NCBI GenBank assembly: GCA_019245575.1
Contig: JAFARE010000003.1
Location: 9,948-73,947, forward strand
DNA: 64,000 nt
Direction: 5' to 3'
Origin: Candidatus Dormiibacterota bacterium
GTDB taxonomy: Bacteria > Chloroflexota > Dormibacteria > Aeolococcales > Aeolococcaceae
The notes beneath the pieces were generated by a model. That model was not told the origin of the DNA. It worked only from the letters and a program-made list of their open reading frames with translations, and did not search any database. The number at the start of each line of letters is the position of its first letter. The first letter of the stretch is position 1. The translations under genes were made by a program, and so were the position numbers. Shown here one piece after another: positions 1-64,000 of the stretch.

Positions 1-37
1 CAGCGCGTGCCGCCGCCGGCTCGGATGGTGCCGAGCC

Positions 38-1126
38 TCATCGCGGCTCGAAGGTGGAGGTCACGTTCTGCGCGGCATCGAGCGTCTCCTCGCGGAAGAG
101 GTGCAGCGCGCGGAGCATCGGCGTGTCGCTCACGGCAAAGATGTCCGTCTCCTCCGCCGCCTGGTGCTCCACGGCGGTCCATGACGGGACCACGATCATG
201 TCGCCCTGGCTCCAGTCGAAACGCTGGCCGTTCAGCACGCTGCTGCCATGCCCGCGATAGACGACGAGGATCGCGCTGCCGGTGCGGCGAACCGGCTTGG
301 TGCGGCCGCCCGCGGCGATGCGATGCAGCTGGCAGTCGAACGTCGGCAGCGCGCTGACGCCGCGCGTGGGATCGACGAACTCGATGCTCACCATGGGGCC
401 GCCGCGCTCGCGCAGCAGTGCTGCGAGCGCGCGGTCGCTGTCCTCCCAGCGATACACCCAGAGCGGTGAGAACGGCTCCGCAGGCCGCTCGCCGGCGGGC
501 AGCAGCCCGGGGCCGCCGAAGTTGCGCGCGGAGCGGTTGTGTTCGCCCTGCACGCGCTGGTTCAGGTCCGGGTAGTTCTCGTAGAAGATCGCGTCCAGCG
601 CGTTGACCAGCGGGAGATCCAGCCCGTCGAACCAGATCATCGTCTTGTCGCCGTCGTTGCAGTGGTCGTGCCAGGTCCAGGCGGGCGTCAGCACGAGGTC
701 GCCGGGATGCATGTCACATGCGTCGCCGTTGACCGTGGTCCACACGCCGTCGCCCTCGAGCACGAAGCGGATCGCCGCCGCCGTGTGACGGTGCGCCGGC
801 GCGGTCTCATGCGCGTTGAGGTACTGCACCGCGCCCCACAGCGTCGGCGTTGCATATGGCTTGCCGTGCAGGCCGGGGTTGGACAGCGACAGCACCCGGC
901 GCTCGCCGCCACGCTCGATGCCCACGAGCTCACCGCCGCGCGCGGCCAGCCGGCGCAGCGTCTCCCACCGCCAGAGCCACGGCACCGCGTCCGGCTTGGG
1001 ATGCTTGGACATGAGGTCCTTCGCCTGGGTCCACAGGGGCTGCAGGTCGTGCTGCTCCAGCTCCTTGTAGAACTGCTCCAGCTCGCGGTCGATGCTGACG
1101 TCAGTGGCCATCGTCTTCCTCTTCAC
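38..1126 (-). CDS. gentisate 1,2-dioxygenase (bicupin ring-cleavage dioxygenase)
   Basis: 362-aa ORF with two cupin halves and a His-rich metal site region ('ETAPAHRHTAAAIRFVLEG', 'WTWHDH'). Size and sequence are typical of gentisate/1-hydroxy-2-naphthoate dioxygenases. It is the last gene of the co-directional aryl-CoA operon. Confidence 0.8.
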   Translation of the reverse strand: MKRKTMATDVSIDRELEQFYKELEQHDLQPLWTQAKDLMSKHPKPDAVPWLWRWETLRRLAARGGELVGIERGGERRVLSLSNPGLHGKPYATPTLWGAVQYLNAHETAPAHRHTAAAIRFVLEGDGVWTTVNGDACDMHPGDLVLTPAWTWHDHCNDGDKTMIWFDGLDLPLVNALDAIFYENYPDLNQRVQGEHNRSARNFGGPGLLPAGERPAEPFSPLWVYRWEDSDRALAALLRERGGPMVSIEFVDPTRGVSALPTFDCQLHRIAAGGRTKPVRRTGSAILVVYRGHGSSVLNGQRFDWSQGDMIVVPSWTAVEHQAAEETDIFAVSDTPMLRALHLFREETLDAAQNVTSTFEPR

Positions 1127-1141
1127 ACTCCGGTTGCTGTC

Positions 1142-2812
1142 TCACTGATTGTCCTTCTGTGCGGCGGCCATCCGCGCGGCGATGTCCTCGCGAAGCGCCT
1201 TCTTGTCGATCTTTCCCACGTTGGTCACGGGAAGGGTCTCCACCACCTCGAGGCGCTCCGGATACTTGAAGCGTGCCACGTCGCGCGTGGCGACGAACTC
1301 GCATAGCTCCTCGAGGGTCAGGCTGCATCCGTCGCGCAGCACGACGTACGTGCAGATGCGTTCGCCCAGCACGGGGTCCGGCATCGACACCGCCGCCGCA
1401 TTGAAGATCGCGGGATGGGCGAGCAGGAGGTTCTCGATCTCCTCCGCCGAGATCTTCTCGCCGCCGCGGTTGATGAGGTCCTTCTCCCGGCCCTCCACCA
1501 CGAGGTTGCCCGAGGGATGGATGCGGACCACGTCGCCGGTGCGGTAGAAGCCGTCACGCGTGAACGCGCGGGCATTGTGCTCCTCGGCGCGGAAATATCC
1601 CCGAATGGTGTAGGGCCCGCGCGCCAGCAGATGGCCGGGCTCACCCGGGGGAACGTCCCTGTCCGAGTCGTCGACCACCCGGATCTCGTCTTGCGCCGAT
1701 GCCGGCCGTCCCTGCGTGTCGATGATGACGTCCTCGGGATCGTCGAACCGCGTGAAGTTCAGCAGGCCCTCGGCCATGCCGAACACCTGCTGCAGCGTGC
1801 ATCCAAGCGTGGGCGTCACGCGCCGCGCAGCCTCCGGGTTGAGCCGCGCGCCGCCCACCTGCAGCAGGCGGAGGCTGCTCAGGTCGTAGCCGGCGCGCGA
1901 CGGCGAGTCCATCCACCGGATCGCGAGTGCGGGAACCAGCGCGGTGCACGTGACGCCGTGCTCCTGGATGAGCGCGAACGCCGTTTCCGGCTCGGTCCCC
2001 GACGCGATCACCGTGCGGCCGCCGACGAGAAACGTGCCGAGCAGACCGGGGCAGGCGAGCGGGAAGTTGTGCGAGACCGGGAGTGTTGCCATGTACACCG
2101 TTTCCCGGTCCAGCCGGCAGATCTCCGCGCTCACCCGCGCGTTGTACGCATAGTCGTCGTGCGTGCGCGGGATCAGCTTGGGCAGCCCCGTCGTGCCACC
2201 GGAGAGCAGCAGGACCGCCACGTCGTCAGCTGACACGCCGCTGCTCGTGTCCTGCGGAGGCTGTTTGCGCAGCGATGCCATCGACACGAATCCCGGCCGG
2301 ATGGAATCACCGGCCACGAGCACGTGGTGCAGCGACGGCGCCCGCGCCGCCATGCGCTCCGCGAGATCCTGGTAGTCGTAGCCGCGGTGCTCCGCCGGGA
2401 TGGCGTATGCAATCGCATCGGACAGCGAGATCAGATGCTGGATCTCGTGGTCGCGGTGCGGCGGCAGCGCCATGACCGGTATGGCGCCGACGCGGAAGCA
2501 CGCGAGGCACAGGTCGACGAAGTCGATGACGTTGGGGAGCTGCACGACGATGCGATCCCGCGCCTCGATCCCGAGCTCCTGCAGCCCGCGCGCGACACGG
2601 AGGGAGCGGTCCTGCAGCTCGCGATAGGTGAGCTGCTCACCGGCGGCGATGCATGCGATGTCGTCCGGAAACCGTGCGGCCGTCGCATCGAACACCTCGG
2701 CGAGCGTCCGCCCCTCCCACATGCCGAGGTCGCGGTATCGGGCCGCATCCTCGCCCGGGATCGGGACGAACCCCGGCAGCACGGCCTCGGGCCCCACATC
2801 GGTTGTCGTCAT
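1142..2812 (-). CDS. aryl-acid (salicylate/2,3-dihydroxybenzoate type) AMP/CoA ligase
   Basis: 556 aa with adenylate-forming motifs 'LLLSGGTTGLPKLIPRTH', 'YRTGD' and 'GREKDLINRGGEKI'. Looks like the DhbE/EntE/SdgA class. The start ATG overlaps the upstream stop (ATGA at 2809-2812). Confidence 0.85.
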   Translation of the reverse strand: MTTTDVGPEAVLPGFVPIPGEDAARYRDLGMWEGRTLAEVFDATAARFPDDIACIAAGEQLTYRELQDRSLRVARGLQELGIEARDRIVVQLPNVIDFVDLCLACFRVGAIPVMALPPHRDHEIQHLISLSDAIAYAIPAEHRGYDYQDLAERMAARAPSLHHVLVAGDSIRPGFVSMASLRKQPPQDTSSGVSADDVAVLLLSGGTTGLPKLIPRTHDDYAYNARVSAEICRLDRETVYMATLPVSHNFPLACPGLLGTFLVGGRTVIASGTEPETAFALIQEHGVTCTALVPALAIRWMDSPSRAGYDLSSLRLLQVGGARLNPEAARRVTPTLGCTLQQVFGMAEGLLNFTRFDDPEDVIIDTQGRPASAQDEIRVVDDSDRDVPPGEPGHLLARGPYTIRGYFRAEEHNARAFTRDGFYRTGDVVRIHPSGNLVVEGREKDLINRGGEKISAEEIENLLLAHPAIFNAAAVSMPDPVLGERICTYVVLRDGCSLTLEELCEFVATRDVARFKYPERLEVVETLPVTNVGKIDKKALREDIAARMAAAQKDNQ

Positions 2813-4722
2813 GCGCTCACCAGGGAGAGGCGCTGCTCCGCCGTCGCCTCCTCCTCGGGCGCCCAGTCCGGCGAGGCGAACTGAGGGCGGCCCCAGCAGA
2901 GGTCGGCGCGGCCAGCCTCGATCTGCGTGCGCGCGTCGTCGATGGTCAGCACGCCGCCGGCCATCGCCACCGGGACGCCCAGCTCGTTCCGGATCGCGTC
3001 GCAGAGGAGCAGCTGCTCGATGCCGGCCGCGTCACGCCGCGGGCTGACGGTCCGGGGTGACACGGTGACCAGGTCCAGACAGCCCTCCTGGCGCAGGGGT
3101 GCCAGCGCAGCGAGCACGGCCTCGGTGGTCCGCGTCCGCTTGTGGCTCTCCGGTGGCGCAGTGACGTGCGCTGCGAGCGGACGGGATTCCGGCCACCGGC
3201 GGCGAGCGTCCCGAAAGCGCTCGGATGTGGCCGGGTCGCCGGGATCGATGTGCACATCGAGCAGCTCGAACGCACCGTGCGCGGCGGCCCAGAACTCGTC
3301 GTCGAGGGCCAGCGCCTGCGCCACCGAGAGGCCCACCGCCTGTCCGCGCAGGTGCTGCTGCGCCTCCTGGACCGCCGCGCACCACTGACGCAGCTGCGCG
3401 CGGGACGTCACTGCGCTGCTCATCACCAGGCCCGCGCCCGCGAGTGCCATGGCGCCGATGGCGAATGCCGTCGAATCCGGAGCGGTCACGACGATCCGGT
3501 TCGCAAGGCTGAGGCCGCGCAGGTCGAGCGCATCGGTGGTGGGAAGCGTGCCGCTGCCGCGCGCGCCCGCCGGCGCAGTGGCCTCGTCGATGGCGCGGAC
3601 GAAGCGCCGGTCGCGCATGCGCAGGCTGTCGTGACTCACCATGCCGGTGCGCGTATGGAAATGGAACGCGAACCGCTCGGGACTGAGCTGCTGCAGACGC
3701 TGTCCAAAACGCTCCCACCACACGCGGCTCGGTTCGGCCACCTCCTGGATGTGCTCGATGCCCGGGCGCCGCGCTGCCTCGTAGGCCTCGAACGCCTCCG
3801 GAATGCTTGCGGCGCCTTCCAGACTCTGAGCCAGCGCGATCGCGTCCTCCATCGCCATCTTGGTCCCAGAGCCGACGGAGAAATGCGCGGTGTGGGCCGC
3901 GTCGCCGATCAGCACCGCGTTGCCGGCGCTCCAGCGCTGGTTGCGCACCGTGGGGAAGGCGAGCCACTTCGAGTTGTTCGCCAGGAGCTCGTGGTCGCCC
4001 AGCTCCTCGGCGAAGACCTTGCGGCAGTGCTCGATTGCGTTGGTGTCACTCTCGCCCGGAGCCAGGTCGCGCGGGTCGCATGCATCCAGACCGGCTCGCT
4101 GCCAGGTGTTCGCATCCGTCTCCACGATGAAGGTGCTCTGCCCGTCGGCAAACGGATACGCGTGCACGCCGAAGGCGCCGTGCTCCGTCTCGCGGAAGAT
4201 CATCGTGAGCGCGTCGAAGCGCTGCGTCGTGCCGAACCAGATGAACCGTGCCTCGCCGACGCTGATCGACGTGCCGAAGGCCTGCTCGTGCTGCTGGCGG
4301 CTCGAGCTCTGAGCGCCCTCGGCGATGACGACGACGTCGCAACCGTCGAGGTCGGCCGCCGATGCCTCTTGCTCAAAGTTGAGCTGCGCTCCGGCCGTAT
4401 CGGCGCGCTCCTGCAGCACCCGCAGCAGCTCGCTGCGCGCTATCGCCGAGAACCCGTGGCCGCCGCAGCGGAGACGCCGGCCGTGCACGCGCAGCTCGAT
4501 GTCGTCCCAGTGCACGGCGCACGACGTCATCGCCGCGCAGGTCTCGGGATCTCCGCGCGCGATGTACTCGAGCGTTCGCTCGGAGAAGACAACGCCGAAC
4601 CCGTACGTCGCACCCGGGGGGTTGCGGTCGTACACCGCGACGTCCGGAGGCCGCGGCTGCCTGCGCAGCAGTGTCGCCAGGAACAGGCCGGCGGGACCGC
4701 CACCGACGATGCCTATGCGCAC
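2809..4722 (-). CDS. salicylyl-CoA 5-hydroxylase-like bifunctional FAD monooxygenase / OYE-like oxidoreductase
   Basis: N-terminal FAD fold 'RIGIVGGGPAGLFLA' and 'LIGDAAHTAHFSVGSGTKMAMEDA', with a C-terminal TIM-barrel-like half. I chose the GTG at 4722 because GAGGAAG lies about 8 nt upstream. The track ORF extends to 4818 and would overlap the P450 gene. Confidence 0.75.
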   Translation of the reverse strand: MRIGIVGGGPAGLFLATLLRRQPRPPDVAVYDRNPPGATYGFGVVFSERTLEYIARGDPETCAAMTSCAVHWDDIELRVHGRRLRCGGHGFSAIARSELLRVLQERADTAGAQLNFEQEASAADLDGCDVVVIAEGAQSSSRQQHEQAFGTSISVGEARFIWFGTTQRFDALTMIFRETEHGAFGVHAYPFADGQSTFIVETDANTWQRAGLDACDPRDLAPGESDTNAIEHCRKVFAEELGDHELLANNSKWLAFPTVRNQRWSAGNAVLIGDAAHTAHFSVGSGTKMAMEDAIALAQSLEGAASIPEAFEAYEAARRPGIEHIQEVAEPSRVWWERFGQRLQQLSPERFAFHFHTRTGMVSHDSLRMRDRRFVRAIDEATAPAGARGSGTLPTTDALDLRGLSLANRIVVTAPDSTAFAIGAMALAGAGLVMSSAVTSRAQLRQWCAAVQEAQQHLRGQAVGLSVAQALALDDEFWAAAHGAFELLDVHIDPGDPATSERFRDARRRWPESRPLAAHVTAPPESHKRTRTTEAVLAALAPLRQEGCLDLVTVSPRTVSPRRDAAGIEQLLLCDAIRNELGVPVAMAGGVLTIDDARTQIEAGRADLCWGRPQFASPDWAPEEEATAEQRLSLVSA

Positions 4723-4771
4723 CGGGATTGCTTCCTCACGTCGGTTCGTACACGAATGGTTGCGACCTCGG

Positions 4772-5974
4772 TCAGCCCCGGGTCGCCTCCCAGACGACGT
4801 CGAGGCGCTTCGGCCCACGCATCATCGCTGATTCCACGAATTCGATCTCGAATCCCTCGGCCAGGGCCAGCGATGGCAGCAGATCCATGAGCGCCTCCAG
4901 CGCCACGCGCGCCTCGAGCCGTCCGAGCGGCGCTCCCAGACAGTAGTGGCGGCCCGACCCCATCGCCAGGTGCTTGTCGACGACATCCGCCCGGTCCAGC
5001 GAGAAGGAATCGGGATCAGCCCACACGGTCTCATCGCGGTTGGCCGAGCCGATGCCCACCAGCACGCGCTGCCCCGGCTCGACCTTCACGCCATGGATGG
5101 CCGCTTCCGTGGTGCAGCGCCGCATCACCCACTGGATGGGGGAGTCGTGGCGCAGCGACTCGTCGATGGCCGTGGGTATGAGCGAGCGGTCCGCGGCCAC
5201 CCGCTCCCAGAGCTCACGCGTTCGCAGCAGCTCGTGGACCACGTTGCCGATCAGCCTGGTGGCGGTGTCGTTGCCGGCCACGATGAACTGGAAGATGGCC
5301 ATGCGGATCTCACCGTCGTCCAGCCGCGTGCCCTCCTCCTCGGCCTGCAGGAGCCGGGTGACGATGTCGTCCGGTGGCGATGGGTCGGCCCGCCGCTCCG
5401 CGATGAGGCGGTCGATGAACGCCTTGAAGTCCGCCCAGCTCTGGAGGTGGTGGAAGGAGCGAGGCACGGTCGAGGTGATCTCGGCGGTCCATCGGGTGAA
5501 GTCCGGAGCGTGCTCGGCGGGGACGCCGATGAGGTGGGCGATCACCTCGGACGGCAGCGGCTGGGCGAGAAAGGCCATCAGGTCGCCGCGGCCATCGGAC
5601 TGGACCTTCTCGACCAGCTGCCTGGCCGTCTCACGCACGAAGGGTTCCGCAGCGCGGACGGCGCGCGGGTTCAGGCCGGCCGCCACCAGGCGGCGGAAGA
5701 GGTTGTGCCGCGGAGGGTCGAGCTGGACGATCGTCGGCGGGTCGACCTCCCCGTCAGGGTGGTCGAGCTGGAAGTTGCCCGCATTGGAGAAGGTGTTGAA
5801 GTCGAGCAGCACCTGGCGGGCGTCCCCGTCGGTGGCGACGAAGAAGTGCCCGGGCAGCGCCTCGGACACCGGGCACCGCCGCCGGATCTCAGCGAGGCGG
5901 GCGTAGGGCTCGCGATACGAGGCGGGGTCGAGGGGGTTGAAGCAAAGGTCGCTCTCGCTTTCGACCGATGTCAC
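4772..5974 (-). CDS. cytochrome P450
   Basis: 400 aa with I-helix 'VAGNDTAT', ExxR 'ESLRH' and the heme-thiolate loop 'MGSGRHYCLGAPLG'. Confidence 0.9.
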   Translation of the reverse strand: MTSVESESDLCFNPLDPASYREPYARLAEIRRRCPVSEALPGHFFVATDGDARQVLLDFNTFSNAGNFQLDHPDGEVDPPTIVQLDPPRHNLFRRLVAAGLNPRAVRAAEPFVRETARQLVEKVQSDGRGDLMAFLAQPLPSEVIAHLIGVPAEHAPDFTRWTAEITSTVPRSFHHLQSWADFKAFIDRLIAERRADPSPPDDIVTRLLQAEEEGTRLDDGEIRMAIFQFIVAGNDTATRLIGNVVHELLRTRELWERVAADRSLIPTAIDESLRHDSPIQWVMRRCTTEAAIHGVKVEPGQRVLVGIGSANRDETVWADPDSFSLDRADVVDKHLAMGSGRHYCLGAPLGRLEARVALEALMDLLPSLALAEGFEIEFVESAMMRGPKRLDVVWEATRG

Positions 5975-6232
5975 TCGTGCCTCCTGGGGAGTGCTGTCTC
6001 ATCATGCGGGAGGGATGTCCCGGATGATGGACATGGTAATTGCCGCCCCGCGCGACCGCAACGCAGCGGATGGGAGGCAATCACGCACGCCGGGGACGCG
6101 AATTGCGATCGTCAGCGAGTGACTTCGAGAAGGCGGCCCGCCAGCCGGTTCTGGGGCTGGGGAGGCCGGCGAGCCCGCCCCCTCGAGGCGCAACGATACC
6201 GGTTCGCGAGCCTTCGCGCAGAGACCCTCGCG

Positions 6233-7657
6233 ATGGCCGCCGTGGGAGCGGGTGTCACGGCATTCCAGCTGAGCCGGCCGGGCATGCTCTTCGGCATCAC
6301 GCCTGACGTCTCGGCATGGTTCGGCGCGTCGATTCGCCTGGTCCACGGCGCGGCCCCGTACCGCGATTTCTTTCTGAGCCAGCCGCCCGGCTTCACGCTC
6401 CTGGCCACTCCGTTCGCGTTGCTCAGCGACGGCATCGGCACCCGGAACGCGCTGGCCGTGATGCGGCTCTGCACTCCGATGGTCGCCGCTGCGAACGTGC
6501 TGCTCATCGCGTGCGTCGTCGGCCATCGCGGGCGTGCTGCTGTGGTGGTCGCGGGAGCGATCGTCGCGCTGGCGCCGGCGATGCTGTACGCGATCCAGGG
6601 GCCGATGCTGGAGCCGCTGCTCGCCCTGTTCTGCCTGCTCGGCATCGGCAGGGTGTTCGACGGCGACGTTGTCGCGAAACCCGGACGCGTCGCGCTCGGC
6701 GGCGCGTCGCTTGGGTTCGCGGTCGCGATCAAGCTGTCGGCGATTGTTCCGGCCCTGGTGCTGGCCCTGCTCCTGACCGCGGTGGCGCGCCGCGTCCTGC
6801 CGCGCTTTGTCGCCGGGCTCGCCGCCGGATTCGGCGTGCCATCGCTGGCGTTCATCGCGCTGGCACCGGCGGCCTTCGCGCGCGACGTGATCGGCACGCA
6901 GCTCAACCGCGTCCCGTCGGCGGCGCGGCTGCCGGCGGGCCCGCGCCTCAGCGACGTCACCGGCACTGCGTGGTTCGGCGGGGGAGAGGTGGCGGCCGCC
7001 GCCATCTTCGCCGTCGCGGCCATCACCGTCGTGCTCGCATTTGCGGCCGTGCGCCGTCCGGTGGCGCCGCTGGACTGGTTCGCGATGGCTGCGGCCGTGG
7101 CCGTGCTCCTGGCACAGCTCGCGCCCGCCGTGTACTACCCGCACTATGCGGCGCTCACGGCGCCGTTCATCGCGCTCATCCTCGGGCTTGCTGCGGCGCG
7201 GCTGGCGCCTCTGCATATGGGGCGCGCTGTCGCGGCCCTTGGTGTGGTGGTGTGCGCTGCGCTGCTCGCGCTCGACGCAGCGTCCATTCGCACGGCGAGC
7301 GCACCGGATTACGCCACCGTGGTCGACTCGGTGATCCCGGCCGGCGGGTGCACGCTGTCCGACGCGCCGTCGAAGCTGGTGACATCGGATCGATTCGTGT
7401 CCGCGCGCGCCGGATGCACCATGGTCACCGACCCCAACGGCGCAGCCGTTGCGCTGATCGGCGACCCCACCGGCGCCGCGATGACGTGGCAGACCGCGTT
7501 CCAGCAGAGCGACTACGTGGTCACCGACCACCCAGTGAACGCGTGGTACATCTCGGCGACGCCCTCACTGCTGCGCTACATCGCCGCCAACTTCAGGATT
7601 GAATGGCGCGGCGGCCTGCTCTTCTACATGCGGTCGACCGTGGCCAGCCGCATGTAG
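6233..7657 (+). CDS. polytopic membrane protein, DUF2029/GT87-like (putative polyprenol-phosphate-dependent glycosyltransferase)
   Basis: Only the 3' part of the 903-aa track ORF is credible, because the 5' part is antisense to the P450 gene. From ATG 6233 there are many TM helices and a first loop 'HGAAPYRDFFLSQPPGFTLL', as in DUF2029 proteins. The start is uncertain. Confidence 0.6.
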   Translation: MAAVGAGVTAFQLSRPGMLFGITPDVSAWFGASIRLVHGAAPYRDFFLSQPPGFTLLATPFALLSDGIGTRNALAVMRLCTPMVAAANVLLIACVVGHRGRAAVVVAGAIVALAPAMLYAIQGPMLEPLLALFCLLGIGRVFDGDVVAKPGRVALGGASLGFAVAIKLSAIVPALVLALLLTAVARRVLPRFVAGLAAGFGVPSLAFIALAPAAFARDVIGTQLNRVPSAARLPAGPRLSDVTGTAWFGGGEVAAAAIFAVAAITVVLAFAAVRRPVAPLDWFAMAAAVAVLLAQLAPAVYYPHYAALTAPFIALILGLAAARLAPLHMGRAVAALGVVVCAALLALDAASIRTASAPDYATVVDSVIPAGGCTLSDAPSKLVTSDRFVSARAGCTMVTDPNGAAVALIGDPTGAAMTWQTAFQQSDYVVTDHPVNAWYISATPSLLRYIAANFRIEWRGGLLFYMRSTVASRM

Positions 7658-8463
7658 CGATACGTCGTCACCGGCTTGAACCCCGCGCGTGAGTACAGAC
7701 GGCGCGCGGCTGCGTTCTCCGTGTCGACCTCGAGGCCGACGTCACGCACGCCGTGACGCGCCAGGAGATCGAGCGCGGCGCTCAGCATGCGCGCGCCGAC
7801 GCGGCGGCCCCGTACGCGCCGGTCGACCACGAAGCCGTAGATCATCCAGCGCCGCGATCCACGCACCAGGCGCGTGGTGCCGACGATCTCCTCACCCTCG
7901 AGCGCCACAAAGGTCTCGTGCAGCGGAGGCGCACCGATGGCGCTGCGTGGCTCGCCGAACCCGTCCGCGAGGATGTCGATCACGCGCTCGGTGTCAGCCG
8001 CCGTCGCCTCGCGCAGCAGCAGCCCAGTGTCGCTGTGGCGGCCGGCGCCGATGCGCATCCGCATGCGCAGCTCCGCATGGTCCTCGCTCGCGCCCAGCCG
8101 CCGCAGCCAGGCGAGCGCATGCGGTGCGGCGTCCTCGCAGATCACGAGCACGCTCTCGCGTCCCGCTGCGGCTACCATCTCGCACGCTTCCCGCAGCAGC
8201 GCGCTGCCGCATCCGGCGCCCCGCATGCGCGGATGGACCATGCCGCACACCTCGGCGTCGATGCCGAAGTCGACGCCGCAGTAGCCGTCGATCCGGCCGT
8301 CGACCCACGCGAGCACCGTGTCGGGGTGCCCGTCACTCCGCTCGTGGGCCGGCTCGAGCTTGAGGTCCAGGCTGTCGGCCGCCTCGCACTCGGCCTGCAG
8401 CTCGAGCACGCGATCCAGTGCGTCCCCGCTCAGACCCCTTCCGGTCGTGAGGTTCCAGGCCAT
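7624..8463 (-). CDS. tandem-GNAT N-acetyltransferase (mycothiol synthase MshD-like architecture)
   Basis: 279 aa with two acetyl-CoA motifs, 'RMRGAGCGSALL' and 'RVRGRRVGARML'. The 3' end overlaps the convergent gene by 34 nt. Confidence 0.7.
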   Translation of the reverse strand: MAWNLTTGRGLSGDALDRVLELQAECEAADSLDLKLEPAHERSDGHPDTVLAWVDGRIDGYCGVDFGIDAEVCGMVHPRMRGAGCGSALLREACEMVAAAGRESVLVICEDAAPHALAWLRRLGASEDHAELRMRMRIGAGRHSDTGLLLREATAADTERVIDILADGFGEPRSAIGAPPLHETFVALEGEEIVGTTRLVRGSRRWMIYGFVVDRRVRGRRVGARMLSAALDLLARHGVRDVGLEVDTENAAARRLYSRAGFKPVTTYRYMRLATVDRM

Positions 8464-9113
8464 CAGGAGGCCTGCGGCACCTCCTGATGCTCGAAACCGT
8501 CCACGCGCTCAGCCACGATGCGCAGCACGCGCGCACCCGTGCCCAGCTGGAAGTGCGACGCGTCCACCTCGACGAGCTCCGCAGGCGGGTCGCAGCACGC
8601 TTGCCAGTCGACCACGCGGTCGCGCTTGCTGTAGACCGACACGTACGGGATGTGCGCGGGAAACGGTGCGCCGAGCAGCGCGCGAACAGCCTCGGCGCAC
8701 TCGCCCTGAAGGCAATCCGTCCCCAGCACGCGGCGCACACCCCACGCGTTCAGCCGGCTCAGCATGCCGATCTGCATGCGGACCATCCTGCTCACGGCCA
8801 TGGGGTCGGCGTTGGGCCCACCCAGCGAGACGAGCGCGCTGACCAGGTCGGGGCGGCGCATCGTGACCAGCTTGCCCAGCGTGCCGCCGCGGCTCCAACC
8901 CACGACGACCGCGGGGCGCCCACAGGTGGCCTGCGACGCGCGCAAGCGCTGTTCCAGGCGATCCACCAGCTCCGTCGTGCAGCCGATGTTTATGCCAATG
9001 TGGGCAGCAACAATCGGATGACCACGCCGGCGGAGCGTCCGAGCCAATGGCAGCATGGTGTAGTCGCCGGCCCACAGCCCGGGAACCAGGAGCACCGGCG
9101 CTCGCCCGGTCAT
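8463..9113 (-). CDS. alpha/beta hydrolase (lipase-like)
   Basis: 'PVLLVPGLWAG' and the nucleophile elbow 'GWSRGG'. I chose the internal ATG at 9113, 4 nt after the upstream stop. Its stop overlaps the next start by 1 nt (TGATG). Confidence 0.6.
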   Translation of the reverse strand: MTGRAPVLLVPGLWAGDYTMLPLARTLRRRGHPIVAAHIGINIGCTTELVDRLEQRLRASQATCGRPAVVVGWSRGGTLGKLVTMRRPDLVSALVSLGGPNADPMAVSRMVRMQIGMLSRLNAWGVRRVLGTDCLQGECAEAVRALLGAPFPAHIPYVSVYSKRDRVVDWQACCDPPAELVEVDASHFQLGTGARVLRIVAERVDGFEHQEVPQAS

Positions 9114-9117
9114 CACG

Positions 9118-9909
9118 TCAGCGGCCGCTGAATCGCGCCGGGCGTTTCTCGAGAAAGGCACTGACGCCCTCGAAGAAGTCGGCGGTGCCGGTCGCCGCGT
9201 CCTGCAGCTCTTCCTCGACAAGCAGCTGCGCGTCGAGGTCGTTGTTCAGCGACCGGTTGAGGGCGTGCTTGATGAAGCCGATGGAGCGCGGCCCCTGCGC
9301 GAGCCTGGCGGCCAGCGCGCGCGCCTCCTTGAGGAGCGCCTCATCCGCCACCACGCGGTTGACCAGGCCGATCTCGAGCGCGCGCTTCGCCTCGACGGAC
9401 TCGCCGAGCATCATCAGCTCGGCGGCGCGCGCCGGGCCGATCAGGCGCGGCAGGAAGTACGTGCTGCTCGCATCGGGGATGAGCCCGATGCGCACGAACG
9501 CCTGCAGGAACGACGCCGACTTGGACGCGACGCGCAGGTCGCACGCGAGCGCGAGTGAAAAGCCGGCACCCGCGGCGACGCCGTTCACCGCCCCGATCAC
9601 CGGCTTCTCCAGGTCCCGGATAGCGTGAATCGCAGGCACGTAGTGCTCGCGCAGATGCCTGCGCACGTTGAGCTCGCCGTCGCTCGCCGCGGAGCGCAGG
9701 TCCTGGCCGCTGCAGAACGCCCTTCCGGCGCCGGTGATGACCACCGCGCGCACGCCGTCGTCACTCACGGCATCGCGCAACGCGGTCGCGAGCGCGTCGA
9801 GCATCCCGTCGTTGATCGCGTTGAGGACGCCGGGGCGGTTCAGCGTCAGGGTGAGCACGCCGCTGTCCTGCTCCTGCAGAACCGGCGGCGTCGCGACCTC
9901 GGTAGACAT
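9118..9909 (-). CDS. enoyl-CoA hydratase/isomerase (crotonase family)
   Basis: 'LTLNRPGVLNAIN', 'GAGRAFCSGQDL' and 'GAVNGVAAGAGFSLALACD'. The ATG at 9909 gives 264 aa. The upstream extension in the track is Arg/Thr-rich junk. Confidence 0.85.
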   Translation of the reverse strand: MSTEVATPPVLQEQDSGVLTLTLNRPGVLNAINDGMLDALATALRDAVSDDGVRAVVITGAGRAFCSGQDLRSAASDGELNVRRHLREHYVPAIHAIRDLEKPVIGAVNGVAAGAGFSLALACDLRVASKSASFLQAFVRIGLIPDASSTYFLPRLIGPARAAELMMLGESVEAKRALEIGLVNRVVADEALLKEARALAARLAQGPRSIGFIKHALNRSLNNDLDAQLLVEEELQDAATGTADFFEGVSAFLEKRPARFSGR

Positions 9910-9919
9910 GGACGCGACT

Positions 9920-10246
9920 CTAGTCGGGGTCGCCGCCGAGATGGCGCAGCGACTCGAACGTGTAGATGCCGGTGTTGTGCCCGTCGGCCCACACCACGTT
10001 GAGCCCGTACGCGCCCACAAGCGAGATGTCCGCCAGCTCGTCCTCCCCGGGGCGCAGCTGCGGGTCGGTGGCAAACCGCCCGGCATAGCCGAACTCCCCC
10101 TTGCACGCCGCACATGGGCACGCCCGCCGCAACACCCCGAACGGAATGCGCTGCGTCACCCCATCCGACCACTCGATGACCAGGGCTCTGGCGGCCTCGT
10201 CGTAGCCAAACCGAGTGGGCAGAAGATCGGCCCCCCGCGACCTCAT
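9920..10246 (-). CDS. DUF971 (gamma-butyrobetaine hydroxylase-like N-terminal domain) protein
   Basis: 108 aa with 'LVIEWSDG...IPFGVLRRACPCAACKGE...VGAYGLNVVWADGHNTGIY', typical of DUF971. Confidence 0.7.
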   Translation of the reverse strand: MRSRGADLLPTRFGYDEAARALVIEWSDGVTQRIPFGVLRRACPCAACKGEFGYAGRFATDPQLRPGEDELADISLVGAYGLNVVWADGHNTGIYTFESLRHLGGDPD

Positions 10247-10487
10247 GTGGCGCCCCGGCGATGAAGCTGCAATCGGTGCCGCCGACCAGGCGAGCAGGCG
10301 AGGACGGCGAGCAGCGATAGCTGGGGCCGCCGGGCGGCAGAGGCGGACCGTCTCGGAGGCGAGACGGCACGGCTACGAGCGCAGGTCGAGCCGAGAGTCA
10401 GGGGCGGGGCGGCAGAGCCGCTCCGACCCCGTGGTCCGCCGAGTCCGCCGGCGGACCCTGTGTACCGCTGAGCGAGCGGGAAAACGG

Positions 10488-10811
10488 CTAGCGCAGCACC
10501 GACTGGAGCTTCATCGCGAGCCCCATGTCGCCCTTGATCTTGATCTTCCCACTCATGAACGCCATGGTCCCGTCGAGCTTCCCCAGGGCGAGGTCGACGA
10601 AGTCCTCGGCCTTCATCGCGATCGTGATGTTGGGGTTCTCCGGGGCACCGTGGCCGACATCGGCGGAGCCGTCCTTGAGGGCGATGTGGTATTGGCCGCC
10701 GTCGTCGCCGGAGAGGTCGAACGCGTACACCGCGTTCATGCCTTTCGACTTCGAGGGGTCGGACTTGAGCCGGCTGTCGATCTCGGTGAAGACTTCAGAA
10801 GGCGTGGGCAA
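10488..10811 (-). CDS. SCP2 sterol/lipid-binding domain protein
   Basis: 107 aa with 'AVYAFDLSG...ITIAMKAEDFVDLALGKLDGTMAFMSGKIKIKGDMGLAMKL', the SCP-2 signature. Confidence 0.8.
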   Translation of the reverse strand: MPTPSEVFTEIDSRLKSDPSKSKGMNAVYAFDLSGDDGGQYHIALKDGSADVGHGAPENPNITIAMKAEDFVDLALGKLDGTMAFMSGKIKIKGDMGLAMKLQSVLR

Positions 10812-10982
10812 GGGGGGTTCCTCCTCTGATGGGGCGGTCGCGACCGCCGCGGTCCGACGAGTCTACTGATTGCGGCCGCCAACACGGTTCGGGCCGGGCG
10901 GGGCTGAGACCCGGCTGAGAATCGGGGATCCGTGACCCGGGCTTCGCCCTCCTCTCAGGATCGGCCCGGAGAATCGAGCGCC

Positions 10983-12422
10983 ATGAGCGTGGCCACGGGG
11001 CGGCTCAGCCGCAGATCGGTGCTGGCCCTCGGCGCGGGCGGCGTCGCCACGGCCGCCGGGGCGGGGCTCCTGGTGGCGCACCTGCCCGACCTGCTGCGGC
11101 CGGCGCCCGCCGCCGCCCAGCCCACCTCGGGCTGGGCCAGCCCGCTGGGCACCGCCCGAGGCCTGGCGGCTCATCTGCTCCGCCGGGCTGGGTTCGGCTA
11201 CACGGCGGCCGAGCTGGACGCGGCCGCGGCGCTGCCATACGCGCAGCTGGTCGAGCACGTGCTGGCGCAGCAGCCGGAGCCGCTGCCCGCCGTCGCCACA
11301 CCGGGGCCGCAGCGTGTCGTCAGCGCCTGGTACGCGCACATGGCCACCACCACGGCGCAGTTCCCCGAGCGCATGACGCTCTTCTGGCACGGGGTGCTCA
11401 CCAGCAGCTTCCGCAGCGCTGCGCAGCTCCCCATCGTCGCGCAGCAGAACGCGCTGTTCCGGGACAGGGGACGCGGTGACCTGCGCTCGCTGCTGCTGGC
11501 GGTCACGTACGACCCGCTGATGATCCGCTACCTCGACCTCCAGCAGAGCACCGCCGCCGCGCCCAACGAGAACTACAGCCGGGAGCTGATGGAGCTGTTC
11601 ACCCTCGGCCCGGGCAACTACACGGAGACGGATGTGCGCGAGGGTGCTCGCGCGCTGTCCGGCATTCGCATGGTGCTGGTGGACGCGAACGGCTCGCCGG
11701 TCCCCCTGGCACGCGCGGGCATGACGGCGCAGCAGTACGCGGCGCACATCGCGCAGCTGGTGGCGCAGGGCGCGACCTTCAAGGGGATTCTCCTGCGCCG
11801 CCAGCACGATGCCGGCACCAAGACGTTCCTCGGCCGCAGCGGCAACCTCGGCCCCGAGGAGGTCGTGGACGCGATCCTGGCGCAGCCTGCGTGCGCGCAG
11901 CACGTGGCGACGCGCGCGCTGACGTACTTCTGCTCGCCCGCGCCTTCCGAGGCGCTGGTCACGTCGGTGGCCAACGCGTTTCGCAGCAGCGGCTATGACG
12001 TCACGGCGATGATGCGCGCCATCTTCACCAGCGACGACTTCGTCGCCGCCGCGAACTACCGCTCGCTGGTTCGCTCGCCCGCCGACTACATGGTCGCCGC
12101 GATGCGCGCGCTGGGCCGGCCGCAGCTCGCCGCGCTGGCCACGCGCTCTGGCCCTGGCATGGACCAGTCGCTCTACGACCCGCCCAACGTGGCCGGCTGG
12201 CCGGGCAACGCGGGCTGGGTGTCGTCCGCGGCATGGCTGGCGCGCGTCAACTTCGCGGAGCGCGCGGTGGCGCGCGGACCGATGCCCGACGCGCAGAGCG
12301 CCCTGCAGACCCAGCTCGACGGCGTCTTGAGCGACAGCACGCATGCCGTGTTGTCGCGCAGCGCATCCGAATCCGACCGCTGGTACGCGCTGCTCGCGTC
12401 ACCAGAGTTCAACCTCAAGTGA
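10983..12422 (+). CDS. DUF1800 family protein with Tat-type signal
   Basis: 'NENYSRELMELFTLGPGNYTETDVREGARALSG' is characteristic of DUF1800. The ATG at 10983 gives 'MSVATGRLSRRSVLALGAGG', a twin-arginine signal. The track start at GTG 10932 is also possible. Confidence 0.75.
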   Translation: MSVATGRLSRRSVLALGAGGVATAAGAGLLVAHLPDLLRPAPAAAQPTSGWASPLGTARGLAAHLLRRAGFGYTAAELDAAAALPYAQLVEHVLAQQPEPLPAVATPGPQRVVSAWYAHMATTTAQFPERMTLFWHGVLTSSFRSAAQLPIVAQQNALFRDRGRGDLRSLLLAVTYDPLMIRYLDLQQSTAAAPNENYSRELMELFTLGPGNYTETDVREGARALSGIRMVLVDANGSPVPLARAGMTAQQYAAHIAQLVAQGATFKGILLRRQHDAGTKTFLGRSGNLGPEEVVDAILAQPACAQHVATRALTYFCSPAPSEALVTSVANAFRSSGYDVTAMMRAIFTSDDFVAAANYRSLVRSPADYMVAAMRALGRPQLAALATRSGPGMDQSLYDPPNVAGWPGNAGWVSSAAWLARVNFAERAVARGPMPDAQSALQTQLDGVLSDSTHAVLSRSASESDRWYALLASPEFNLK

Positions 12423-12433
12423 GTGGAGCGCAC

Positions 12434-13651
12434 ATGATCACGCGACGCGACTTCCTGGTGAGCGGCCTCACGGCGACGGCGGCTGGCGTCATCGTCCCGC
12501 CGGTGCTGGCGAAGTCCGTGTTCGCCGCCACCGCCGACGGCATACACAACGACCGCGTCCTCGTGGTGGTGCAGCTTGCCGGTGGCAACGACGGGCTCAA
12601 CACGGTCGTTCCCTACGCCGACCCCGCGTACATGGATGCGCGCCCGACGCTGCGCGTGCAACCCGGCACGGTGCTGGCGCTCGACTCGCACACGGGGTTG
12701 AACCCGGCCCTGACCGGTCTCAAGCGTCTCTACGACGCGGGCGAGGTCGCCGTCGTGCAGGGCGTGGGGTATGACAACCCCTCGTATTCGCACTTCGAGA
12801 GCATGTACGTCTGGGAGCATGCCGACCCGGCGCGCCGGCAGACCGACGGATGGCTCGGCACGCTGCTGGCGAAGCAGCTCGACACGCAGGGTCATCCCCT
12901 CACGGCCTGCGCGCTCGGCGACGTGAGCACACCGCCGGAGATGCTCGCGAGCAAGGCGGAGGTCAGCGTGATCCAGTCCGTCGCCGCGTACCAGGTGCAG
13001 GGTGGCGCGTCGCGCGAATCCGCTGCTCCCGCGCTGTACCGCTCGACGCCGGGCGCGTACGGCGCGCTGTTCGACTCGGCGTTGAGCACGGCGGAAACGG
13101 GCATCGCGGCGCTGCACGCCCCGGGCGTGGCGTATTCACCTGCGGTGCCGTACACACCGAGCTCCGCCGCGTCGCCGCTGGCGACGTCGCTGCAGCTGAC
13201 GGCTGAGATGATCGTTACGCAGCCATCGGTGAAGGTCTGCCACGTGCTGTTGAGCGGGTTCGACACGCACCAGGACGAGGTGCGCCGCCAGACGGCGCTG
13301 CTGCAGCAGGTCGACGCCGCGCTGTCCGCTTTCATGCAGGACATGGCGGCGCACGGTCAGGCGGACCGCGTCGTGCTGATGACGTGGTCGGAGTTCGGCA
13401 GGCGCATCCACGAGAACGGCAGCCAGGGCACCGATCACGGCGCAGCCGCGCCGCTGTTCATCCTGGGCAAGCCGGTGAAGGGCGGCCTGTACGGCGAGAC
13501 GCCCTCACTCACGGACACGATCGACTCGGGCAATCTCAAGCACTCGGTCGACTTCCGCAGCGTGTACCAGGCGGTGGTGGGCGACTGGCTGCAAGGTGAC
13601 GCGGCGTCGGTGCTGGGCGGCGCGTTTCCCGCGCTGCCGCTCTTTCGCTGA
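12434..13651 (+). CDS. DUF1501 (sulfatase/alkaline-phosphatase-like) protein with Tat signal
   Basis: 'MITRRDFLVSGLTATAAGV' is a Tat signal. 'VVVQLAGGNDGLNTVVPY', 'GFDTHQ' and 'GTDHGAA' are typical of DUF1501. It starts 12 nt after the DUF1800 stop. Confidence 0.8.
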   Translation: MITRRDFLVSGLTATAAGVIVPPVLAKSVFAATADGIHNDRVLVVVQLAGGNDGLNTVVPYADPAYMDARPTLRVQPGTVLALDSHTGLNPALTGLKRLYDAGEVAVVQGVGYDNPSYSHFESMYVWEHADPARRQTDGWLGTLLAKQLDTQGHPLTACALGDVSTPPEMLASKAEVSVIQSVAAYQVQGGASRESAAPALYRSTPGAYGALFDSALSTAETGIAALHAPGVAYSPAVPYTPSSAASPLATSLQLTAEMIVTQPSVKVCHVLLSGFDTHQDEVRRQTALLQQVDAALSAFMQDMAAHGQADRVVLMTWSEFGRRIHENGSQGTDHGAAAPLFILGKPVKGGLYGETPSLTDTIDSGNLKHSVDFRSVYQAVVGDWLQGDAASVLGGAFPALPLFR

Positions 13652-13726
13652 ACCCGACCGCAGCGCCGTTTCAACCTCACCCTGCCGGGTGGTGTGCCCG
13701 GGCCAGAGCGTGGGTACACTCGGGAC

Positions 13727-14179
13727 ATGTGGTTTTGGGTGGTCTGGTTGGTGGCGGGGCTGTTGCTCGTCGCGGTGGAGGTGCACACGCAGGCCTTCTA
13801 CGCGGTCTTCCTGGCGCTGGGCGCGTTCGCCGCGACGATCATCACCGCCGTCGGCATCCCCGTCTGGCTCAGCGCCGTCGTCTTCGCGATCGTCGCGCTG
13901 GGCGGGACGCTGCTGGTGCGGCCCACGCTCAAGCGGATGTCGGACCGCCACATCGGTCCGCGCCTGCTGCTTCCCGGCTCATCGGACGCGCTCGTGGGTC
14001 AGCGCGCGCTCACCGTCGACGAGGTCGGCGACGAGCACCATCCGGGGCACGCCCGCCTCGCGGGTGAACGCTGGCTCGCCGTCACGGACGAACCCGGCGG
14101 CGTGAAGCCGCAGACGCAGGTGTTGGTTGTAGAAGTGCGCGGTACCACGCTCGTCGTGACGCCGTTTGCAGGGGGTTGA
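13727..14179 (+). CDS. NfeD family membrane protein
   Basis: Two or three N-terminal TM helices and a C-terminal OB-like domain ('GERWLAV...VLVVEVRGTTLVVTP'), lying immediately upstream of an SPFH gene. Confidence 0.75.
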   Translation: MWFWVVWLVAGLLLVAVEVHTQAFYAVFLALGAFAATIITAVGIPVWLSAVVFAIVALGGTLLVRPTLKRMSDRHIGPRLLLPGSSDALVGQRALTVDEVGDEHHPGHARLAGERWLAVTDEPGGVKPQTQVLVVEVRGTTLVVTPFAGG

Positions 14180-14185
14180 TCGAAC

Positions 14186-15130
14186 ATGGACCTCGCCATC
14201 GGCATCGTCATCGGCGTGATCGCCATCGTGGTTGCGATCATCGTGGCCTCCGCCATCAAGGTGGTGCCGCAGGGCTACTCCGGCGTCATCACCCGCTTCG
14301 GGCGCTTTCGCCGTGAGACGTCGCCCGGGCTCGCCATCATCACCCCGTTCCTGGACCGCCTGATCCGGGTCGACATGCGCGAGACGCCGCGCACCGGTGA
14401 CAGGCAGGACGTGATCACGCGCGACAACGTCGCCGTCGCGGTGAACGCGACCATCTTCAGCCAGATCATCGAGCCGCGCGCCGCGCTGTTCAACGTCTCC
14501 GACTACTTCGTCGCCATCGATCAGCAGGCGCGCACCACGCTGCGCAACGCCTTCGGCAACGTGACGCTGGACGAAGCGCTGTCCTCGCGTGAGCAGATCA
14601 ACGCATCGATGCAGGTGCAGATGGAGCAGGTGACGGACAAGTGGGGCATCCGGATCAACCGGATCGAGATCGTGGACATCACGCCGCCCGCGACGATCCT
14701 GCAGGCGATGGCGCTGCAGAAGCAGGCGGACCAGGAAAAGCGCGCACGCATCCTGCAGTCGGAGGGCCAGCAGCAGTCGGCGGTCAACATCGCCGATGGC
14801 AACCGGCAGGCCGCGATCAAGCAGGCGGAGGGCGAGAAGCAGGCCGCGATCCTGCGCGCTGAGGGCAACCGCCAGGCGGCGATTCTCGAGTCGGAGGGCC
14901 GCGCCCAGGCGATCCAGACCGTGTACGGCTCCATCAAGCAGGCGCAGCCCGACCCCACGCTGGTCGCCATCCTGCAGCTCGACACGCTGTCGAAGTTCGC
15001 TGACAGCGACAACACGAAGATCGTGATCCCCGCCGAGTCCGCGGGGTTGCTCGGTGCGGCGCAGGCGCTGCGCTCCGTGCTCAGTGACGCCCCCGCGCTC
15101 GACTCCGGCGGCGCCGCCACAAAGTCCTGA
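14186..15130 (+). CDS. SPFH/band-7 (stomatin-like) protein
   Basis: 314 aa with an N-terminal TM helix, 'VVPQGYSGVITRFGRF' and a coiled-coil 'QAEGEKQAAILRAEGNRQAAILESEG'. Confidence 0.9.
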   Translation: MDLAIGIVIGVIAIVVAIIVASAIKVVPQGYSGVITRFGRFRRETSPGLAIITPFLDRLIRVDMRETPRTGDRQDVITRDNVAVAVNATIFSQIIEPRAALFNVSDYFVAIDQQARTTLRNAFGNVTLDEALSSREQINASMQVQMEQVTDKWGIRINRIEIVDITPPATILQAMALQKQADQEKRARILQSEGQQQSAVNIADGNRQAAIKQAEGEKQAAILRAEGNRQAAILESEGRAQAIQTVYGSIKQAQPDPTLVAILQLDTLSKFADSDNTKIVIPAESAGLLGAAQALRSVLSDAPALDSGGAATKS

Positions 15131-15154
15131 TCCACTGACGCTGCCGGTGATCGC

Positions 15155-16537
15155 ATGAGCCAGCAGCCGGAGCTCTTCGGCGCCGGCGACCCGGCGGTGC
15201 AGCGAACCGTTGCACATGCGCACGCCGCGGATGCGCATGCGCCACTGGCCACGCGCATGCGGCCGCGCACGCTCGACGAGTTCGTGGGTCAGGGGCACGT
15301 GCTCGGCGAGGGCAGCGTGCTGCGCCGCGCCGTCGCCGGTGGCGAGGTGCCGTCGATGATCCTGTGGGGGCCGCCCGGCACCGGCAAGACAACGCTCGCG
15401 ATGCTGCTCGCCGATCTGTCGTCGGCTGCGTTCGAACCCGTGAGCGCGGCGACGGCCGGCGTCGCCGACCTTCGTGCCGTGGTGCAGCGCGCGCGCGAGC
15501 GGCAACGCGCCGGCGCGCGCACCCTGCTGTTCATCGACGAGATCCATCGCTTCAACAAGACCCAGCAGGACGCCGTGCTGCCGCATGTCGAATCGGGGCT
15601 GCTGACGCTGCTCGGTGCGACCACGGAGAACCCGTCGTTCGAGGTGAACTCGGCGCTGCTGTCGCGCACGCGGGTCGTGCGACTGGAGGCGCTGGAACCC
15701 GCCGACCTGGACACGCTCATCACACGCGCCCTGGCCGACGGCGAGCGCGGACTCGGCTCGCGCCCTGTGCAGCTCGAGGACTCGGCGCGAGCGCGGCTCA
15801 TCTCGCTGAGCGGCGGTGACGCGCGCGTGGCGCTCAACGCGCTCGAGCTCGCGGCGCAGGCTGTGGCCCGCGACTCCGACGCAGCGACGGTCACGGACCG
15901 CGACATCGAGGGCGCGCTGCAACAGCCTGCCCTGCTGTACGACCGCGCGGGCGACCAGCATTACTGGCTGATCTCGGCGTTCATCAAGTCGCTGCGCGGC
16001 AGCGATCCCGACGCCGCGGTGTACTGGATGGCGCGCATGCTCGAGGCGGGCGAGGACCCGCTCTTCGTCGCACGGCGCATGGTCATCCTCGCCGCGGAGG
16101 ACGTGGGCCTCGCGGACCCGCAGGCGCTCACCGTGGCGGTGGCGGCGCAGCAGGCCGCGCACTTCGTGGGGATGCCCGAGGGCTACCTGCCGCTCACCGA
16201 AGCAGCGCTGTACCTCGCCACCGCGCCCAAGAGCAACACCGCGCTCACGGCGTACACGTCGGCGCTGGAGGACGTCCGCGCGACCCTGCACCAGCCCGTG
16301 CCGCTGCATTTGCGCAACGCGGTGACGGGGCTGCAGCGCGCGATGGGGTTCGGCAGCGGCTACCGGTACTCGCATGCATACGACGACGCGGTGGTGGAGC
16401 AGCAGTACCTGCCCGACTCGCTGGCGGACCGCCGCTACTACGCACCCACGCGACAGGGAGCCGAGGCTCGCGTGGCCGAGCGCCTCGACGCCATCCGCCA
16501 GGAGCTTGCCCGGCGCAGGCAGGCGAGCGGGTCTTAA
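15155..16537 (+). CDS. rarA: replication-associated recombination protein A (AAA+ ATPase)
   Basis: Walker A 'GPPGTGKTT', 'LFIDEIHRFNK' and the C-terminal MgsA domain 'YDRAGDQHYWLISAFIKSLRGSDPDAAVYW'. Confidence 0.9.
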   Translation: MSQQPELFGAGDPAVQRTVAHAHAADAHAPLATRMRPRTLDEFVGQGHVLGEGSVLRRAVAGGEVPSMILWGPPGTGKTTLAMLLADLSSAAFEPVSAATAGVADLRAVVQRARERQRAGARTLLFIDEIHRFNKTQQDAVLPHVESGLLTLLGATTENPSFEVNSALLSRTRVVRLEALEPADLDTLITRALADGERGLGSRPVQLEDSARARLISLSGGDARVALNALELAAQAVARDSDAATVTDRDIEGALQQPALLYDRAGDQHYWLISAFIKSLRGSDPDAAVYWMARMLEAGEDPLFVARRMVILAAEDVGLADPQALTVAVAAQQAAHFVGMPEGYLPLTEAALYLATAPKSNTALTAYTSALEDVRATLHQPVPLHLRNAVTGLQRAMGFGSGYRYSHAYDDAVVEQQYLPDSLADRRYYAPTRQGAEARVAERLDAIRQELARRRQASGS

Positions 16538-16543
16538 GACGAA

Positions 16544-16564
16544 CGGCCGGGGCTCACCCGGCCG
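16544..16564 (+). terminator. GC hairpin after rarA
   Basis: CGGCCGGG-GCTCA-CCCGGCCG, an 8-bp stem beginning 7 nt after the stop. There is no U-tract. Confidence 0.4.
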
Positions 16565-16816
16565 GCGCGGGGGGCATCATCGGCGAAGTCCGGGGATACC
16601 CCCATCTTCCCGGCGCATCCCCCAAAAACCCTCCTTTCCCCCTCGCCGGCTCTAGCCGGCCGGCAACGAACCTAGCCCGCCCGGTCCCGAGCGCCCCATC
16701 CCCCGCGGTGGCCGGGCGGGCCGCCCCCCTTGTCCGCTTCGTTGCCGAATCTTTTCCATCGCGTTCGGCGACGCGCGCCTGCGCGGTCTACCCTGCGGTT
16801 TTGTGGGGGCAAGCAT

Positions 16817-17470
16817 GTGAGTGGTGCTGCCGAGGTGGGCGCCACCGACGCGATCCGGGTCCTCATCGTTGATGACCATCCCCTGGTCCGGCGTGGGCTG
16901 ACCTCGCTGCTCACCGGCGTGGCCGGCATCGACGTGGTCGGCGCCGTCTCGGATGGCGCGGAGGCGATCACCTCGGCGGAGCGCACCCTGCCCGACATCG
17001 TGCTCATGGACGTGTCCATGCCCGGCATGAGCGGCATGGAGGCGGCGCGCGAGCTGCGCAGCCGTGCCCCCGAGACGCGCGTGGTCATGCTGACGTCGTT
17101 CTCCCAGCACGACGTGGTGGTGGAGGCATTCGACTCCGGCGCCGTCGGGTACCTCCTTAAAGACTCGAACCCGGACGAGCTCATCAACGGCATCCGCGCG
17201 GCCGCCCGGGGCGACGCGCCGGTGTCGCCCCGCGCCGCCAAGGAGCTCATCGAGGAGCGCACCCACCGCCGCCCCATGGACGAGCTGACCCAGCGCGAGC
17301 GCGACGTCCTCAGCCTGGTGGCGCGTGGCCTGACCAACAAGCAGATCGCCTGGCGGCTCGGCATCAGCGAGAAGACCGTGAAGGCCCACCTGGGCAGCGT
17401 GTTCGACCGCCTCGGCGTGCAGGACCGCACCCAGGCCGCGCTCTGGGCGCAGAAGCACGGGGTGACCTAG
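16817..17470 (+). CDS. NarL/FixJ-family response regulator with LuxR-type HTH; no adjacent kinase
   Basis: Receiver domain 'IRVLIVDDHPLVRRG...VLMDVSMPGMSG' and HTH 'LTQRERDVLSLVARGLTNKQIAWRLGISEKTVKAHL'. The GTG at 16817 gives 217 aa. Confidence 0.85.
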   Translation: MSGAAEVGATDAIRVLIVDDHPLVRRGLTSLLTGVAGIDVVGAVSDGAEAITSAERTLPDIVLMDVSMPGMSGMEAARELRSRAPETRVVMLTSFSQHDVVVEAFDSGAVGYLLKDSNPDELINGIRAAARGDAPVSPRAAKELIEERTHRRPMDELTQRERDVLSLVARGLTNKQIAWRLGISEKTVKAHLGSVFDRLGVQDRTQAALWAQKHGVT

Positions 17471-18696
17471 GCCGGCGCGACCGTCCTGAGCGCCTCCAGC
17501 GCCTGGTCGAAGCCGGTGAGCGTCTGCTCCAGCTCGGCGTCGCCGTGTGCCGTGGAGCAGAAGGCGCTGGTGCGGAGGAGGTCCACGCCCTGCTCGCGCA
17601 TCGCGTTGGACAGTTCGGCCTGACGCCCGGGGTCGTCCAGGGCGATGTGGACGATGCTTGCGAGGCGCCACACCCGGCCCGGCTCCCCAGCTGTGTCCAT
17701 TGCGGCGCGGATCCCCGCCTCGAGGGACTGGGCGTACTCGGACGCCGCGTCCTGTGCGGAGCCATCGCCCGCCATGCGCAGCGACGCGATGCCGGCGGAG
17801 GCGGAGAGCGGGTTGGCGTTGTACGTGCCGGCGTGGGCGATCGGGCCAGCCAGGAGCTCCATCAGGTCGCGGCGCCCCGCCACGGCGCCGGCCGGCAGCC
17901 CGCCGGCCATCACCTTGCCCAGCACGGTCAGGTCGGGGGTGACGCCCAGCAGCGCCTGCATGCCGCCGGGTTCGACCCGAAATCCCGTCACCACCTCGTC
18001 GAGCACGAGCAGGGTGCCCGTGTCGTCGCACGCCCGCCGGATCGACGCCACCAGGCCGTCCTGCAGCGGGACGCCCCCGTAGTGCGCGCCCGATGCCTCC
18101 AGGATCACGGCCGCGGCGTCGCGGCCGGCCAGGGCGCGGCGCACGGCCTCGATCTCGGGAGGCACAACGCGGGTGGCCGACGCGGTGGCGGCGGCGACGC
18201 CGGGTGCGGCGACCTGTCGGCCCGCCTCGTCGAGGTCGAGGCTCACGGGGTCCGACCAGCCGTGGAAGTGACCCGCGAGCTTGACCACGATGTCGCGCCC
18301 CGTCGCCACCCGCGCGACGCGCAGCGCCAGGAGGACCGCCTCGGTGCCGGAGGCGGTGAAGCGGACCTCATCCGCCGACGGCACGAGCCCGCAGATCAGC
18401 TCAGCCCACTCAACCTCGAGCGGGTGGGCCGCGCCGTAGTGCGTGCCGCGACCCACCTGCTCGCGCACGGCCTCCACGATCGCGGGGTGGGCGTGCCCGT
18501 AGAGCAGCGCGCCGTGTCCCATCGTGTAGTCGACCAGCTCGCGCCCGTCGACCAGCCACTTGCGCGCGCCCTGGGCGCGCGCCACGTACACCGCCGGCTC
18601 GTAGGTGCGCACCACGTGCGTGCTGCCACCGGGCAGCACGCGGCGCGCGCGCGCAGCGAGGTTAGGTCTGGGCGACGCGGAGGGTTGGGAGGGCAC
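17467..18696 (-). CDS. class-III PLP aminotransferase, glutamate-1-semialdehyde aminomutase-like paralogue
   Basis: 409 aa with 'VLPGGSTHVVR' and the PLP-Lys context 'LTVLGKVMAGGLP', parallel to the hemL at 50807. Confidence 0.8.
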   Translation of the reverse strand: MPSQPSASPRPNLAARARRVLPGGSTHVVRTYEPAVYVARAQGARKWLVDGRELVDYTMGHGALLYGHAHPAIVEAVREQVGRGTHYGAAHPLEVEWAELICGLVPSADEVRFTASGTEAVLLALRVARVATGRDIVVKLAGHFHGWSDPVSLDLDEAGRQVAAPGVAAATASATRVVPPEIEAVRRALAGRDAAAVILEASGAHYGGVPLQDGLVASIRRACDDTGTLLVLDEVVTGFRVEPGGMQALLGVTPDLTVLGKVMAGGLPAGAVAGRRDLMELLAGPIAHAGTYNANPLSASAGIASLRMAGDGSAQDAASEYAQSLEAGIRAAMDTAGEPGRVWRLASIVHIALDDPGRQAELSNAMREQGVDLLRTSAFCSTAHGDAELEQTLTGFDQALEALRTVAPA

Positions 18697-19840
18697 CGCG
18701 TTTCGACAATACGCCGGCGCGCAGGCGCCAAAGCGCGAGCAGCACCGTCGCCGCGAGCACGGCGTTGCGCAGCACCAGCACCAGCATCGCGGACAGCTGC
18801 AGCGCCAGCAGCGGTGTGTACTCGACGTACTCGGCGATCGTGAGCAGCGCCACGAGCAGCACGCCGATCCCGACGATCCAGTCGGCGCCGATCAGCGCGA
18901 GGGCGGCGCCGGGGATCAGCCACGCGACGAACTGCGGCGAGAACAGCGTCGAGCAGAGAAGAAACGTGCCCACCGCCGCGGTCCAGGCGGCGCCGGCGCG
19001 CGCGGGGCTGGCGCTTCGCGCCACCCAGAGCGACACCAGCGCAGCGATGGCGAGCAGCGCCTCGGGCAAGCCCGGCGGGACTGAGCCGAAGCGGTGCGTG
19101 CCGCGGTTGAGGAATGGGGCCTCGCGCGTCACCAGGTGCACGACCGACCCGATCGCTGATTCGACCTGCCAACCCGTGGCGCCGCGAAAGGTGAGCACCT
19201 GCTGGATGCCGGCGATGCCGCCGACGGCGAGCCAGCCGGCGAGCAGACAGACCCCGCCGGCGAGCAGCGCGACGAGGTATCGACGGCGGTCCCTGCTTGA
19301 GAGGAGCACGAACAGCAGCGGCGCGAGGGCGAGGGGCCACAGCTTCACTCCCGCGGCCGCCACGATGAGCAGACCGGCGAGCGCGGGACGGCGTTTGATG
19401 CACGCAGCGAGGGCCGCCAGCGCCAGCGCGGTGGACACGAAGTCGAGGCGTGTCACCACGAGCACGTAGAGCACGCTGTCCAGAACCAGGAAGGCAAGCG
19501 CCGCCTCGCGGCCCCACGTGCGCCATACGAGGACGGCCATTCCCGCCTCCGCCAGCGCCGAGATGACGATGAGCGCGGTGCCAAATGCGGTCTGGGTGTG
19601 CAGGAACGATGCCAGCGCCTTGAAGAGCGCGAGGGTCAGCGGCGGGTACTCGACCTGGTACGTGACATACGGCCGTCCCGGCGCGCCGGCGATGGCCCAG
19701 AAGCGGTCGATGTCCTCCTGCGAGCCGGCCTCGCCGAAGCCGCGCGCGATTGCGAAGAGGCGAAAGAGCACGAGCACAGCGAGCAGCGACCAGAGCATCC
19801 ACGGGTCGTCGAAGACCCACCGCCGGATCCGCGCGCGCAC
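18662..19840 (-). CDS. DUF2029/GT87-like polytopic membrane protein
   Basis: 392 aa with about 10 TM helices and a first loop 'DIDRFWAIAGAPGRPYVTYQVEYPPLTLALF'. Its 3' end overlaps the aminotransferase start by 35 nt. Confidence 0.6.
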   Translation of the reverse strand: MRARIRRWVFDDPWMLWSLLAVLVLFRLFAIARGFGEAGSQEDIDRFWAIAGAPGRPYVTYQVEYPPLTLALFKALASFLHTQTAFGTALIVISALAEAGMAVLVWRTWGREAALAFLVLDSVLYVLVVTRLDFVSTALALAALAACIKRRPALAGLLIVAAAGVKLWPLALAPLLFVLLSSRDRRRYLVALLAGGVCLLAGWLAVGGIAGIQQVLTFRGATGWQVESAIGSVVHLVTREAPFLNRGTHRFGSVPPGLPEALLAIAALVSLWVARSASPARAGAAWTAAVGTFLLCSTLFSPQFVAWLIPGAALALIGADWIVGIGVLLVALLTIAEYVEYTPLLALQLSAMLVLVLRNAVLAATVLLALWRLRAGVLSKRGALPTLRVAQT

Positions 19841-19904
19841 CGGTGGATGATGACGGAGGACGGGCCGTGCGTCTCGCCTCGCGCGGCTGTGGACATCGCG
19901 GCTT

Positions 19905-19978
<74 letters not shown>

Positions 19979-20167
19979 GGCTGCATTCGATTGTCCCGGT
20001 TTTGGCTCTCCAGTCGTGGGCCGCCACGCCTCTCGGAACAGTGCGGCCTTGCCGCAAAGCCGCTAAACAACCGCCGCCTTCCAACACCTGAACGCCGATC
20101 GCATCAAAAGCGTCTGCTGCCTTCAAAGCTTGACATTGGGACTGCGAAAGGGTCAGAGTCGCCCGCC

Positions 20168-21376
20168 GTGACCTCCGGGCAGGGCGGTGGATCGCTCACC
20201 GAATTGCGGCTCGCCAACCGTCGCAGGGCGCTGCGCCTTCTGCGCTTGCGGGGTGCGCTCACGCAGGCGGAGCTCTCACAAGGCACCGGCCTCTCGCGCG
20301 CCGCGGTCTCCAACATCGTGCGCGAGCTCGTCGACTCCGGGCTGGCTCGCGCAACGGCTGCGAGCCGCAACGGCCGCCGCGTCTCCGAGGTGACGCTCAA
20401 CCCGTCGTCGGGGATCGTCGGTGGCATCGACTTCGGCAACCGCCACGTGCGCGTGGCGATCGGCGACCTCACGCACACCGTGCTCGCCGAGGAGCAACAC
20501 ACGCTGCCGTACGGTCACGCGGCGGCGAACGGCGTCCGCGAGGCGAGCGAGATGCTGCGCAACCTCACGACCAAGGCGCGGCGCCGGCTGCAGGACATGG
20601 AGCTGCTGGTGGTCGGCCTTCCCGGCCCGATCGACCTCGAGAGCGGGCGCACCGTGTCGCCCGCCATCCTGCCGGGCTGGTCCGATTTCGACGTGAAGTC
20701 CGCCTTCGCGGCAGCGACGGGCGTGCGCACCATGACGGACAACGACGCCAACCTCGGGGCACTCGCGGAGGGAACGTGGGGAGTCGGCCAGGGTCTGTCC
20801 GACTTCGCGTACATCAAGGTGTCGACCGGGATCGGCGCGGGCCTGGTGCTCAACGGCCGCCTGTACCGCGGCGTCGCCGGCACGGCCGGTGAGGTCGGGC
20901 ACACCACCATCGAGGAGAGCGGCCTGCTCTGCCGCTGCGGCAACCGCGGCTGTCTCGAGACCGTCGCCGCGGCGCCGGCGCTGCTCGACCTGTTGCGCCG
21001 CAGCTATGGCGACATCACGCTCGAGGAGGTGCTGCGCCTCAGCGCAGGCGGCGACACGGGCTGCCGTCGCCTGATCGCCGACGCGGGCAGGCACATCGGC
21101 GTCGCCCTGGCGAACCTGTGCAACCTGCTCAGCCCGCAGATGATCATCGTGGGCGGCGAGCTCGCGATGGCCGGCGACATCCTGCTCGCGCCGATGCGCG
21201 AGTCGATGAGCCGCCGCGCGGTGTCCACGCCGGCGGAGGCGACGCGCGTCGTCATCGGCGCGCTGTCAGAGCGTGCCGGCGTGCTCGGCGCGCTCGCGCT
21301 CGCGCTGCAGGAGAGCGATGAACGCGACGGCGCGTCGCACAACGAGTCACGGATCAGCGGAACCCTGGCCAGCTAA
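20168..21376 (+). CDS. ROK-family transcriptional regulator
   Basis: wHTH 'LTQAELSQGTGLSRAAVSNIVRELVDSGL', 'GIDFGNRHVRVAIGDL' and the Zn motif 'CRCGNRGCLET'. The GTG at 20168 is the first plausible start downstream of the tRNA. Confidence 0.8.
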   Translation: MTSGQGGGSLTELRLANRRRALRLLRLRGALTQAELSQGTGLSRAAVSNIVRELVDSGLARATAASRNGRRVSEVTLNPSSGIVGGIDFGNRHVRVAIGDLTHTVLAEEQHTLPYGHAAANGVREASEMLRNLTTKARRRLQDMELLVVGLPGPIDLESGRTVSPAILPGWSDFDVKSAFAAATGVRTMTDNDANLGALAEGTWGVGQGLSDFAYIKVSTGIGAGLVLNGRLYRGVAGTAGEVGHTTIEESGLLCRCGNRGCLETVAAAPALLDLLRRSYGDITLEEVLRLSAGGDTGCRRLIADAGRHIGVALANLCNLLSPQMIIVGGELAMAGDILLAPMRESMSRRAVSTPAEATRVVIGALSERAGVLGALALALQESDERDGASHNESRISGTLAS

Positions 21377-21390
21377 CGAGGAGGAACCCC

Positions 21391-22647
21391 ATGGCCCCAC
21401 ATCGAATCAGACGTGCAGCGCAGTGGAGCGCTGCATTGGCGGCGGGAGCCGTCGCCGCCGCGTGCGGCGGCAGCAGCTCGCCGTCATCGTCGAGCAGCGG
21501 CGGCGGCGCGACGGTCCCATCTGGACTGAGCGTGTCGTCGTTCGACAGCAGCTTCTCCGTCATGAGCCAGCTGAGCGGGCTCACCAGCGCCGGTCACGGG
21601 CTCGTCGGCGTGATCCTGCCGGACACCACGTCGTCGACGCGGTACGTGAACTTCGACGCGCCGTACCTCACGGAGGCGTTCCAGAAGGCGGGGTACAGCT
21701 CCTCGGACTTCAAGATCGACAACGCGCAGGGCAGTGACGCGACAGAGCTCTCCCTGGCGCAGGCGGACATCACCGCGGGCGCTGTCGTGCTCGTCTTCGA
21801 CCCACTCGACAGCAACGTCGGCTCGCAGATCCAGCAGCTGGCCGCATCGCACGGGGTCAAGGTGATCAGCTACGACCGCGCCACGTTCACCGGCACGAAC
21901 ACGTACTACGTGAGCTTCGACAACGTGCAGGTGGGCAAGCTCATCGGGCAGGGCTTCCAGAGCTGCGTGAGCGCTTGGAGCATCTCGAGCCCGAAGATTT
22001 TCGAGCTCGACGGGGGAGAGGACACCGATCCCAACGCCATCTCGTTCGCGCAGGGCTACAACACGGTGCTGTGGGGCAACACCACGACACCTGAAAACGC
22101 CGGCACCACCAACAGCATGGGCTACACGCTGGTCGGCGACCAGATCACGCCGGGCTGGGTGAACGCGACGGGCGGCACGATCTTCCAGCAGCAGTTCACC
22201 GCGCATCCGGAGATCAACGCGACGGTCGAGGCCAACGACGGCCTGGCCAACGCGGTCGTGACGGACCTGAAGAACGCCGGCGTCGGGGCCAAGAAGATCC
22301 CGACCACCGGCCAGGACGCGACGCTGCAGGGCATGGAGAACATCCTCCAGGGCTACCAGTGCGGCTCCGTGTACAAGGCGATCTACCTGGAGACGCAGGA
22401 CGCCGTGGCCCTCGCCACGATCCTCCGCGCCGGAGCCACGCCCCCGTCGGCGCTGGTGAACGGCACCACCAAGCCGGCGAACGGCGCGTCGGGCAACGAG
22501 CAGCCGGCGTCGCTGCTGACCCCGAAGTGGGTTGACACCAGCAACATGGCGTCGACCGTCATCGCGGACAAGTTCATCTCCGCGTCGGCGCTGTGCCAGG
22601 CGGTGACCGCGGCCGTCTGCCAGCAGTACAACATCCCGACCTCCTGA
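21391..22647 (+). CDS. sugar ABC transporter substrate-binding lipoprotein (PBP type I, CUT2 class)
   Basis: Signal peptide with lipobox-like 'AVAAACGGSS', and a periplasmic-binding fold ('VGVILPDTTSSTRY', 'KVISYDR'). Confidence 0.85.
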   Translation: MAPHRIRRAAQWSAALAAGAVAAACGGSSSPSSSSSGGGATVPSGLSVSSFDSSFSVMSQLSGLTSAGHGLVGVILPDTTSSTRYVNFDAPYLTEAFQKAGYSSSDFKIDNAQGSDATELSLAQADITAGAVVLVFDPLDSNVGSQIQQLAASHGVKVISYDRATFTGTNTYYVSFDNVQVGKLIGQGFQSCVSAWSISSPKIFELDGGEDTDPNAISFAQGYNTVLWGNTTTPENAGTTNSMGYTLVGDQITPGWVNATGGTIFQQQFTAHPEINATVEANDGLANAVVTDLKNAGVGAKKIPTTGQDATLQGMENILQGYQCGSVYKAIYLETQDAVALATILRAGATPPSALVNGTTKPANGASGNEQPASLLTPKWVDTSNMASTVIADKFISASALCQAVTAAVCQQYNIPTS

Positions 22648-22664
22648 CATCAGGCGTGCGTCAC

Positions 22665-22690
22665 GCCGCCGCGCCTCCGGGCGCGGCGGC
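22665..22690 (+). terminator. intra-operon hairpin after the binding-protein gene
   Basis: GCCGCCGCGCC-TCCG-GGCGCGGCGGC, an 11-bp perfect stem 18 nt after the stop. Its position fits a partial terminator or mRNA stabiliser that raises binding-protein stoichiometry. Confidence 0.4.
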
Positions 22691-22717
22691 TGGCGCCATG
22701 CCCCACTTGGGCACACA

Positions 22718-23485
22718 ATGAGCGACATGGCGGCCGAACCACTGTTGAGCGTGCGCGGGCTGGAAAAGCACTTCGGCCCGGTGCAGGCGCTGTACAGCGT
22801 CGACCTCGACCTCCCGGCCGGCTCGGTCACCGCGCTCTGCGGCGACAACGGCGCGGGCAAGTCGGTGCTCACGCGCTGCATCGCCGGCATCCATCAGCCG
22901 GAAAAGGGCGAGATCCTCTGGGAGGGCAGGCCGGTCCACATCCGCACGCCGCGTGAGGCGTCGCGGCTGGGCATCGAGACCGTCTACCAGGACCTCGCCC
23001 TGGCGGACAACCTCGACATCGTGCAGAACATGTTCCTGGGCCGCGAGCGCCTGCGCTACGGCATGCTCGACGAGGACAGCATGGAGCGCGCCGCGAGCGA
23101 CACGCTCAGTGGCTTGCGCGTGACGACGGTGCGCTCCATCCGGCAGCCGGTGGCGTCGCTCTCCGGCGGGCAGCGTCAGTCGGTGGCGGTTGCGAAGGCA
23201 GTCATGTGGAACTCCAAGCTGGTGATGCTCGACGAGCCGACCGCCGCGCTCGGCGTGGTGCAGACGCGCATGGTGCTCGACCTGGTGCGCCGCCTCCGCG
23301 ACCGCGGCCTCGCCGTGATGATGATCTCGCACAACCTCAACGACGTCTTCGAGGTGGCGGACCGCATCGCCGTGATGTACCTGGGGCACATGGTGGTCCA
23401 GGCCGACGCGGCGAGCCTGGACCGCCAGAGCGTGGTGGAGTACATGACAACGGGCGCGCGCAGCGGCGCGGCGGTGGCGTCATGA
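22718..23485 (+). CDS. sugar ABC transporter ATP-binding protein (single NBD)
   Basis: Walker A 'GDNGAGKS', signature 'LSGGQRQ' and Walker B 'LVMLDEPT'. Confidence 0.9.
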   Translation: MSDMAAEPLLSVRGLEKHFGPVQALYSVDLDLPAGSVTALCGDNGAGKSVLTRCIAGIHQPEKGEILWEGRPVHIRTPREASRLGIETVYQDLALADNLDIVQNMFLGRERLRYGMLDEDSMERAASDTLSGLRVTTVRSIRQPVASLSGGQRQSVAVAKAVMWNSKLVMLDEPTAALGVVQTRMVLDLVRRLRDRGLAVMMISHNLNDVFEVADRIAVMYLGHMVVQADAASLDRQSVVEYMTTGARSGAAVAS

Positions 23486-24819
23486 GCGCCGACACAACGC
23501 TGGAAGCGCCGGCCGAGCCGGCCGGGACGGCGGCCAGCGAGGTCGCGGCGCTCGAGGTGCCGCCGGAGATCCTGGCCCAGTCGTTCGGCGAGTACGTGCG
23601 GGTGCGCTGGGCGCGGATCCGCCGCGGTGACAGCGGGGTCCTCCCCGTCATCGGGGCGCTCGTCGTCATCACCGTCGTGTTCCAGGCGATCAGCCCGCAC
23701 CACGTCTTCCTGGCCGCGGGCAACGTGGTCAACCTGTTCCAGCAGAGCGCCGTGTTCATGGTGCTGGCGATGGCCGAGTGCTTCGCGCTGCTGCTGGGAG
23801 AGATCGACCTCTCCATCGGCTACACGGCGGCGGTGGGCGGCGTCATCGGCGTGCAGCTGGTGCAGCCGGTCACGACCAACTGGCCGTGGTGGGCGGCGGT
23901 CGTCGTGGCGCTGGTCGCGTGCGCGTTCATCGGCTTCATTCAGGGCACGCTGATCACCCGGTTGCGGCTGCCCTCGTTCATCGTGACGCTCGCCGGACTG
24001 CTGATCCTGAACGGCGTCATGCTGATGCTGCTTGGCCTGGGTCCGTTCTCCGGATACCCCAGTCTCACCGGGCAGTCGGGCAACCTGCAGGTGCTGTACA
24101 ACTTCATGTGGGGCACCATCGACCCGCTGATCAGCTGGATCGCGATGATCGTCATCGCGGCGCTGATCGGCGCCGGGCTTTTCTGGCGCGACCTGCAGCG
24201 CCGCCGCAGCGGCCTGGTTGCGCCGCCGATGAGCCTCACGATCATCAAGATCGCGCTCATCGCGGCGGTGGGCGCCGCGGTGGTGGCCATCTGCAACATC
24301 AACCGCGCCAACCTGGGAACGCTTGCCGGCGTGCCCTGGGTGATCCCGATCGTGCTCGCAGTGCTGGGCGCGTGGGCGTTCCTGCTGCAGCGCACGCGCT
24401 ACGGCCGCTACGTGTATGCGATCGGCGGCAACCCTGAGGCAGCGCGGCGAGCCGGCATCAGCCTCGCGCGGGTGCGCACGATCGCCTTCATGCTCTGCTC
24501 CATGACCGCCGGCATCGCGGGCCTGCTGTACGCGTCGTACCTGGGCGGGATGTCGAACAACGTCAACGGCGGCCAGCTCGTCCTGTACGCGGTCGCGGCG
24601 GCGGTCATCGGCGGCACGAGCCTCTTCGGCGGGCGCGGCAAGGTGATGCACGGCGTGCTCGGCGGGCTCGTGATCGGCGGGATCTACAACGGCATGTACC
24701 TGCTCGGACTCGCCATCCAATGGCAGCTGATGGTGACCGGCCTCGTGCTGCTGGGCGCCGTCACCATCGACGCACTGTCGCGCCGGGGTGCGCTCACCGG
24801 CAGCGTCACGCACATCTAG
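23482..24819 (+). CDS. sugar ABC transporter permease (XylH/RbsC-like)
   Basis: The ATG overlaps the ATPase stop (ATGA). About 10 TM helices and 'AIGGNPEAARRAGI', typical of CUT2 permeases. Confidence 0.85.
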   Translation: MSADTTLEAPAEPAGTAASEVAALEVPPEILAQSFGEYVRVRWARIRRGDSGVLPVIGALVVITVVFQAISPHHVFLAAGNVVNLFQQSAVFMVLAMAECFALLLGEIDLSIGYTAAVGGVIGVQLVQPVTTNWPWWAAVVVALVACAFIGFIQGTLITRLRLPSFIVTLAGLLILNGVMLMLLGLGPFSGYPSLTGQSGNLQVLYNFMWGTIDPLISWIAMIVIAALIGAGLFWRDLQRRRSGLVAPPMSLTIIKIALIAAVGAAVVAICNINRANLGTLAGVPWVIPIVLAVLGAWAFLLQRTRYGRYVYAIGGNPEAARRAGISLARVRTIAFMLCSMTAGIAGLLYASYLGGMSNNVNGGQLVLYAVAAAVIGGTSLFGGRGKVMHGVLGGLVIGGIYNGMYLLGLAIQWQLMVTGLVLLGAVTIDALSRRGALTGSVTHI

Positions 24820-26423
24820 TGGCGGAACCGCAGAGCCGTCCGGCCGAGCTGCACGGCCGCGCCTTGATCGTCGTGCTGAGCGCGCTCATGCTCGCCATGC
24901 TGCTCGCCGCGCTGGACCAGACGATCGTGTCGACGGCGCTGCCCACAATCGTTGGCGAGCTCGGTGGCCTGGCGCAGCTGTCGTGGGTCGTCACCGCGTA
25001 CATCCTCACGTCCACGGTATCCACGCCGCTGTACGGCAAGGTGGGCGATCTCTACGGGCGCAAGCGCATCTTCCAGGCGGCGATCGTCATCTTCCTGGCC
25101 GGTTCGATGCTGTGCGGGATCGCGCAGAACATGGGCGAGCTCATCGCATTCCGCGCCCTGCAGGGACTGGGTGCGGGCGGGCTCATCGTCGGCGCGCAGG
25201 CAATCGTGGGCGACCTCGTCTCTCCGCGCGAGCGCGGCCGCTACATGGGGTACTTCGGCGGCGTGTTCGCGCTGGCCACCATCGCGGGCCCGCTCATCGG
25301 CGGCTTCTTCGTCGACCACGCGTCGTGGCGCTGGGTGTTCTACGTCAACGTGCCCATCGGAGTGGCCGCGCTCGCCGCCGTGGCCACCGTGCTGCACCTC
25401 CCGCGCTACACGGTGCAGCACCGCGTCGACTACCTCGGTGCGGCCCTGCTCGCTGCCGGCGCCGGCTGCATCGTGCTGCTCGCCACCTGGGGTGGCACGC
25501 AGTACGCGTGGGGATCGCCGCAGATCATCGGCCTCGGCGTGGCGGGTGTCGCGCTGCTCGCGCTGTTCGTCGCCGTCGAGCTGCGCGCGAAAGAGCCGAT
25601 CGTCCCCATGCGCCTGCTGCGCAACTCCGTGTTCCGCAATGCCTCGGCGGTGGGATTCATCGTCGGCTTCGGCCTCTTCGGCGCGGTCGTGTTCCTGCCC
25701 CAGTACATGCAGGTGGTGCGCGGCTTCGGCGCCACCAACTCGGGGTTGCTCATGGTTCCCCTCATGGGCGGCGTGCTGCTCACGTCGATAGTGAGCGGTC
25801 AGCTGATCAGCCGGACCGGGCGCTACAAGGTATTTCCCATCGCCGGGACCGCGCTCATGGCGCTCGGGCTGTTTCTGCTGTCGACCATGCGCGCCGACAC
25901 GCCCATCGCGCTCACGCTCGTGTACATGATCGTCCTCGGCGCGGGGCTCGGCATGGTGATGCAGGTGCTCATCGTCATCTCGCAGAACGCTGTGGAGTAC
26001 CGCGACCTGGGCACGGCGACGTCGGTGGCCACGTTCTTCCGCGCCATGGGCGGCTCGCTCGGCGTGGCCGCATTCGGCGCCATCTACAGCAACGCTCTGA
26101 CGAGCAACCTCTCCCGGCTCCTGCCCGGATTCCACCTCTCGGGGCTCTCCGGTGGCACGGGCAACGCCAGCCCGCACGCCATCGCGTTGCTCCCGCCTGT
26201 GGTGCACGGCAGCGTGATTCAGGCATTCGCCGACTCGCTCGGCTCCGTGTTCCTGTTCGGAGTGCCCTTCGGCGCCATCGCATTCCTCCTGTGCTGGGGC
26301 ATCAAGGAGATCCCGCTGCGCACCGTGGCTCGGAGCGGCCCGCCTGCGGCCGCGGGCACCGCGCCCGAAGCGGCGTCGCCGGCGGTGGCCGGTGTCGGCG
26401 CCACGTCCGTGGAGGAGCCATGA
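24819..26423 (+). CDS. MFS transporter, DHA2 (EmrB/QacA, 14-TMS) family
   Basis: 'LLAALDQTIVSTALPTIVGELGG' and 'GKVGDLYGRKR'. The GTG start overlaps the permease stop (TAGTG). Confidence 0.85.
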   Translation: MAEPQSRPAELHGRALIVVLSALMLAMLLAALDQTIVSTALPTIVGELGGLAQLSWVVTAYILTSTVSTPLYGKVGDLYGRKRIFQAAIVIFLAGSMLCGIAQNMGELIAFRALQGLGAGGLIVGAQAIVGDLVSPRERGRYMGYFGGVFALATIAGPLIGGFFVDHASWRWVFYVNVPIGVAALAAVATVLHLPRYTVQHRVDYLGAALLAAGAGCIVLLATWGGTQYAWGSPQIIGLGVAGVALLALFVAVELRAKEPIVPMRLLRNSVFRNASAVGFIVGFGLFGAVVFLPQYMQVVRGFGATNSGLLMVPLMGGVLLTSIVSGQLISRTGRYKVFPIAGTALMALGLFLLSTMRADTPIALTLVYMIVLGAGLGMVMQVLIVISQNAVEYRDLGTATSVATFFRAMGGSLGVAAFGAIYSNALTSNLSRLLPGFHLSGLSGGTGNASPHAIALLPPVVHGSVIQAFADSLGSVFLFGVPFGAIAFLLCWGIKEIPLRTVARSGPPAAAGTAPEAASPAVAGVGATSVEEP

Positions 26424-26779
26424 CCGAGTACGTCACCCACCTCGACGTCAAGTTCTCTCCACTCGAGGTCGTCGACGCGGCGCGTCTGATCGAGGAGTGC
26501 CGCGACGCCTGGTACAACCAGACGCTCTGCGAGGTCAACGAGAGCGTGGTGCGGCTCGGAGTCCTGCAGGGCGAGTACCACTGGCACACGCACGAGGAGG
26601 ACGAGTTCTTCTTCGTGCTCGACGGCGAGCTGCTGGTCGACCTCGAGGGCCGCACCATGACGCTCGCCGCGCGGCAGGGACTGACGGTGCCGCGCGGTGT
26701 GTCGCACCGCCCGCGCGCGCCGGCGCGCACGATCGTGCTGATCGTGGAGCGATCCGGCGTCGTGCCCACGGGCAATTGA
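26420..26779 (+). CDS. small cupin-domain protein
   Basis: 119 aa with cupin motif 'GEYHWHTHEEDEFFFVLDGEL'. The ATG overlaps the MFS stop (ATGA). Confidence 0.7.
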   Translation: MTEYVTHLDVKFSPLEVVDAARLIEECRDAWYNQTLCEVNESVVRLGVLQGEYHWHTHEEDEFFFVLDGELLVDLEGRTMTLAARQGLTVPRGVSHRPRAPARTIVLIVERSGVVPTGN

Positions 26780-26817
26780 CGGCTGACGCCGTCCCGGCGG
26801 CGGGAGGGCATCCGCCG

Positions 26818-28305
26818 GTGTGGCTGCGCCTGCGCGAGCGCCTCACGGCGGGCAACCTGGTCGTGCTGCTCGCGCTCGTCGGCCTGCTCGCGGTCACGAT
26901 CCGTCGCGGCGGCGATGCCGACTTCTTCGCGCACATCACGGCGGCGCAGGTGATCGTCGAGGGCCGCGGCCTGCCCGGCCACGACGTCTTCTCGTACACC
27001 GTCAGCGGGCGCACGTGGATCGACCACGAGTACATGAACGAGCTGCTGTTGTACGGGTTGTTCAACTTCATCGGCGGCGCAGCCGCGGTGAGCGTGGTGT
27101 TCGGCCTGCTCATCGCCGCGGGCTTCGCGCTGATGTGGCGCCGCATCGAGCTGCAGCCGGCGCCGAAGGTGGTCACCGCCGCCGCGCTGCTGCTCGGAGC
27201 GGCGGCCGGCGTGGCGCTGTGGGGGCCGCGCGCGCAGGTGGTCACGTTCACGCTCTTCAGCCTCAGCCTGCTGCTCATCGAGCTGTACGTCGTGCGCGGC
27301 TCACGCGCCGTCTACTTCATGCCCCTGGTGGTCGCGGTGTGGGCCAACTTCCACGCCGGCTTCGTCTTCGCCTTCCTGCTGCTCGTGCTCGCGATCGGCT
27401 GCGAGCTCGTCGTGTGGGCGGTGGACAGGGAGCGGCGGCACATCCTGTCGGCGCGCACGCTCGCGCTGGTGCTCGCCGGCTGCGTCGTCGCCGGCCTGAT
27501 CACGCCCTGGGGACCGTCGCTCTACAACTACGTGTGGCTGACGCAGACGAGCGGCACGCTGGCCAACTTCACCGCCGAGTGGCAGTCGCCGGACTTCCAC
27601 CACGCCAACATGGTTGCCTTCGGACTCATGATCGGCGTGTTCGCCGGCGGCCTCGCCCTGCGCCGGCCGCGCCTGCACCACGCCGTGGTGGCGCTGATCA
27701 TGCTCGGGCTCGCCCTGCAGGCGCAGCGGAACATCCTGCTGTTCGTGGCGGCGGCGGTTCCGGTCATCGCCTGGAGTTATGGCGCGTGGTGGCAGGAACA
27801 CCGCGTGGGCGACCGGCTCTTGTACTGGGCACGGCTGTCCGCGCGCGACATGCAGCTCACCGCCGCCGCCGCCCTCGTCCTGGTGGCGGTGGGCGTGGCG
27901 GCCTTCACCGCGGACTCGCTCGGGAAGCAGGCGGCCAGCACGCGCGCCAACTTCCCGGTGGCCGCATCCGACTGGCTGGCGGCGCACCCGTCCGTCGGCA
28001 CGCGCATGTTCTCGGATGTCGGCTGGAGCGGGTACTTCAACTATCGCTTCTACCCGCAGGCCAACCGGCGCGTGTTCATGCTCGGTGACCCGACGCTGGC
28101 GGGCGACACGCTGATGCGCCAATACACGTCGATCACGACGCTGGACGGCTGGCAGTCGCTCCTCGACCACTACGGGGTCGACTACGTGGTGTTCGAGCCC
28201 GACGCTGCGCTGGCCGCAGCCCTCAACGAATCCGCCCAGTGGCGGCGCGTCTACCAGGACGGCGTCGCGGCGATCTGGGTGCGTGGCGCCGGCTCCGCAC
28301 AGTGA
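26818..28305 (+). CDS. polytopic membrane protein with C-terminal extracytoplasmic domain (GT-C-like architecture; function unknown)
   Basis: About 495 aa from GTG 26818, with more than 10 TM helices, a first loop 'DADFFAHITAAQVIVEGRGLPGHDVFSY...WIDHEY' and a soluble C-terminal domain. The glycosyltransferase call is architecture-based inference only. Confidence 0.5.
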   Translation: MWLRLRERLTAGNLVVLLALVGLLAVTIRRGGDADFFAHITAAQVIVEGRGLPGHDVFSYTVSGRTWIDHEYMNELLLYGLFNFIGGAAAVSVVFGLLIAAGFALMWRRIELQPAPKVVTAAALLLGAAAGVALWGPRAQVVTFTLFSLSLLLIELYVVRGSRAVYFMPLVVAVWANFHAGFVFAFLLLVLAIGCELVVWAVDRERRHILSARTLALVLAGCVVAGLITPWGPSLYNYVWLTQTSGTLANFTAEWQSPDFHHANMVAFGLMIGVFAGGLALRRPRLHHAVVALIMLGLALQAQRNILLFVAAAVPVIAWSYGAWWQEHRVGDRLLYWARLSARDMQLTAAAALVLVAVGVAAFTADSLGKQAASTRANFPVAASDWLAAHPSVGTRMFSDVGWSGYFNYRFYPQANRRVFMLGDPTLAGDTLMRQYTSITTLDGWQSLLDHYGVDYVVFEPDAALAAALNESAQWRRVYQDGVAAIWVRGAGSAQ

Positions 28306-28544
28306 CCAAGGCGCTGCAGTTCGCCCTGGGCATGTGCGTCGCCGCCGGGCTCGCGGTGGCGACCGTGGCGCTCTGGATGCACACGCTCATCATCTTTGCC
28401 GCGCCCGTCGGCGCCCTGGGCGTGGCGATTGTCTGGGTCACGCTGGACAACCTGCTCATCTACCCGCGGCGCAAGCAGACGGCCGCCGCGACGGGCGAGC
28501 CGGCCGAGGAGGCTCCGCTCAGCCCGCCGGAGACAGGTGCGTGA
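28302..28544 (+). CDS. small two-TM membrane protein (hypothetical)
   Basis: The GTG overlaps the upstream stop (GTGA). Two hydrophobic helices. I recognise no family. Confidence 0.35.
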   Translation: MTKALQFALGMCVAAGLAVATVALWMHTLIIFAAPVGALGVAIVWVTLDNLLIYPRRKQTAAATGEPAEEAPLSPPETGA

Positions 28545-29085
28545 CCAGCTCCTGCTCCGGCGGTAGCACGAAGCCGACCTCCAGCGCCTCGGCGAGGGCG
28601 CGCAGGCGCGCGTAGAACCCGGCGGTGTGGGGCGAGCGGTCGAGCCCCAGGCCGGCGAAGTCGAAGTGGTGCGTCCACTCGTGCAGCACCGTGTTGAGGA
28701 AAACCTTGGGGCTGATCACCTGCTGCCGCACGGCGGTGCGGTGGTAGATGCGGATCCGCGCGTTCGCCACCTCGCCGTCGCGGAAGTCGCACTGGTAGTA
28801 GCCGTACGTCTTGCTCTGCAGGCGCCGGCCGTCGTGCTGGTGCGCCTGGGCGCGGTCCGCGACGGAGACACGACAGTGGGGGAGCGCGGCGACGTCGTCC
28901 AGGTCGTCGACGAGCAGCTGCGCCAGCCGCATGCGTTCGCGATGGTCGTCGGGCGCATGGGCGATGCGCATCGCGAGCCCCCGGCTCACCGCGCTCGGTC
29001 GGACCGGGAGTCCGGACGCGGCCTGGCTGCGAAGGTACGAGGCGTCGGCGGGACGGTAGCGGCGACCGAACATTTGCTCCCTCAA
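28519..29085 (-). CDS. putative zinc metallopeptidase (HExxH, SprT/WLM-like)
   Basis: 188 aa with 'VFLNTVLHEWTHHFDF', an HExxH motif. The family assignment is tentative. Confidence 0.5.
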   Translation of the reverse strand: MREQMFGRRYRPADASYLRSQAASGLPVRPSAVSRGLAMRIAHAPDDHRERMRLAQLLVDDLDDVAALPHCRVSVADRAQAHQHDGRRLQSKTYGYYQCDFRDGEVANARIRIYHRTAVRQQVISPKVFLNTVLHEWTHHFDFAGLGLDRSPHTAGFYARLRALAEALEVGFVLPPEQELVTHLSPAG

Positions 29086-29157
29086 GTATAGGGTCGGCTC
29101 GCTGGCTACGATGCTCGCGCGTCTCTCACGGTAATTCCCTCTGGAGGTCCGTCCCCG

Positions 29158-29622
29158 ATGGCAAAGAGCAAGGCTCCGCGGAAATCCGCCCCGCCCGCCA
29201 AGCGCGACGCGAAGTCAAAGACATTCTCTGCGGACGAAAAGTCGGCGATGCGGGAGCGCGCCCGGGAGCAGCGCGCGGCCGCCTCCGGTGCTGAAGCGGA
29301 GGAGGAGGTGCTGGCCAAGATCGCCGAGATGACCAAGGCCGACCGTGCCATCGCGGAGCGCCTGCACGCGCTCATCAAGGCGAGCGCCCCCTCGCTGGCG
29401 CCGAGGACGTGGTATGGGATGCCCGCGTACGCAAAGGATGGCCGCCTGGTGTGCCACTTCCAGCCGGCGCAGAAGTTCAAGACGCGCTACGCCACGATCG
29501 GCTTCAGCGACAACGCCAAGCTCGACGAGGGCGCGATGTGGCCCGTTTCGTATGCGCTGAAGGAGCTCACCGCGGCCGAGGAGAAGCAGATCCGCGCGCT
29601 CATCAAGAGAGCGCTGGGCTGA
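29158..29622 (+). CDS. DUF1801 (YdhG-like) domain protein with Lys-rich N-terminal tail
   Basis: '[32 protein letters not shown]' is characteristic of DUF1801. Confidence 0.7.
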
Positions 29623-29625
29623 TCC

Positions 29626-30612
29626 GTGTGGATCGCTCCCACGCTTGAGGAGCTGCAGCACCTCAGTGACCGGGAGCGGTTCACCCACGTCGACTCGCTG
29701 TCGGGCAACCGCATGGAGCGGGCGAGCTTCAACGGCGCGGCGGTGGTGCTGAAGTACGTCTCCGTCGACGACGACTGGATCATGCGCGCTGCCGGCGACC
29801 TCGACTGCCGCCTGCTGCGCCTGCTCGCCTCAGACATCCCCGGGCGGCTGCCCGGCTGCATCGACACCGCGGTGATCGCGGTGGCGCCGTACATGTCCCG
29901 AGCCGGGCATGGCGGCGCCGCGTTGCTCATGCGCGACGTCGGCGCGTGGATGGTGCCCACTGGCAGTGACGCGATCGAGGTGGCCAGCAACGAGCGGTTC
30001 ATGGGGAACATGGCGCGAATGCACGCCGCGCTGTGGGGGTATCGCGACACCTTGGAGCTGCTTCCCCTGGCGCATCACTACACCTTCCTCACACCCGTGA
30101 TGGCCGCGCTGGAGGCCGCGCGCGGCGGCTCCGATCCGGTGCCGCGGGCGGTTGCAGAGGGCTGGACCGCGCTGCAGCGGATCGAGCCGCGAATGGCGTC
30201 GACGCTGGGTGATCTCGCTCGCGACCCGGGTCCGCTGGTGGGCGCGCTGCAGGACTCGCCGCGCACATTCATCCACGCTGACTGGAAGCTGGGGAACCTC
30301 GGCGAGCATCCCGACGGGCGCACGATCCTGCTCGACTGGGACCGCTGCGGTGAAGCACCACCATTGTTGGATCTTGCGTGGTACCTGGCGGTCAACTGCG
30401 ACCGCCTGCCGGTGAGCAAGGAAAAAACCATCGCCCTGTACCGGTCCGCGCTCGAGCAGCAGGGGATCGAAACCGGTGCGTGGTGGGAGCGTCAGCTCGC
30501 GCTCGCCCTGACCGGGGCTGCGCTGCAGCTGTGCTGGGCGAAGGTGCACGACGCGGTGGAGCTGGGGTGGTGGCGCGACCGCGTGCTCGAATCGGAGTCA
30601 CTCCTCGCATGA
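29626..30612 (+). CDS. aminoglycoside/choline-kinase-like phosphotransferase (APH fold)
   Basis: Catalytic loop 'IHADWKLGNLG' and 'LLDWDRCG', the Brenner motif plus the Mg-binding Asp. Confidence 0.7.
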   Translation: MWIAPTLEELQHLSDRERFTHVDSLSGNRMERASFNGAAVVLKYVSVDDDWIMRAAGDLDCRLLRLLASDIPGRLPGCIDTAVIAVAPYMSRAGHGGAALLMRDVGAWMVPTGSDAIEVASNERFMGNMARMHAALWGYRDTLELLPLAHHYTFLTPVMAALEAARGGSDPVPRAVAEGWTALQRIEPRMASTLGDLARDPGPLVGALQDSPRTFIHADWKLGNLGEHPDGRTILLDWDRCGEAPPLLDLAWYLAVNCDRLPVSKEKTIALYRSALEQQGIETGAWWERQLALALTGAALQLCWAKVHDAVELGWWRDRVLESESLLA

Positions 30613-31397
30613 GCTCTGCCATGACGGGCGCATACGCCGGCGTTGCCGACGCGTGGGCGGCAGGGCCGGCGCGCGTGTACGACGTGCTCGCCGAGCGAAT
30701 CGTGGCGCACTGCCCCGATGAGGTTGCGGGAAGCCCCGTGCTCGACGCCGGCGCCGGCACGGGCGCGGCGTCACGCGCGCTGCTGCGCCGCGGAGCGCGC
30801 CCGACCGGCGTCGACAGCGCGCCCGACATGGTCGCGAGCATGCGTGCAGCGGGCATCACGGCCGTTGTCGGCGACCTGCTGGCGATGCCGTTCGAGGACG
30901 CGTCGTTCGACGGAGCGGTGGCGGCGTTCGCCATCTCGCATGTGGAGAAGCCTCAGCGCGCGCTTGCAGAGATGCGTCGCGTGGTCCGACGTGGCGGCTT
31001 CGTCGTGTCCGGCGGCTTCGCCGCCGCGTCGCCGGACGAGTCGAAGACCGTCATCGACGCAGCCGCCATGCGTTTCGGCTATGAGTACCCGGAGTGGTAT
31101 CTGCGCTTCAAGGAACAGATCGAACCGCTGGTCAGCGATCCGGTCGCGCTGACGCGGTTCGCGCAGGAGGCCGGCCTTGGTGATGCTCGTGTGGTGGAGG
31201 AGACTGTAGACACAGGAGTTCGTGAGCCCGAGGCAATCGTCGCCGCGCGTCTCGGCATGGCGCACGTCGCGCCCTGGGTCGCCACGCTGACCGCTGAGCA
31301 GCGCACCGCGCTCGTCACGGCCGCGGTGCGAATGCTGGGCCCTGACCCTGCGCCGATCCGGCGCACCATCCTGGTGTTGACGGGCGTGGTGCCGTGA
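30609..31397 (+). CDS. class I SAM-dependent methyltransferase
   Basis: The ATG overlaps the kinase stop (ATGA). Motif I 'VLDAGAGTGAAS', then 'GDLLAMPFEDASFDGAV' and 'EMRRVVRRGGFVV'. Confidence 0.8.
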   Translation: MSSAMTGAYAGVADAWAAGPARVYDVLAERIVAHCPDEVAGSPVLDAGAGTGAASRALLRRGARPTGVDSAPDMVASMRAAGITAVVGDLLAMPFEDASFDGAVAAFAISHVEKPQRALAEMRRVVRRGGFVVSGGFAAASPDESKTVIDAAAMRFGYEYPEWYLRFKEQIEPLVSDPVALTRFAQEAGLGDARVVEETVDTGVREPEAIVAARLGMAHVAPWVATLTAEQRTALVTAAVRMLGPDPAPIRRTILVLTGVVP

Positions 31398-31430
31398 TCC
31401 GCAGCCGGACCGCGCTTACACTGGCTGCTC

Positions 31431-31515
31431 GCCGGGCTGGCGAAATGGCAGACGCGGCGGTCTTAAAAACCGCCGGAGGGCGACCTCCATCCGGGTTCGA
31501 GTCCCGGGCTCGGCA
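31431..31515 (+). tRNA. tRNA-Leu (UAA), long variable arm, CCA not encoded
   Basis: Acceptor GCCGGGC/GCTCGGC, anticodon stem GCGGT/ACCGC with loop CTTAAAA, variable arm GGAGG-GCGA-CCTCC, T-arm CCGGG-TTCGAGT-CCCGG. Confidence 0.9.
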
Positions 31516-31719
31516 AGCCTAGTCGCAGCCCCCTCGTGGCTGACCCACGATCGAGCGGCCGGCGGCGGACACGCGTTTACGGCCGGCGGCCTTCTCTTTA
31601 CCGGTGATCACAACTCTGTGCTGGCCAGCAGCTGGCACAGGCGACAGACTCGCCGCACAAGGGTTACGCAGAGCACCCGTTTTCAGGCGGGCTCTCAACT
31701 TCCCGGCGGGAGACTATCG

Positions 31720-32667
31720 ATGGGGCTCTTTAGACGAGTCGGCTATGCCGCGTTCGTGGTCGGTACTGGCGGAACTGGAGCTGTTGCCAAGTGGGCGGTC
31801 ATGGGTACGGAGGGGAGCCGCCAGCGTAAAAAGCTGATCAAGCTGCAGAAGGAGCAGAACCGCAGGCTTCAAACGATGCACCAACCAGGCCCCGTCGGCC
31901 TCGCGACGTCATTGGTGGAACCACCGCCTATGCAGACCTCGTACGCTGTTGCGACTCCCCAACGACCGCAAGCGACTCCTCCCGTACTTGCCCCGCGCCG
32001 TGAGTGGTCCGGCCAGCTGCCGCCGGGCAGTGCTCCACCACCCCCGCCTCCGCCACCGGACCCTTCGCGTAAGCCGCCCCGGATCAGTAGGCGCGTTTGG
32101 CTCGTAATCGGCGGGTTCACTGTGATCCTGATCGCGGGCGTATCTGCGCTGGCGGCAACCCGTCCCTCCGTCCAGCCGGCAAGTGCGGACCTTCCATCGT
32201 CTGCGCCCTCGACACAAGCGCCCGCGAACTCCGCTCCGACCGACAATTCGCAAGCTGCGCCTCAAACAGCGGCACCAACGGCTTCCGCCGCCGCGCCTCC
32301 CACTTCGGCTCCGACACCGGCTCCGACGCCGCCACCGACGCCGGCCGCGCCCACCCTGACGCCGCAGCAACAGAACGCAGCGCAGGCCGCCCAGCAGTAC
32401 CTGAGCATCCAGGGCTTTTCGCGGCAGGGACTCATTGACCAACTGTCGTCATCTGCCGGCGACGGCTACTCCGTCCCAGATGCGACTGTCGCTGTCGACA
32501 GCCTCAATGTGGACTGGAATGCCGAGGCCGTCCAGGCGGCCAAGAGCTATCTGGCGATGCAGCCTTTCTCATGCAATGGTCTGATCCAACAATTGGACTC
32601 GTCGGCCGGTGATCAGTTCACCGTTGCTCAAGCTACATACGGAGCACAGCATTCGGGAGCGTGCTAG
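31720..32667 (+). CDS. membrane-anchored Pro-rich protein with two C-terminal Ltp (host cell surface-exposed lipoprotein) repeats
   Basis: One TM helix ('VWLVIGGFTVILIAGVSALAA'), a long Pro/Ala/Thr linker, then two repeats: 'AAQAAQQYLSIQGFSRQGLIDQLSSSAGDGYSVPDATVAVDSLNVDW' and 'AVQAAKSYLAMQPFSCNGLIQQLDSSAGDQFTVAQATYGA'. Confidence 0.7.
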   Translation: MGLFRRVGYAAFVVGTGGTGAVAKWAVMGTEGSRQRKKLIKLQKEQNRRLQTMHQPGPVGLATSLVEPPPMQTSYAVATPQRPQATPPVLAPRREWSGQLPPGSAPPPPPPPPDPSRKPPRISRRVWLVIGGFTVILIAGVSALAATRPSVQPASADLPSSAPSTQAPANSAPTDNSQAAPQTAAPTASAAAPPTSAPTPAPTPPPTPAAPTLTPQQQNAAQAAQQYLSIQGFSRQGLIDQLSSSAGDGYSVPDATVAVDSLNVDWNAEAVQAAKSYLAMQPFSCNGLIQQLDSSAGDQFTVAQATYGAQHSGAC

Positions 32668-32702
32668 CGGAGGGCTGTGAGCGTACCCACCACTGCACGC
32701 GA

Positions 32703-32736
32703 GCTCCGCTCCGCCCCTTTTGGGGCGGAGCGGGGC
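32703..32736 (+). terminator. strong GC hairpin after the Ltp-domain gene
   Basis: CCGCTCCGCCCC-TTTT-GGGGCGGAGCGG, a 12-bp perfect stem extendable to about 15 bp, 36 nt after the stop. No U-tract follows. Confidence 0.55.
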
Positions 32737-32798
32737 TGTCACACTACGCAAATCGGAAAGAAAAGCTGGCTTGACGGCCAGAGGACAAGCTCCGTGTA

Positions 32799-32822
32799 GG
32801 TTCGAGCCCGGGCCCGGTAGTC
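32799..32822 (+). repeat. degenerate direct copy of the tRNA-Leu 3' end (att-like)
   Basis: GGTTCGAGCCCGGGCCCGGTAGTC compared with tRNA 31494-31515 GGTTCGAGTCCCGGGCTCGGCA followed by ..TAGTC. There is one indel and two mismatches across the T-loop and acceptor. The upstream bases cannot form a T-stem. Confidence 0.4.
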
Positions 32823-32956
32823 ACTCCGCTGCTTGTTGCGGCAGCAGGTCAGGAGGCCGTCAACGCACGAGCGCGAGCGCGCTTCTTCGCGCGACCCAGC
32901 ACCAATAGCGCCATCGCATGGGATCTTGCGACGCTAGTGCAGACTGATGCTACGTT

Positions 32957-33196
32957 GTGCACGTGAAGATCGACGTCCGCGAGTTGAGAGATCGCATCAC
33001 CGAAGTGCTCGACGCTGTTGAGGCTCGCGAGCGCGTGATTCTGACGGTGCGCGGTCACCCTGTCGCGGACATCGTCCCGCACGCGCCGCGCGGTCGCTGG
33101 CTCCCGGGCGGCTGGCTGGCGGCAGAGCTGAGGGAGCGCGCGGCTGATCCCGCCCTGAGCCACGAGCTGGACGCGACCAACGCCATGCTGTCATGA
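32957..33196 (+). CDS. Phd/YefM-family antitoxin-like protein
   Basis: 79 aa with 'IDVRELRDRITEVLDAVEARERVILTVRGHPVADIVP', the Phd/YefM fold pattern, and a C-terminal tail like Phd-type VapB antitoxins. GTG start. Confidence 0.75.
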   Translation: MHVKIDVRELRDRITEVLDAVEARERVILTVRGHPVADIVPHAPRGRWLPGGWLAAELRERAADPALSHELDATNAMLS

Positions 33197-33819
33197 GACT
33201 TGCGCGATTCTGGTGGACGCTAATCGCCATCGACGTGGCGACCGGTGTCGTCATCAACTTCATCCTCGCGATCGTCGAACCGTCGCCCGCGGGACAGATC
33301 GGGACGAGCCTGCTTCGGTACTTCAGCTACTTCACCGAGGAGAGCAACATCTTCGTGCTGGCGGCGACGATCCCGCTGGCGATGGACCCGCAGCACGACG
33401 GGCGCGCGTGGCGTGTGCTTCGCGTCATGTCGCTGCTGGGCATCACGATCACCGGCCTCGTGTTCGCCATCGTGCTGGCACCGACGAGCCATCCTCACGG
33501 CGCTGGCGTGGCGTCGAACCTCATGCTGCACTACATCTCGCCGGTGGGCTCGATTGCCGGCTGGCTCCTCTTCGGGCCGCGGCCGCGCATCGCCCTCCGC
33601 ACGCTCGCGCAAGCGATCATCTGGCCACTGCTCTGGGTTGGGTACATCCTCGCGCAGGGTCCGGCGACGGGCTGGTACCCCTACGACTTCCTCAACGTGA
33701 CCGTGCACGGATACGGTCGGGTCGGCATCAACCTCGCCTTCATCCTCATCCTCAGTGTTGTGATCCTCGCGTTGCTGCGCCTGGGTGACCGCCTCCCCGC
33801 ATCGAGGGCCGCTGCATGA
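33193..33819 (+). CDS. 6-TM membrane protein, Pr6Pr / FAR-17a-AIG1-like
   Basis: The ATG overlaps the antitoxin stop (ATGA, 33193-33196). Six hydrophobic helices. 'YFSYFTEESNIFV' and 'LMLHYISP' resemble the family motifs. The family call is from memory. Confidence 0.6.
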   Translation: MRLARFWWTLIAIDVATGVVINFILAIVEPSPAGQIGTSLLRYFSYFTEESNIFVLAATIPLAMDPQHDGRAWRVLRVMSLLGITITGLVFAIVLAPTSHPHGAGVASNLMLHYISPVGSIAGWLLFGPRPRIALRTLAQAIIWPLLWVGYILAQGPATGWYPYDFLNVTVHGYGRVGINLAFILILSVVILALLRLGDRLPASRAAA

Positions 33820-34454
33820 GCACGCACATCGAAGAGTTCCACTTCGGCGCCGCCGTGTACACGGCGGACGGCAAGCACATCGGCTCCCTGCGCCGCCTCA
33901 TTGTCGACGGAGAGAGCTTCGATCTGCACGCGCTCGTGGTGAAGGAGACCAGGATGTTCTCGGGACACCACATCGCGGGGACCGGGCTCTTGGAGGACGA
34001 CATCGCCGTTCCGATTGCGGCCGTCTCCAGCGTCACGCATGAGCGCGTCGAGCTGTCGCTCTCAGCCGCCGAAGCGAGACGCACGGCACCCTACCTGACG
34101 TACCAGTACGCGCCCCTCTGCAGGGGCGATCTGGGCCGCATGGCTGTCGCGTTCGCCGGCCAGAGCGCCCACATGCCCAGGCTCATCGAACAGGCTGACA
34201 AGCGCGCGGACGAGCTCGAACTCAATCCAGGCGAGAACGTCATGCTCGGCAGGACCGGTCGCAAGCTCGGGACGGTCCGCGACCTCGTCATCGACGACGG
34301 TGAGCTCGTGGGCGTGGTCGTGCATCCTGAGGGATTCTTCAAGGACGACGTGCTCCTGCAGATCCGGTTCCTGGACCGCAGTGACGACCTCGCCCTCTTC
34401 GTGCACCTCACCGACGAGGATCTTCGGCACCTGCAGCCGTATCACCCGGAGTAG
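33816..34454 (+). CDS. double PRC-barrel domain protein
   Basis: The ATG overlaps the upstream stop (ATGA, 33816-33819). Two repeats of the PRC-barrel pattern: 'VYTADGKHIGSLRRLIVDGES..LHALVVK' and 'VMLGRTGRKLGTVRDLVIDDGELVGVVVH'. Confidence 0.7.
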   Translation: MSTHIEEFHFGAAVYTADGKHIGSLRRLIVDGESFDLHALVVKETRMFSGHHIAGTGLLEDDIAVPIAAVSSVTHERVELSLSAAEARRTAPYLTYQYAPLCRGDLGRMAVAFAGQSAHMPRLIEQADKRADELELNPGENVMLGRTGRKLGTVRDLVIDDGELVGVVVHPEGFFKDDVLLQIRFLDRSDDLALFVHLTDEDLRHLQPYHPE

Positions 34455-34476
34455 CGCGGGCGAGCGAGCGCGGTGC

Positions 34477-34827
34477 TCATCGCTGCGTCGCGGCTGCGAA
34501 CTCGTCGTATGCCGCCAGCGCGCGCGGGCCCCACACGGTCGCCGGTCCACCGTTGAGCAGCACCGCGACACCCATCGCCTCCGCCACCTGTTCGCGCGAG
34601 GCACCGCGTCGCACGGCGCCGCGCGCGTGCGCGGCGATGCAGCCGTCGCACTCCCGCGTCACCGCGATCGCCAGCCCGATCAGCTCCTTCATGCTCGCCG
34701 AGAGCGCGCCGTCCTTGACCACGGCCCGGTGCATGTCCGCGTATGCCGCCCACACCTCAGGAATCGCCTGACGCAGCTCCTGCACGGGGCCGCGCATCTC
34801 GTCGAGCGTCTGCTGAGACTGAGCCAT
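34477..34827 (-). CDS. carboxymuconolactone decarboxylase-family (AhpD-like) protein
   Basis: 'MKELIGLAIAVTRECDGCIAAHARGA', an AhpD-type CxxC. I chose the ATG at 34827 because GGAGGAGG lies about 5 nt upstream. The track ORF starts at 34848. Confidence 0.85.
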   Translation of the reverse strand: MAQSQQTLDEMRGPVQELRQAIPEVWAAYADMHRAVVKDGALSASMKELIGLAIAVTRECDGCIAAHARGAVRRGASREQVAEAMGVAVLLNGGPATVWGPRALAAYDEFAAATQR

Positions 34828-34896
34828 GTCGCCTCCTCCGGTGATCACCTGCGCCGTCGGTGCAGCGTGGCAGATCGACTCGGGGGGCGAAGCGGG

Positions 34897-35571
34897 CTAG
34901 GCGGTTTTCGGCACCAGCACCTCGACATTGTCGCCGTTGGCGCGCACCGTGATCGCCGGCAGCGGCGTGACCAGGTGCGAGTACGCGGTGCCCGAATGCG
35001 GCGTGCCGTCAAGGCTGAAGGTGGCGTAGTGGCACGGGCACACAAAGCGCTCACCGGCCGGGTCGGGGTTCAGGATGCAGCCCTGGTCGGTGCACACGGC
35101 CGACACCGCCTTGAGCTCACCGTTTGCCGCGTAGACGAAGCCGGGGATGCCCGCCGCCGTGAACGCGTGGATGCGCCCCGGCGTGAGCGCGGCGACCGTG
35201 GTCACCGCAACCCACTGGCCGTCGGTGGGCTGGATCGTGCCGCCCGACCCGCTGGGCTCGGTGAGCGCTTCACGCCAGTGCTCGATGCCGAAACCGGCGC
35301 CGATTCCCGCCGCCGCCGCAAGACCCGCGGCAGCCAGGAACCGCCGCCGCTGCGGCATGGGCACGGGTGCCTCTGTCTCCTGGTGCCGCAGCCGGCGGGC
35401 GAGCGAGTCCACAAACTCGGGCGACGGCTCTGCCGAACCCGGATGCGCGGCGTGCAGCGCCGCTGCCAGCTGCATCGCGGGCGCATCGTCTCCGGCTTCG
35501 CCCTCGGGGGGACGCCGGTCCTTGAGCAGCGCGTCGATGTAGCGCTGCAGCCTGCGATCGCGCTTGCTCAT
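34897..35571 (-). CDS. Tat-anchored Rieske-fold protein, putative anti-sigma partner
   Basis: Its start overlaps the sigma-factor stop (ATGA). About 75 aa of cytoplasmic N-terminus, then 'RRRFLAAAGLAAAAGIGAG' (Tat-like signal or anchor), then a Rieske fold 'CTDQGC...CPCH' in which the first His is replaced by Asp. Confidence 0.65.
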   Translation of the reverse strand: MSKRDRRLQRYIDALLKDRRPPEGEAGDDAPAMQLAAALHAAHPGSAEPSPEFVDSLARRLRHQETEAPVPMPQRRRFLAAAGLAAAAGIGAGFGIEHWREALTEPSGSGGTIQPTDGQWVAVTTVAALTPGRIHAFTAAGIPGFVYAANGELKAVSAVCTDQGCILNPDPAGERFVCPCHYATFSLDGTPHSGTAYSHLVTPLPAITVRANGDNVEVLVPKTA

Positions 35572-36098
35572 CGTGCGGGCACCTCCGCCACACCGGCAGC
35601 CCGGCGCAGCGCGCGCAGCTGCATCACCTTGGCGTTGTTCACGCTGATGCCCATGGCTCCGGCGGTCTCCTTTATCGAATAGCCACGCAGGAACCGCAGC
35701 TCCAGCACCTCACGGTAATGCGGCGGAAGCGTGGCGAGGACGGACTCGACGTCGACGCTCGTCGGCTCATCGGGGTGTGTCACGCTCAACGTCTCCTCGT
35801 CGAGCGCATCGGTGTACACGCCGTGGCGCTCGCGCCAGATGTCGGCCATGACGGTGCGTGCCGTGGCCCGCAGGTAGGCCCGCGTCTCAGCCTCGGACAC
35901 GCCGGGCCGGAGGTAGGGAAATGCTCGGACAAAGGTGCTCGACGTGACATCCTCGGCATCGGGCTTGTTGCCGGTTCGGGCATAGACATAGCGGTACAGC
36001 GGGGCGACGTGGGTGCGGTAGATCGCTTCCCAGTCCGCCGGCTCTGGGCCGGTGTCTTCTCCGACGACCCGCAGCGGCGGGGAGTCACCCACAGACAC
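35568..36098 (-). CDS. ECF (sigma-70 family) RNA polymerase sigma factor
   Basis: 176 aa with region 2 'YRTHVAPLYRYVYARTGNKPDAEDVTSSTFVRAF' and region 4 'LPPHYREVLELRFLRGYSIKETAGAMGISVNNAKVMQLRALR'. Confidence 0.85.
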   Translation of the reverse strand: MSVGDSPPLRVVGEDTGPEPADWEAIYRTHVAPLYRYVYARTGNKPDAEDVTSSTFVRAFPYLRPGVSEAETRAYLRATARTVMADIWRERHGVYTDALDEETLSVTHPDEPTSVDVESVLATLPPHYREVLELRFLRGYSIKETAGAMGISVNNAKVMQLRALRRAAGVAEVPAR

Positions 36099-36122
36099 GC
36101 TGCACTGTTGTACGCCGTCGGG

Positions 36123-36968
36123 TTACAGCGTGGCCGTGGGTACGGAGCCTCCCCAGACGGGCGGCGAGCCGCTGAGACGGCACTGGCCGGCCAGGTGACG
36201 CACCGGGAAGCGCCGATCCAGCTCGCGCGCCGGCAGCTGCACCAGCTCGTCGCGGTGCTCGATGGGGCACATGAGCAGGTGCGCGCGGCGCGACGCTGTG
36301 CACTCGATCTCCTCGCGGATGACGGCGCTCCAGCGCTCGTCCACCGCCGTCACGAGCGTCAGCGCGTCCTGCCAGATGCCCTCCCGCCAGGAGCGCGACA
36401 TGCGGGGCACGTCCCAGCTGGTGGCGAACACGCTGGAGAGGCCGCGACGGTCGGGCACCAGCACCTCGTCGAAACGCGCCACCAGGCACTGCAGGCTGTC
36501 GACCGTGTCGGTCACGGCGTCGAGCAGCTTGTCGAAGTCAGCCCGGCGACGAGCCAGCTGGGCCGCCGGGAGCGGCCACTCCGAGCGCAGCGCGTAGGCG
36601 AGCGCCTGGGGCAGGTCGTTGGTGAGATGCGCGCTCACGCCGAGCATGAGCGCCTCCGCCGCCTCGGTCGTCTGCGCCTGCGCGGCGCGGTGCGCCTCGG
36701 CCCAGGCGGGCGGGGTCACCAGGGTCAGGTCGTCGTCGCAGGCCTCCACCGTGACCAGGTAGTACTCGGCCCACTCCTCGACCAGATCGAGCACCCACCG
36801 GCTCTCGAGGTAGCGCCCGGCGCGGGCCACGGCGATTGCCGCGTCAAGCGCCATCGCGTGCGCGGCGGCGAAGTGCAGCCTGCGGTCACGCTGGACGCAC
36901 CAGCGGTCCACCACCGCCGCGAGGCGTCGCTGCGCCGGCGTGCGCGCGCCGTCGATGAAGCAGTCCAT
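36123..36968 (-). CDS. hypothetical protein (DUF5995-like)
   Basis: 281 aa, soluble and helical, with 'MLGVSAHLTNDLPQAL'. The family call is tentative. Coding is supported by position in the co-directional cluster. Confidence 0.5.
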   Translation of the reverse strand: MDCFIDGARTPAQRRLAAVVDRWCVQRDRRLHFAAAHAMALDAAIAVARAGRYLESRWVLDLVEEWAEYYLVTVEACDDDLTLVTPPAWAEAHRAAQAQTTEAAEALMLGVSAHLTNDLPQALAYALRSEWPLPAAQLARRRADFDKLLDAVTDTVDSLQCLVARFDEVLVPDRRGLSSVFATSWDVPRMSRSWREGIWQDALTLVTAVDERWSAVIREEIECTASRRAHLLMCPIEHRDELVQLPARELDRRFPVRHLAGQCRLSGSPPVWGGSVPTATL

Positions 36969-37039
36969 TGGCTGTCGAGATTACAGACGCGTACCGCCGC
37001 GCGCCAGCGAGTGGGCGAGAACTTACAAACGTTTACGCG

Positions 37040-37705
37040 TCAATAGCCGGCGGGGAATGTGAACGGCTGGGGTGGGAAGTCCGTGCCGACATCGAGCTGG
37101 ATGAGCTCGTGCGGCGTCATCTGGATGGCGCGCGGATCGCCGGTGTGCTCCTGGCCGTTCACGTACACGATCACCGATCCGGTGGCCGGACCCACCTGTG
37201 ATGACGTGAGCGGCTGGCCCCAGATGTCGAAGAACTGGCCCAGCGTGTACACGGTCTGCGTGGGCGACTCGATGTGGATGATGCCGTCGTTGGTGTGCGT
37301 GTGCATCCAGTAGAAGCAGCCGCCGTGGTCGACATACGGGCCCTCATCGGTGGTGACCTCGACGCGCGGCTGCGTGATGCCGATCCCCTCGGGGAGCACG
37401 CGCTGCTGCCCGTTCACATACACCGCGAGGTGCGCATGGATGTGATAGACGACCTGTTCGTTGGTCTGGCACTGGATGCCGTCGACGGCGCTGCCGCTGG
37501 GATTCGCCGCCGCGGCAAGCAGGTTCTGCACCGTCGGCGTGGTCGTGGGAAAGGGCGTGGCATTCGGCGGGGTGGTGGAGGAGGATGTGCCGCCCCGAGC
37601 CAGCAGCAGGATCAGCACCACCGCCACGACGATGACGCCCGCGCCGATCCCGTTCCACAGCCAGCGCCGGCGCGAGCCGCCTCTAGTGTGGCCCAGGGCG
37701 CGCAT
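37040..37705 (-). CDS. membrane-anchored secreted protein with His-rich motifs (hypothetical)
   Basis: A TM helix 'WLWNGIGAGVIVVAVVLILLLA', then 'YHIHAHLAVYVNG' and 'GGCFYWMHTHTNDGIIHIE'. I chose the ATG at 37705. The track ORF extends to 37921 but would overlap the divergent hydrolase gene. Confidence 0.5.
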   Translation of the reverse strand: MRALGHTRGGSRRRWLWNGIGAGVIVVAVVLILLLARGGTSSSTTPPNATPFPTTTPTVQNLLAAAANPSGSAVDGIQCQTNEQVVYHIHAHLAVYVNGQQRVLPEGIGITQPRVEVTTDEGPYVDHGGCFYWMHTHTNDGIIHIESPTQTVYTLGQFFDIWGQPLTSSQVGPATGSVIVYVNGQEHTGDPRAIQMTPHELIQLDVGTDFPPQPFTFPAGY

Positions 37706-37872
37706 CGCCTCCTCGCGGCGACGCTCCCGCTTGCGGCGTGACGCCGAGCGCGGCGCGGCACGGGGCGGCGGGGCGGGCGCACCCCTCTTGCGCGGCGGAT
37801 TCGGCACGTCTGGGACTGATAGCACATTCCCGGAGCCGCTCAGCCGATGTGGCGTGTGGCGCGGGTACGCTG

Positions 37873-38937
37873 ATGATCGCGATGAGTGAGCGCACCACCG
37901 CCCGGCACCCGCTCTTGACACTGGCGTCGCGTGCCATCGACATGGCCGTGCTCGCGCGGCTCACCAGCGTGGAGGTGCTCAAGCCGCCGGTGATCGACCT
38001 GACCCCGGCCGACCCCGCCGCCTTCTGGCGCGAGAGCCGCGTCTCGTCGCCGGCGCCCGTGAGGATCGCGGACGAGTGGACGCCCCTCGAGGGCAGGGCC
38101 TGGCGGGCGATGGAGCTCGAGGGCGACAGTGACGGCCCGGGCACGCACGCCGGAAGCCGGCGCCTGCTGGCCACCGCTCACGTCCGGCGTGACGCGTCGC
38201 CGGCGCCGGTGGTGATCCTCGTGCACGGCTTCGCGATCCCGTTCACCGGCTTCGACCGCTGGCTGGCCTGGCGCATGCGCCGCCGCGGCGTGTCCACCGT
38301 GCGCATCGAGCTGCCCTATCACCTGCGCCGCACGGTTCCCGGCCACGAGAGCGGCGGCGGCTACTTCAGCATCGATCCCGCCCACACGCGCGCCGTGGTG
38401 CGTCAGTCAGTGGAGGACACGGCAGCGCTGGTGGCCTGGGCGCGAGCGCAGGTGAGTCCCCACGTCACCGTGGTGGGCACGAGCCTCGGCGGCCTGGTCA
38501 CGACGCTGCTGGCCGCCGTCACCGACCTCGACCGCGTGCTGGCGATCGCACCGCTGTGCGACCCGCCGTCGTCGTTCACGCAGCGGCCGCCTGGTGCGCT
38601 GCAGCGGCGCATGGGCATGCTCGGCGAGGGCGAGAGCTTCTGGGGCCGCGACCGGACGATCGCGCGCCAGGCGCTCGAGGGCGCGCTGGCGCCGCTGGTG
38701 CCGCGGCTGCTGGACCCGGTGACCCGAGGCGACCGCATCACGCTGGTTCGCCCGGACAACGACCTCATCGTCGGCGCCGCCCCGATCGACGAGCTGGCGG
38801 CCGCGTGGGGTACCGCGCTGTGGATCTATCCGCACGGACACATCACGGTGATGAACGCGCCGGGCATGAGCGAGCGCGTGGTCGCGTACGCAGTCGACGT
38901 CGACGCGCACGACGGCGACCTGCGCATGGCGGGGTGA
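37873..38937 (+). CDS. alpha/beta hydrolase
   Basis: 'PVVILVHGFAIPF' and the nucleophile elbow 'VVGTSLGG'. The start (ATG 37873 or 37882) is uncertain. Confidence 0.65.
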   Translation: MIAMSERTTARHPLLTLASRAIDMAVLARLTSVEVLKPPVIDLTPADPAAFWRESRVSSPAPVRIADEWTPLEGRAWRAMELEGDSDGPGTHAGSRRLLATAHVRRDASPAPVVILVHGFAIPFTGFDRWLAWRMRRRGVSTVRIELPYHLRRTVPGHESGGGYFSIDPAHTRAVVRQSVEDTAALVAWARAQVSPHVTVVGTSLGGLVTTLLAAVTDLDRVLAIAPLCDPPSSFTQRPPGALQRRMGMLGEGESFWGRDRTIARQALEGALAPLVPRLLDPVTRGDRITLVRPDNDLIVGAAPIDELAAAWGTALWIYPHGHITVMNAPGMSERVVAYAVDVDAHDGDLRMAG

Positions 38938-39479
38938 TGTCGCGTGCGGCGCTGTTGCGCCGAGAGGGCCCGACGCACGACGGCCGGCGATATCTGCTGC
39001 GTCCAGCCGGCGACGGCGACGCCGAGGCGCTCATCGCCCTGCAGGACGGGGTCGCGGCTGAGGGCGGCCTGATCGCCGCAGCGCCGGGGATGCGAAGCGC
39101 GCTGGAGGAGAGCGTGTCGCTGGGCGTCCTGCTGGCAGGTGGCGGCCTGTCGATCGTTGTCGAGGTGGAGGGCGTGCTCGCCGGGCACCTGGAGGTGCGC
39201 CGCGGCAGCGAGACGCACACGCAGCATCGCGGAGAATTAGCCATCATTGTCGGAAACGAGCACCGTGGACAGGGGCTGGGCCGCGTCCTGATGAACACGG
39301 CGATCGAGTGGGCGCGCGCGGTCGGGCTGGAGACCCTCTCGCTGGGCGTGTTCGCCACCAACACGCGCGCCATCCGCCTGTATCGCGAGGTGGGCTTTGT
39401 CAGCGGCGGCCACGGGCCGACGCGCATCCGCACGCACGACGGTGACCACGACCTCCTGCTCATGAATCTCACGCTCTGA
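38937..39479 (+). CDS. GNAT family N-acetyltransferase
   Basis: 'LAIIVGNEHRGQGLGRVLMNTAIEWA' and 'NTRAIRLYREVGF'. The start overlaps the upstream stop (TGATG). Confidence 0.8.
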   Translation: MSRAALLRREGPTHDGRRYLLRPAGDGDAEALIALQDGVAAEGGLIAAAPGMRSALEESVSLGVLLAGGGLSIVVEVEGVLAGHLEVRRGSETHTQHRGELAIIVGNEHRGQGLGRVLMNTAIEWARAVGLETLSLGVFATNTRAIRLYREVGFVSGGHGPTRIRTHDGDHDLLLMNLTL

Positions 39480-39513
39480 GGCGGAAGAACGCTCCTGCTA
39501 TCCTCAGGATCGA

Positions 39514-40344
39514 ATGAGCGATTCGCGCCCAATCGGCGTGTTCGACTCCGGGGTCGGCGGTCTGACGGTGCTCCAGGAGCTTCGCCGTCAGCTGCCCGGC
39601 GAGAGTCTCGTGTACCTCGCCGACCTGGAGCGGTTTCCTTACGGGCCGCGCCCGCTGGCCGAGGTCCGCGAGCGCGCGTTCCTGGTGATCGAGCACCTGG
39701 CGGAGCACGACATCAAGCTGGTGGTGATCGCCTGCAACACAGCCACCGCGGCGGCGCTCAACGCGGCGCGCGAACGCTTCGACATCCCCATCGTCGGCGT
39801 CATCGCACCGGGGGCGCAGGCCGCGGCTGCGGCCACGCGCAACGGCCGCGTGGCGGTGATCAGCACGCAGGGCACGCTGGATAGCGGCGAGTACGTGCAC
39901 GCCATCAAGGAGGCGAATCCAGGAATCGCGGTGCTGGGACTGGCTGCGCCCGCGCTGGTCGACATCGTCGAGGCGGGGGACGCCGGCACGCCGCGCGCCG
40001 ACGAGGCGCTCCGTCCGCTGGTCGACGACATCATCGAATGGGGCGCCGACACGCTCGTCCTCGGCTGCACGCACTACCCGCTGCTCCGCCCGTCGCTGCG
40101 CCGGGCCGTCGCGAGGCGGCGCCTGCGAGTCATCGACAGCGCCGAGACCACTGCGTCGCGGGTGCGCCGTGTCATCGCCGCCAACCGGCTGCAGAACACC
40201 GCCGCCGGGCCGGCCCCGGCGCCGCGCGTGCTAGTCACAGGTCCGCCCGCGCGCTTCGTCGACACCGCGGCCCGCCTGTTCCGCAGCGACCTCGAGTCGC
40301 CGGTCGCCGTGCGGCTGCAGCCGCCGCTGGCGGTGGCGCGATGA
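39514..40344 (+). CDS. murI: glutamate racemase
   Basis: 'IGVFDSGVGGLTV', 'VIACNTATAAAL' and 'LVLGCTHYPLL', which contain the two catalytic Cys. Confidence 0.9.
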   Translation: MSDSRPIGVFDSGVGGLTVLQELRRQLPGESLVYLADLERFPYGPRPLAEVRERAFLVIEHLAEHDIKLVVIACNTATAAALNAARERFDIPIVGVIAPGAQAAAAATRNGRVAVISTQGTLDSGEYVHAIKEANPGIAVLGLAAPALVDIVEAGDAGTPRADEALRPLVDDIIEWGADTLVLGCTHYPLLRPSLRRAVARRRLRVIDSAETTASRVRRVIAANRLQNTAAGPAPAPRVLVTGPPARFVDTAARLFRSDLESPVAVRLQPPLAVAR

Positions 40345-41315
40345 GCGCCGTCGCCGAGGACCTCCTCGAGCCGATCGTCGCCGACCTGCAGGAGTTCGAG
40401 CGCCGTCTCGTGGACTCCATCGCCGCCGACCTGGGACCGATGGCGAGCGCGATGGAGCACATCGTGAAGGCGGGCGGAAAGCGCCTGCGGCCGGCGCTCG
40501 TCATCCTCTCGGGTCGCCTTGGGCGCGCCGACCGCGACGCGATCTTCAACATCGCGATGGGCATCGAGTTCATCCACACGGCGACGCTGGTGCACGACGA
40601 CCTCATCGACAACTCGCCCACGCGCCGCGGCATCACCACGATCCACGAGGCGCTCGGTCCGAATCCCGCGATCATCATCGGCGACTATTACTTCGCCAAG
40701 GGCGCCAACCTGCTCTCATCCATAGGGTCGCCCGCGATCGACTCCGCAATCAGCCACGCGGTGATGACCATCTGCATGGGTGAGCTGCTGCAGATGACGA
40801 GCCGCAACGACTACGAGCAGTCGGTGGAGAGCTACTACCGAAAGATCGAGCGCAAGACCGCAACGCTTGTGAGCACGTGCTGCTACTCGGGCGGCGTGGT
40901 GAGCGAGCAGTCGCCGGAGGCGGTGGAGACGCTGCGCCGGTACGGCTACAACCTCGGGATGGCGTTCCAGATCGTCGACGACGTGCTCGACTATGTGGCC
41001 ACGAGCGCTGAGGTGGGAAAGCCGGTGGGCGCGGACCTCCGCCAGGGGACGGTGACGTTGCCACTCATGCTTGCCCTGCGCGACCCGGAGAGCGGCCCCG
41101 CCCTGCGCCGCATCCTGACCACGATGCACCTCAGCGACGACGACTACGAGCGCGTGGTCACGCTGGTGCGCGAGTCGCAGGCGATCCCGGAAGCGGAGCG
41201 CCACGCGCACGACTTCGCCGCGCGCGCCCGCGCCGAGCTCGCGGCCTTTCCCGAGTCAGCCGCGCGCACGACGCTGGAGCGCATCTGCGACTACGTGGTC
41301 GAGCGTCGCTTCTGA
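40341..41315 (+). CDS. long-chain polyprenyl diphosphate synthase (HepT/IspB-like)
   Basis: The ATG overlaps the murI stop (ATGA). 'GGKRLRP', first DDxxD 'LVHDDLIDN', second 'QIVDDVLDY'. Confidence 0.85.
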   Translation: MSAVAEDLLEPIVADLQEFERRLVDSIAADLGPMASAMEHIVKAGGKRLRPALVILSGRLGRADRDAIFNIAMGIEFIHTATLVHDDLIDNSPTRRGITTIHEALGPNPAIIIGDYYFAKGANLLSSIGSPAIDSAISHAVMTICMGELLQMTSRNDYEQSVESYYRKIERKTATLVSTCCYSGGVVSEQSPEAVETLRRYGYNLGMAFQIVDDVLDYVATSAEVGKPVGADLRQGTVTLPLMLALRDPESGPALRRILTTMHLSDDDYERVVTLVRESQAIPEAERHAHDFAARARAELAAFPESAARTTLERICDYVVERRF

Positions 41316-41322
41316 GCGCTGC

Positions 41323-41898
41323 TCAGAGCGCGCCCAGGCGGCGCAGGTCCGCGCCGAACCACCATCCCCAGAGCGCCAGCGCGGCCGTCGCGGCGATGAG
41401 CCCGGCCGACTCCGCGAGCGTGGCGAGCAGCGTCGTGGCGCGGCCTCCGGTCGCCGCCAGCAGCGCGAACAGCCGCGCTGCGTCGACGGCGGCGACGAGC
41501 GCGACGATGACGAGGAGCACGCGCACGGTCGTGTATTCGCGACGCAGGCCGGCGCGCAGCTGCGTGGGTGTGAGCTGCTCAGGGCGTGCAGCGCCGGGTG
41601 ACGGCTCCGGCGGTCCGCGGCGGATGCGCAGCGCGGCGATGAGGAAGAACACCGCGGCGGCCCAGCCCACCCATGCGGTCTGCACCCCGGAGCCGTGCGC
41701 GATGAACGACGCCGGCCCGGACAGGCCCTGGCCACTGGCCAGTCTCGATGCGAGGTCAGCCTGCAGGCGGTACAGCAGGTCACCGCAGACTCCCGCTCCC
41801 GCAGCGGCGGCAATCACGATTGCGGCGCGCAGCACGATGGGCCCTCGTCCGAGGAAGACCAGCTCCGTGACGGGACGGCGTCGCTCCTCGGACGTCAC
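41323..41898 (-). CDS. hypothetical 4-TM membrane protein
   Basis: 191 aa with several hydrophobic helices. I recognise no family. Confidence 0.45.
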   Translation of the reverse strand: MTSEERRRPVTELVFLGRGPIVLRAAIVIAAAAGAGVCGDLLYRLQADLASRLASGQGLSGPASFIAHGSGVQTAWVGWAAAVFFLIAALRIRRGPPEPSPGAARPEQLTPTQLRAGLRREYTTVRVLLVIVALVAAVDAARLFALLAATGGRATTLLATLAESAGLIAATAALALWGWWFGADLRRLGAL

Positions 41899-41919
41899 CG
41901 TGGCATTGTAGAAAGCGCT

Positions 41920-42936
41920 GTGCGTTCACGAACCCGCAAGCGCGCGACATTGCGAGTCGCGACGTACAACATCCTCTGGGGCGGCGCGCGCCGCGAGCGG
42001 CTCATCCACGACGTGCTGGCGCGCATCGACGCCGACGTGGTGGCGCTCCAGGAGGTGTGCGATGTGGCGATGGTGCGCACGCTGGCCCGGCGGCTGCGCA
42101 TGGAGCTGATGCTCGGTGAGCCGAGTGATCCCGCGTCACGGTTCCACATCGCCATCCTCTCGCGCCTGCCGGTGCGCGACTGGCGCAACCGCAAGCACAC
42201 GGGGCGCATGCTGCGCTCGCACCTTCACTGCACGGTCGAGACCGGCGGCGCGACGCTGCCCGCGGTGGGCGTGCACTGCGTGCACCTGGCGGCGCGCTTC
42301 GGCGAGCGCGCCAAGGGCGAGGCGCGCCGCATGCGGGAGCTCACCGCGGTGCTGGGCGGCATCGACGCCGAGCCGGCGCTGCCGCACGTGCTCGCCGGCG
42401 ACTTCAACTCGCTCTCGCCGGGAGACGGGGTCGCCGCCACCGCGTTCTTCCGGCGCTACAACGCGCTGCGGCGCGCCGGTCTCGTTGTCGAGCGCGAGGC
42501 CGGCTACATCGGCCCCAAACCGCGGGGTGCAGGCGACGACGACTCGAAGCTCGACGCTCGCTGGCGCGCGGCGGGTGTCGACCCGCGGCTGGACGTGGGT
42601 GTGCCCTATCTGCCGCGCGTGGCCGGGCGTCTGACCAACGGGCTGCCCGTGAGCCCGGCGTTGGACCGCTTCCTGGGGCGGTTCATCGAGCGCTGGACCG
42701 CGGAGCGCATCGCCGCGCGCGGCTATGTCGACTGCTACCGCGCAAGGCACCCCCGCGCGCACGGCTACACGTGCGCGACGTGGCTGCCCGCGGCGCGCGT
42801 CGACTACGTGTTCGCCACTCCCGACCTCGCGCGCCACCTGGCGCACTGTGACGTCGTCGGTGCTCGCGGCCACGCGGATCCCGATGTGGCCGTAGCCTCA
42901 GACCACTTCCCCGTGGTTGCGGAGTTCGACGTCTAG
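41920..42936 (+). CDS. endonuclease/exonuclease/phosphatase (EEP) family protein
   Basis: 'LRVATYNILWGG', 'VVALQEV', 'LAGDFNS' and 'ASDHFPVVAEF'. The GTG start at 41920 is inferred. Confidence 0.7.
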   Translation: MRSRTRKRATLRVATYNILWGGARRERLIHDVLARIDADVVALQEVCDVAMVRTLARRLRMELMLGEPSDPASRFHIAILSRLPVRDWRNRKHTGRMLRSHLHCTVETGGATLPAVGVHCVHLAARFGERAKGEARRMRELTAVLGGIDAEPALPHVLAGDFNSLSPGDGVAATAFFRRYNALRRAGLVVEREAGYIGPKPRGAGDDDSKLDARWRAAGVDPRLDVGVPYLPRVAGRLTNGLPVSPALDRFLGRFIERWTAERIAARGYVDCYRARHPRAHGYTCATWLPAARVDYVFATPDLARHLAHCDVVGARGHADPDVAVASDHFPVVAEFDV

Positions 42937-42957
42937 GCGGCCACGTGCAGCGCTGGA

Positions 42958-43305
42958 TCAGATGCCCGCGGGACGCGACGCTCCGAAAATCAGCGCGATG
43001 ATCACAATCCATGCGACCAGGCCGATGATCCCGCAGACGATCCCAGTCAGCGCCATCCCTCGCCCCAATCCGCCCATTCGGTTTGCATTTCGCAGTCCGA
43101 TTGAGCCGAAGATGATCGCGAGGATTCCAAGGATGAGCCCGAATATGAAGATCGAAATGATCCCGAGGACGCCAGCAGCCGTGGCGATTCCATTCTTCGG
43201 AGCTGCCGGACTCCACTGCTGCTGGGGAGGGTATGGCGAATACGACGAGGGCGGTGGCCCGTGCGGCGGACCTGCCGGCGGCGTCTGCGGATTCAACTCG
43301 GACAT
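42958..43305 (-). CDS. DUF4190 membrane protein with Pro-rich N-terminus
   Basis: 'NGIATAAGVLGIISI...GILAIIFGSIGLRNANRMGGLGRGMALTGIVCGIIG', the DUF4190 pattern. Confidence 0.7.
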   Translation of the reverse strand: MSELNPQTPPAGPPHGPPPSSYSPYPPQQQWSPAAPKNGIATAAGVLGIISIFIFGLILGILAIIFGSIGLRNANRMGGLGRGMALTGIVCGIIGLVAWIVIIALIFGASRPAGI

Positions 43306-43378
43306 TTGAGCCTCCCTTCACTAGCCCAGGTCAGCCGGATAGTACTGATCCAGGTGGCCGCAGCGTTGGGCCTTCGCC

Positions 43379-43804
43379 TCAGGTCGGGAAGGGCGTGAAG
43401 GTCGGGAAGTCGGGCACGGTGGTGACTGTGTGCACGCTCACCGCGAAGATGATCAGAAAAAGGATTGAGATAACGATTGCGACGATGCCGCAGACGATAC
43501 CCGTGACCGACATGCCTCGCCCAGCACCACCCAGCCGATTGGCGCGGGAGTTGCCGATGAACCCGAACACTACGGCAAGAATGCCAAGGATGATGGACAC
43601 GATGTTGAAGATCGGAATCCAAGACGGGACCACGGCGATGATGCCGCAAACCCCGGCGGCAATCGCAATTCCGTTGCCTGGCGGTGCGACCGCGTAAGGA
43701 TGCGGTCCGTAGTAGTGATATGGCGGCGGCGATCCCGGCGGGACATAACCCGACGGAGGCGGTAGGGGCGGGCTGGGACGGTCGGAATGAGGTCCGTCGG
43801 TCAT
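43379..43804 (-). CDS. DUF4190 membrane protein (paralogue) with Pro/Tyr-rich N-terminus
   Basis: 'NGIAIAAGVCGII...GILAVVFGFIGNSRANRLGGAGRGMSVTGIVCGIVA', clearly paralogous to 42958-43305. Confidence 0.7.
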   Translation of the reverse strand: MTDGPHSDRPSPPLPPPSGYVPPGSPPPYHYYGPHPYAVAPPGNGIAIAAGVCGIIAVVPSWIPIFNIVSIILGILAVVFGFIGNSRANRLGGAGRGMSVTGIVCGIVAIVISILFLIIFAVSVHTVTTVPDFPTFTPFPT

Positions 43805-43855
43805 CGCTCAGGTCAGGAAGTGGGTTCGGACCACGTTACTGTCTGAGGTATCGCT

Positions 43856-44383
43856 TTAGACGCTTGGAGGAGGCGGAGGAGGCGTGCCCCCGTAGCCACC
43901 GCCGTATGACGGCGCCACTGGAGCCTCACCCGGAAAGCGGCTGATCACTACGAGGTAATAGAGGATTCCGTAGATGATCAGTGCGAAGATGAACCCCACG
44001 ATTGCGCCTGCTGCGCTGTAGCCCAAGGCATATATCCCGCTGTAGGCGACGATGTTGCCAATCAGGCTTATCAGAGCGCCGAGCAGCCCAAGGGCTATCC
44101 CATAGATCACGAGGCGCTTGCCATCGCGATTGAGGTTGTACATCTGAAAGCCGCCAATGGCAGCCAGTATGTAGGCGATCAGTCCAACGATCACCCCCAA
44201 ACCCCAGATGAGTTGGAATCCACCCGCGAAGGCGAAGACCGATATCAGACCCTCGAGCAGACCGATGAAAACAGCTCCAATCACCGCGAGGATTGCGAGC
44301 ACGAGCCCGAGAATCTTGGCGTTGACATTCAGCTTCACCGGCGGGTTGGCCGCAAACGGTGGATCAGTGAGCGTGTTGGCCAT
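43856..44383 (-). CDS. hypothetical 4-TM membrane protein with Gly/Tyr/Pro-rich C-terminus
   Basis: The ATG at 44383 gives 175 aa with four TM helices and a tail 'APSYGGGYGGTPPPPPPSV'. The DNA here is A/T-richer than the flanks. Confidence 0.5.
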   Translation of the reverse strand: MANTLTDPPFAANPPVKLNVNAKILGLVLAILAVIGAVFIGLLEGLISVFAFAGGFQLIWGLGVIVGLIAYILAAIGGFQMYNLNRDGKRLVIYGIALGLLGALISLIGNIVAYSGIYALGYSAAGAIVGFIFALIIYGILYYLVVISRFPGEAPVAPSYGGGYGGTPPPPPPSV

Positions 44384-44469
44384 GTGCCAGTTGTGCCCTC
44401 CAAATGTGACTGCGTTGTAGCGGCGCATGATAAGGCCTGCGCCTGGCTCGGGTGGAAGGTTTGCGTCGC

Positions 44470-44922
44470 TTAGTCGAACGTGTCCTCCTGCAGCATCTGG
44501 CGCACCGTCATCCTGGCGCCCTCACGCGGCCGCTTGAGCCAAGCGGCGACGCCCAGGGCGATGGCCGCGAAGACAGCGAGCAGAAATCCAAAGCCCAGCG
44601 ACCTGCCGCCGCCCATCGCGTCGAGCACCAGCTGGAGCAGCACGGTGCCGGCCGCGACAGCAGCGACGACGCTGAACGCCTGCCGCTCGTCGAGGCGCTC
44701 GCTGATCACGTCCTCGATGACGCGGTGACGCATCAGCAGCAGCAGCGCGGTCGCTGCGATGGCGAGGAAGAAGAGGTCTCCGAGCAGCGACGCGCGGAAC
44801 CCGTTGACCGTCACGCGGGCCGTGGCTGACATGTAGCTGTACCAGGGCACGAAGGCTGCGATGAGCCCCAGCAGCACCGCCAGTGCGGCCGCGCGGTCGG
44901 CTCCGTTCACCCGTCTCAACAT
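44470..44922 (-). CDS. hypothetical 4-TM membrane protein
   Basis: The ATG at 44922 gives 150 aa. Hydrophobic helices. No family recognised. Confidence 0.45.
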   Translation of the reverse strand: MLRRVNGADRAAALAVLLGLIAAFVPWYSYMSATARVTVNGFRASLLGDLFFLAIAATALLLLMRHRVIEDVISERLDERQAFSVVAAVAAGTVLLQLVLDAMGGGRSLGFGFLLAVFAAIALGVAAWLKRPREGARMTVRQMLQEDTFD

Positions 44923-45071
44923 GCCGGGATCCCTCTGATGAACCGTGGTGTGATGCCCGGACGCCGCAAGCCGCGACCGGTGTGCGTGATTGGTTCGAGC
45001 GGATGGTAGCAGCACATCGGTTCGTGTCAACGCCGTCTGGCGCGTTCGCGCTGATCGCGCGACGGGGTCCG

Positions 45072-45848
45072 TCAGGCGCCGGCTGGGGGCGCCTCGGGCG
45101 CCGCACGGCGGCTCCGCCGCCGCCGCCGAGGCCGGGCCGGCGTGGCGCCGTTGCCGTTGGCGTCCATCCCGAAGCGCAGCTGGGGAGGCTGGCCGAAGGC
45201 GAGAAGGTCGCCGAGGGTGCGCCAGCCGAACTTCTCGCGGCCGAGATGGAGCAGCGCGAGGAAGGTCGCCGCCGTGGCCTCCGCGTCGGCGAGCGCGTGA
45301 TGCGGCCGCCGGTGTGTCACGCCGAGCTCCTTGCAGAGCCGCTCCAGGCCGATCGTGTCCTTCAGCCCCCAGATCGCTGCGGCCAGCCGCGTCGTGTCGA
45401 CGTTGTCCGCGTTGAGGTCGCTGCCGACTGTGCGCGTGATCAAACGGGTGTCGAACGCATCCGCGCTGTGCTCGACGAGCACGGAGCCTTCGACGAAGCG
45501 GCGGAATCGGGACACCACGCGAGACACAGGCGGAGCGCCGTGCAGCGTCTCCGGCCCGATGCCGTGGATGCGCCGCGCATATGGGTTGATGCGATCGTTG
45601 CTGTGCACCAGCGTCTCGAAGCTCATCAGGTGGCGGTCGACCGTGAACGCGACGGCGCCCAGCTCCACCAGGTGGTGAGGCGACTGCCCGGTCGTCTCGC
45701 AGTCGAGCGCGACGAAGCGCAGCTCTTCGATGGGCGTGGCGGGTGCCGGCCGCTCGCGGGGCGCTCCCTCGGCGGGGTCGTCGATGGCGGCAAAGGGCTC
45801 ATCCTCGGCCGGACCGAGTCGCGAGACGAAGGTGTCACCCACGGGCAC
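45072..45848 (-). CDS. DEDDh 3'-5' exonuclease (DnaQ/epsilon-like)
   Basis: 'FVALDCETTG' (Exo I), 'LVEHSADAFD' (Exo II) and 'HHALADAEA' (Exo III). The start is uncertain. I chose GTG 45848 because the track extension to 46034 has low third-position GC and contains the hemA -10-like element. Confidence 0.7.
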   Translation of the reverse strand: MPVGDTFVSRLGPAEDEPFAAIDDPAEGAPRERPAPATPIEELRFVALDCETTGQSPHHLVELGAVAFTVDRHLMSFETLVHSNDRINPYARRIHGIGPETLHGAPPVSRVVSRFRRFVEGSVLVEHSADAFDTRLITRTVGSDLNADNVDTTRLAAAIWGLKDTIGLERLCKELGVTHRRPHHALADAEATAATFLALLHLGREKFGWRTLGDLLAFGQPPQLRFGMDANGNGATPARPRRRRRSRRAAPEAPPAGA

Positions 45849-46021
45849 CCGGCCGCGACGCCGTCCATAGCGCGGCCGTTTGGTGGACGTCCGCGGCGCA
45901 GACCCAGCCTCTGTGTCAGGCGCCAATGTGCCGTCCCGAGCCGCGGTCAGGCAATGCGGTGAAGCCTCATGCCCAGCAATCGTACCGACATCGGTCGGGG
46001 CGGTTGAAACGAACGCGTACC

Positions 46022-46027
46022 TATACT
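46022..46027 (+). promoter_or_regulatory. -10-like TATACT upstream of hemA
   Basis: An A/T hexamer conspicuous in GC-rich DNA, 43 nt before the hemA ATG. No convincing -35 element. Confidence 0.3.
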
Positions 46028-46069
46028 GAGGCACCGCATGCCGATGGCTCCGCGCGGGTTGGTCTCCCG

Positions 46070-47383
46070 ATGATGCGCGTGGTCGCCGCCGGCCTCAGCC
46101 ATCGCACCGCGCCGCTCGCGGTGCGGGAGGCTGCGGCGGTGCCTGTGGAACAAGCGCGCACCGTGCTGCGCTATCTCGTGGGCCACGCCGGCTTCAGCGC
46201 CGCAGCGGTGCTGTCGACGTGCAACCGCACCGAGTTCTACGTGACGTGCGCCGAGCCCGACGTCGCCGACGTCGTGCCGCGCCTCGCTCCGTACCTCGAC
46301 GCGGGCGGTGATCACGACGTCCTGCCGTTTCTCACGCAGGCGTCCGGACGTGACGCTGTTGAGCACCTCTTCCGCATCGCTGCGGGCCTGGAGAGCATGG
46401 TCGTGGGCGAGACCCAGGTGCTCGGCCAGCTGAAGGACGCGCACGAGCTGGCCCGCAGCGCCGGCACGCTGGACGCGCGCCTCGACTTCGTGCTGCGGCG
46501 CGCCATCTCCGTGGGCAAGCAGGTTCACACCGACACCGGGCTGGGCCGCGGCGCAAGCAACCTGAGTGATGCGGCTGTCGCGTGCGCCCGAACGACCGCA
46601 GGGGATCTCCGCGGGCGCGGTGTGCTGCTCCTGGGCGCGGGAGTGATGAGCACGCTGGCGGCGCGCACGCTGCGTGAGATGGGGGCGCACATCATGGTGT
46701 CCTCGCGCGGCGAGTCGCGGCAGACGCTTGCAACCGCGTTCGACGGCGAAGCGGTGGCGCTGGACGCGCTCGTCGAGGCCGCGGAGCGCATCGACGCGAT
46801 CATCGCGTGCACGGCGAGTGGCGAGACGGTGCTCGACGCGCCCACCGTTGCCGCCATGCAGCGGCGGCGCGCGCACCGCCCGCTGAGCATCGTCGACATC
46901 GCCGTGCCGCGTGACGTCGATGCAGCTGCCGCCGTCATCGACGGCGTCACGCTCATCGACATCGACGAGCTCGGGCGGCGCCTCGACTCGCACATGCTCG
47001 CGCGCCGCGACGCGGTGGCAGCCGCAGAGCGCGTAATCGAGACGGAGCTGCGCCGCACCATGACGGTCATCGGCCAGCGCGACGCGGCGGGGCCCACCAT
47101 CTCCGCGCTCAACCGCCGCGCGGAGGCACTGCGGCGTCGTGAGGTGGAGCGCGCAATCGCGCGCGCACCGCACCTGGACGTCGACGCGCGGGAGCGCATC
47201 GACATGCTGACGTCGAGCCTGGTGCGCAAGCTGCTGCACGGACCGATCACGCACCTGCGGGAAACGGTCGACGACCCCAGCGTGGCGCTCACCATCCGCC
47301 AGGCGTTCGACCTGGACGACCACGAGCTCAAGGGCTCGCCCGCGCCGCACGCTGTGAGCCCCGGCGCCGCGCGCCGGGCATGA
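46070..47383 (+). CDS. hemA: glutamyl-tRNA reductase
   Basis: 'GLSHRTAPLAVRE' and 'LSTCNRTEFY' (catalytic Cys), with an NADPH domain 'VLLLGAGVMS'. Confidence 0.9.
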   Translation: MMRVVAAGLSHRTAPLAVREAAAVPVEQARTVLRYLVGHAGFSAAAVLSTCNRTEFYVTCAEPDVADVVPRLAPYLDAGGDHDVLPFLTQASGRDAVEHLFRIAAGLESMVVGETQVLGQLKDAHELARSAGTLDARLDFVLRRAISVGKQVHTDTGLGRGASNLSDAAVACARTTAGDLRGRGVLLLGAGVMSTLAARTLREMGAHIMVSSRGESRQTLATAFDGEAVALDALVEAAERIDAIIACTASGETVLDAPTVAAMQRRRAHRPLSIVDIAVPRDVDAAAAVIDGVTLIDIDELGRRLDSHMLARRDAVAAAERVIETELRRTMTVIGQRDAAGPTISALNRRAEALRRREVERAIARAPHLDVDARERIDMLTSSLVRKLLHGPITHLRETVDDPSVALTIRQAFDLDDHELKGSPAPHAVSPGAARRA

Positions 47384-48264
47384 GCGCGGCCGCGGGCGCG
47401 GCCGTCCTGCGTCTGGCCACGAGGGGCAGCGCGCTGGCGCGCGCGCAGGCCGCGCTGGCAGCCGACGCGCTGCAGCGCGCGACGGGCCGCGAGTGTGAGC
47501 TCGTGGTGGTGCGCACCACGGGCGACCGCCGCGGCGACGTGCCGCTCGGCCGGCTCGAGGGGCAGGGCTGGTTCACCGCGGAGCTGGAGCGCGCGCTGCT
47601 CGACGGTGCGGCCGACGTCGCGGTGCACAGCGCGAAGGACCTGCCCACGACAGCCACCCCCGGGCTCTTGGTGGCCGCTCATCTCCCGCGCGCCGACCCG
47701 CGCGACGGTGCGGTGACCCGCGACGGGCGCGCGCTGGCCGAATTGCCCGCCGGCGCCGTCGTCGCAACCAGCAGCGCCCGGCGGGTGGCACTGCTTCAGG
47801 CGCAGTTTCCGCAAATCAGAACGGCGCCGATCCGCGGCAACGTGGACACCCGCCTGCGCAAGCTGGACCGCGGAGAGGTGGACGCGCTGCTGGTGGCCTG
47901 CGCGGGGTTGGACCGTCTCGGGTTGGGAGAGCGCCTGCAGCGGCTCGACGCCGAGGTGTTCGTGCCCGCGCCGGCCCAGGGCGCGATCGCGCTGCAGTGC
48001 CGCGCCCAGTCGGAGCCGGCGGAGCTGTGCGCCGGTCTCGACGACGCCGACACGGCCGCCGCGGTCACCGCCGAGCGGACCACGCTCGCCGCGCTCGGCG
48101 GCGGCTGCCTGCTGCCCCTGGGCGCGTGGGCCCGCGTCGACGGTGGCGCGCTGCGCCTGACCGCGGCGCTGCACGACGGCGCTGCCCTGCGCCGGGCTGA
48201 ATCGAGAGGTGACCGCTCGGACCCCGAGGCGCTGGGCCGCGCGGTGGCCGAGGCGCTGCGGTGA
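47380..48264 (+). CDS. hemC: hydroxymethylbilane synthase (porphobilinogen deaminase)
   Basis: 'LRLATRGSALARAQA', 'AVHSAKDLPT', 'IRGNVDTRLRKL' and 'LGGGCLLPLGA' (cofactor Cys). Confidence 0.9.
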   Translation: MSAAAGAAVLRLATRGSALARAQAALAADALQRATGRECELVVVRTTGDRRGDVPLGRLEGQGWFTAELERALLDGAADVAVHSAKDLPTTATPGLLVAAHLPRADPRDGAVTRDGRALAELPAGAVVATSSARRVALLQAQFPQIRTAPIRGNVDTRLRKLDRGEVDALLVACAGLDRLGLGERLQRLDAEVFVPAPAQGAIALQCRAQSEPAELCAGLDDADTAAAVTAERTTLAALGGGCLLPLGAWARVDGGALRLTAALHDGAALRRAESRGDRSDPEALGRAVAEALR

Positions 48265-49037
48265 GCGGCCCGCTCCAGGGGCGGCGAGTGCTCGTCACCC
48301 GGACCCGCGAGCGCGCCGCCGGGTTGGTCGACCGGCTCCACGCGTGTGGCGCTGAGGCGGTGGTGGTGCCCCTGATCGCCACCGTCGTGATCGCCACTCC
48401 GGAGGCGATCGCCGCCGAGGCCGCGCGGCTGGCGTCGGCCCAGGGAGCGCGGTGGGCCGCCTTCACCAGCGCCACCGCGGTCCGGCTGGTGATGGGCGTG
48501 GTCGAGCCCGCGGCGATGGCGGGCGTGCGCTTGGCGGCAGTGGGCGACGAGACTGCGAGAGCGCTGCGCGAGCGCGGCCACGAGCCGTCGCTGGTGCCCG
48601 CGGACGCGAGCGCCGCGGGGCTGGCCCGCGCGTTGCGCGAACGCGGAGCGCACGGAGCCACGGTGTGGTTTCCGGCTGCCGAGGGTGCCGGCCCCGCTCT
48701 CGAGCGCGCGCTGTCCGCCGCCGGGGCGCGCGTGTGGCGCCAGAACGTCTATCGCAGCGAGATGCCCGCGGGCGCGCCGCAACGGCTGTGGGCGGCGCTG
48801 GACCGCCCGGTGGACGCGGTGACGCTGACCAGCGGCAGCACTGCGCGCAACCTGTTGATCGCGCTCGAGGGCCGGGCATTGGACCCCGCGGTACTGATTG
48901 CTTGCATCGGCGAGACGACCGCGCGGCAGGCGCGCGCAGCCGGCCTCACGAATGTCGCGGCCGCCGCTGAGCCGAGCGCCGAGGCGCTGGTGGGCCTGCT
49001 GCGCGCGCGGCTCGGCGCAGCGCAGCCGCTACCCTGA
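48261..49037 (+). CDS. hemD: uroporphyrinogen-III synthase
   Basis: 258 aa with 'GRRVLVTRTRERA', 'AAFTSATAV' and 'VTLTSGSTARNL'. It sits between hemC and hemB, and its start overlaps the hemC stop. Confidence 0.8.
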   Translation: MSGPLQGRRVLVTRTRERAAGLVDRLHACGAEAVVVPLIATVVIATPEAIAAEAARLASAQGARWAAFTSATAVRLVMGVVEPAAMAGVRLAAVGDETARALRERGHEPSLVPADASAAGLARALRERGAHGATVWFPAAEGAGPALERALSAAGARVWRQNVYRSEMPAGAPQRLWAALDRPVDAVTLTSGSTARNLLIALEGRALDPAVLIACIGETTARQARAAGLTNVAAAAEPSAEALVGLLRARLGAAQPLP

Positions 49038-49044
49038 CCCGCAC

Positions 49045-50031
49045 ATGCCCTTTCCCCTGGAGCGGCCGCGCCGCTTGCGCCGCACGCCGGCGCTGCGCCG
49101 CCTGGTCAGCGAGACGTCGCTCGCACCGAGCGATTTGATCCTGCCGCTGTTCGTCAACGAGTCGCTGCCGGCGCCGCGGCCCATCACGTCACTCCCCGGC
49201 CATCGCCACGAGACGGTGGAGTCGGCGTGCGATGTCATCGAGTCGGCAGTTCACGCCGGGTGCGGAGCGGTCCTGCTCTTCGGGCTCCCCGCTGAGAAGG
49301 ACGCCGAGGGCTCGGGCGCGTGGTCCGACGATGGCGCCGTGCAGCAGACCCTGCGCGCGGCGCGCGCGCGGTTCGGCGGCAGCGTCGTCCTCATCGCGGA
49401 CTGCTGCCTCTGCGAGTACACGGACCATGGCCACTGCGGCGTGCTCAGCGATGGCGCCGTCGACAACGACGCCACGCTGGAGCTCTACGCGCGCACCGCG
49501 GTGAGCCAGGCCGCGGCGGGCGCGGACGTGGTCGCGCCCAGCGGCATGATGGACGGCCAGGTGGGCGCGATCCGCGAGGCGCTCGACGCAGCGGGCTTCG
49601 ACGACGTCGCGATCCTCGGCTACAGCGCGAAGTTCGCCTCGGTGATGTACGGCCCCTTCCGGGAGGCGGCCGAGTGCGCGCCGCAGGAGGGCGACCGCAG
49701 CGCATATCAGATGGACGCCGCCAACCAGCGCGAGGCGGTGCGTGAGGCATTGCTGGACATTCAGGAGGGCGCCGACATGATCATGGTCAAGCCGGCGCTG
49801 ACGTACCTCGATGTTGTGGCGAGGGTGCACGACGCCACCGACCTGCCCCTGGCCGCGTATTGCGTCAGCGGCGAGTACGCGATGGTGCGCCACGCCGCGG
49901 CCGCGGGCGCGTTCGACGAGTGCCGCGCGGTGCTGGAGACGCTGCGCGGCGTCCGCCGTGCCGGCGCCGACCTCGTGATCACATACCACGCGCTCGCCGC
50001 CGCCGGGTGGCTGCGCTCGGAGGGAGCATGA
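49045..50031 (+). CDS. hemB: porphobilinogen synthase (Zn-type)
   Basis: 'RPRRLRRTPALRRLV', the Cys-rich Zn site 'DCCLCEYTDHGHCG', and 'MVKPAL' (Schiff-base Lys). Confidence 0.9.
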   Translation: MPFPLERPRRLRRTPALRRLVSETSLAPSDLILPLFVNESLPAPRPITSLPGHRHETVESACDVIESAVHAGCGAVLLFGLPAEKDAEGSGAWSDDGAVQQTLRAARARFGGSVVLIADCCLCEYTDHGHCGVLSDGAVDNDATLELYARTAVSQAAAGADVVAPSGMMDGQVGAIREALDAAGFDDVAILGYSAKFASVMYGPFREAAECAPQEGDRSAYQMDAANQREAVREALLDIQEGADMIMVKPALTYLDVVARVHDATDLPLAAYCVSGEYAMVRHAAAAGAFDECRAVLETLRGVRRAGADLVITYHALAAAGWLRSEGA

Positions 50032-50806
50032 GCCAGCAGCCCGGTGGCATGTCCCGCGAGCGCCTCGCGTTCATCATCGGCACGGGAATCGTCGTCGTCG
50101 CCGCGGTGATCGCCATCGCGGTCGGTGTGAACAGCGCCGGCAACGCGGTGCCGCCGGGGGCATCCCCCAGCGCGACGGCCAGCGCGTCGTCATCGGCCTC
50201 GGCATCGCCGGCGCCGTCGCTCATCCCTCTGGCCGACTGCTCGACGGCGCAGTTCGGTGCGCCGCTGGCGCCGCTGAACCCGCCCGCGAACGTGCACACG
50301 TATGCGCAGGCGCCCGCCGTGTCCATCGACACGTCCAAGCTGTACGAGGCGACGATCACGACGTCGAAGGGCGCCATCGTGCTGTGCCTGCAACCCAGCC
50401 TGGCAACGTTCACGGTGAACAACTTCGTCACCCTGGCGCGCAACCATTTCTATGACGGCATCCCGTTCCACCGCGTGGTCAACGGCTTCGTCATCCAGGG
50501 GGGCGACCCCAACTGCATCGGCAACGTGCCGGCGGCGCCCGCGTCGCCCACCGGTTCGTGCGGCCAGGGCGGCCCCGGCTATCAGTTCCCCGATGAGCCG
50601 GTGCACCAGAACTACACGTCCGGCTGCCTCGCGATGGCGAACAGCGGCCCCAACACCAACGGCTCGCAGTTCTTCATCTGCACCGCCAACGACACGACAC
50701 TGCCCAAGTCGTACAACATCTTCGGCCATGTGCAGTCGGGGATGGACGTGGCGCTGCGCATCGTGCAGGGCGACATCATGCAGTCGGTGACGGTCGCCGA
50801 GCAGCA

Positions 50807-50810
<4 letters not shown>
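50028..50810 (+). CDS. membrane-anchored cyclophilin-type peptidyl-prolyl isomerase
   Basis: The ATG overlaps the hemB stop. N-terminal TM helix, then 'FHRVVNGFVIQGGDP' and 'LAMANSGPNTNGSQFFI'. Confidence 0.85.
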
Positions 50811-52105
<1,295 letters not shown>

Positions 52106-52127
52106 CGACGGTGCTAGACTGACGTCG

Positions 52128-52427
52128 ATGTCCTTTGTCGGTGGCCATTGGTGGCTCATCCTGATAGTCCTCGTCATCGTCCTCATCATCTGGGGACCGG
52201 GCAAGCTGCCCGACGTCGGCGCCGGCATGGGCCGCGCGATCCGCGAGTTTCGGAAAGCTTCGTCTGAAACGCGCGACACCTTCATGAACGCGACGAATGC
52301 GCCCGTCAATGACCCCGGGCCACCGCCGCCGCCGGCGCTGCCGCAGCCTCCGCCCCCGGCCGCACCCCTGCCGCCGGAGCACCATCAGGCCAGCGGGGCG
52401 CCGCCGCAAGCGCCTGTCTCTCACTGA
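52128..52427 (+). CDS. tatA: twin-arginine translocase subunit TatA/E
   Basis: 'WWLILIVLVIVLIIWGPGKLPDVGAGMGRAIREFRKA', followed by a Pro-rich tail. Confidence 0.85.
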   Translation: MSFVGGHWWLILIVLVIVLIIWGPGKLPDVGAGMGRAIREFRKASSETRDTFMNATNAPVNDPGPPPPPALPQPPPPAAPLPPEHHQASGAPPQAPVSH

Positions 52428-52473
52428 CGCGCGGGGCCGGGGCGTGACACCCGGGTAGGAGGGTCATCGAGCG

Positions 52474-53217
52474 GTGCAGGGTGTGGCCAACGACGAGCGG
52501 CGCATGACCATCGTGGAGCACCTCGAGGAGCTCCGCAAAGTCCTGATCATCGCGTTCGGCGCGTGGCTCGCCGGTACGATCGTCGCCTTCATCTTCAACG
52601 GCTTCGTGCTCGGCCTCCTGCTGCGGCCCTTGAAGCTGATCCTGGCGAACTCGCACAACATCGTCAGCACCGCGATCTTCACGAGCCCCACCGAGGGCCT
52701 GACCGTCCCCATCAAGATCGCGGCCATCGTCGGGTTCATCCTGGCGCTGCCCATCATCCTGTGGCAGACGTGGTCGTTCGTGGCGCCGGGACTGCGCCCC
52801 GTGGAGCGCAAGTTCGTCGGTCCCTTCATCGGGTCGGCGCTCTTCCTCTTCGCCTGCGGGGCGGCGTTCGCCTACTTCGTGATGCCGATCGGCCTGAGCT
52901 TCCTGGCCAACTTCCTCGGCGGCAACGCCATCTACTTTCCGGACATCGACCAGTACCTCAGCTTCTTCCTGCTCCTGGTGCTGGTGTTCGGCGTGACCTT
53001 CGAGCTGCCCGTCGTGCTCGTGCTGCTCGGCTTGCTGCGCATCATCTCCTCGCAGTGGCTGCGCAAGCGGCGCCGGGGCGCGTACGTGATCATCATCCTG
53101 GCGGCGCTCGTCGTCACGCCCGGGGCGGACCCGTTCACCCCGACCGCGCTTGCAATCCCGCTCCTGCTTCTGTATGAAGCATCGATTCTCGTGCTGAAGC
53201 GGGTGTTCAAGCGCTGA
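52474..53217 (+). CDS. tatC: twin-arginine translocase subunit TatC
   Basis: 'MTIVEHLEELRKVLI', six TM helices and 'FELPVVLVLLG'. The GTG at 52474 is preceded by GGAGGG. ATG 52507 is an alternative start. Confidence 0.9.
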   Translation: MQGVANDERRMTIVEHLEELRKVLIIAFGAWLAGTIVAFIFNGFVLGLLLRPLKLILANSHNIVSTAIFTSPTEGLTVPIKIAAIVGFILALPIILWQTWSFVAPGLRPVERKFVGPFIGSALFLFACGAAFAYFVMPIGLSFLANFLGGNAIYFPDIDQYLSFFLLLVLVFGVTFELPVVLVLLGLLRIISSQWLRKRRRGAYVIIILAALVVTPGADPFTPTALAIPLLLLYEASILVLKRVFKR

Positions 53218-53939
53218 TGCGTCCGGACGGACGCGCGCCCGACGAGATGCGGCCCGTGCGCATCGAGCTGCATCCGCTTCCGTATGCCGAGGGCAGCGCG
53301 ATGATCTCGATGGGGCAGACGCGAGTCCTGTGCACGGCCAGCGTGGAGGAGCGGATCCCGCAGTTTCGCAAGGGGAGCGGACGCGGCTGGGTGACGGCCG
53401 AGTACTCGATGCTGCCGCGCAGCACGCAGACGCGCACCGAGCGGGACGGGCGCCGCGGCCGCGTCGACGGCCGGGTGCAGGAGATCCAGCGGCTCATCGG
53501 CCGCAGCCTCCGCGCGGCGGTGAACTTCGACGCGCTGGGCGAGCGCAGCGTGATCATCGACTGCGACGTGCTCGTGGCCGATGGCGGCACGCGCACCGCG
53601 GCCATCACGGGTGGGTACGTCGCGCTGGCGCTGGCGGTCGCGCGCATGCGCGCAGCCGGCGTGCTGACGGGTGAGGCGCTGCGCTGGCCGGTGGCGGCGG
53701 TGAGCGCGGGCATCGTCGGGGGCGAAGCGCGCCTCGACCTGGCGTACCTGGAGGACGCCGCGGCCGCCACCGACATGAACTGCGTGGCCGCGGGCGACGG
53801 CCGCTTCATCGAGCTGCAGGGGTCGGCCGAGCAGGAGCCCTTCTCGCGCGACGAGATGGAGCGCCTGCTCACGCTCGCCTCGGCCGGCCTGCGCGGCCTC
53901 TTCGAGGCCCAGCAGGAAGCACTCGCCGCCGCCGGGTGA
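53217..53939 (+). CDS. rph: ribonuclease PH
   Basis: 'RPDGRAPDEMRPV', 'GWVTAEYSMLPRST' and 'DCDVLVADGGTRTAAITG'. Confidence 0.9.
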   Translation: MRPDGRAPDEMRPVRIELHPLPYAEGSAMISMGQTRVLCTASVEERIPQFRKGSGRGWVTAEYSMLPRSTQTRTERDGRRGRVDGRVQEIQRLIGRSLRAAVNFDALGERSVIIDCDVLVADGGTRTAAITGGYVALALAVARMRAAGVLTGEALRWPVAAVSAGIVGGEARLDLAYLEDAAAATDMNCVAAGDGRFIELQGSAEQEPFSRDEMERLLTLASAGLRGLFEAQQEALAAAG

Positions 53940-54568
53940 CGGCCGCCCCGCCGAGCGACGCGCTGCCCGCGCCCCGTCTCGTCGTGGCCACGCGCAACCC
54001 GGGCAAGGTGCGCGAGCTGCGCCGCCTGCTCGGCGCACACAGCCTCCGTGTGCTCTCGCTGGACGACGCCGGGTTTCGCGGCGAGCTCGACGAGCCAGGA
54101 CCGGGCTACGTCGAGAACGCGCTGGCCAAGGCGGTCACGGTCGCAACCGCGACGGGCCTGCCCACGCTCGCGGACGACAGCGGCATCGAGGTCGACGCCC
54201 TGCGGGGCTGGCCGGGGCCGAGGTCGGCGCGATGGATGCCCGGAAGCGATGAGGACCGCCTGCACGGGCTGCTGCGCGAGGTCGAGGAGCGGACGCCGGA
54301 TGACCGCCGGGCCCGCTACGTCTGCGTGATGGCCCTGGCGAACCCGCCCGCGGAGCCGGTGACCGCGCGGGGCGAGACGCTGGGCACGCTGGTCGAACCG
54401 CGTGGCACCGCAGGGTTCGGATACGACCCCGCGTTTCTCTCGGCCGATCTCGGCGTTCGCTTCGGCGAGGCGCCCGACGCGGACAAGGACCGCGTCTCGC
54501 ATCGCGCCCGGGCGCTGCGACGGCTCGAGGAAGCCGGCGTCCTCGACCTCGGCTCAGCGTACCGCTGA
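53936..54568 (+). CDS. rdgB: non-canonical purine NTP pyrophosphatase (RdgB/HAM1)
   Basis: 'LVVATRNPGKVRELRRLL', 'LADDSGIEVDAL' and 'GFGYDPAF'. The GTG overlaps the rph stop. Confidence 0.85.
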   Translation: MTAAPPSDALPAPRLVVATRNPGKVRELRRLLGAHSLRVLSLDDAGFRGELDEPGPGYVENALAKAVTVATATGLPTLADDSGIEVDALRGWPGPRSARWMPGSDEDRLHGLLREVEERTPDDRRARYVCVMALANPPAEPVTARGETLGTLVEPRGTAGFGYDPAFLSADLGVRFGEAPDADKDRVSHRARALRRLEEAGVLDLGSAYR

Positions 54569-54617
54569 GACGGTCGATTCCCCCGGGATCACGGGGATTT
54601 TGCCGCACAATCAACGC

Positions 54618-55424
54618 GTGCTCTCGGAACGCCCGTTGTCGCCCTCACGCAGCCCCGTGCCGCGCATTGCCCTCGCTCTTGGCGCGATCGTTGCGGCCGG
54701 GTTGATCGGGTATTTCGTGGCCGCGAGCCTGACGCACCTCGACGTGAGCCGCCTCAAGGCGGCGGCGGTGCCGAAGGCGGGCACGCCCGCCCCGCAGGAG
54801 ACGCCGCTGGCCGACCTGGGCCGCGCCGCGCTCGCGTCGGTGGTGACGGTGGAGGCGCAGCGCACCAACGACGAGGCGCTGGGGACGGGCTGGCTGCTCG
54901 ATGCGCACGGCGACTTCGTCACCAACGCGCACGTGGTCGAGGGCCAGCTGACCCTGCGCGTCACGGACCGGCACAACCGCGTGCACGTCGCCGTTGTAGT
55001 CGGAATTGACACAAACCAGGACATCGCGGTGGTGCGTTCCAGTGACGGCTTCAGCGGCACGCCGCTGCCGGTCGATGCCACGCCGCTGGCGTCGGTGCCG
55101 GAGGACGTGATCGCGCTGGCGTCGAGCCGGGCCACCGGGCAGGGCGACATGACACAGGAGCGGCTGACCCTGCTCCACCAGGACGTGCCGCTGCAGAGCG
55201 GCGAGGTGCAGCCCGGGACGAACGCGCCGTCCGTCTATCACGACATGCTGGAGCTGTCCGGCGCCCGCGTCTACCAGGGCAACAGCGGCGGCCCCCTGCT
55301 GGACGGCAGCGGGCGCGTGATCGGCATCATCACGCTGGCGAGCCCCAGCGGCGACGAGGCATTCGCCATCCCCGTCGCGCGCGTCCTGGACGAGCTGCAC
55401 CAGCTGGCGGCCCGGCCGGGGTGA
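54618..55424 (+). CDS. membrane-anchored trypsin-like (S1) serine protease, no PDZ
   Basis: TM anchor, then His 'FVTNAHVV', Asp 'NQDIAVVR' and Ser 'GNSGGPLLD'. The GTG start at 54618 is inferred. Confidence 0.75.
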   Translation: MLSERPLSPSRSPVPRIALALGAIVAAGLIGYFVAASLTHLDVSRLKAAAVPKAGTPAPQETPLADLGRAALASVVTVEAQRTNDEALGTGWLLDAHGDFVTNAHVVEGQLTLRVTDRHNRVHVAVVVGIDTNQDIAVVRSSDGFSGTPLPVDATPLASVPEDVIALASSRATGQGDMTQERLTLLHQDVPLQSGEVQPGTNAPSVYHDMLELSGARVYQGNSGGPLLDGSGRVIGIITLASPSGDEAFAIPVARVLDELHQLAARPG

Positions 55425-55461
55425 AGCGCGATGGCTTTGGGTACGCTCAGGTGAGGACGCC

Positions 55462-56454
55462 ATGAGCATGCAGGTGCGTGACTTCGACATCGTCATCGTG
55501 GGCGCCGGCCCGGCCGGCCTGACCGCCGCCCTCTACGCCGGCCGCAACAAGGAGCACGCGGTGCTTCTCGAGGGCAAGGCGCCGGGCGGCCAGCTGCTCA
55601 ACACCGAGCTGATCGAGGACTACCCGGGGATCGCGTCGATCCTCGGCGTCGACCTCGCCGAGATCATGACCAAGCAGGCCGCGGACTTCGGCACCGAGAT
55701 CGCATACGGCGCCGACGTGCAGAGCATCCACGTGCGTCCCGACGGCATGAAGGAGATCGAGACTACCGCCGGGCTGTACCGGGCGCCCGCGTTGATCCTC
55801 ACCGCGGGCGGCAACCCGCGCAAGCTGGATGTGCCCGGGGAGGCGGAGTTCGCGGGCCGCGGCGTGTCGTACTGCGCGGTGTGTGACGGCGCGTTCTTCA
55901 AGGAGGTGCACCTGGCCGTGGTGGGGGGCGGCGACGCCGCCGTGGAGGAGGCGGTGTTCCTCACGCGCTACGCGAGCAAGGTGACGATCATCCACCGGCG
56001 CGATCACTTCCGCGCGCAGCCGATCCTGATGGAGCAGGCGCGCACCAACCCCAAGATCGACTTCATCACCGACACCGTTGTGGAGTCGATTGAGGGCGAT
56101 GCAAGCGTGCAGCGCCTCGAGCTGCGCAACGTGGTCACAGGCGCGCAGTCGTCACTCGACGTGGGCGGCATCTTCATCTTCGTCGGCTTCATCCCCAACA
56201 CGAAGCTGGTGGATGCGCACGTCGACCACGACGCCGGCGGGTACTACGTGACCAACCCGATGACCATGATGACCAGCGTGCCCGGCATCTTCGCGGCCGG
56301 TGACGTGCGCAGCCAGCTCACGCGGCAGATCACGACCGCCGTGGGCGACGCCACCACCGCCACCATCGCGGCGAGCAAGTGGGTGGAGGAGTGGAAGCGC
56401 GGCCGTGAGGACTCCGAGGCGGAGCTGGAAGACGTGATGGTCAGCGGCGCCTGA
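55462..56454 (+). CDS. trxB: thioredoxin-disulfide reductase
   Basis: 'IVIVGAGPAGLTAALYA', redox 'CAVCDG', 'VVGGGDAAVEEA' and 'GIFAAGDV'. Confidence 0.9.
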   Translation: MSMQVRDFDIVIVGAGPAGLTAALYAGRNKEHAVLLEGKAPGGQLLNTELIEDYPGIASILGVDLAEIMTKQAADFGTEIAYGADVQSIHVRPDGMKEIETTAGLYRAPALILTAGGNPRKLDVPGEAEFAGRGVSYCAVCDGAFFKEVHLAVVGGGDAAVEEAVFLTRYASKVTIIHRRDHFRAQPILMEQARTNPKIDFITDTVVESIEGDASVQRLELRNVVTGAQSSLDVGGIFIFVGFIPNTKLVDAHVDHDAGGYYVTNPMTMMTSVPGIFAAGDVRSQLTRQITTAVGDATTATIAASKWVEEWKRGREDSEAELEDVMVSGA

Positions 56455-56458
56455 CGCC

Positions 56459-57013
56459 GTGAGCATCGTCACCAAGGGCGGCGACGGCGGCGAGACCGGC
56501 CTGCTCTACGGCGGGCGCGTGCCCAAGGACGACCTGCACACCGAGGCCTACGGCGCGCTCGACGAGGCGATCTCCGCGCTCGGTCTCGCACGCTCGCTGG
56601 AGAACGCTGGAGAACGTGCGGAGCGCCTGCTGGCACTGCAGCGCGAGCTGTTCGTGGTGGGCGCCGAGCTGGCCACCGGCCAGGGGCATCGGGACGACCT
56701 GCAGAAGCACTTCGCGGTGGTGACGCCGGGGATGGTGGAGGCGCTGCACGCGGAGGTCCGCGCCCTCGAGGCGTCGGTGCCCCTGCCGGCGGGGTTCGTC
56801 ATCCCGGGCGGGACGACTCTGGCCGCGGCGCTGGACGTGGCGCGGACGCTGGTGCGGCGGGCGGAGCGGCGCACCGTGGCGCTGCAGCGAGGCGGGGAGC
56901 TGGAGAACCCGGACGTGCTGCGCTACCTCAACCGCTGCTCGGATCTGCTTTTCATGCTGGCACGGCAGGCCGAGCAGGGCGCGATCACGCCGACGGGCGG
57001 TCACCGCGTTTAG
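56459..57013 (+). CDS. PduO-type ATP:cob(I)alamin adenosyltransferase
   Basis: 'TKGGDGGETGLLYGGRV' and 'EAYGALDEAISALGLAR...LQRELFVVGAELA...FVIPGG'. Confidence 0.85.
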   Translation: MSIVTKGGDGGETGLLYGGRVPKDDLHTEAYGALDEAISALGLARSLENAGERAERLLALQRELFVVGAELATGQGHRDDLQKHFAVVTPGMVEALHAEVRALEASVPLPAGFVIPGGTTLAAALDVARTLVRRAERRTVALQRGGELENPDVLRYLNRCSDLLFMLARQAEQGAITPTGGHRV

Positions 57014-57152
57014 GCGCCCGCCCATTGAGCTGCTGCGGCGGCTCGAGTAGATTGCGCGCTGAGCTGAAGCGCCGTTCGGCCCTTCGATCGACAATTCGCT
57101 AGCATTCAGCATCGAATACCACGACGACCAGACGAGAGAGGAGGACTGAGGG

Positions 57153-57935
57153 GTGAGCAGATACATGGTCGCGGCTGCCTGTGCAATTCCGCTCGCGCTC
57201 TTTGCGGGAGCCCACAGCGCGGGGGCCGCACCGGCAAGCGGATCGCACGAGAACACCGTGCGCTGCACGGGCACGATATCGCCGACGTTCAACCCGGGAA
57301 TGATCACCGGGACCGTCGACAACGTCATCGTCCCCGAGAACAACTTCTGCGTCCTCGAAGGCGCCACGGTTCGCCACGACGTCCTTGTGGAGGACAACGC
57401 CGGCCTGGGTGCTGAGAACTCCAGCGTGGGACACGATGTGATCGCCGACGAGCCCTGGGAGATCGAAACGGGCAACAACGGGCCGTTCACCGTGGGCCAT
57501 GACTTTGTTGTCACCGGCTCCGACCTGTCCAATGGCGACCAGGGCTATGACATCTGCGACACGACCGTGGGCCACAACCTGGTCTTCAAGCACACCGGCG
57601 TGCAGTACGAGATCGAGATCGGCGACGTCAGCCCGCCGGCGAACCAGGAGTTCTGCGAGGGCTCACCGTCGCCGCCGACCAAGGTCGGCCACGACCTGAT
57701 CCTCGAGGACAATCTCACCGGCCGAATCGACGTGGGCAACAACACGGTCGGACACAACCTCTTGGTCAAGGACAACACCGCGACCTCGGCCAACGGCGAG
57801 ACGCTGTTTCCGGGCATCGATGTTTCAGACAACACCATCCACAACGAAGCGGTCTGCGACGACAACACGCCCGCTCCAGCGCCCGACGGAACCGAGGACG
57901 GGCCCAACACCGCGAAGGACAACGACGGCTGCTGA
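57153..57935 (+). CDS. secreted Cys-containing repeat protein (seven VGH[DN]-type repeats; beta-helix-like; hypothetical)
   Basis: The GTG is preceded by GAGAGGAGGA. Signal peptide 'AIPLALFAGAHSAGA'. Repeats: 'VRHDVLVEDN', 'VGHDVIADE', 'VGHDFVVTG', 'VGHNLVFKH', 'VGHDLILEDN', 'VGHNLLVKDN', 'TIHNEAVCDDN'. Confidence 0.55.
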   Translation: MSRYMVAAACAIPLALFAGAHSAGAAPASGSHENTVRCTGTISPTFNPGMITGTVDNVIVPENNFCVLEGATVRHDVLVEDNAGLGAENSSVGHDVIADEPWEIETGNNGPFTVGHDFVVTGSDLSNGDQGYDICDTTVGHNLVFKHTGVQYEIEIGDVSPPANQEFCEGSPSPPTKVGHDLILEDNLTGRIDVGNNTVGHNLLVKDNTATSANGETLFPGIDVSDNTIHNEAVCDDNTPAPAPDGTEDGPNTAKDNDGC

Positions 57936-57970
57936 TGCGAGCGCGCCGCTAGCAGCGCACTGACAGCAAG

Positions 57971-58005
57971 AAGAGCCGGCCCCCCGCTCGGGGCGACCGG
58001 CTCTT
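57971..58005. terminator. bidirectional hairpin between convergent genes
   Basis: AAGAGCCGG...CCGGCTCTT is the 9-bp outer stem, and the inner sequence CCCCG-CTC-GGGGCG also pairs. It lies between the stops at 57935 and 58028. Confidence 0.5.
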
Positions 58006-58027
58006 CGCTTGAGCCCTCGTCAGTCGA

Positions 58028-58858
58028 TCAGATCTCCGTCGCGCGCCGCCAGCCGCCCCAGAGCAGGGCGACCACACCGCCCACGATCAACAGCAGGCCG
58101 AGCGCCAGGCGCAGCGCACCCAGGCCGGAACCGGTTCCCGGGGTGCTGATGCCGGACACGCCGCTGGCCACCGAGCTCGACGCCGCGCCGCTGCCGCTGC
58201 CGCTCGAGCTGCCGGGCGCGCTCGTGGTGATGCCCGACACCGACGAGGTCGGCGACGGTGTGGTGGACGAGCAGCTCTGGTCCTCGCCGCCGCTGCCGCT
58301 GCTGATCAGCCGGTGCTGGCTGCTGTACGGCCCGGGCGTCAGGCTGGCGATCGCCTCGCCGTAGATGAAGTCGATCTGGAAGTCGCAGTTGGGCACGCTG
58401 ACGGTCAGCTGCGCCTGGCCGGCGGCCGAGCAGCCGTCCGAGGTGTCGGTGTCGGTGCCCTGGCTGAAGCTCTCGCAGTCGGACATGGTCTGCTGCTTCG
58501 AGCCTTCGGTCTTGGTGTAGCTGACCAGCGTCACCTCCTCGCTGCCGCTGCTGTTGGAGGCGAAGGTGAAGTGGGCGGTGACCGTGTCGCCCGGCTGGAC
58601 GTCGTCACCCAGGGAACACACCGACTCGCTGTGGCCGTCCGAGTGCTGGAGGACGAAGTAGTAGCTGGCGAGCGCCGCAGTGCTCGAGTTGGTGGGGTCG
58701 TTCAGGTTCGGCTGGCTGTTGCAGGTGGGTGGGCTTGACGCCGAGCTCTTGGTGCTACTGTGGTCGGCCGCCTGCACGGTTGCGGTTCCGGCCGTGAACA
58801 CAAGCACGGCGCCAACGGCTACTGCCAGGGCCCCTACCCGGCACAGGAATGTGCGCAT
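58028..58858 (-). CDS. Ser/Thr/Gly-rich surface protein with C-terminal sorting-signal-like anchor
   Basis: Signal peptide 'MRTFLCRVGALAVAVGAVLVFTAGTATVQA', a Cys-containing domain, a Ser/Gly linker, then 'STPGTG' plus a hydrophobic helix plus 'WRRATEI', which has the LPXTG-type layout. Confidence 0.55.
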   Translation of the reverse strand: MRTFLCRVGALAVAVGAVLVFTAGTATVQAADHSSTKSSASSPPTCNSQPNLNDPTNSSTAALASYYFVLQHSDGHSESVCSLGDDVQPGDTVTAHFTFASNSSGSEEVTLVSYTKTEGSKQQTMSDCESFSQGTDTDTSDGCSAAGQAQLTVSVPNCDFQIDFIYGEAIASLTPGPYSSQHRLISSGSGGEDQSCSSTTPSPTSSVSGITTSAPGSSSGSGSGAASSSVASGVSGISTPGTGSGLGALRLALGLLLIVGGVVALLWGGWRRATEI

Positions 58859-58903
58859 GGCTCCCCCGATAAACCCCCGCCTCCCTTCCAACTCCTTTAG
58901 CCC

Positions 58904-60178
58904 TCAGCGTACAGAAACCGCACCCGATTCGCCAAGCATGTGTTCCCACCCGGAGCCGTTTTGGCCGGCCAGCAGGCGGCGGCATCGCAGCGCCAGCCAG
59001 AGGCGCTGGCGTTGCGCCGGGTCGTCCAGGTCGATGCCGGCGTCGCGAAGACGGCCGATCCGGTAGACGACGGTGTGACGGTGAACGCCCAGCTTCTGGG
59101 CGGCTTCCGCGGTGCTGCGGGTGTCGAGCAGCGCCTCGGCTGTGGCCAGCAGGTCGCGATCCCTGGCCCGGCGCTCATTCAGGCCACCTAGGGCGCCCCC
59201 CACGAACCGGTGCAGCGCCACCTGGTCCGCGGCGAGCGCCGCGAACACGCCGACCTCCGCGTCGCTGTGCGCGCGCCGTTCCGGATCGAGCTTGCGGCCC
59301 ACGTCCAGGGCCCGCCGCGCCTGGCGTGACGCTGCGGCGACCTCCTCGAGCGTCGCGGCTGTGGGCCCGAGGCCGAAGACGGCGCCCTCGACCGCCGCGC
59401 ACATCGCGGCGATGTCGGCGCCTACCGGCACCAGCGCGACCCACTGGCCGGGCTCGCCGCTTACCAGGAGCGCGCCGGCCGCCCGCCAGGTGTCGTCCAG
59501 GCTCCGCTCGGCCTCCGGCCCCGCCACGGACGCGGCAACCACCCGGTACGGCGGGTGCAGGGTGAGGTCGGCCGCCGCGGCCAGCCGGCGGAGATCGGCG
59601 GAGGTGTCACCCGCCACGAGCCGCTGCAGGATGCGGTCGCGGTCACGGTCGCGCTGTCGCATCAGGCGCTCGCGGGTCTCCAGGTACGCCTGGCCCACCG
59701 CGGCGCTGATCTCGTCGAAGTACTCCAGAACGCGGCCGGTGACCGCCACGACGGTGGCGGGCGGCACCTGGTTCAGCAGCGCCGGCTCGCCGATCACCTC
59801 CAGCCACACCACCTTGGCCGCCACCCGGTACGCGCCGAACACCACTTCGAGGGGCACGCCCATCTCTGCCTGCTGGGCGCCCATCGACCCCAGCCGGGCG
59901 AGGTCCACCGGACGCAGGCCGCGGCCGTCGTTGAGCAGCCGCACCAGGGTGCGAAAGGCGTCGCGGCAGGCCGCCGTGATGACCCGCAGGTAGCCACGGG
60001 TGAGGAGGCGGTCGTCCATCCGGACGGTGCCGGTGGCGATCTGACGCGTCATGCGCCGGGCGATGGCGTCGGTTTCCGACAGGAGCCGCACGGTCACCTC
60101 CGGCGGCAGAGTGGCCGTGACGGACAAGCTGAGGTCAGCCGACTTGGCTGTCTGGGCCAAATTGTCCTCCACGTACAA
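58904..60178 (-). CDS. PucR/CdaR-family transcriptional regulator
   Basis: C-terminal HTH 'STAEAAQKLGVHRHTVVYRIGRLRDAGIDLDDP', typical of PucR_C. Confidence 0.8.
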   Translation of the reverse strand: MYVEDNLAQTAKSADLSLSVTATLPPEVTVRLLSETDAIARRMTRQIATGTVRMDDRLLTRGYLRVITAACRDAFRTLVRLLNDGRGLRPVDLARLGSMGAQQAEMGVPLEVVFGAYRVAAKVVWLEVIGEPALLNQVPPATVVAVTGRVLEYFDEISAAVGQAYLETRERLMRQRDRDRDRILQRLVAGDTSADLRRLAAAADLTLHPPYRVVAASVAGPEAERSLDDTWRAAGALLVSGEPGQWVALVPVGADIAAMCAAVEGAVFGLGPTAATLEEVAAASRQARRALDVGRKLDPERRAHSDAEVGVFAALAADQVALHRFVGGALGGLNERRARDRDLLATAEALLDTRSTAEAAQKLGVHRHTVVYRIGRLRDAGIDLDDPAQRQRLWLALRCRRLLAGQNGSGWEHMLGESGAVSVR

Positions 60179-60197
60179 AAAACCGCGCGAAACAATT

Positions 60198-61055
60198 ATG
60201 CAACTGCCGATGCTTTGGCCGTACCGCAGAAGTAGCGTGGGAACGGTGATCTACGACGACGTCTTCATCCGGCTGGAGCGCGCCCGCTGGCAACTGAGCA
60301 GCGACATCCACTTCGACGAGATCGACCCTGCCCTGGTGAACGACCAGTGGCGCTTCGACCTGCGCCACATCTGCCTCACCGAGCTGAGCGCGCTGTACGC
60401 CACCGAGATGTTCATCCGCGACTTCTACGCGGACATCGACTTCTGCAGCTTCATCTCCGTCTGGTTCTACGAGGAGATGAAGCATCACCTGGTGCTGCGC
60501 AAGTACCTGGAGCAGCTGGGCGAGACGTTCGACGAGGCCGAGCTGCCCGCGCTGCGGCTCACCTTTGCGCCGGGCCCGGCCATCGAGACGTTGACGATGC
60601 ACTACTGCGGCGAGCAGCGACTCGCCCACTGGTACACGGCGTTTGGCATCCATGCGCCCGAGCCGGTGCTGCGCACGATCTTCAAGATCCTTGCGGCGGA
60701 CGAGTTGCGCCACGCAGCGTGCTACGCGAAATACCTGCGCCGCGCGGTGACCAACAATCCGGCGTGCCTGCCCGACATCCTGAAGATGGCGCTGTGGATG
60801 ATCCGCAGCAGCAATGAGGCGCCGAAGCATCCGACGACGATCACGGAGCCATCCGTGGTGGGCCAGCTCGAGGACCCGGAGTACATCCCGCGGATGCTCA
60901 ACTGGTACCTGCCGGGTCGCGACCACGAAAAGCCGGTGCAGCGCCGCATCCTCGCGCTCATGGGCGAGCTGAGCGACAGGCCGATGGGGTCGCCGCGCGA
61001 CCTGCTTTCCGCGATTCGCGAGACCCAGGGCTCACCGGCGCCGGCCGCCGCGTAA
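60198..61055 (+). CDS. ferritin-like di-iron carboxylate protein (acyl-ACP desaturase / AurF-like oxygenase fold)
   Basis: E...ExxH x2 pattern: 'YATEMF', 'YEEMKHH', 'CGEQRL', 'AADELRHA'. Start uncertain (ATG 60198 or 60207). Confidence 0.6.
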   Translation: MQLPMLWPYRRSSVGTVIYDDVFIRLERARWQLSSDIHFDEIDPALVNDQWRFDLRHICLTELSALYATEMFIRDFYADIDFCSFISVWFYEEMKHHLVLRKYLEQLGETFDEAELPALRLTFAPGPAIETLTMHYCGEQRLAHWYTAFGIHAPEPVLRTIFKILAADELRHAACYAKYLRRAVTNNPACLPDILKMALWMIRSSNEAPKHPTTITEPSVVGQLEDPEYIPRMLNWYLPGRDHEKPVQRRILALMGELSDRPMGSPRDLLSAIRETQGSPAPAAA

Positions 61056-61092
61056 AGCATTTCTGTGCGGCCACTGTGATGGCCGGGCGCGA

Positions 61093-61353
61093 TCAATCGA
61101 CGCGGTGTCGCATTACTCCTGGTCGGCGCGTGACGGCGGCGAGCCCGCGCATATCAGCACCAAACCCGCCGTCCGGCCGCGGTATGCGCTTGAGAGTTTG
61201 CAGGAGCACATCACCGGGGACCAGACTTCGCCGCGGCGGGCTGACGACGGCGACCACCTCGCCATGGCGATGGATTTCGATAGTTTCGCCGGCGGCTGCT
61301 CTGGAGAGGAGATTCGACAGGCCACGGCCGGCGTCAGTTGCCTTGATTCGCAT
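61093..61353 (-). CDS. Phd/YefM-family antitoxin-like protein (no cognate toxin gene)
   Basis: 86 aa with 'ATDAGRGLSNLLSRAAAGETIEIHRHGEVVAVVSPP' and a tail 'RPDGGFGADMRGLAAV', as in Phd-type VapB proteins. Confidence 0.65.
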   Translation of the reverse strand: MRIKATDAGRGLSNLLSRAAAGETIEIHRHGEVVAVVSPPRRSLVPGDVLLQTLKRIPRPDGGFGADMRGLAAVTRRPGVMRHRVD

Positions 61354-61654
61354 GGACGCACCGTAGCGGATTCATCCCACTCCCTCATCCAACTTCCTCA
61401 ATTGACTGCGCGAACCGAAGCACTCGGGAGGGGCGGCGAAATCGGCTATCCAACCGATCGATCCAGCGGGTCGCGAGGGCGAACTTCGACCCGACCGAGC
61501 TGGGCGGCTCGGGGCTTGGTCCGGGCACCACCTCGTCTGCTTTATAGCGAGTCCTCCCGACACGCCCGACTGGGCGCGAGGCGAACCAGATCCACGCCAT
61601 AGGCTTCTGCAGGTTGCAAGGAGGCCAGTTAGCCGGGTGCTAGAATCGTGAATC

Positions 61655-61885
61655 ATGAATCGCCGAACCACAATTTCCGCGGTCGATTCCGACCTGGCCA
61701 CGCTGGAGGCGGAGGCAGTACGTCGAGGCGTGTCCGCCACAACGGTGATCGCAGAAGCGGTCGCTGAGAAGGCCGCAGCACTGCGCCGAGCGCGCCAGCC
61801 ACGCCTGGGCGTGGCCGACAGCGGCGGCCGGTCGGCCGGTGCGGGCAAACTGACAAGCGAACCCATTGCGCATCCGCCTCGCTGA
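61655..61885 (+). CDS. vapB: ribbon-helix-helix (CopG-type) VapB antitoxin
   Basis: 76 aa with 'TTISAVDSDLATLEAEAVRRGVSATTVIAEAV'. Its stop overlaps the PIN gene start (TGATG). Confidence 0.7.
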   Translation: MNRRTTISAVDSDLATLEAEAVRRGVSATTVIAEAVAEKAAALRRARQPRLGVADSGGRSAGAGKLTSEPIAHPPR

Positions 61886-62301
61886 TGGCCTTGGTGTGCG
61901 ACACCGGGCCTTTGCTGGCGGCGCTCGATCGCGGCGACCCCGAGCACGAGCGCTGTCGCGCGCTTCTGACTACCGGGGTCGAGGACCTGGTGGTCCCCGG
62001 GTTGGTCTTGAGTGAGCTGGATTACTGGTGCGACAAGATCGGAATCAACTCGGCTTGGCTGACGTTCCTGGACGACGTTGATGCGGGCGTCTGGCGGCTG
62101 GAGCACCCATCGCTTGCTGACCTCCGACGCGCGCGCGACCTGCAGAGCGCGTATGGCGACCTTTCGCTCGGCGTGGTGGACGCGAGCATCGTCGCGCTGT
62201 GCGAGCGTCTTCGTGAAGACAAGCTCGCGACCCTCGACAGACGCCATTTTTCAGTGGTGCGCCCGGGCCACGTGCGGGCGCTGACACTCCTTCCGGCCTG
62301 A
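61885..62301 (+). CDS. vapC: PIN-domain ribonuclease toxin VapC
   Basis: 138 aa with acidic residues at the expected positions: 'LVCDTGPLLA' (D6), 'VLSELDYW', 'GVVDASIVALCE' and 'LATLDRRHF'. Confidence 0.85.
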   Translation: MALVCDTGPLLAALDRGDPEHERCRALLTTGVEDLVVPGLVLSELDYWCDKIGINSAWLTFLDDVDAGVWRLEHPSLADLRRARDLQSAYGDLSLGVVDASIVALCERLREDKLATLDRRHFSVVRPGHVRALTLLPA

Positions 62302-62360
62302 CCCTCGGGCTCGACCGACCGCGTTCCGGCGGTGGGCCGGGGCATGGTTCCGATCGCACC

Positions 62361-62366
62361 TATAAT
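62361..62366 (+). promoter_or_regulatory. perfect -10 hexamer TATAAT upstream of acyP
   Basis: TATAAT ends 10 nt before ATG 62377, implying a very short leader or leaderless mRNA. No clear -35 element. Confidence 0.35.
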
Positions 62367-62376
62367 CGATCGCGTC

Positions 62377-62661
62377 ATGACCTCGGACATCGTGCGCGTG
62401 CGCGCGGTGGCGCGCGGCCGCGTGCAGATGGTGGGCTTCCGCGCATTCGTGCAACGCCACGCCGCGCAGCTCGGTCTCGGCGGCAGCGTGCGCAACGCAC
62501 CCGACGGCACCGTGGTGTGCGAGCTGCAAGGGGCGCGCGAGGCGGTGGAGCAGATGCTGGCGCGGCTCAACGACGGGCCGCTGCACGCACGCGTGGACAG
62601 GGTCGACGTCGAACCCCTCGAGCCGGTCGCCGATGCGCCCTCGATGCGGGTGACGGCGTGA
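62377..62661 (+). CDS. acyP: acylphosphatase
   Basis: 'VRAVARGRVQMVGFRAFVQRHAAQLGLGGSVRNAPDGTVVCELQG', the acylphosphatase signatures. I chose ATG 62377, downstream of the TATAAT. Confidence 0.85.
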   Translation: MTSDIVRVRAVARGRVQMVGFRAFVQRHAAQLGLGGSVRNAPDGTVVCELQGAREAVEQMLARLNDGPLHARVDRVDVEPLEPVADAPSMRVTA

Positions 62662-63845
62662 CGTTCCAATTCGCAGAGCGCATGTCCCGCCTCGGCACCG
62701 AGAGCGCGTTCGAGGTGCTGGCACATGCCCGGCGCCTGGAGGCCGAGGGCCGCTCGATCATCCACCTTGAGATCGGCGAACCGGACTTCGCCACGCCGCA
62801 GAACATCATCGACGCCGCGGTGCGCGCCCTCAACGACGGCGCGACGCACTACACGCCGGCGAGCGGCATCCCGCAGGTGCGCGAAGCCACAGCGCAGTAC
62901 GTCACCAAGCACACCGGCGTGCCCACCACGATGGAGAACATCGTGCTGACGCCGGGCAGCAAGAACATCCTGCTGTTCGCGCTGCTCATGCTGGTGGAGG
63001 AGGGCGACGAGGTCATCGTGCCCGACCCCGGCTACCCCATCTACCGCTCGCTGGTGGAGTTCATCGGCGCGAAGGCGGTGTCGCTCCCGGTGCGCCAGGA
63101 GAACGCATTTCGCATCGACCCGGCGGAGCTGCGCTCGCTCGTCACGGACCGCACCCGTCTGCTCATCGTCAACTCGCCCGGCAACCCCACCGGTGGCGTG
63201 CTGACGCGCGAGGACTGCGAGCAGATCGCCGAGATCGCGCAGCAGCGCGACCTCGTGGTGCTGAGCGACGAGATCTACAACCGCCTCGTCTACGACGGCG
63301 CGCACACCTCGCTGTACTCGATCGACGGCATGGCCGAGCGCACGATCTACCTGGACGGGCTGAGCAAGGCGTGGGCGATGTGCGGGTGGCGCCTGGGCAT
63401 CGGAGCGATGCCCGTCGAGCTGGCCAAGAGAATGGACACGCTGATGATCAACAGCTCGTCGTGCGCAGCGGCGTTCACGCAGTGGGCGGCGGTGGAGGCC
63501 TTCGACTCGCCGGAGTCGGACGCCGCCGTGGACACGATGGTGCACGAGTTCCATCGCCGGCGCGACATCCTGGTGGACGCGCTGAAGCGAATCCCCGGCA
63601 TCGAGTGCCATCAGCCCGAGGGAGCGTTCTACGTGTTCCCCGACATCACGGCGACCGGCTGGGAGGACCGCGACCTGGCCAACGCGCTGCTCGACGAGGT
63701 TGGCGTCGCCGTGCTGCGCGGCTCGTCATTCGGCCCGCACGGCGCAGGCCACATCCGGCTCAGCTACGCGAACTCGGTCGAGAACCTGATGCTCGCCACC
63801 GACCGCATCGCGACGTTTCTCGGCGCCGCGGTCTCGCAGTCGTAG
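62658..63845 (+). CDS. class I/II PLP aminotransferase (aspartate/aromatic type)
   Basis: 'IIHLEIGEPDFATP', 'NSPGNPTG' and the PLP-Lys 'GLSKAWAMCGWRLG'. The GTG overlaps the acyP stop. ATG 62683 is an alternative start. Confidence 0.85.
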   Translation: MTFQFAERMSRLGTESAFEVLAHARRLEAEGRSIIHLEIGEPDFATPQNIIDAAVRALNDGATHYTPASGIPQVREATAQYVTKHTGVPTTMENIVLTPGSKNILLFALLMLVEEGDEVIVPDPGYPIYRSLVEFIGAKAVSLPVRQENAFRIDPAELRSLVTDRTRLLIVNSPGNPTGGVLTREDCEQIAEIAQQRDLVVLSDEIYNRLVYDGAHTSLYSIDGMAERTIYLDGLSKAWAMCGWRLGIGAMPVELAKRMDTLMINSSSCAAAFTQWAAVEAFDSPESDAAVDTMVHEFHRRRDILVDALKRIPGIECHQPEGAFYVFPDITATGWEDRDLANALLDEVGVAVLRGSSFGPHGAGHIRLSYANSVENLMLATDRIATFLGAAVSQS

Positions 63846-63856
63846 ATGGAACCCGC

Positions 63857-64000
63857 ATGGCCATCGCGCCGCGCGTCCCCTCGCATGCCAGGGTCCGCGA
63901 TCTGCTGGCGGACGCCGACCTCGTCCCTGTAGCGGTCGAGATCCCGCGTCGGGACCTCACGCCGGTGGGCGCGATGCTCGCCCTGGGCGTCGACGGCGAG
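63857..64000 (+). CDS. partial CDS (5' end), possibly a chorismate-utilising enzyme (anthranilate synthase component I-like)
   Basis: Open frame from ATG 63857 to the window edge: 'MAIAPRVPSHARVRDLLADADLVPVAVEIPRRDLTPVGAMLALGVDGE'. The 'DLVPV...DLTPV' pattern resembles TrpE/PabB N-termini. Only 48 codons are visible. Confidence 0.35.
   Translation, partial: MAIAPRVPSHARVRDLLADADLVPVAVEIPRRDLTPVGAMLALGVDGE

Follow-up and report, generated by a model that had tools for sequence, protein, structure and literature searches.

The window analysed here, a stretch of 64,000 nucleotides, carries on its forward strand an intact tRNA-Leu(UAA) gene at 31431-31515 (ARAGORN; Rfam tRNA, 51.7 bits, E 9e-10), which forms the attL-side end of an insert and its putative integration target. 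A spacer (31516-31719) leads from the tRNA to a gene of the Ltp family on the same strand (31720-32667), which is followed by a hairpin (32702-32737) and then by a second, degenerate copy of the tRNA 3' part in direct orientation (32774-32822), the attR-side end. Further to the right, Pfam and NCBIfam models identify a Phd-family antitoxin (32963-33196), a Pr6Pr membrane protein (33193-33819) and a PRC-barrel protein (33816-34454), all on the forward strand, and an AhpD/CMD-like protein on the reverse strand (34477-34848). The first conserved gene on this side encodes a Rieske-domain protein (34897-35571, reverse strand) with 68-70% amino acid identity to proteins encoded in the same position and orientation in two relatives, L087 and L133, and marks the right edge of a variable slot.

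The tRNA-Leu(UAA) gene and its 3' repeat

The repeated segment of the tRNA (31469-31515), delimited by repeat search and local alignment, begins with the 3' strand of the anticodon stem and ends with the discriminator base. Its second copy lies in direct orientation 1.28 kb downstream of the tRNA, and 35 of the 47 bases are identical between 31469-31515 and 32774-32819. The best-kept core of the copy, GGTTCGAGCCCGGGCCCGGTA (32799-32819, followed by GTC), differs from the tRNA sequence GGTTCGAGTCCCGGGCTCGGCA by two substitutions and one deletion (19/22), the deletion being situated in the T-loop, and the repeat is weaker 5' of this core (16/25 bases, 64%). An earlier note on this DNA had described a tRNA-Leu(UAA) followed by a degenerate copy of its own 3' end, which ARAGORN, Rfam and the repeat searches all bear out, but had placed the start of the similarity inside the T-loop; the repeat instead extends back to 31469, the base immediately 3' of the anticodon loop. 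A relaxed Rfam search made no tRNA call in 32774-32822. We rejected the possibility that the right-hand copy derives from another tRNA gene that has decayed: no 5' half can be traced, and a tandem tRNA is found in 0/33 orthologous loci.

The genome is 70% G+C and the T-arm motif GGTTCGA is common, and the local alignment score of the repeat (33) is close to that of the best unrelated pairs in the window (28), all of which might suggest a chance match within ordinary native DNA. At up to three errors, however, the only matches to the core on either strand of the window are the tRNA-Leu(UAA) gene and the copy at 32799-32819, and no match outside tRNA genes occurred in 3.3 Mb of control DNA (1.59 Mb of loci, mostly of high G+C, on two strands), where all nine matches were genuine tRNA-Leu(UAA) genes. 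The chance expectation for such a repeat on the same strand of the 3.4-kb slot is below about 0.001, and none of the 33 orthologous loci has a comparable repeat downstream of the tRNA. GCCCGGTA, present in the right-hand core, is the most frequent natural variant of the tRNA-Leu(UAA) 3' end in Dormibacterota, and since it is the two substitutions that recreate this allele, the copy is a real tRNA fragment. The repeat also coincides with a compositional boundary (see below). A chance match is thus effectively refuted, and the claim that the repeat exceeds chance stands.

The alleles are nevertheless not distributed as the simplest model would have it. In the functional tRNA the 3' allele is the one usual for the clade to which the window belongs, whereas the displaced copy has that of the other clade. 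A crossover in or near the anticodon loop would most simply have placed the two the other way round, which counts against an insertion model; the observed placement could be accommodated either by a crossover at the far 3' end or by a clade-typical allele that is itself derived from an element.

Identical copies of the 5' 43-mer of this tRNA occur in 32 GTDB loci, almost all of them metagenome-assembled genomes (MAGs) of Candidatus Dormibacterota/Dormibacteraeota, and the orthologous sites show repeated use by mobile DNA. Tyrosine integrases lie 38-123 nt past the orthologous tRNA in three loci (L104, L107 and L089), a phage terminase is encoded downstream of it in another (L105), and related phage-like ORFs are found near it in two more (L096 and L097). 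The spacing between the tRNA and a conserved PrmC-like gene varies within the main clade from about 0.8 kb to 5.2 kb. The tRNA-Leu(UAA) gene beside an SprT-like gene is therefore a phylum-wide integration hot spot. A search of IMG/VR with a degenerate tRNA-Leu 3' pattern returned one phage contig of 53% GC with tRNA genes of its own, which we discarded as unrelated.

The segment between the repeats and the slot around it

The Ltp-family gene is the sole gene between the repeats. It is preceded by a GGGAG ribosome-binding site 8 nt before its ATG, and further upstream in the spacer, at about 31556-31598, a G+C-rich stem is followed by UUCUCUUU, which together could serve to end the tRNA transcript. 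Folding of this 5' spacer is unexceptional (z -0.5), and a scan of it for sigma-70-like promoters, which is uninformative for Dormibacterota, returned no site. The hairpin 3' of the gene (32702-32737, forward strand) has 16-nt arms that are 94% complementary, a TTTT loop and no T-run, and the 12-bp perfect hairpin that had been reported after the gene corresponds to 12 perfect base pairs within these arms. The surrounding 101 nt fold far more stably than expected (z -4.17), and the hairpin is likely to be a factor-independent terminator of the high-GC type that lacks a T-run. Sub-threshold Rfam matches of the hairpin to gyrA, ftsZ-DE and sbcD RNAs were judged to be hairpin-driven noise.

The composition of the segment is foreign chiefly in its codon usage. 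GC3 of the Ltp-family gene is 0.671 compared with 0.882±0.046 for the window's other genes, while its total GC is 0.649 compared with 0.707±0.032 in other ORFs (-1.8 SD), and other 1-kb pieces of the window are equally low or lower. The earlier description of the insert as less GC-rich is accordingly right for third codon positions, where the shift is strong, and overstated for total GC, where it is mild. Genes to the right of the repeat have host-like GC3 values (0.81-0.87), the gene upstream of the tRNA is likewise host-like, and the anomaly ends at the right-hand repeat.

It had also been proposed that no integrase remains, and this agrees with our searches: ORFs between 29.6 and 35.6 kb gave no Pfam integrase match, and tblastn of two Dormibacterota integrases from tRNA-Leu-adjacent positions against the whole window gave nothing better than E 0.08. 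No integrase fragment or other element gene survives beside the Ltp-family gene between the repeats. Two metagenome contigs carry the same locus with 100% identity, the same arrangement and the same gene call.

The 2.1 kb to the right of the repeat (32823-34898) are host-like in composition, yet missing from syntenic relatives. DNA homology to one such relative (L133) stops at 31515 and resumes at 34899, and in L133, L121 and L087 alike homology breaks at the tRNA 3' end and returns at the Rieske gene, the gap being filled in three different ways (1.2, 2.8 and 3.4 kb) with other genes. Because these 2.1 kb are missing as well, the right boundary given in the earlier note delimits a single layer within a variable slot of larger extent (31516-34898).

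A clean empty site, in which the tRNA would be joined directly to the sequence right of the repeat, GTCACTCCGCTGC... and the Phd gene, was not found among the syntenic relatives, in the contexts of methyltransferase homologues or among SprT-anchored metagenome loci, where the two contigs with 99-100% identity to the window (L131 and L135) end before the tRNA. The closest Pr6Pr homologue with flanking sequence (L155) is not syntenic, and a scan of genome contigs with the PRC-barrel protein yielded no relative. Exact matching with the tRNA variant found in the window returned nothing, either with a 60-mer in genome contigs or with a degenerate 35-mer in metagenome contigs, so that neither set supplied relatives at the strain or species level; the nearest syntenic relatives are distant, with 50-57% amino acid identity in the methyltransferase.

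The Ltp-family protein

The gene at 31720-32667 encodes a protein of 315 amino acids, assigned to the Ltp family by its PF07553 and PHROG matches and set apart by its GC3. The PF07553 model, whose search had been suggested in the earlier note, matches in two stretches with 97 bits (cut-off 23.2; E 6.5e-28), and the two 'superinfection exclusion' PHROGs 15667 and 4980 match at E 7e-41 and E 1e-32, respectively. A predicted cytoplasmic N-terminal part (residues 1-125) is followed by a single strong transmembrane (TM) helix, VWLVIGGFTVILIAGVSALAA (32095-32157, residues 126-146; peak hydropathy 2.36), a linker rich in Pro, Ala, Ser and Thr (residues 147-210) and the double Ltp repeat domain (32350-32664, residues 211-315), which comprises six helices, bears a net charge of -6 and contains two nearly invariant cysteines. 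The proposed architecture of a TM anchor, a long Pro-rich spacer and two Ltp repeats is thereby recovered, although there are in fact two Pro-rich segments, of which one is predicted to be cytoplasmic and the other external. An RISRR motif directly before the TM helix suggests, by the positive-inside rule, an N-in/C-out topology, and the repeat domain is predicted to lie outside the cytoplasmic membrane on a flexible linker of about 65 residues.

An AlphaFold2 model of the repeat domain (pLDDT 93.5) also has six helices, and its best Foldseek matches are chains A and B of 4eqq, the Ltp protein of phage TP-J34 (TM 0.79/0.85-0.89, rmsd 1.3-1.4 Å, 31% identity), with RecX next at E 0.7; phmmer against the PDB finds 4eqq at E 3.6e-5. 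The protein has no lipobox: its first cysteine is in the second Ltp repeat and its hydrophobic segment starts at residue 126. This argues against the label 'lipoprotein' and not against membership of the PF07553 domain family, and our data support a true member of the Ltp family with two repeats, held in the membrane by a TM helix rather than by lipid. Such anchoring, to which attention had been drawn, is nothing special and is common among environmental members of the family: of the 120 closest homologues, about 99 have a TM anchor and 14 a lipobox. PADLOC defence models gave only a noise-level match to the protein, and NCBIfam holds no model that matches it.

Several observations indicate that the repeat module is carried by mobile elements. 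Three homologous loci (L127, L128 and L082) show 80-81% DNA identity to the module, the similarity beginning at the end of the linker and stopping at the stop codon, and the module is 80% DNA-identical between genomes whose neighbouring orthologues share 50-57% amino acid identity. GC3 is low in every homologue checked. For the repeat domain, dN/dS is 0.10-0.27. The module is encoded in 109 phage records and is often found in temperate phages, among them those of Gordonia, Streptococcus and Lactobacillus; hundreds of homologues with very diverse N-terminal parts occur in bacterial chromosomes, many of them with no recognisable element nearby. A scan of IMG/VR with the protein, limited in power by its single-protein word patterns, gave no confirmed relative. 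The module of L130 sits in a resolvase/SSB islet with a GC dip, and the three close homologues whose neighbourhoods we inspected (L127/L128, L129 and L130) lie among recombinase, DNA-methylase or other mobile-element-type genes. Of these, L129 (ENA ERZ1700618 contig_EHDLDABF_70485) is an intact 13-kb element in tRNA-Ile(GAU) that encodes a tyrosine integrase, a small regulator, a replication-initiator-like protein and a TM-anchored double-Ltp protein whose repeat domain is 77% identical to that of the window, and in which no phage structural genes are recognisable. Its att repeat is a perfect 36 nt that starts right after the anticodon loop, as the window's repeat does, and the intact element is followed in tandem by a 1-kb segment that ends in a third, degenerate copy of the tRNA.

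Origin of the segment and comparison with known systems

Taken together, the significant repeat, the foreign codon usage confined to the interval between its copies, the hot-spot tRNA and the synteny break at the tRNA 3' end support an integrase-type insertion at the 3' end of tRNA-Leu, as had been proposed. We consider it probable that 31516-32822 is what decay has left of an integrative element that was inserted by a tyrosine integrase into the 3' part of tRNA-Leu(UAA). Points against this reading are the placement of the alleles, the degeneracy of the right repeat, the failure to find a clean empty site among relatives that are distant, and the survival of no element gene besides the Ltp-family gene. 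The parent may have been a temperate phage or a plasmid-like integrative element of the integrase/replication type. Recombination between an attP carrying a tRNA-like 3' segment and the tRNA gene would have left a working tRNA at the left junction, while the right junction would have received another copy of everything 3' of the anticodon loop. This second copy, free of selection, would then have drifted, acquiring the deletion and two substitutions in its last 22 nt and more changes further 5'. A later deletion would have removed the integrase and all else, leaving a single cargo gene together with the ribosome-binding site before it and the terminator hairpin behind it.

The cargo would be a single-pass N-in/C-out membrane protein that presents its acidic double Ltp domain outside the membrane and, by homology with TP-J34 Ltp, would most likely bind part of the DNA-delivery machinery of an incoming phage and block genome entry. 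Exclusion is the most likely function by analogy, and a cheap, constitutive exclusion function of benefit to the host is the proposed reason why the gene has been kept intact. The terms 'domesticated' and 'exclusion', both used in the earlier note, are imprecise in so far as their basis is homology together with the purifying selection seen across the family. The sequence of steps, the type of the parent, the activity of the gene and the way in which exclusion would work are all matters that we infer. The further designation as a prophage remnant is not supported. There is no phage structural, packaging, lysis or lysogeny-control gene between the repeats, and only the Ltp gene matches PHROGs, the four neighbouring genes giving no match. 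Although the parent may have been a phage, we prefer the more cautious term 'integrative element' because L129, the best intact comparator, has no recognisable phage structural genes.

The remaining alternatives concern what the protein does and how the segment came to be as it is. The protein could be a host cell-envelope component with a non-defence role such as wall or surface binding, the Ltp fold then being a generic extracytoplasmic interaction module. To our knowledge exclusion has been demonstrated for only a few Ltp family members, and the abundance of chromosomal homologues with diverse N-terminal parts, together with the failure of defence-system models, would fit such a role. We nonetheless think it unlikely, given that its nearest matches among curated families are the 'superinfection exclusion' PHROGs of phages, that the module is frequent in temperate phages, that the three close homologues inspected sit among mobile-element-type genes and that the gene is compositionally foreign. 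A separate origin of the Ltp gene and the tRNA fragment has somewhat less to recommend it: the fragment would be an older insertion scar or the left end of the Phd-Pr6Pr-PRC-CMD block, and the gene would have arrived independently by illegitimate or homologous recombination. Since synteny is lost over the entire 3.4-kb slot, several events must have occurred there, and the double-repeat module does recombine freely with different N-terminal anchors; but foreign GC3 is limited to one gene between the tRNA and the fragment, the interval comprises exactly one gene and its own terminator, and L129 directly shows an Ltp module inside a tRNA-integrated element.

Cis-mobilizable elements (CIMEs) are decayed remnants of ICEs, IMEs or prophages, defined in ICE systems of Firmicutes, where their movement has been shown experimentally. 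By definition they are att-flanked elements that lack integration and transfer genes (PMC5704250), and the layout of the segment, with both att sides kept, invites the reading that it is a still-mobilisable CIME or miniature island, a portable Ltp cassette that could still be excised or co-transferred by tRNA-Leu-specific integrases belonging to other elements of the population. Integrases specific for tRNA-Leu(UAA) do circulate in the phylum, and the 1-kb segment accreted in tandem in L129 would be a parallel. We regard present-day mobility as improbable, however, in view of the decay of the right repeat (a T-loop deletion and two substitutions in the 22-nt core, and 64% identity further 5') compared with the perfect 36-nt repeat of L129, and of the identical arrangement in both other contigs with the locus. 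More speculative still, and a long shot in our estimation, is the notion that the acidic double-Ltp module is a freely recombining exclusion cassette carried on many anchors in Dormibacterota, that the 1.3-kb att-flanked unit is its minimal vehicle, exploiting the tRNA-Leu-specific integrases of resident phages and integrative plasmids, and that the 125-residue Pro-rich N-terminal part couples surface exclusion to an intracellular partner.

Candidatus Dormibacterota is an abundant, uncultured phylum of soil and peat, and its mobile elements and phage defences are almost undescribed; among full-text papers mentioning both terms, none had Dormibacter or prophage in its title or abstract. The segment itself is a genomic islet of a commonplace type, from a phylum that has been studied little, and leaves the understanding of tRNA-targeted integration and of Ltp proteins unchanged. 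It does indicate that genes of the Ltp type, with a role in exclusion suggested by homology, travel on integrative elements in Dormibacterota, and that single cargo genes can outlast their vehicles. These observations may be of use in the annotation of Dormibacterota MAGs and in spotting mis-binned prophage contigs, and the Ltp-family gene is a candidate for study once a phage-host system for the phylum exists.

Among known systems, the L129 element resembles the segment in that both have a TM-anchored double-Ltp gene, integration at a tRNA 3' end and a repeat that starts right after the anticodon loop, and the segment beyond L129 is likewise closed by a degenerate copy. L129 differs in its integrase, regulator, replication initiator, perfect 36-nt repeats and tRNA-Ile target, and there is no DNA similarity between the two outside the Ltp repeat module. 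The segment also shares with CIMEs and tRNA islets an intact tRNA at one end, a direct 3' repeat at the other, a composition foreign to the host, the lack of an integrase, one adaptive gene as cargo and an insertion site used by other elements in relatives. Its right repeat is degenerate, which makes mobilisation at the present day doubtful.

Ltp of TP-J34, a temperate phage of Streptococcus thermophilus, is a superinfection exclusion lipoprotein that blocks the entry of phage DNA after adsorption and interacts with the tape measure protein (TP-J34/P008), and its gene adjoins int within the lysogeny module of a complete prophage (PMC3952083); the window gene, by contrast, has neither int nor any phage gene beside it, and its host is an uncultured member of the Dormibacterota. 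The two proteins differ in length (315 amino acids in the window, 142 in TP-J34), in the spacer (rich in Pro, Ala, Thr and Ser compared with serine-rich) and in the anchor, which is a TM helix after a 125-residue cytoplasmic part in the window protein and a lipid attached at a lipobox in TP-J34 Ltp. Both nevertheless consist of two tandem three-helix repeats (PF07553; PDB 4eqq; model rmsd 1.3 Å), and they have in common an acidic repeat domain, a flexible low-complexity spacer and an extracytoplasmic location, which for the window protein is predicted. The net charge of the window domain agrees with the role reported for acidic residues in TP-J34 Ltp (PMC3952083).

A displaced 3′ end of tRNA-Leu(UAA)

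As the earlier note proposed, a tRNA-Leu(UAA) gene stands at the head of the insert and a degenerate copy of its 3′ end recurs downstream. The gene is intact (31431-31515, plus strand; ARAGORN and the Rfam tRNA model agree), and the direct copy of its T-arm and acceptor 3′ strand has the core GGTTCGAGCCCGGGCCCGGTA (32799-32819), which differs from the tRNA's GGTTCGAGTCCCGGGCTCGGCA by two substitutions and one deletion. In a search of both strands with a 22-mer query and up to three errors, these two sites were the sole matches in the window, and 1.59 Mb of fetched control loci (mostly 64-72% G+C) gave nine matches, all of them genuine tRNA-Leu(UAA) genes; no non-tRNA match was found elsewhere in either set. 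Likewise, in 33 orthologous tRNA-Leu loci no repeat of this kind follows the tRNA. Within the variable 3.4-kb slot that runs from the tRNA to the Rieske gene (31516-34898), fewer than about 0.001 matches on the same strand are therefore expected by chance.

Two further properties argue that the copy is a real tRNA fragment. Its substitutions change GCTCGGCA to GCCCGGTA, an exact match to the commonest natural 3′ allele of tRNA-Leu(UAA) among Dormibacterota genomes, and the acceptor 5′ strand GCCGGGC pairs with either one. Moreover, weaker similarity (16/25) continues 5′ of the core, so the full repeat (31469-31515 versus 32774-32819) begins at the base immediately 3′ of the anticodon loop and extends to the discriminator. 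The suggestion that similarity begins inside the T-loop was thus imprecise. An intact element in another tRNA (locus L129) has a perfect 36-nt att repeat with the same start point. A minus-strand terminator-like hairpin, CTGGC-CGTCAA-GCCAG followed by CTTTTCTTTC (32766-32790), lies partly within the degenerate 5′ portion of the fragment (32774-32798); no present gene reads into this hairpin, which may be left over from an element gene since lost.

The single ORF of the insert (31720-32667, plus strand) starts 204 nt downstream of the tRNA behind a GGGAG ribosome-binding site, and the hairpin reported after the gene was found at 32702-32737, with 16-nt arms, a TTTT loop and no T-run. The claim that the insert is less GC-rich holds for third codon positions, where the gene is a clear outlier (GC3 0.671 versus 0.882±0.046 in other ORFs), but total G+C is only mildly depressed (0.649 versus 0.707±0.032 in the 52 other ORFs of the window) and other 1-kb windows are equally low or lower. 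GC3 is 0.825 in the methyltransferase gene left of the tRNA and host-like (0.81-0.87) in the four genes right of the repeat. The anomaly is limited to the interval between the tRNA and its fragment; of the evidence within the window, this argues most strongly that the foreign segment ends at the repeat. The lowest G+C patch of the window (0.61-0.63) lies at 43001-45000; its minus-strand genes (43379-43804, 43856-44428 and 44470-45030) encode small multi-TM proteins with Pro-rich ends, and it could be another acquired islet.

The Ltp-type cargo and its relatives

The 315-residue product contains all the parts described in the earlier note: a single strong TM helix at residues 126-146, just after RISRR, a Pro/Ala/Ser/Thr-rich linker of ~65 residues, and two C-terminal Ltp repeats. 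Residues 1-125 are predicted to be cytoplasmic, basic and then Pro-rich, and match no family. The PF07553 profile, which had been put forward as a check, matches with 97 bits (E 6.5e-28). Two PHROGs with the annotation 'superinfection exclusion', 15667 and 4980, match as well (E 7e-41 and 1e-32). The TP-J34 Ltp structure (4eqq) was recovered from the PDB by phmmer (E 3.6e-5, both repeats covered) and was the sole significant Foldseek match to an AlphaFold2 model of residues 205-315 (six helices, pLDDT 93.5; TM 0.79/0.85, rmsd 1.3 Å). The product is an Ltp-type cargo protein. Its repeat domain carries a net charge of -6 and two nearly invariant cysteines, and dN/dS against five homologues is 0.10-0.27. 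The 315 residues contain no lipobox, which is not unusual because, among the 120 closest homologues, about 99 have a TM segment and 14 a lipobox (LAGC in the homologue P0004, for example). Binding has been shown between TP-J34 Ltp and the tape measure protein of phage P008 (PMC3952083). By homology, the protein described here would exclude phage by binding, on the outer side of the membrane, some part of the DNA-delivery machinery of the incoming phage.

DNA identity to six comparison loci (L127, L128, L082, L081, L129 and L130) is 74-81% and restricted to the double Ltp repeat (~32311-32670), from where the linker ends to the stop codon; orthologues neighbouring the locus in related genomes share just 50-57% amino-acid identity. 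The anchors and N-terminal parts of the window protein and these six are unrelated, being a lipobox, a short N-terminus with a TM segment, or the 125-residue N-terminus of the window. This restriction of the similarity to the repeats suggests a conserved exclusion module subject to domain shuffling. GC3 is depressed in all Ltp homologues checked. The module is also encoded in 109 phage records at 40-63% identity (Gordonia, Streptococcus, Lactobacillus, Acinetobacter, Psychrobacter and others), and ltp adjoins int in phage TP-J34 (PMC3952083). Among the bacterial loci, the Ltp gene of L127 adjoins a DNA methylase and an ORC/CDC6-like ATPase, and L130, a resolvase/SSB islet, shows a dip in G+C.

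tRNA-Leu(UAA) as an integration hot spot

Thirty-two GTDB loci, almost all from MAGs named Candidatus Dormibacterota/Dormibacteraeota, share the 43-nt 5′ half of the tRNA without a mismatch, and nearly all have a SprT-like gene just upstream on the opposite strand. In the window and a sub-clade (L087, L095, L121, L133), an APH-family kinase and a methyltransferase lie between this gene and the tRNA, joined in the window by a DUF1801 gene. The order in L133 and L121 is SprT-APH-MT-tRNALeu-DinB-alkylation repair-Rieske-sigma-DUF5995; L095 agrees as far as the start of DinB, where its contig ends, and L087 has different genes between tRNA and Rieske. The DNA of L133 matches the window as far as 31515 and again from 34899. 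In three lineages, the slot is therefore filled with unrelated DNA, of 1.2, 2.8 and 3.4 kb. About 0.8-5.2 kb separates the tRNA from a conserved PrmC-like gene in the main clade. Genes of mobile elements often open the slot: tyrosine integrases (PF00589 matches at E 2e-22 and 3e-21) start at a distance of 38 nt from the tRNA in L104 and 123 nt in L107, the L107 integrase also occurs in L089, the large terminase of a phage is encoded downstream in L105, and related phage-like ORFs occur in L096 and L097. Across the phylum, this tRNA is a hot spot for integration. No species-level empty site was found among the genome and metagenome loci searched, and the two other contigs carrying the Ltp gene are 100% identical to the window.

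Several side observations concern these loci. L096, L097, L105, L112 and L120 are binned as Saccharimonadales or Solirubrobacterales and have the Dormibacterota-type tRNA; the first four share a 15-nt flank after it, that of L120 being different, and these contigs are probably wrongly binned, prophage-containing Dormibacterota DNA. A minus-strand tRNA-Cys(GCA) lies upstream of the APH/methyltransferase genes (window 19905-19978, L087 5283-5356, L088 3994-4067); in L087 and L088 it directly follows an aminotransferase gene, and the genes separating it from the APH gene also vary there.

The 2.1 kb right of the repeat encodes a Phd-family antitoxin, a Pr6Pr membrane protein, a PRC-barrel protein and an AhpD/CMD-like protein. 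This block is lineage-specific yet compositionally native and may represent an earlier layer at this hot spot. Its first two genes lie at 32963-33819, where the Phd gene (TIGR01552, 35 bits versus a cut-off of 20.8) overlaps the Pr6Pr start by ATGA; the 208-aa Pr6Pr-family product (NF038065, E 2e-30) is a multi-pass membrane protein. Phd would usually be paired with a Doc, YoeB or PIN toxin. The gene may be an orphan antitoxin or part of an unusual pairing; L155, the closest Pr6Pr homologue with flanking DNA, has no adjacent Phd gene.

Origin of the segment

The best-supported account is that an integrative element entered the 3′ part of tRNA-Leu by tyrosine-integrase recombination, and that later deletion would have stripped it down to one cargo gene between two att-side repeats. 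The placement of the alleles does not fit its simplest version. The working tRNA carries GCTCGGCA, typical of its own clade (L087, L095, L117, L121 and L133 all have it), and the displaced copy carries the allele of the other clade; a crossover near the anticodon loop would predict the opposite arrangement. This leaves two explanations: exchange at the extreme 3′ end, or derivation of the clade-typical allele itself from an element. More generally, the tRNAs of L087-L123 and the window (31494-31515) have identical 5′ halves and acceptor 3′ strands of GCTCGGC-A or GCCCGGT-A, each pairing with GCCGGGC via one G-U pair at a different position, with hybrids in L115 and L120. This pattern may be a footprint of repeated 3′-end replacement by integrating elements.

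The reading of the locus as a domesticated prophage remnant stands as far as the insertion remnant and its Ltp-type cargo are concerned, and the observation itself is confirmed, with the start of the repeat and the G+C composition corrected. Prophage origin, domestication and exclusion activity are unproven. In the PHROG comparison the Ltp gene alone has matches and its four neighbours have none, no further phage gene remaining, and the best intact comparator, L129, has no recognisable phage structural genes. The latter is a 13-kb element in tRNA-Ile(GAU) with a tyrosine integrase (16544-17500), a small regulator, a replication-initiator-like gene, an Ltp gene (10001-10603) and perfect 36-nt repeats (17607-17642 and 4639-4674). 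A third, degenerate tRNA copy (3631-3652) lies 1 kb beyond it and bounds a further 1-kb segment with a PNPOx-like gene. The whole (3631-17680) exemplifies the tandem accretion that is also proposed for the window.

The locus is mainly useful as annotation knowledge for an uncultured phylum. Its layout is that of a cis-mobilizable element, in which both att sites survive (PMC5704250), although in the window the right att site has decayed; it is a further case of an already known kind of insertion remnant.

Follow-up and report, generated by a model that had tools for sequence, protein, structure and literature searches.

Pairs of ECF sigma and anti-sigma factors form a major signalling route in bacteria, and for most ECF groups we know of neither the sensor domain nor the signal. 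In Streptomyces coelicolor, the anti-sigma activity of RsmA reportedly depends on a [2Fe-2S] cluster, a finding that is attributed to Gaskell et al. 2007 in J Biol Chem. The cluster of the regulator RsrR is said, in work attributed to Volbeda et al. 2019, to be ligated by Cys, His and Glu. RsrR belongs to the Rrf2 family and is a [2Fe-2S] redox sensor whose cluster has Rieske-like spectra (PMC5015018). Among anti-sigma factors of the ECF type, RsbN of Streptomyces venezuelae, the partner of sigma BldN, carries a class III anti-sigma domain (PDB 6DXO). It is a single-pass protein that has been reported in Streptomyces only; flexible linkers connect the three helices of its cytoplasmic N-terminus, which is 117 aa long, and its outer domain, of unknown type, measures 272 aa (PMC6101532).

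In the window, that is, the whole stretch of 64,000 nucleotides that was analyzed here, we identified two overlapping genes (Table 1) that we consider fairly likely to encode an ECF sigma factor and its anti-sigma factor, the latter being a Tat-inserted, single-pass protein with a Rieske-fold sensor. An extracytoplasmic iron-sulfur sensor domain would be an unusual input device for such a pair. The product of the sigma gene matches the Pfam models Sigma70_r2, Sigma70_r4_2, and Sigma70_ECF, and, at 176 aa, shows the sigma2/sigma4-only composition and the length (about 170-200 aa) of ECF (group 4) factors; with TIGR02937 it scores 57.5 bits (cut-off 42.9). Among NCBIfam families it comes closest to BldN and SigE, in every case under cut-off, and its nearest solved structure is BldN (6dxo_A, E = 1.3e-13), with SigE and SigL also among the nearest structures. 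The stop codon of the sigma gene overlaps the start codon of the Rieske-type gene in the sequence ATGA (35568-35571), as the initial annotation had pointed out. That annotation had also raised the question of whether the adjacency of the two genes is conserved, and this is indeed the case: in 17/17 Dormibacterota loci examined, made up of 14 loci plus three further sub-clades of the D-type, which has Asp at site 162, the gene immediately upstream, whether overlapping or adjacent, encodes a sigma factor. A sigma gene is also found upstream in four of five distant relatives that share the N-terminal domain, and a comparison of these sigma factors with that of the window gives 1e-37 to 1e-44.

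Table 1 Features of the sigma/Rieske locus and its surroundings, in window coordinates.
Feature	Position	Strand	Details
ECF sigma factor gene	35568..36098	-	176 aa, GTG start
Rieske-type gene, putative single-pass anti-sigma factor	34897..35571	-	224 aa, ATG start
Putative sigma-binding N-terminal domain, residues 1-66, predicted cytoplasmic	35374..35571	-	AF2 helices, profile family
Twin-arginine and Ala/Gly-rich hydrophobic stretch, residues 72-97, MPQRRRFLAAAGLAAAAGIGAGFGIE	35281..35358	-	Putative uncleaved Tat signal-anchor
Rieske-fold domain, residues 119-221	34909..35217	-	Pfam PF00355, AF2, Foldseek
Box I, C160-T-D162-Q-G-C165	35077..35094	-	Asp codon GAC (35086-35088) in place of first His ligand
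Box II, C178-P-C180-H181	35029..35040	-	Canonical Cys and His ligands present
AhpD/CMD-family gene with CxxC, 48 nt downstream, same strand	34477..34848	-	Pfam CMD, NCBIfam AhpD core domain
DUF5995 gene immediately upstream of sigma	36123..36968	-	Pfam
Candidate autoregulated promoter GGCTCC-N16-TGTAAC	36111..36149	-	Tentative; window assignment uncertain

The protein encoded by the second gene contains a Rieske-fold domain. The Pfam Rieske model PF00355 matches residues 119-196 with 38.9 bits (cut-off 20.3), and AF2 predicts a Rieske beta-sandwich with pLDDT above 90 over residues 111-224. A Foldseek search with the predicted domain retrieved the soluble domain of the Chlorobaculum tepidum Rieske protein (8hn2, TM 0.77) and Synechocystis PetC3 (5cxm, TM 0.82), with E values down to 8e-9. 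All cysteines of the protein (C160, C165, C178, and C180) lie in the two boxes, which are separated by a spacer of 12 residues, and the disulfide pair C165/C180 is present and 96-100% conserved. Box II follows the C-x-x-H pattern, and Box I departs from C-x-H in having Asp at the third position. The reading of both boxes with correct spacing, and of a GAC codon for D162, had been given in the initial annotation and holds for the 224-aa ORF, as does its twin-arginine motif at residues 75-89, RRRFLAAAGLAAAAG, in which RRRF occupies positions 75-78. The architecture of the protein recurs in about 100 homologous clusters and is therefore not a product of chance.

Compared with the Tat consensus S/T-R-R-x-F-L-K, the window protein reads Q-R-R-R-F-L-A, followed by the stretch AAAGLAAAAGIGAGFGI. 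R75 and R76 are invariant, and F78 and L79 are conserved at more than 90% in both the Asp-type and the His-type clades. The Pfam model UCR_Fe-S_N, which describes the Rieske Tat signal, matched weakly (E = 0.008, under cut-off), and a Pfam search of the N-terminal region at E up to 10 gave weak Tat-signal matches alone. By analogy with respiratory Rieske subunits, we infer that the internal RR motif and the Ala/Gly-rich helix act as a Tat signal-anchor, in which case the Rieske-fold domain would fold in the cytoplasm and then be placed outside the membrane.

Ahead of the RR pair lie 74 conserved residues, which agrees with the N-terminus of roughly 75 aa described in the initial annotation. 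For residues 1-66, AF2 predicts three helices (3-16, 30-42, and 51-66; pLDDT 60-70). Since there is no Cys in residues 1-159, the protein has no HxxxCxxC zinc motif, as had been stated before, and neither a zf-HC2 nor an RskA match was found in it. No Pfam anti-sigma domain was detected in the window protein, even at E up to 10, and its match to the NCBIfam 'anti-sigma factor' model NF052375 (E = 2e-4) is far under cut-off. A Foldseek search of the PDB with the isolated N-terminal model (pLDDT 65) gave nothing below E = 0.7, and the N-terminal profile gave chance matches alone against PDB sequences. This profile finds 274 representatives, most of which combine the N-terminal domain with a Tat motif and a Rieske domain, while some carry another C-terminal domain. 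In the single domain-swap case that was looked up (P0170), the module is joined to a non-Rieske C-terminus, yet the gene adjoins a homologous sigma gene, and the protein weakly matches NCBIfam anti-sigma models. A second large protein search with the N-terminal profile returned short proteins and fragments with uninformative names. The wider N-terminal-domain family may be actinobacterial. A scan of genome contigs found, within Dormibacterota, loci of the His-type alone; it also found a large number of Rieske loci in actinobacteria, which lack both this N-terminal domain and a cognate sigma gene beside them. A metagenome search with a single-protein query yielded 4 loci.

Judged by sequence, residues 1-66 behave like an anti-sigma module and are putatively sigma-binding. 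The protein as a whole has the architecture of a transmembrane ECF anti-sigma factor, with its gene at position +1 of sigma, a helical N-terminus, a single hydrophobic segment, an outer domain, and one case of domain swapping. The initial annotation had proposed the anti-sigma role from gene order alone; the proposal has gained support, and its restriction to gene order is outdated now that the N-terminal module is seen to be conserved and to be swapped in P0170.

The same genes could also be read as a regulator co-transcribed with its target, the Rieske protein being a sigma-regulated alternative electron carrier or respiratory subunit and not an anti-sigma factor. Database labels of the PetC, QcrA, or Rieske protein kind point in this direction (the source labels read 'cytochrome b6-f / bc1 iron-sulfur subunit', 'nitrite reductase/ring-hydroxylating ferredoxin subunit', and 'Rieske protein'), the nearest solved relatives are b6f-type Rieske domains, and a Tat anchor together with a disulfide is typical of respiratory Rieske proteins. 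However, the window protein stays far under cut-off with every NCBIfam model for b6f and bc1 subunits, with 32 bits for the PetC models (cut-offs 154-250) and 16 bits for the QcrA model (cut-off 275), and the same is true of the AioB family model. Moreover, at the loci for which gene calls were returned, none of the called neighbours bore a cytochrome b Pfam annotation, and the 4-nt coupling to the sigma gene has been conserved. In P0170, the conserved 66-aa extension precedes a domain other than Rieske, and the neighbouring sigma is again of this kind. We therefore regard an electron carrier as improbable. The labels probably misstate the role of sigma-linked Rieske proteins, and such mislabelling could distort respiratory-chain reconstructions for Dormibacterota.

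The replacement of the first His ligand is a fixed trait of the clade to which the window protein belongs. D162 is invariant in 52/52 cluster representatives of this Dormibacterota clade, in which pairwise identity goes down to 46%, and so are C160, C178, C180, and H181; altogether, 23 of the 103 positions of the Rieske domain are invariant in the clade. The conservation of Asp in sigma-linked homologues and the correctness of the codon had both been left for checking in the initial annotation. A single nucleotide separates GAC from CAC, and the Asp might in principle be put down to a mistake in sequencing or assembly, or to a decaying pseudogene. This explanation, to which we assign almost no probability, is refuted by the 52 Asp-carrying protein clusters, drawn from NCBI, JGI, ENA, and Logan, and by the presence of GAC at the DNA level in all six independently assembled D-type loci that were read (L001, L092, L093, L094, L095, and L085). 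In addition, the ORF is intact and conserved over its full length.

A sister clade (H-type) occupies the same locus and carries the canonical CTHQGC, with His invariant at site 162 in 40 representatives. The two types are positional orthologues with flanking synteny in common, and since the sister clade carries His, the ancestral state was an ordinary Cys2His2 Rieske site. The initial annotation had considered that His in homologues would speak against its reading; His is indeed seen in the sister clade, but this is no refutation, because Asp is fixed in the clade of the window protein. The His/Asp switch took place at least three times: in the main D clade, in P0050/P0089, which are 72-75% identical to H-types versus 54-60% to the main D clade, and in the distant P0143. 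These alignments show that Asp162 is not an error, and they speak for it as a selected state.

Some Rieske-fold proteins have no cluster, NirD being an example, and the Asp-type domain of the same sigma/anti-sigma pair may have become one of them, acting as a cofactor-free sensor or as a protein-binding domain. One His ligand is missing from the site, and the archaeal Rieske ferredoxin ARF no longer assembled its cluster once the equivalent His of the first box was changed to Cys (PMC2946596). Some relatives in the wider family have degenerate ligand sets, such as CTHLGV..CPCR and CPCG, and indicate that the Rieske fold does not need all of its ligands in order to persist; these relatives keep the fold, and at least P0113 has retained its RR motif, as well as its sigma neighbour, despite its degenerate ligands. 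Against the loss of the cluster, the three other ligands are invariant and the disulfide cysteines are kept across 52 diverged representatives. A change of one nucleotide could turn His into any of seven amino acids, yet in at least three independent switches it was replaced by Asp every time, a residue that can bind metal. The degenerate relatives, in contrast, show assorted residues at their sites (R, G, V, P, and A) and not Asp. We regard a cluster-less domain as a rather unlikely alternative. Most likely, the D-type site still binds a metal centre, probably in the form of a [2Fe-2S] cluster that is ligated by Cys2-His-Asp and has an altered potential or lability.

For the sigma/anti-sigma pair that we favor, a working scheme can be drawn. 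The overlap of the two genes shows that the 224-aa protein is translationally coupled to sigma and so made in step with it, and its three-helix cytoplasmic N-terminus of about 66 aa would hold sigma at the membrane. The state of the metal site would then decide how stable the anti-sigma factor is or what conformation it takes, and thereby whether sigma is released; candidates for this state are the redox state, the integrity of the cluster, and cofactor insertion before Tat export. A Rieske sensor suggests redox, oxidants, iron or Fe-S supply, or Tat quality control as signals. In its complete form, our proposal is that an ECF anti-sigma family senses the exterior via a Tat-exported Rieske domain, that a Dormibacterota lineage has a selected Cys2-His-Asp [2Fe-2S] center, and that the redox state of the cluster, its loss, or its failed loading before export releases sigma; this combination of claims is tentative, and we see it as possible rather than probable.

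If true, it would tie transcription directly to iron-sulfur status or to redox conditions outside the cytoplasm, and Cys2-His-Asp would be new to the Rieske fold as a set of ligands. In our literature search, neither an anti-sigma factor with a Rieske domain, nor a Tat-exported anti-sigma factor of the Fe-S kind, nor a Rieske site with natural Asp ligation (Cys2-His-Asp) was found to have been described, and the term Rieske does not occur in the main text of the ECF reclassification paper. The recurrent change from His to Asp, with the other three ligands strictly kept, provides a natural experiment on a carboxylate ligand in a Rieske centre, and the controls for it are at hand in the His-type orthologues of this locus.

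The surroundings of the pair are less uniform. The AhpD/CMD gene is possibly co-transcribed with it and, on weak evidence, functionally linked to it. It was rejected as a conserved partner because it is confined to the lineage of the window: outside the window it was found in L095 alone, whose four genes that were compared all show 100% identity to those of the window. The DUF5995 gene is found at the same position in the main D-clade loci L001, L092, L093, L096, and L098, and is absent from H-type loci. Neither a DUF4331 homologue nor a match to a plasmid origin was found in the window.

Upstream of sigma, loci of both the D-type and the H-type conserve GTAAC-N7/8-CGTA, of which the window has a single copy, and a conserved CGTA follows the candidate promoter 12 nt before the sigma start codon. 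Reading GTAAC as a BldN-like -35 element was dropped because its spacing to CGTA is merely 7-8 nt. In H-type loci, a cleaner motif, T[CG]AT[GC]C-N16-CGTA[AC]C, is present in two copies per locus, and its sequence tentatively fits better with T[CG]AT[GC]C as the -35 element and CGTA[AC]C as the -10 element, separated by N16. The BldN promoter is CGTAAC-N16-CGTTGA (PMC2375139), compared with T[CG]AT[GC]C-N16-CGTA for the candidate here. Strict matches to the motif in the window number two, which is chance level. The site at 52030-52055 lies inside a gene on the other strand that is HemL-like as judged by reading its translation.

Among the systems described so far, the locus resembles RsbN-BldN in layout: BldN is both the best solved relative and the best NCBIfam match of the window sigma, and in both cases the partner gene lies beside sigma and encodes a single-pass protein with three cytoplasmic helices, which are predicted for the window protein. 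It differs in that the N-terminal domain (model pLDDT 60-70) has no detectable sequence or Foldseek similarity to RsbN (6dxo chain B), and in that a Tat motif precedes the outer domain, which has a Rieske fold. With the b6f-type Rieske proteins 8HN2 and 5CXM, the window protein shares the fold (TM 0.77-0.82), the box spacing, the CPCH Box II, the disulfide Cys pair, and a preceding twin-arginine signal-anchor, whereas its Asp in place of the first His ligand, its conserved 74-residue cytoplasmic extension before RR, and the coupling of its gene to an ECF sigma gene, with no cytochrome b partner, set it apart.

The class I ZAS proteins (RsrA, ChrR, and RslA) likewise combine metal- or redox-responsive control of an ECF sigma factor with a partner gene at +1. 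However, their sensor is a cytoplasmic HxxxCxxC zinc site within the sigma-binding domain, whereas the window protein has an N-terminus without Cys and a metal-type site in a separate domain that is predicted to be extracytoplasmic. RsmA offers the same concept of an iron-sulfur cluster as anti-sigma input, but it is a soluble cytoplasmic kinase-fold protein acting on a SigB-like sigma, and is neither an ECF partner nor a Rieske protein nor exported. RsrR has another fold and is a cytoplasmic DNA-binding repressor that takes its cluster ligands from two subunits; nevertheless, its reported mixture of Cys, His, and carboxylate ligands makes it the precedent that comes closest, in chemical terms, to Cys2-His-Asp ligation.

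The 224-aa product of the Rieske-fold gene contains only four cysteines (C160, C165, C178 and C180), its ligand boxes C-T-D-Q-G-C and C-P-C-H are separated by a 12-residue spacer, and the Pfam Rieske domain was detected at residues 119-196 with 38.9 bits (cut-off 20.3). The initial annotation had described an aspartate in place of the first histidine ligand, encoded by GAC, with correct spacing and both disulfide cysteines kept, and this was borne out by the ORF and the window DNA. The same holds for the twin-arginine motif at residues 75-89 (RRRFLAAAGLAAAAG), for an N-terminus lacking the zinc motif HxxxCxxC (residues 1-159 contain no cysteine), and for the ATGA in which the stop of the upstream ORF, which carries Sigma70 domains, overlaps the Rieske start codon. 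The Rieske gene is translationally coupled to the sigma gene.

Features of the sigma/Rieske locus, its surroundings and the compared loci (L-numbers, loci from other assemblies)
Feature	Locus	Position	Strand	Remarks
Rieske-fold protein gene	window	34897..35571	(-)	ATG start, 224 aa
Asp162 codon GAC	window	35086-35088	(-)	read from window DNA
ECF sigma gene	window	35568..36098	(-)	Pfam Sigma70_r2, Sigma70_r4_2, Sigma70_ECF
Weaker motif version before sigma	window	36111-36149		GGCTCC-N16-TGTAAC, then CGTA
293-aa protein gene	window	37040-37921	(-)	no Pfam match
AhpD-like gene	window	34477-34848		48 nt downstream of Rieske gene
PRC-barrel domain protein gene	window	33816-34454	(+)	convergent, just downstream of AhpD-like gene
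Phd/YefM antitoxin-like small ORF	window	32957-33196	(+)	just below Pfam cut-off; just beyond locus
Protein with Pro-rich region and two Ltp lipoprotein repeats	window	31618-32667	(+)	just beyond locus
ECF-like promoter motif, two copies	L002	4431-4458 and 5717-5744		same positions in L005-L009, L014
TGATCC-N17-CGTA	L098 (Asp-type)	5699-5725		ahead of DUF4331 operon
Peptidase_M50 gene	L097	8152-9078		site-2 protease family
Lipoprotein_15 (PF03640) genes	L091; L097; L088	1937-2467; 5675-6232; 1700-2209		adjoin sigma/anti-sigma pair

A protein search of 5.8 billion sequences yielded 104 clusters of Rieske-protein homologues, whose named source organisms were Candidatus Dormibacterota or 'Chloroflexi' from metagenome-assembled genomes. 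Among the 92 full-length members, box I read C-[TS]-D-[QM]-G in 52 (Asp-type) and C-[TS]-H-Q-G in 40 (His-type), and box II read CPCH in all but a few, the exceptions being CPAH. C160, D162, C178, C180 and H181 are invariant in the Asp group, though pairwise identity falls to 46%, and only 23 of the 103 positions of its Rieske domain are invariant. The group shares its domain layout, an invariant RR motif, and invariant remaining ligands and disulfide cysteines, with some family members lacking one disulfide cysteine. The initial reading depended on the aspartate being kept in homologues, and within the Asp group it is; GAC was seen in six independently assembled Asp-type loci. Both a sequencing error and a pseudogene are thereby excluded. 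Two Asp-type homologues (P0028 and P0031) read CTDQGA and five His-type homologues (P0063, P0068, P0071, P0080 and P0093) read CPAH, each having lost one disulfide cysteine, so this family does not depend strictly on the Rieske disulfide.

Loci of the main Asp clade (the window, L001, L092, L093, L096 and L098) and of a large His clade (L002, L005-L009 and L014) share a common flank, in which genes for polyprenyl synthase, Asp/Glu racemase, GNAT acetyltransferase and alpha/beta hydrolase are followed by the sigma and Rieske genes; the two types are positional orthologues. Three Asp lineages emerge from a neighbour-joining tree and from BLAST identities, namely the main clade, possibly with P0073/P0091; P0050/P0089, with 72-75% identity to His-type proteins and 54-60% to the main Asp clade; and the distant P0143, with box I CTDVGC. 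This separation amounts to at least three independent switches between His and Asp. Although seven amino acids lie one nucleotide away from His codons, all switches gave Asp, and plainly degenerate sites in the wider family show R, G, V, P or A, which speaks for Asp as a functional substitute in a site still in use. We lean towards a metal centre retained in the Asp form, most likely a [2Fe-2S] cluster with Cys2-His-Asp ligation, from which changed potential, pH-coupling and lability would be expected. Two observations speak against a retained cluster: elsewhere in the family some members plainly get by with incomplete ligand sets, and in Sulfolobus ARF, replacing the equivalent first-box His with Cys stopped cluster assembly (PMC2946596).

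In 14 of 14 Dormibacterota loci the gene directly upstream of the Rieske gene encodes a homologous ECF sigma, and the two genes mostly overlap by 4 nt; three more Asp sub-clades (L096 to L098) show the same arrangement, so the adjacency proved to be conserved. A profile of residues 1-74, searched against 1.84 billion sequences at E <= 1e-3, matched 274 representatives. Most full-length matches combine the N-terminal domain and an RRxF motif with a Rieske domain bearing the canonical CTH[LMQ]GC...CPCH; several (e.g. P0170, P0190, P0243) have an unrelated C-terminal domain in its place, with weak similarity to NCBIfam 'anti-sigma factor' models. Four of the five distant relatives looked up, including the non-Rieske P0170 and the ligand-degenerate P0113, have a sigma gene immediately upstream whose product resembles the window sigma at 1e-37 to 1e-44. 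It is thus the N-terminal domain, rather than the outer one, that the sigma accompanies, as would be expected if this domain bound sigma and the sensors attached to it could be exchanged. The initial annotation had rested the anti-sigma role on gene order alone; the role stands as probable, its basis now extended by this module and by the sigma conserved across relatives, P0170 among them. AF2 predicted three N-terminal helices (3-16, 30-42 and 51-66) with modest confidence; behind them come the hydrophobic segment and the Rieske domain, the latter predicted with very high confidence. Proteins of 71 and 86 aa, which form many clusters (P0289-P0340), match the N-terminal profile at 1e-14 to 1e-17; they may represent the putative module as a free-standing soluble protein, or else be gene fragments.

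Each His-type locus contains two copies of T[CG]AT[GC]C-N16-CGTA[AC]C, one before the sigma operon, some 27 nt ahead of the start of sigma, and the other ahead of an operon further downstream, whose products are an 89-aa protein with a Tat-like signal, a DUF4331 protein and a protein of about 104 aa. The arrangement looks like an autoregulated ECF promoter with one target operon, making the DUF4331 operon a candidate part of the regulon. This operon is absent from the 64-kb window, where motif matches other than the weaker version before sigma occur at chance level.

The AhpD-like neighbour, found in this lineage only, would fit a redox theme; the stretch of AhpD-like, PRC-barrel and 208-aa membrane protein genes had its only match in a metagenome contig (L095) that is 100% identical. 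In the 293-aa protein, an Arg-rich N-terminus and a hydrophobic segment are accompanied by a His-rich C-terminal part (YHIHAH ... WMHTHTNDGIIHIE) that suggests metal binding. Its tblastn homologue (63-66% identity) is encoded upstream of sigma, with the hydrolase gene on one side and the DUF5995 gene on the other, in L001, L092 and L093; none was found in His-type or other searched loci. In the basal Asp-type locus L097, the Peptidase_M50 gene is some 2.5 kb away from the sigma/anti-sigma pair, which could be coincidence or a pointer to regulated intramembrane proteolysis. The Lipoprotein_15 genes adjoin the pair in three unrelated contexts, in loci of distant family members.

We propose that the N-terminus sequesters sigma and that the RR motif and Ala/Gly-rich helix would serve as a signal-anchor for Tat, on the model of respiratory Rieske subunits, by which route the Rieske domain would fold and take up any cofactor before export. 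Sigma might then be set free when the anti-sigma factor is destabilised by the metal site, through its redox state or integrity, or by failed loading of that site before Tat proofreading.

Full-text literature searches turned up no account of an anti-sigma factor with a Rieske domain, of an Fe-S anti-sigma factor exported by Tat, or of a Rieske centre with natural Asp ligation, and the sources label these proteins as b6-f, bc1 or generic Rieske subunits. Rieske goes unmentioned in the main text of the ECF reclassification paper; the paper's supplements or the ECF Hub may already list the pairing under an unnamed 'putative anti-sigma'. In structure the outer domain matches the small b6f-type Rieske domains 8HN2 and 5CXM (TM 0.77-0.82), whereas it scores far below every cut-off of the PetC, QcrA and AioB families, and no gene called in the loci examined carried a cytochrome b Pfam annotation. 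With no cysteine in residues 1-159, the protein falls outside the ZAS class. Among solved sigma structures, BldN is the closest to the window sigma (6dxo_A, E = 1.3e-13); mycobacterial SigE and SigL come next. The BldN partner RsbN, founder of the class III anti-sigma domain, is single-pass, with a cytoplasmic domain of three helices with flexible linkers (PMC6101532). The present N-terminus, with its three predicted helices, resembles that of RsbN in outline but has no sequence or Foldseek similarity to RsbN or any solved anti-sigma domain, which makes it a tentative candidate for class III. The ECF sigma/anti-sigma pair is itself a known kind of system; what sets the proposed pair apart is an unusual sensor and, in addition, an unusual ligand set.
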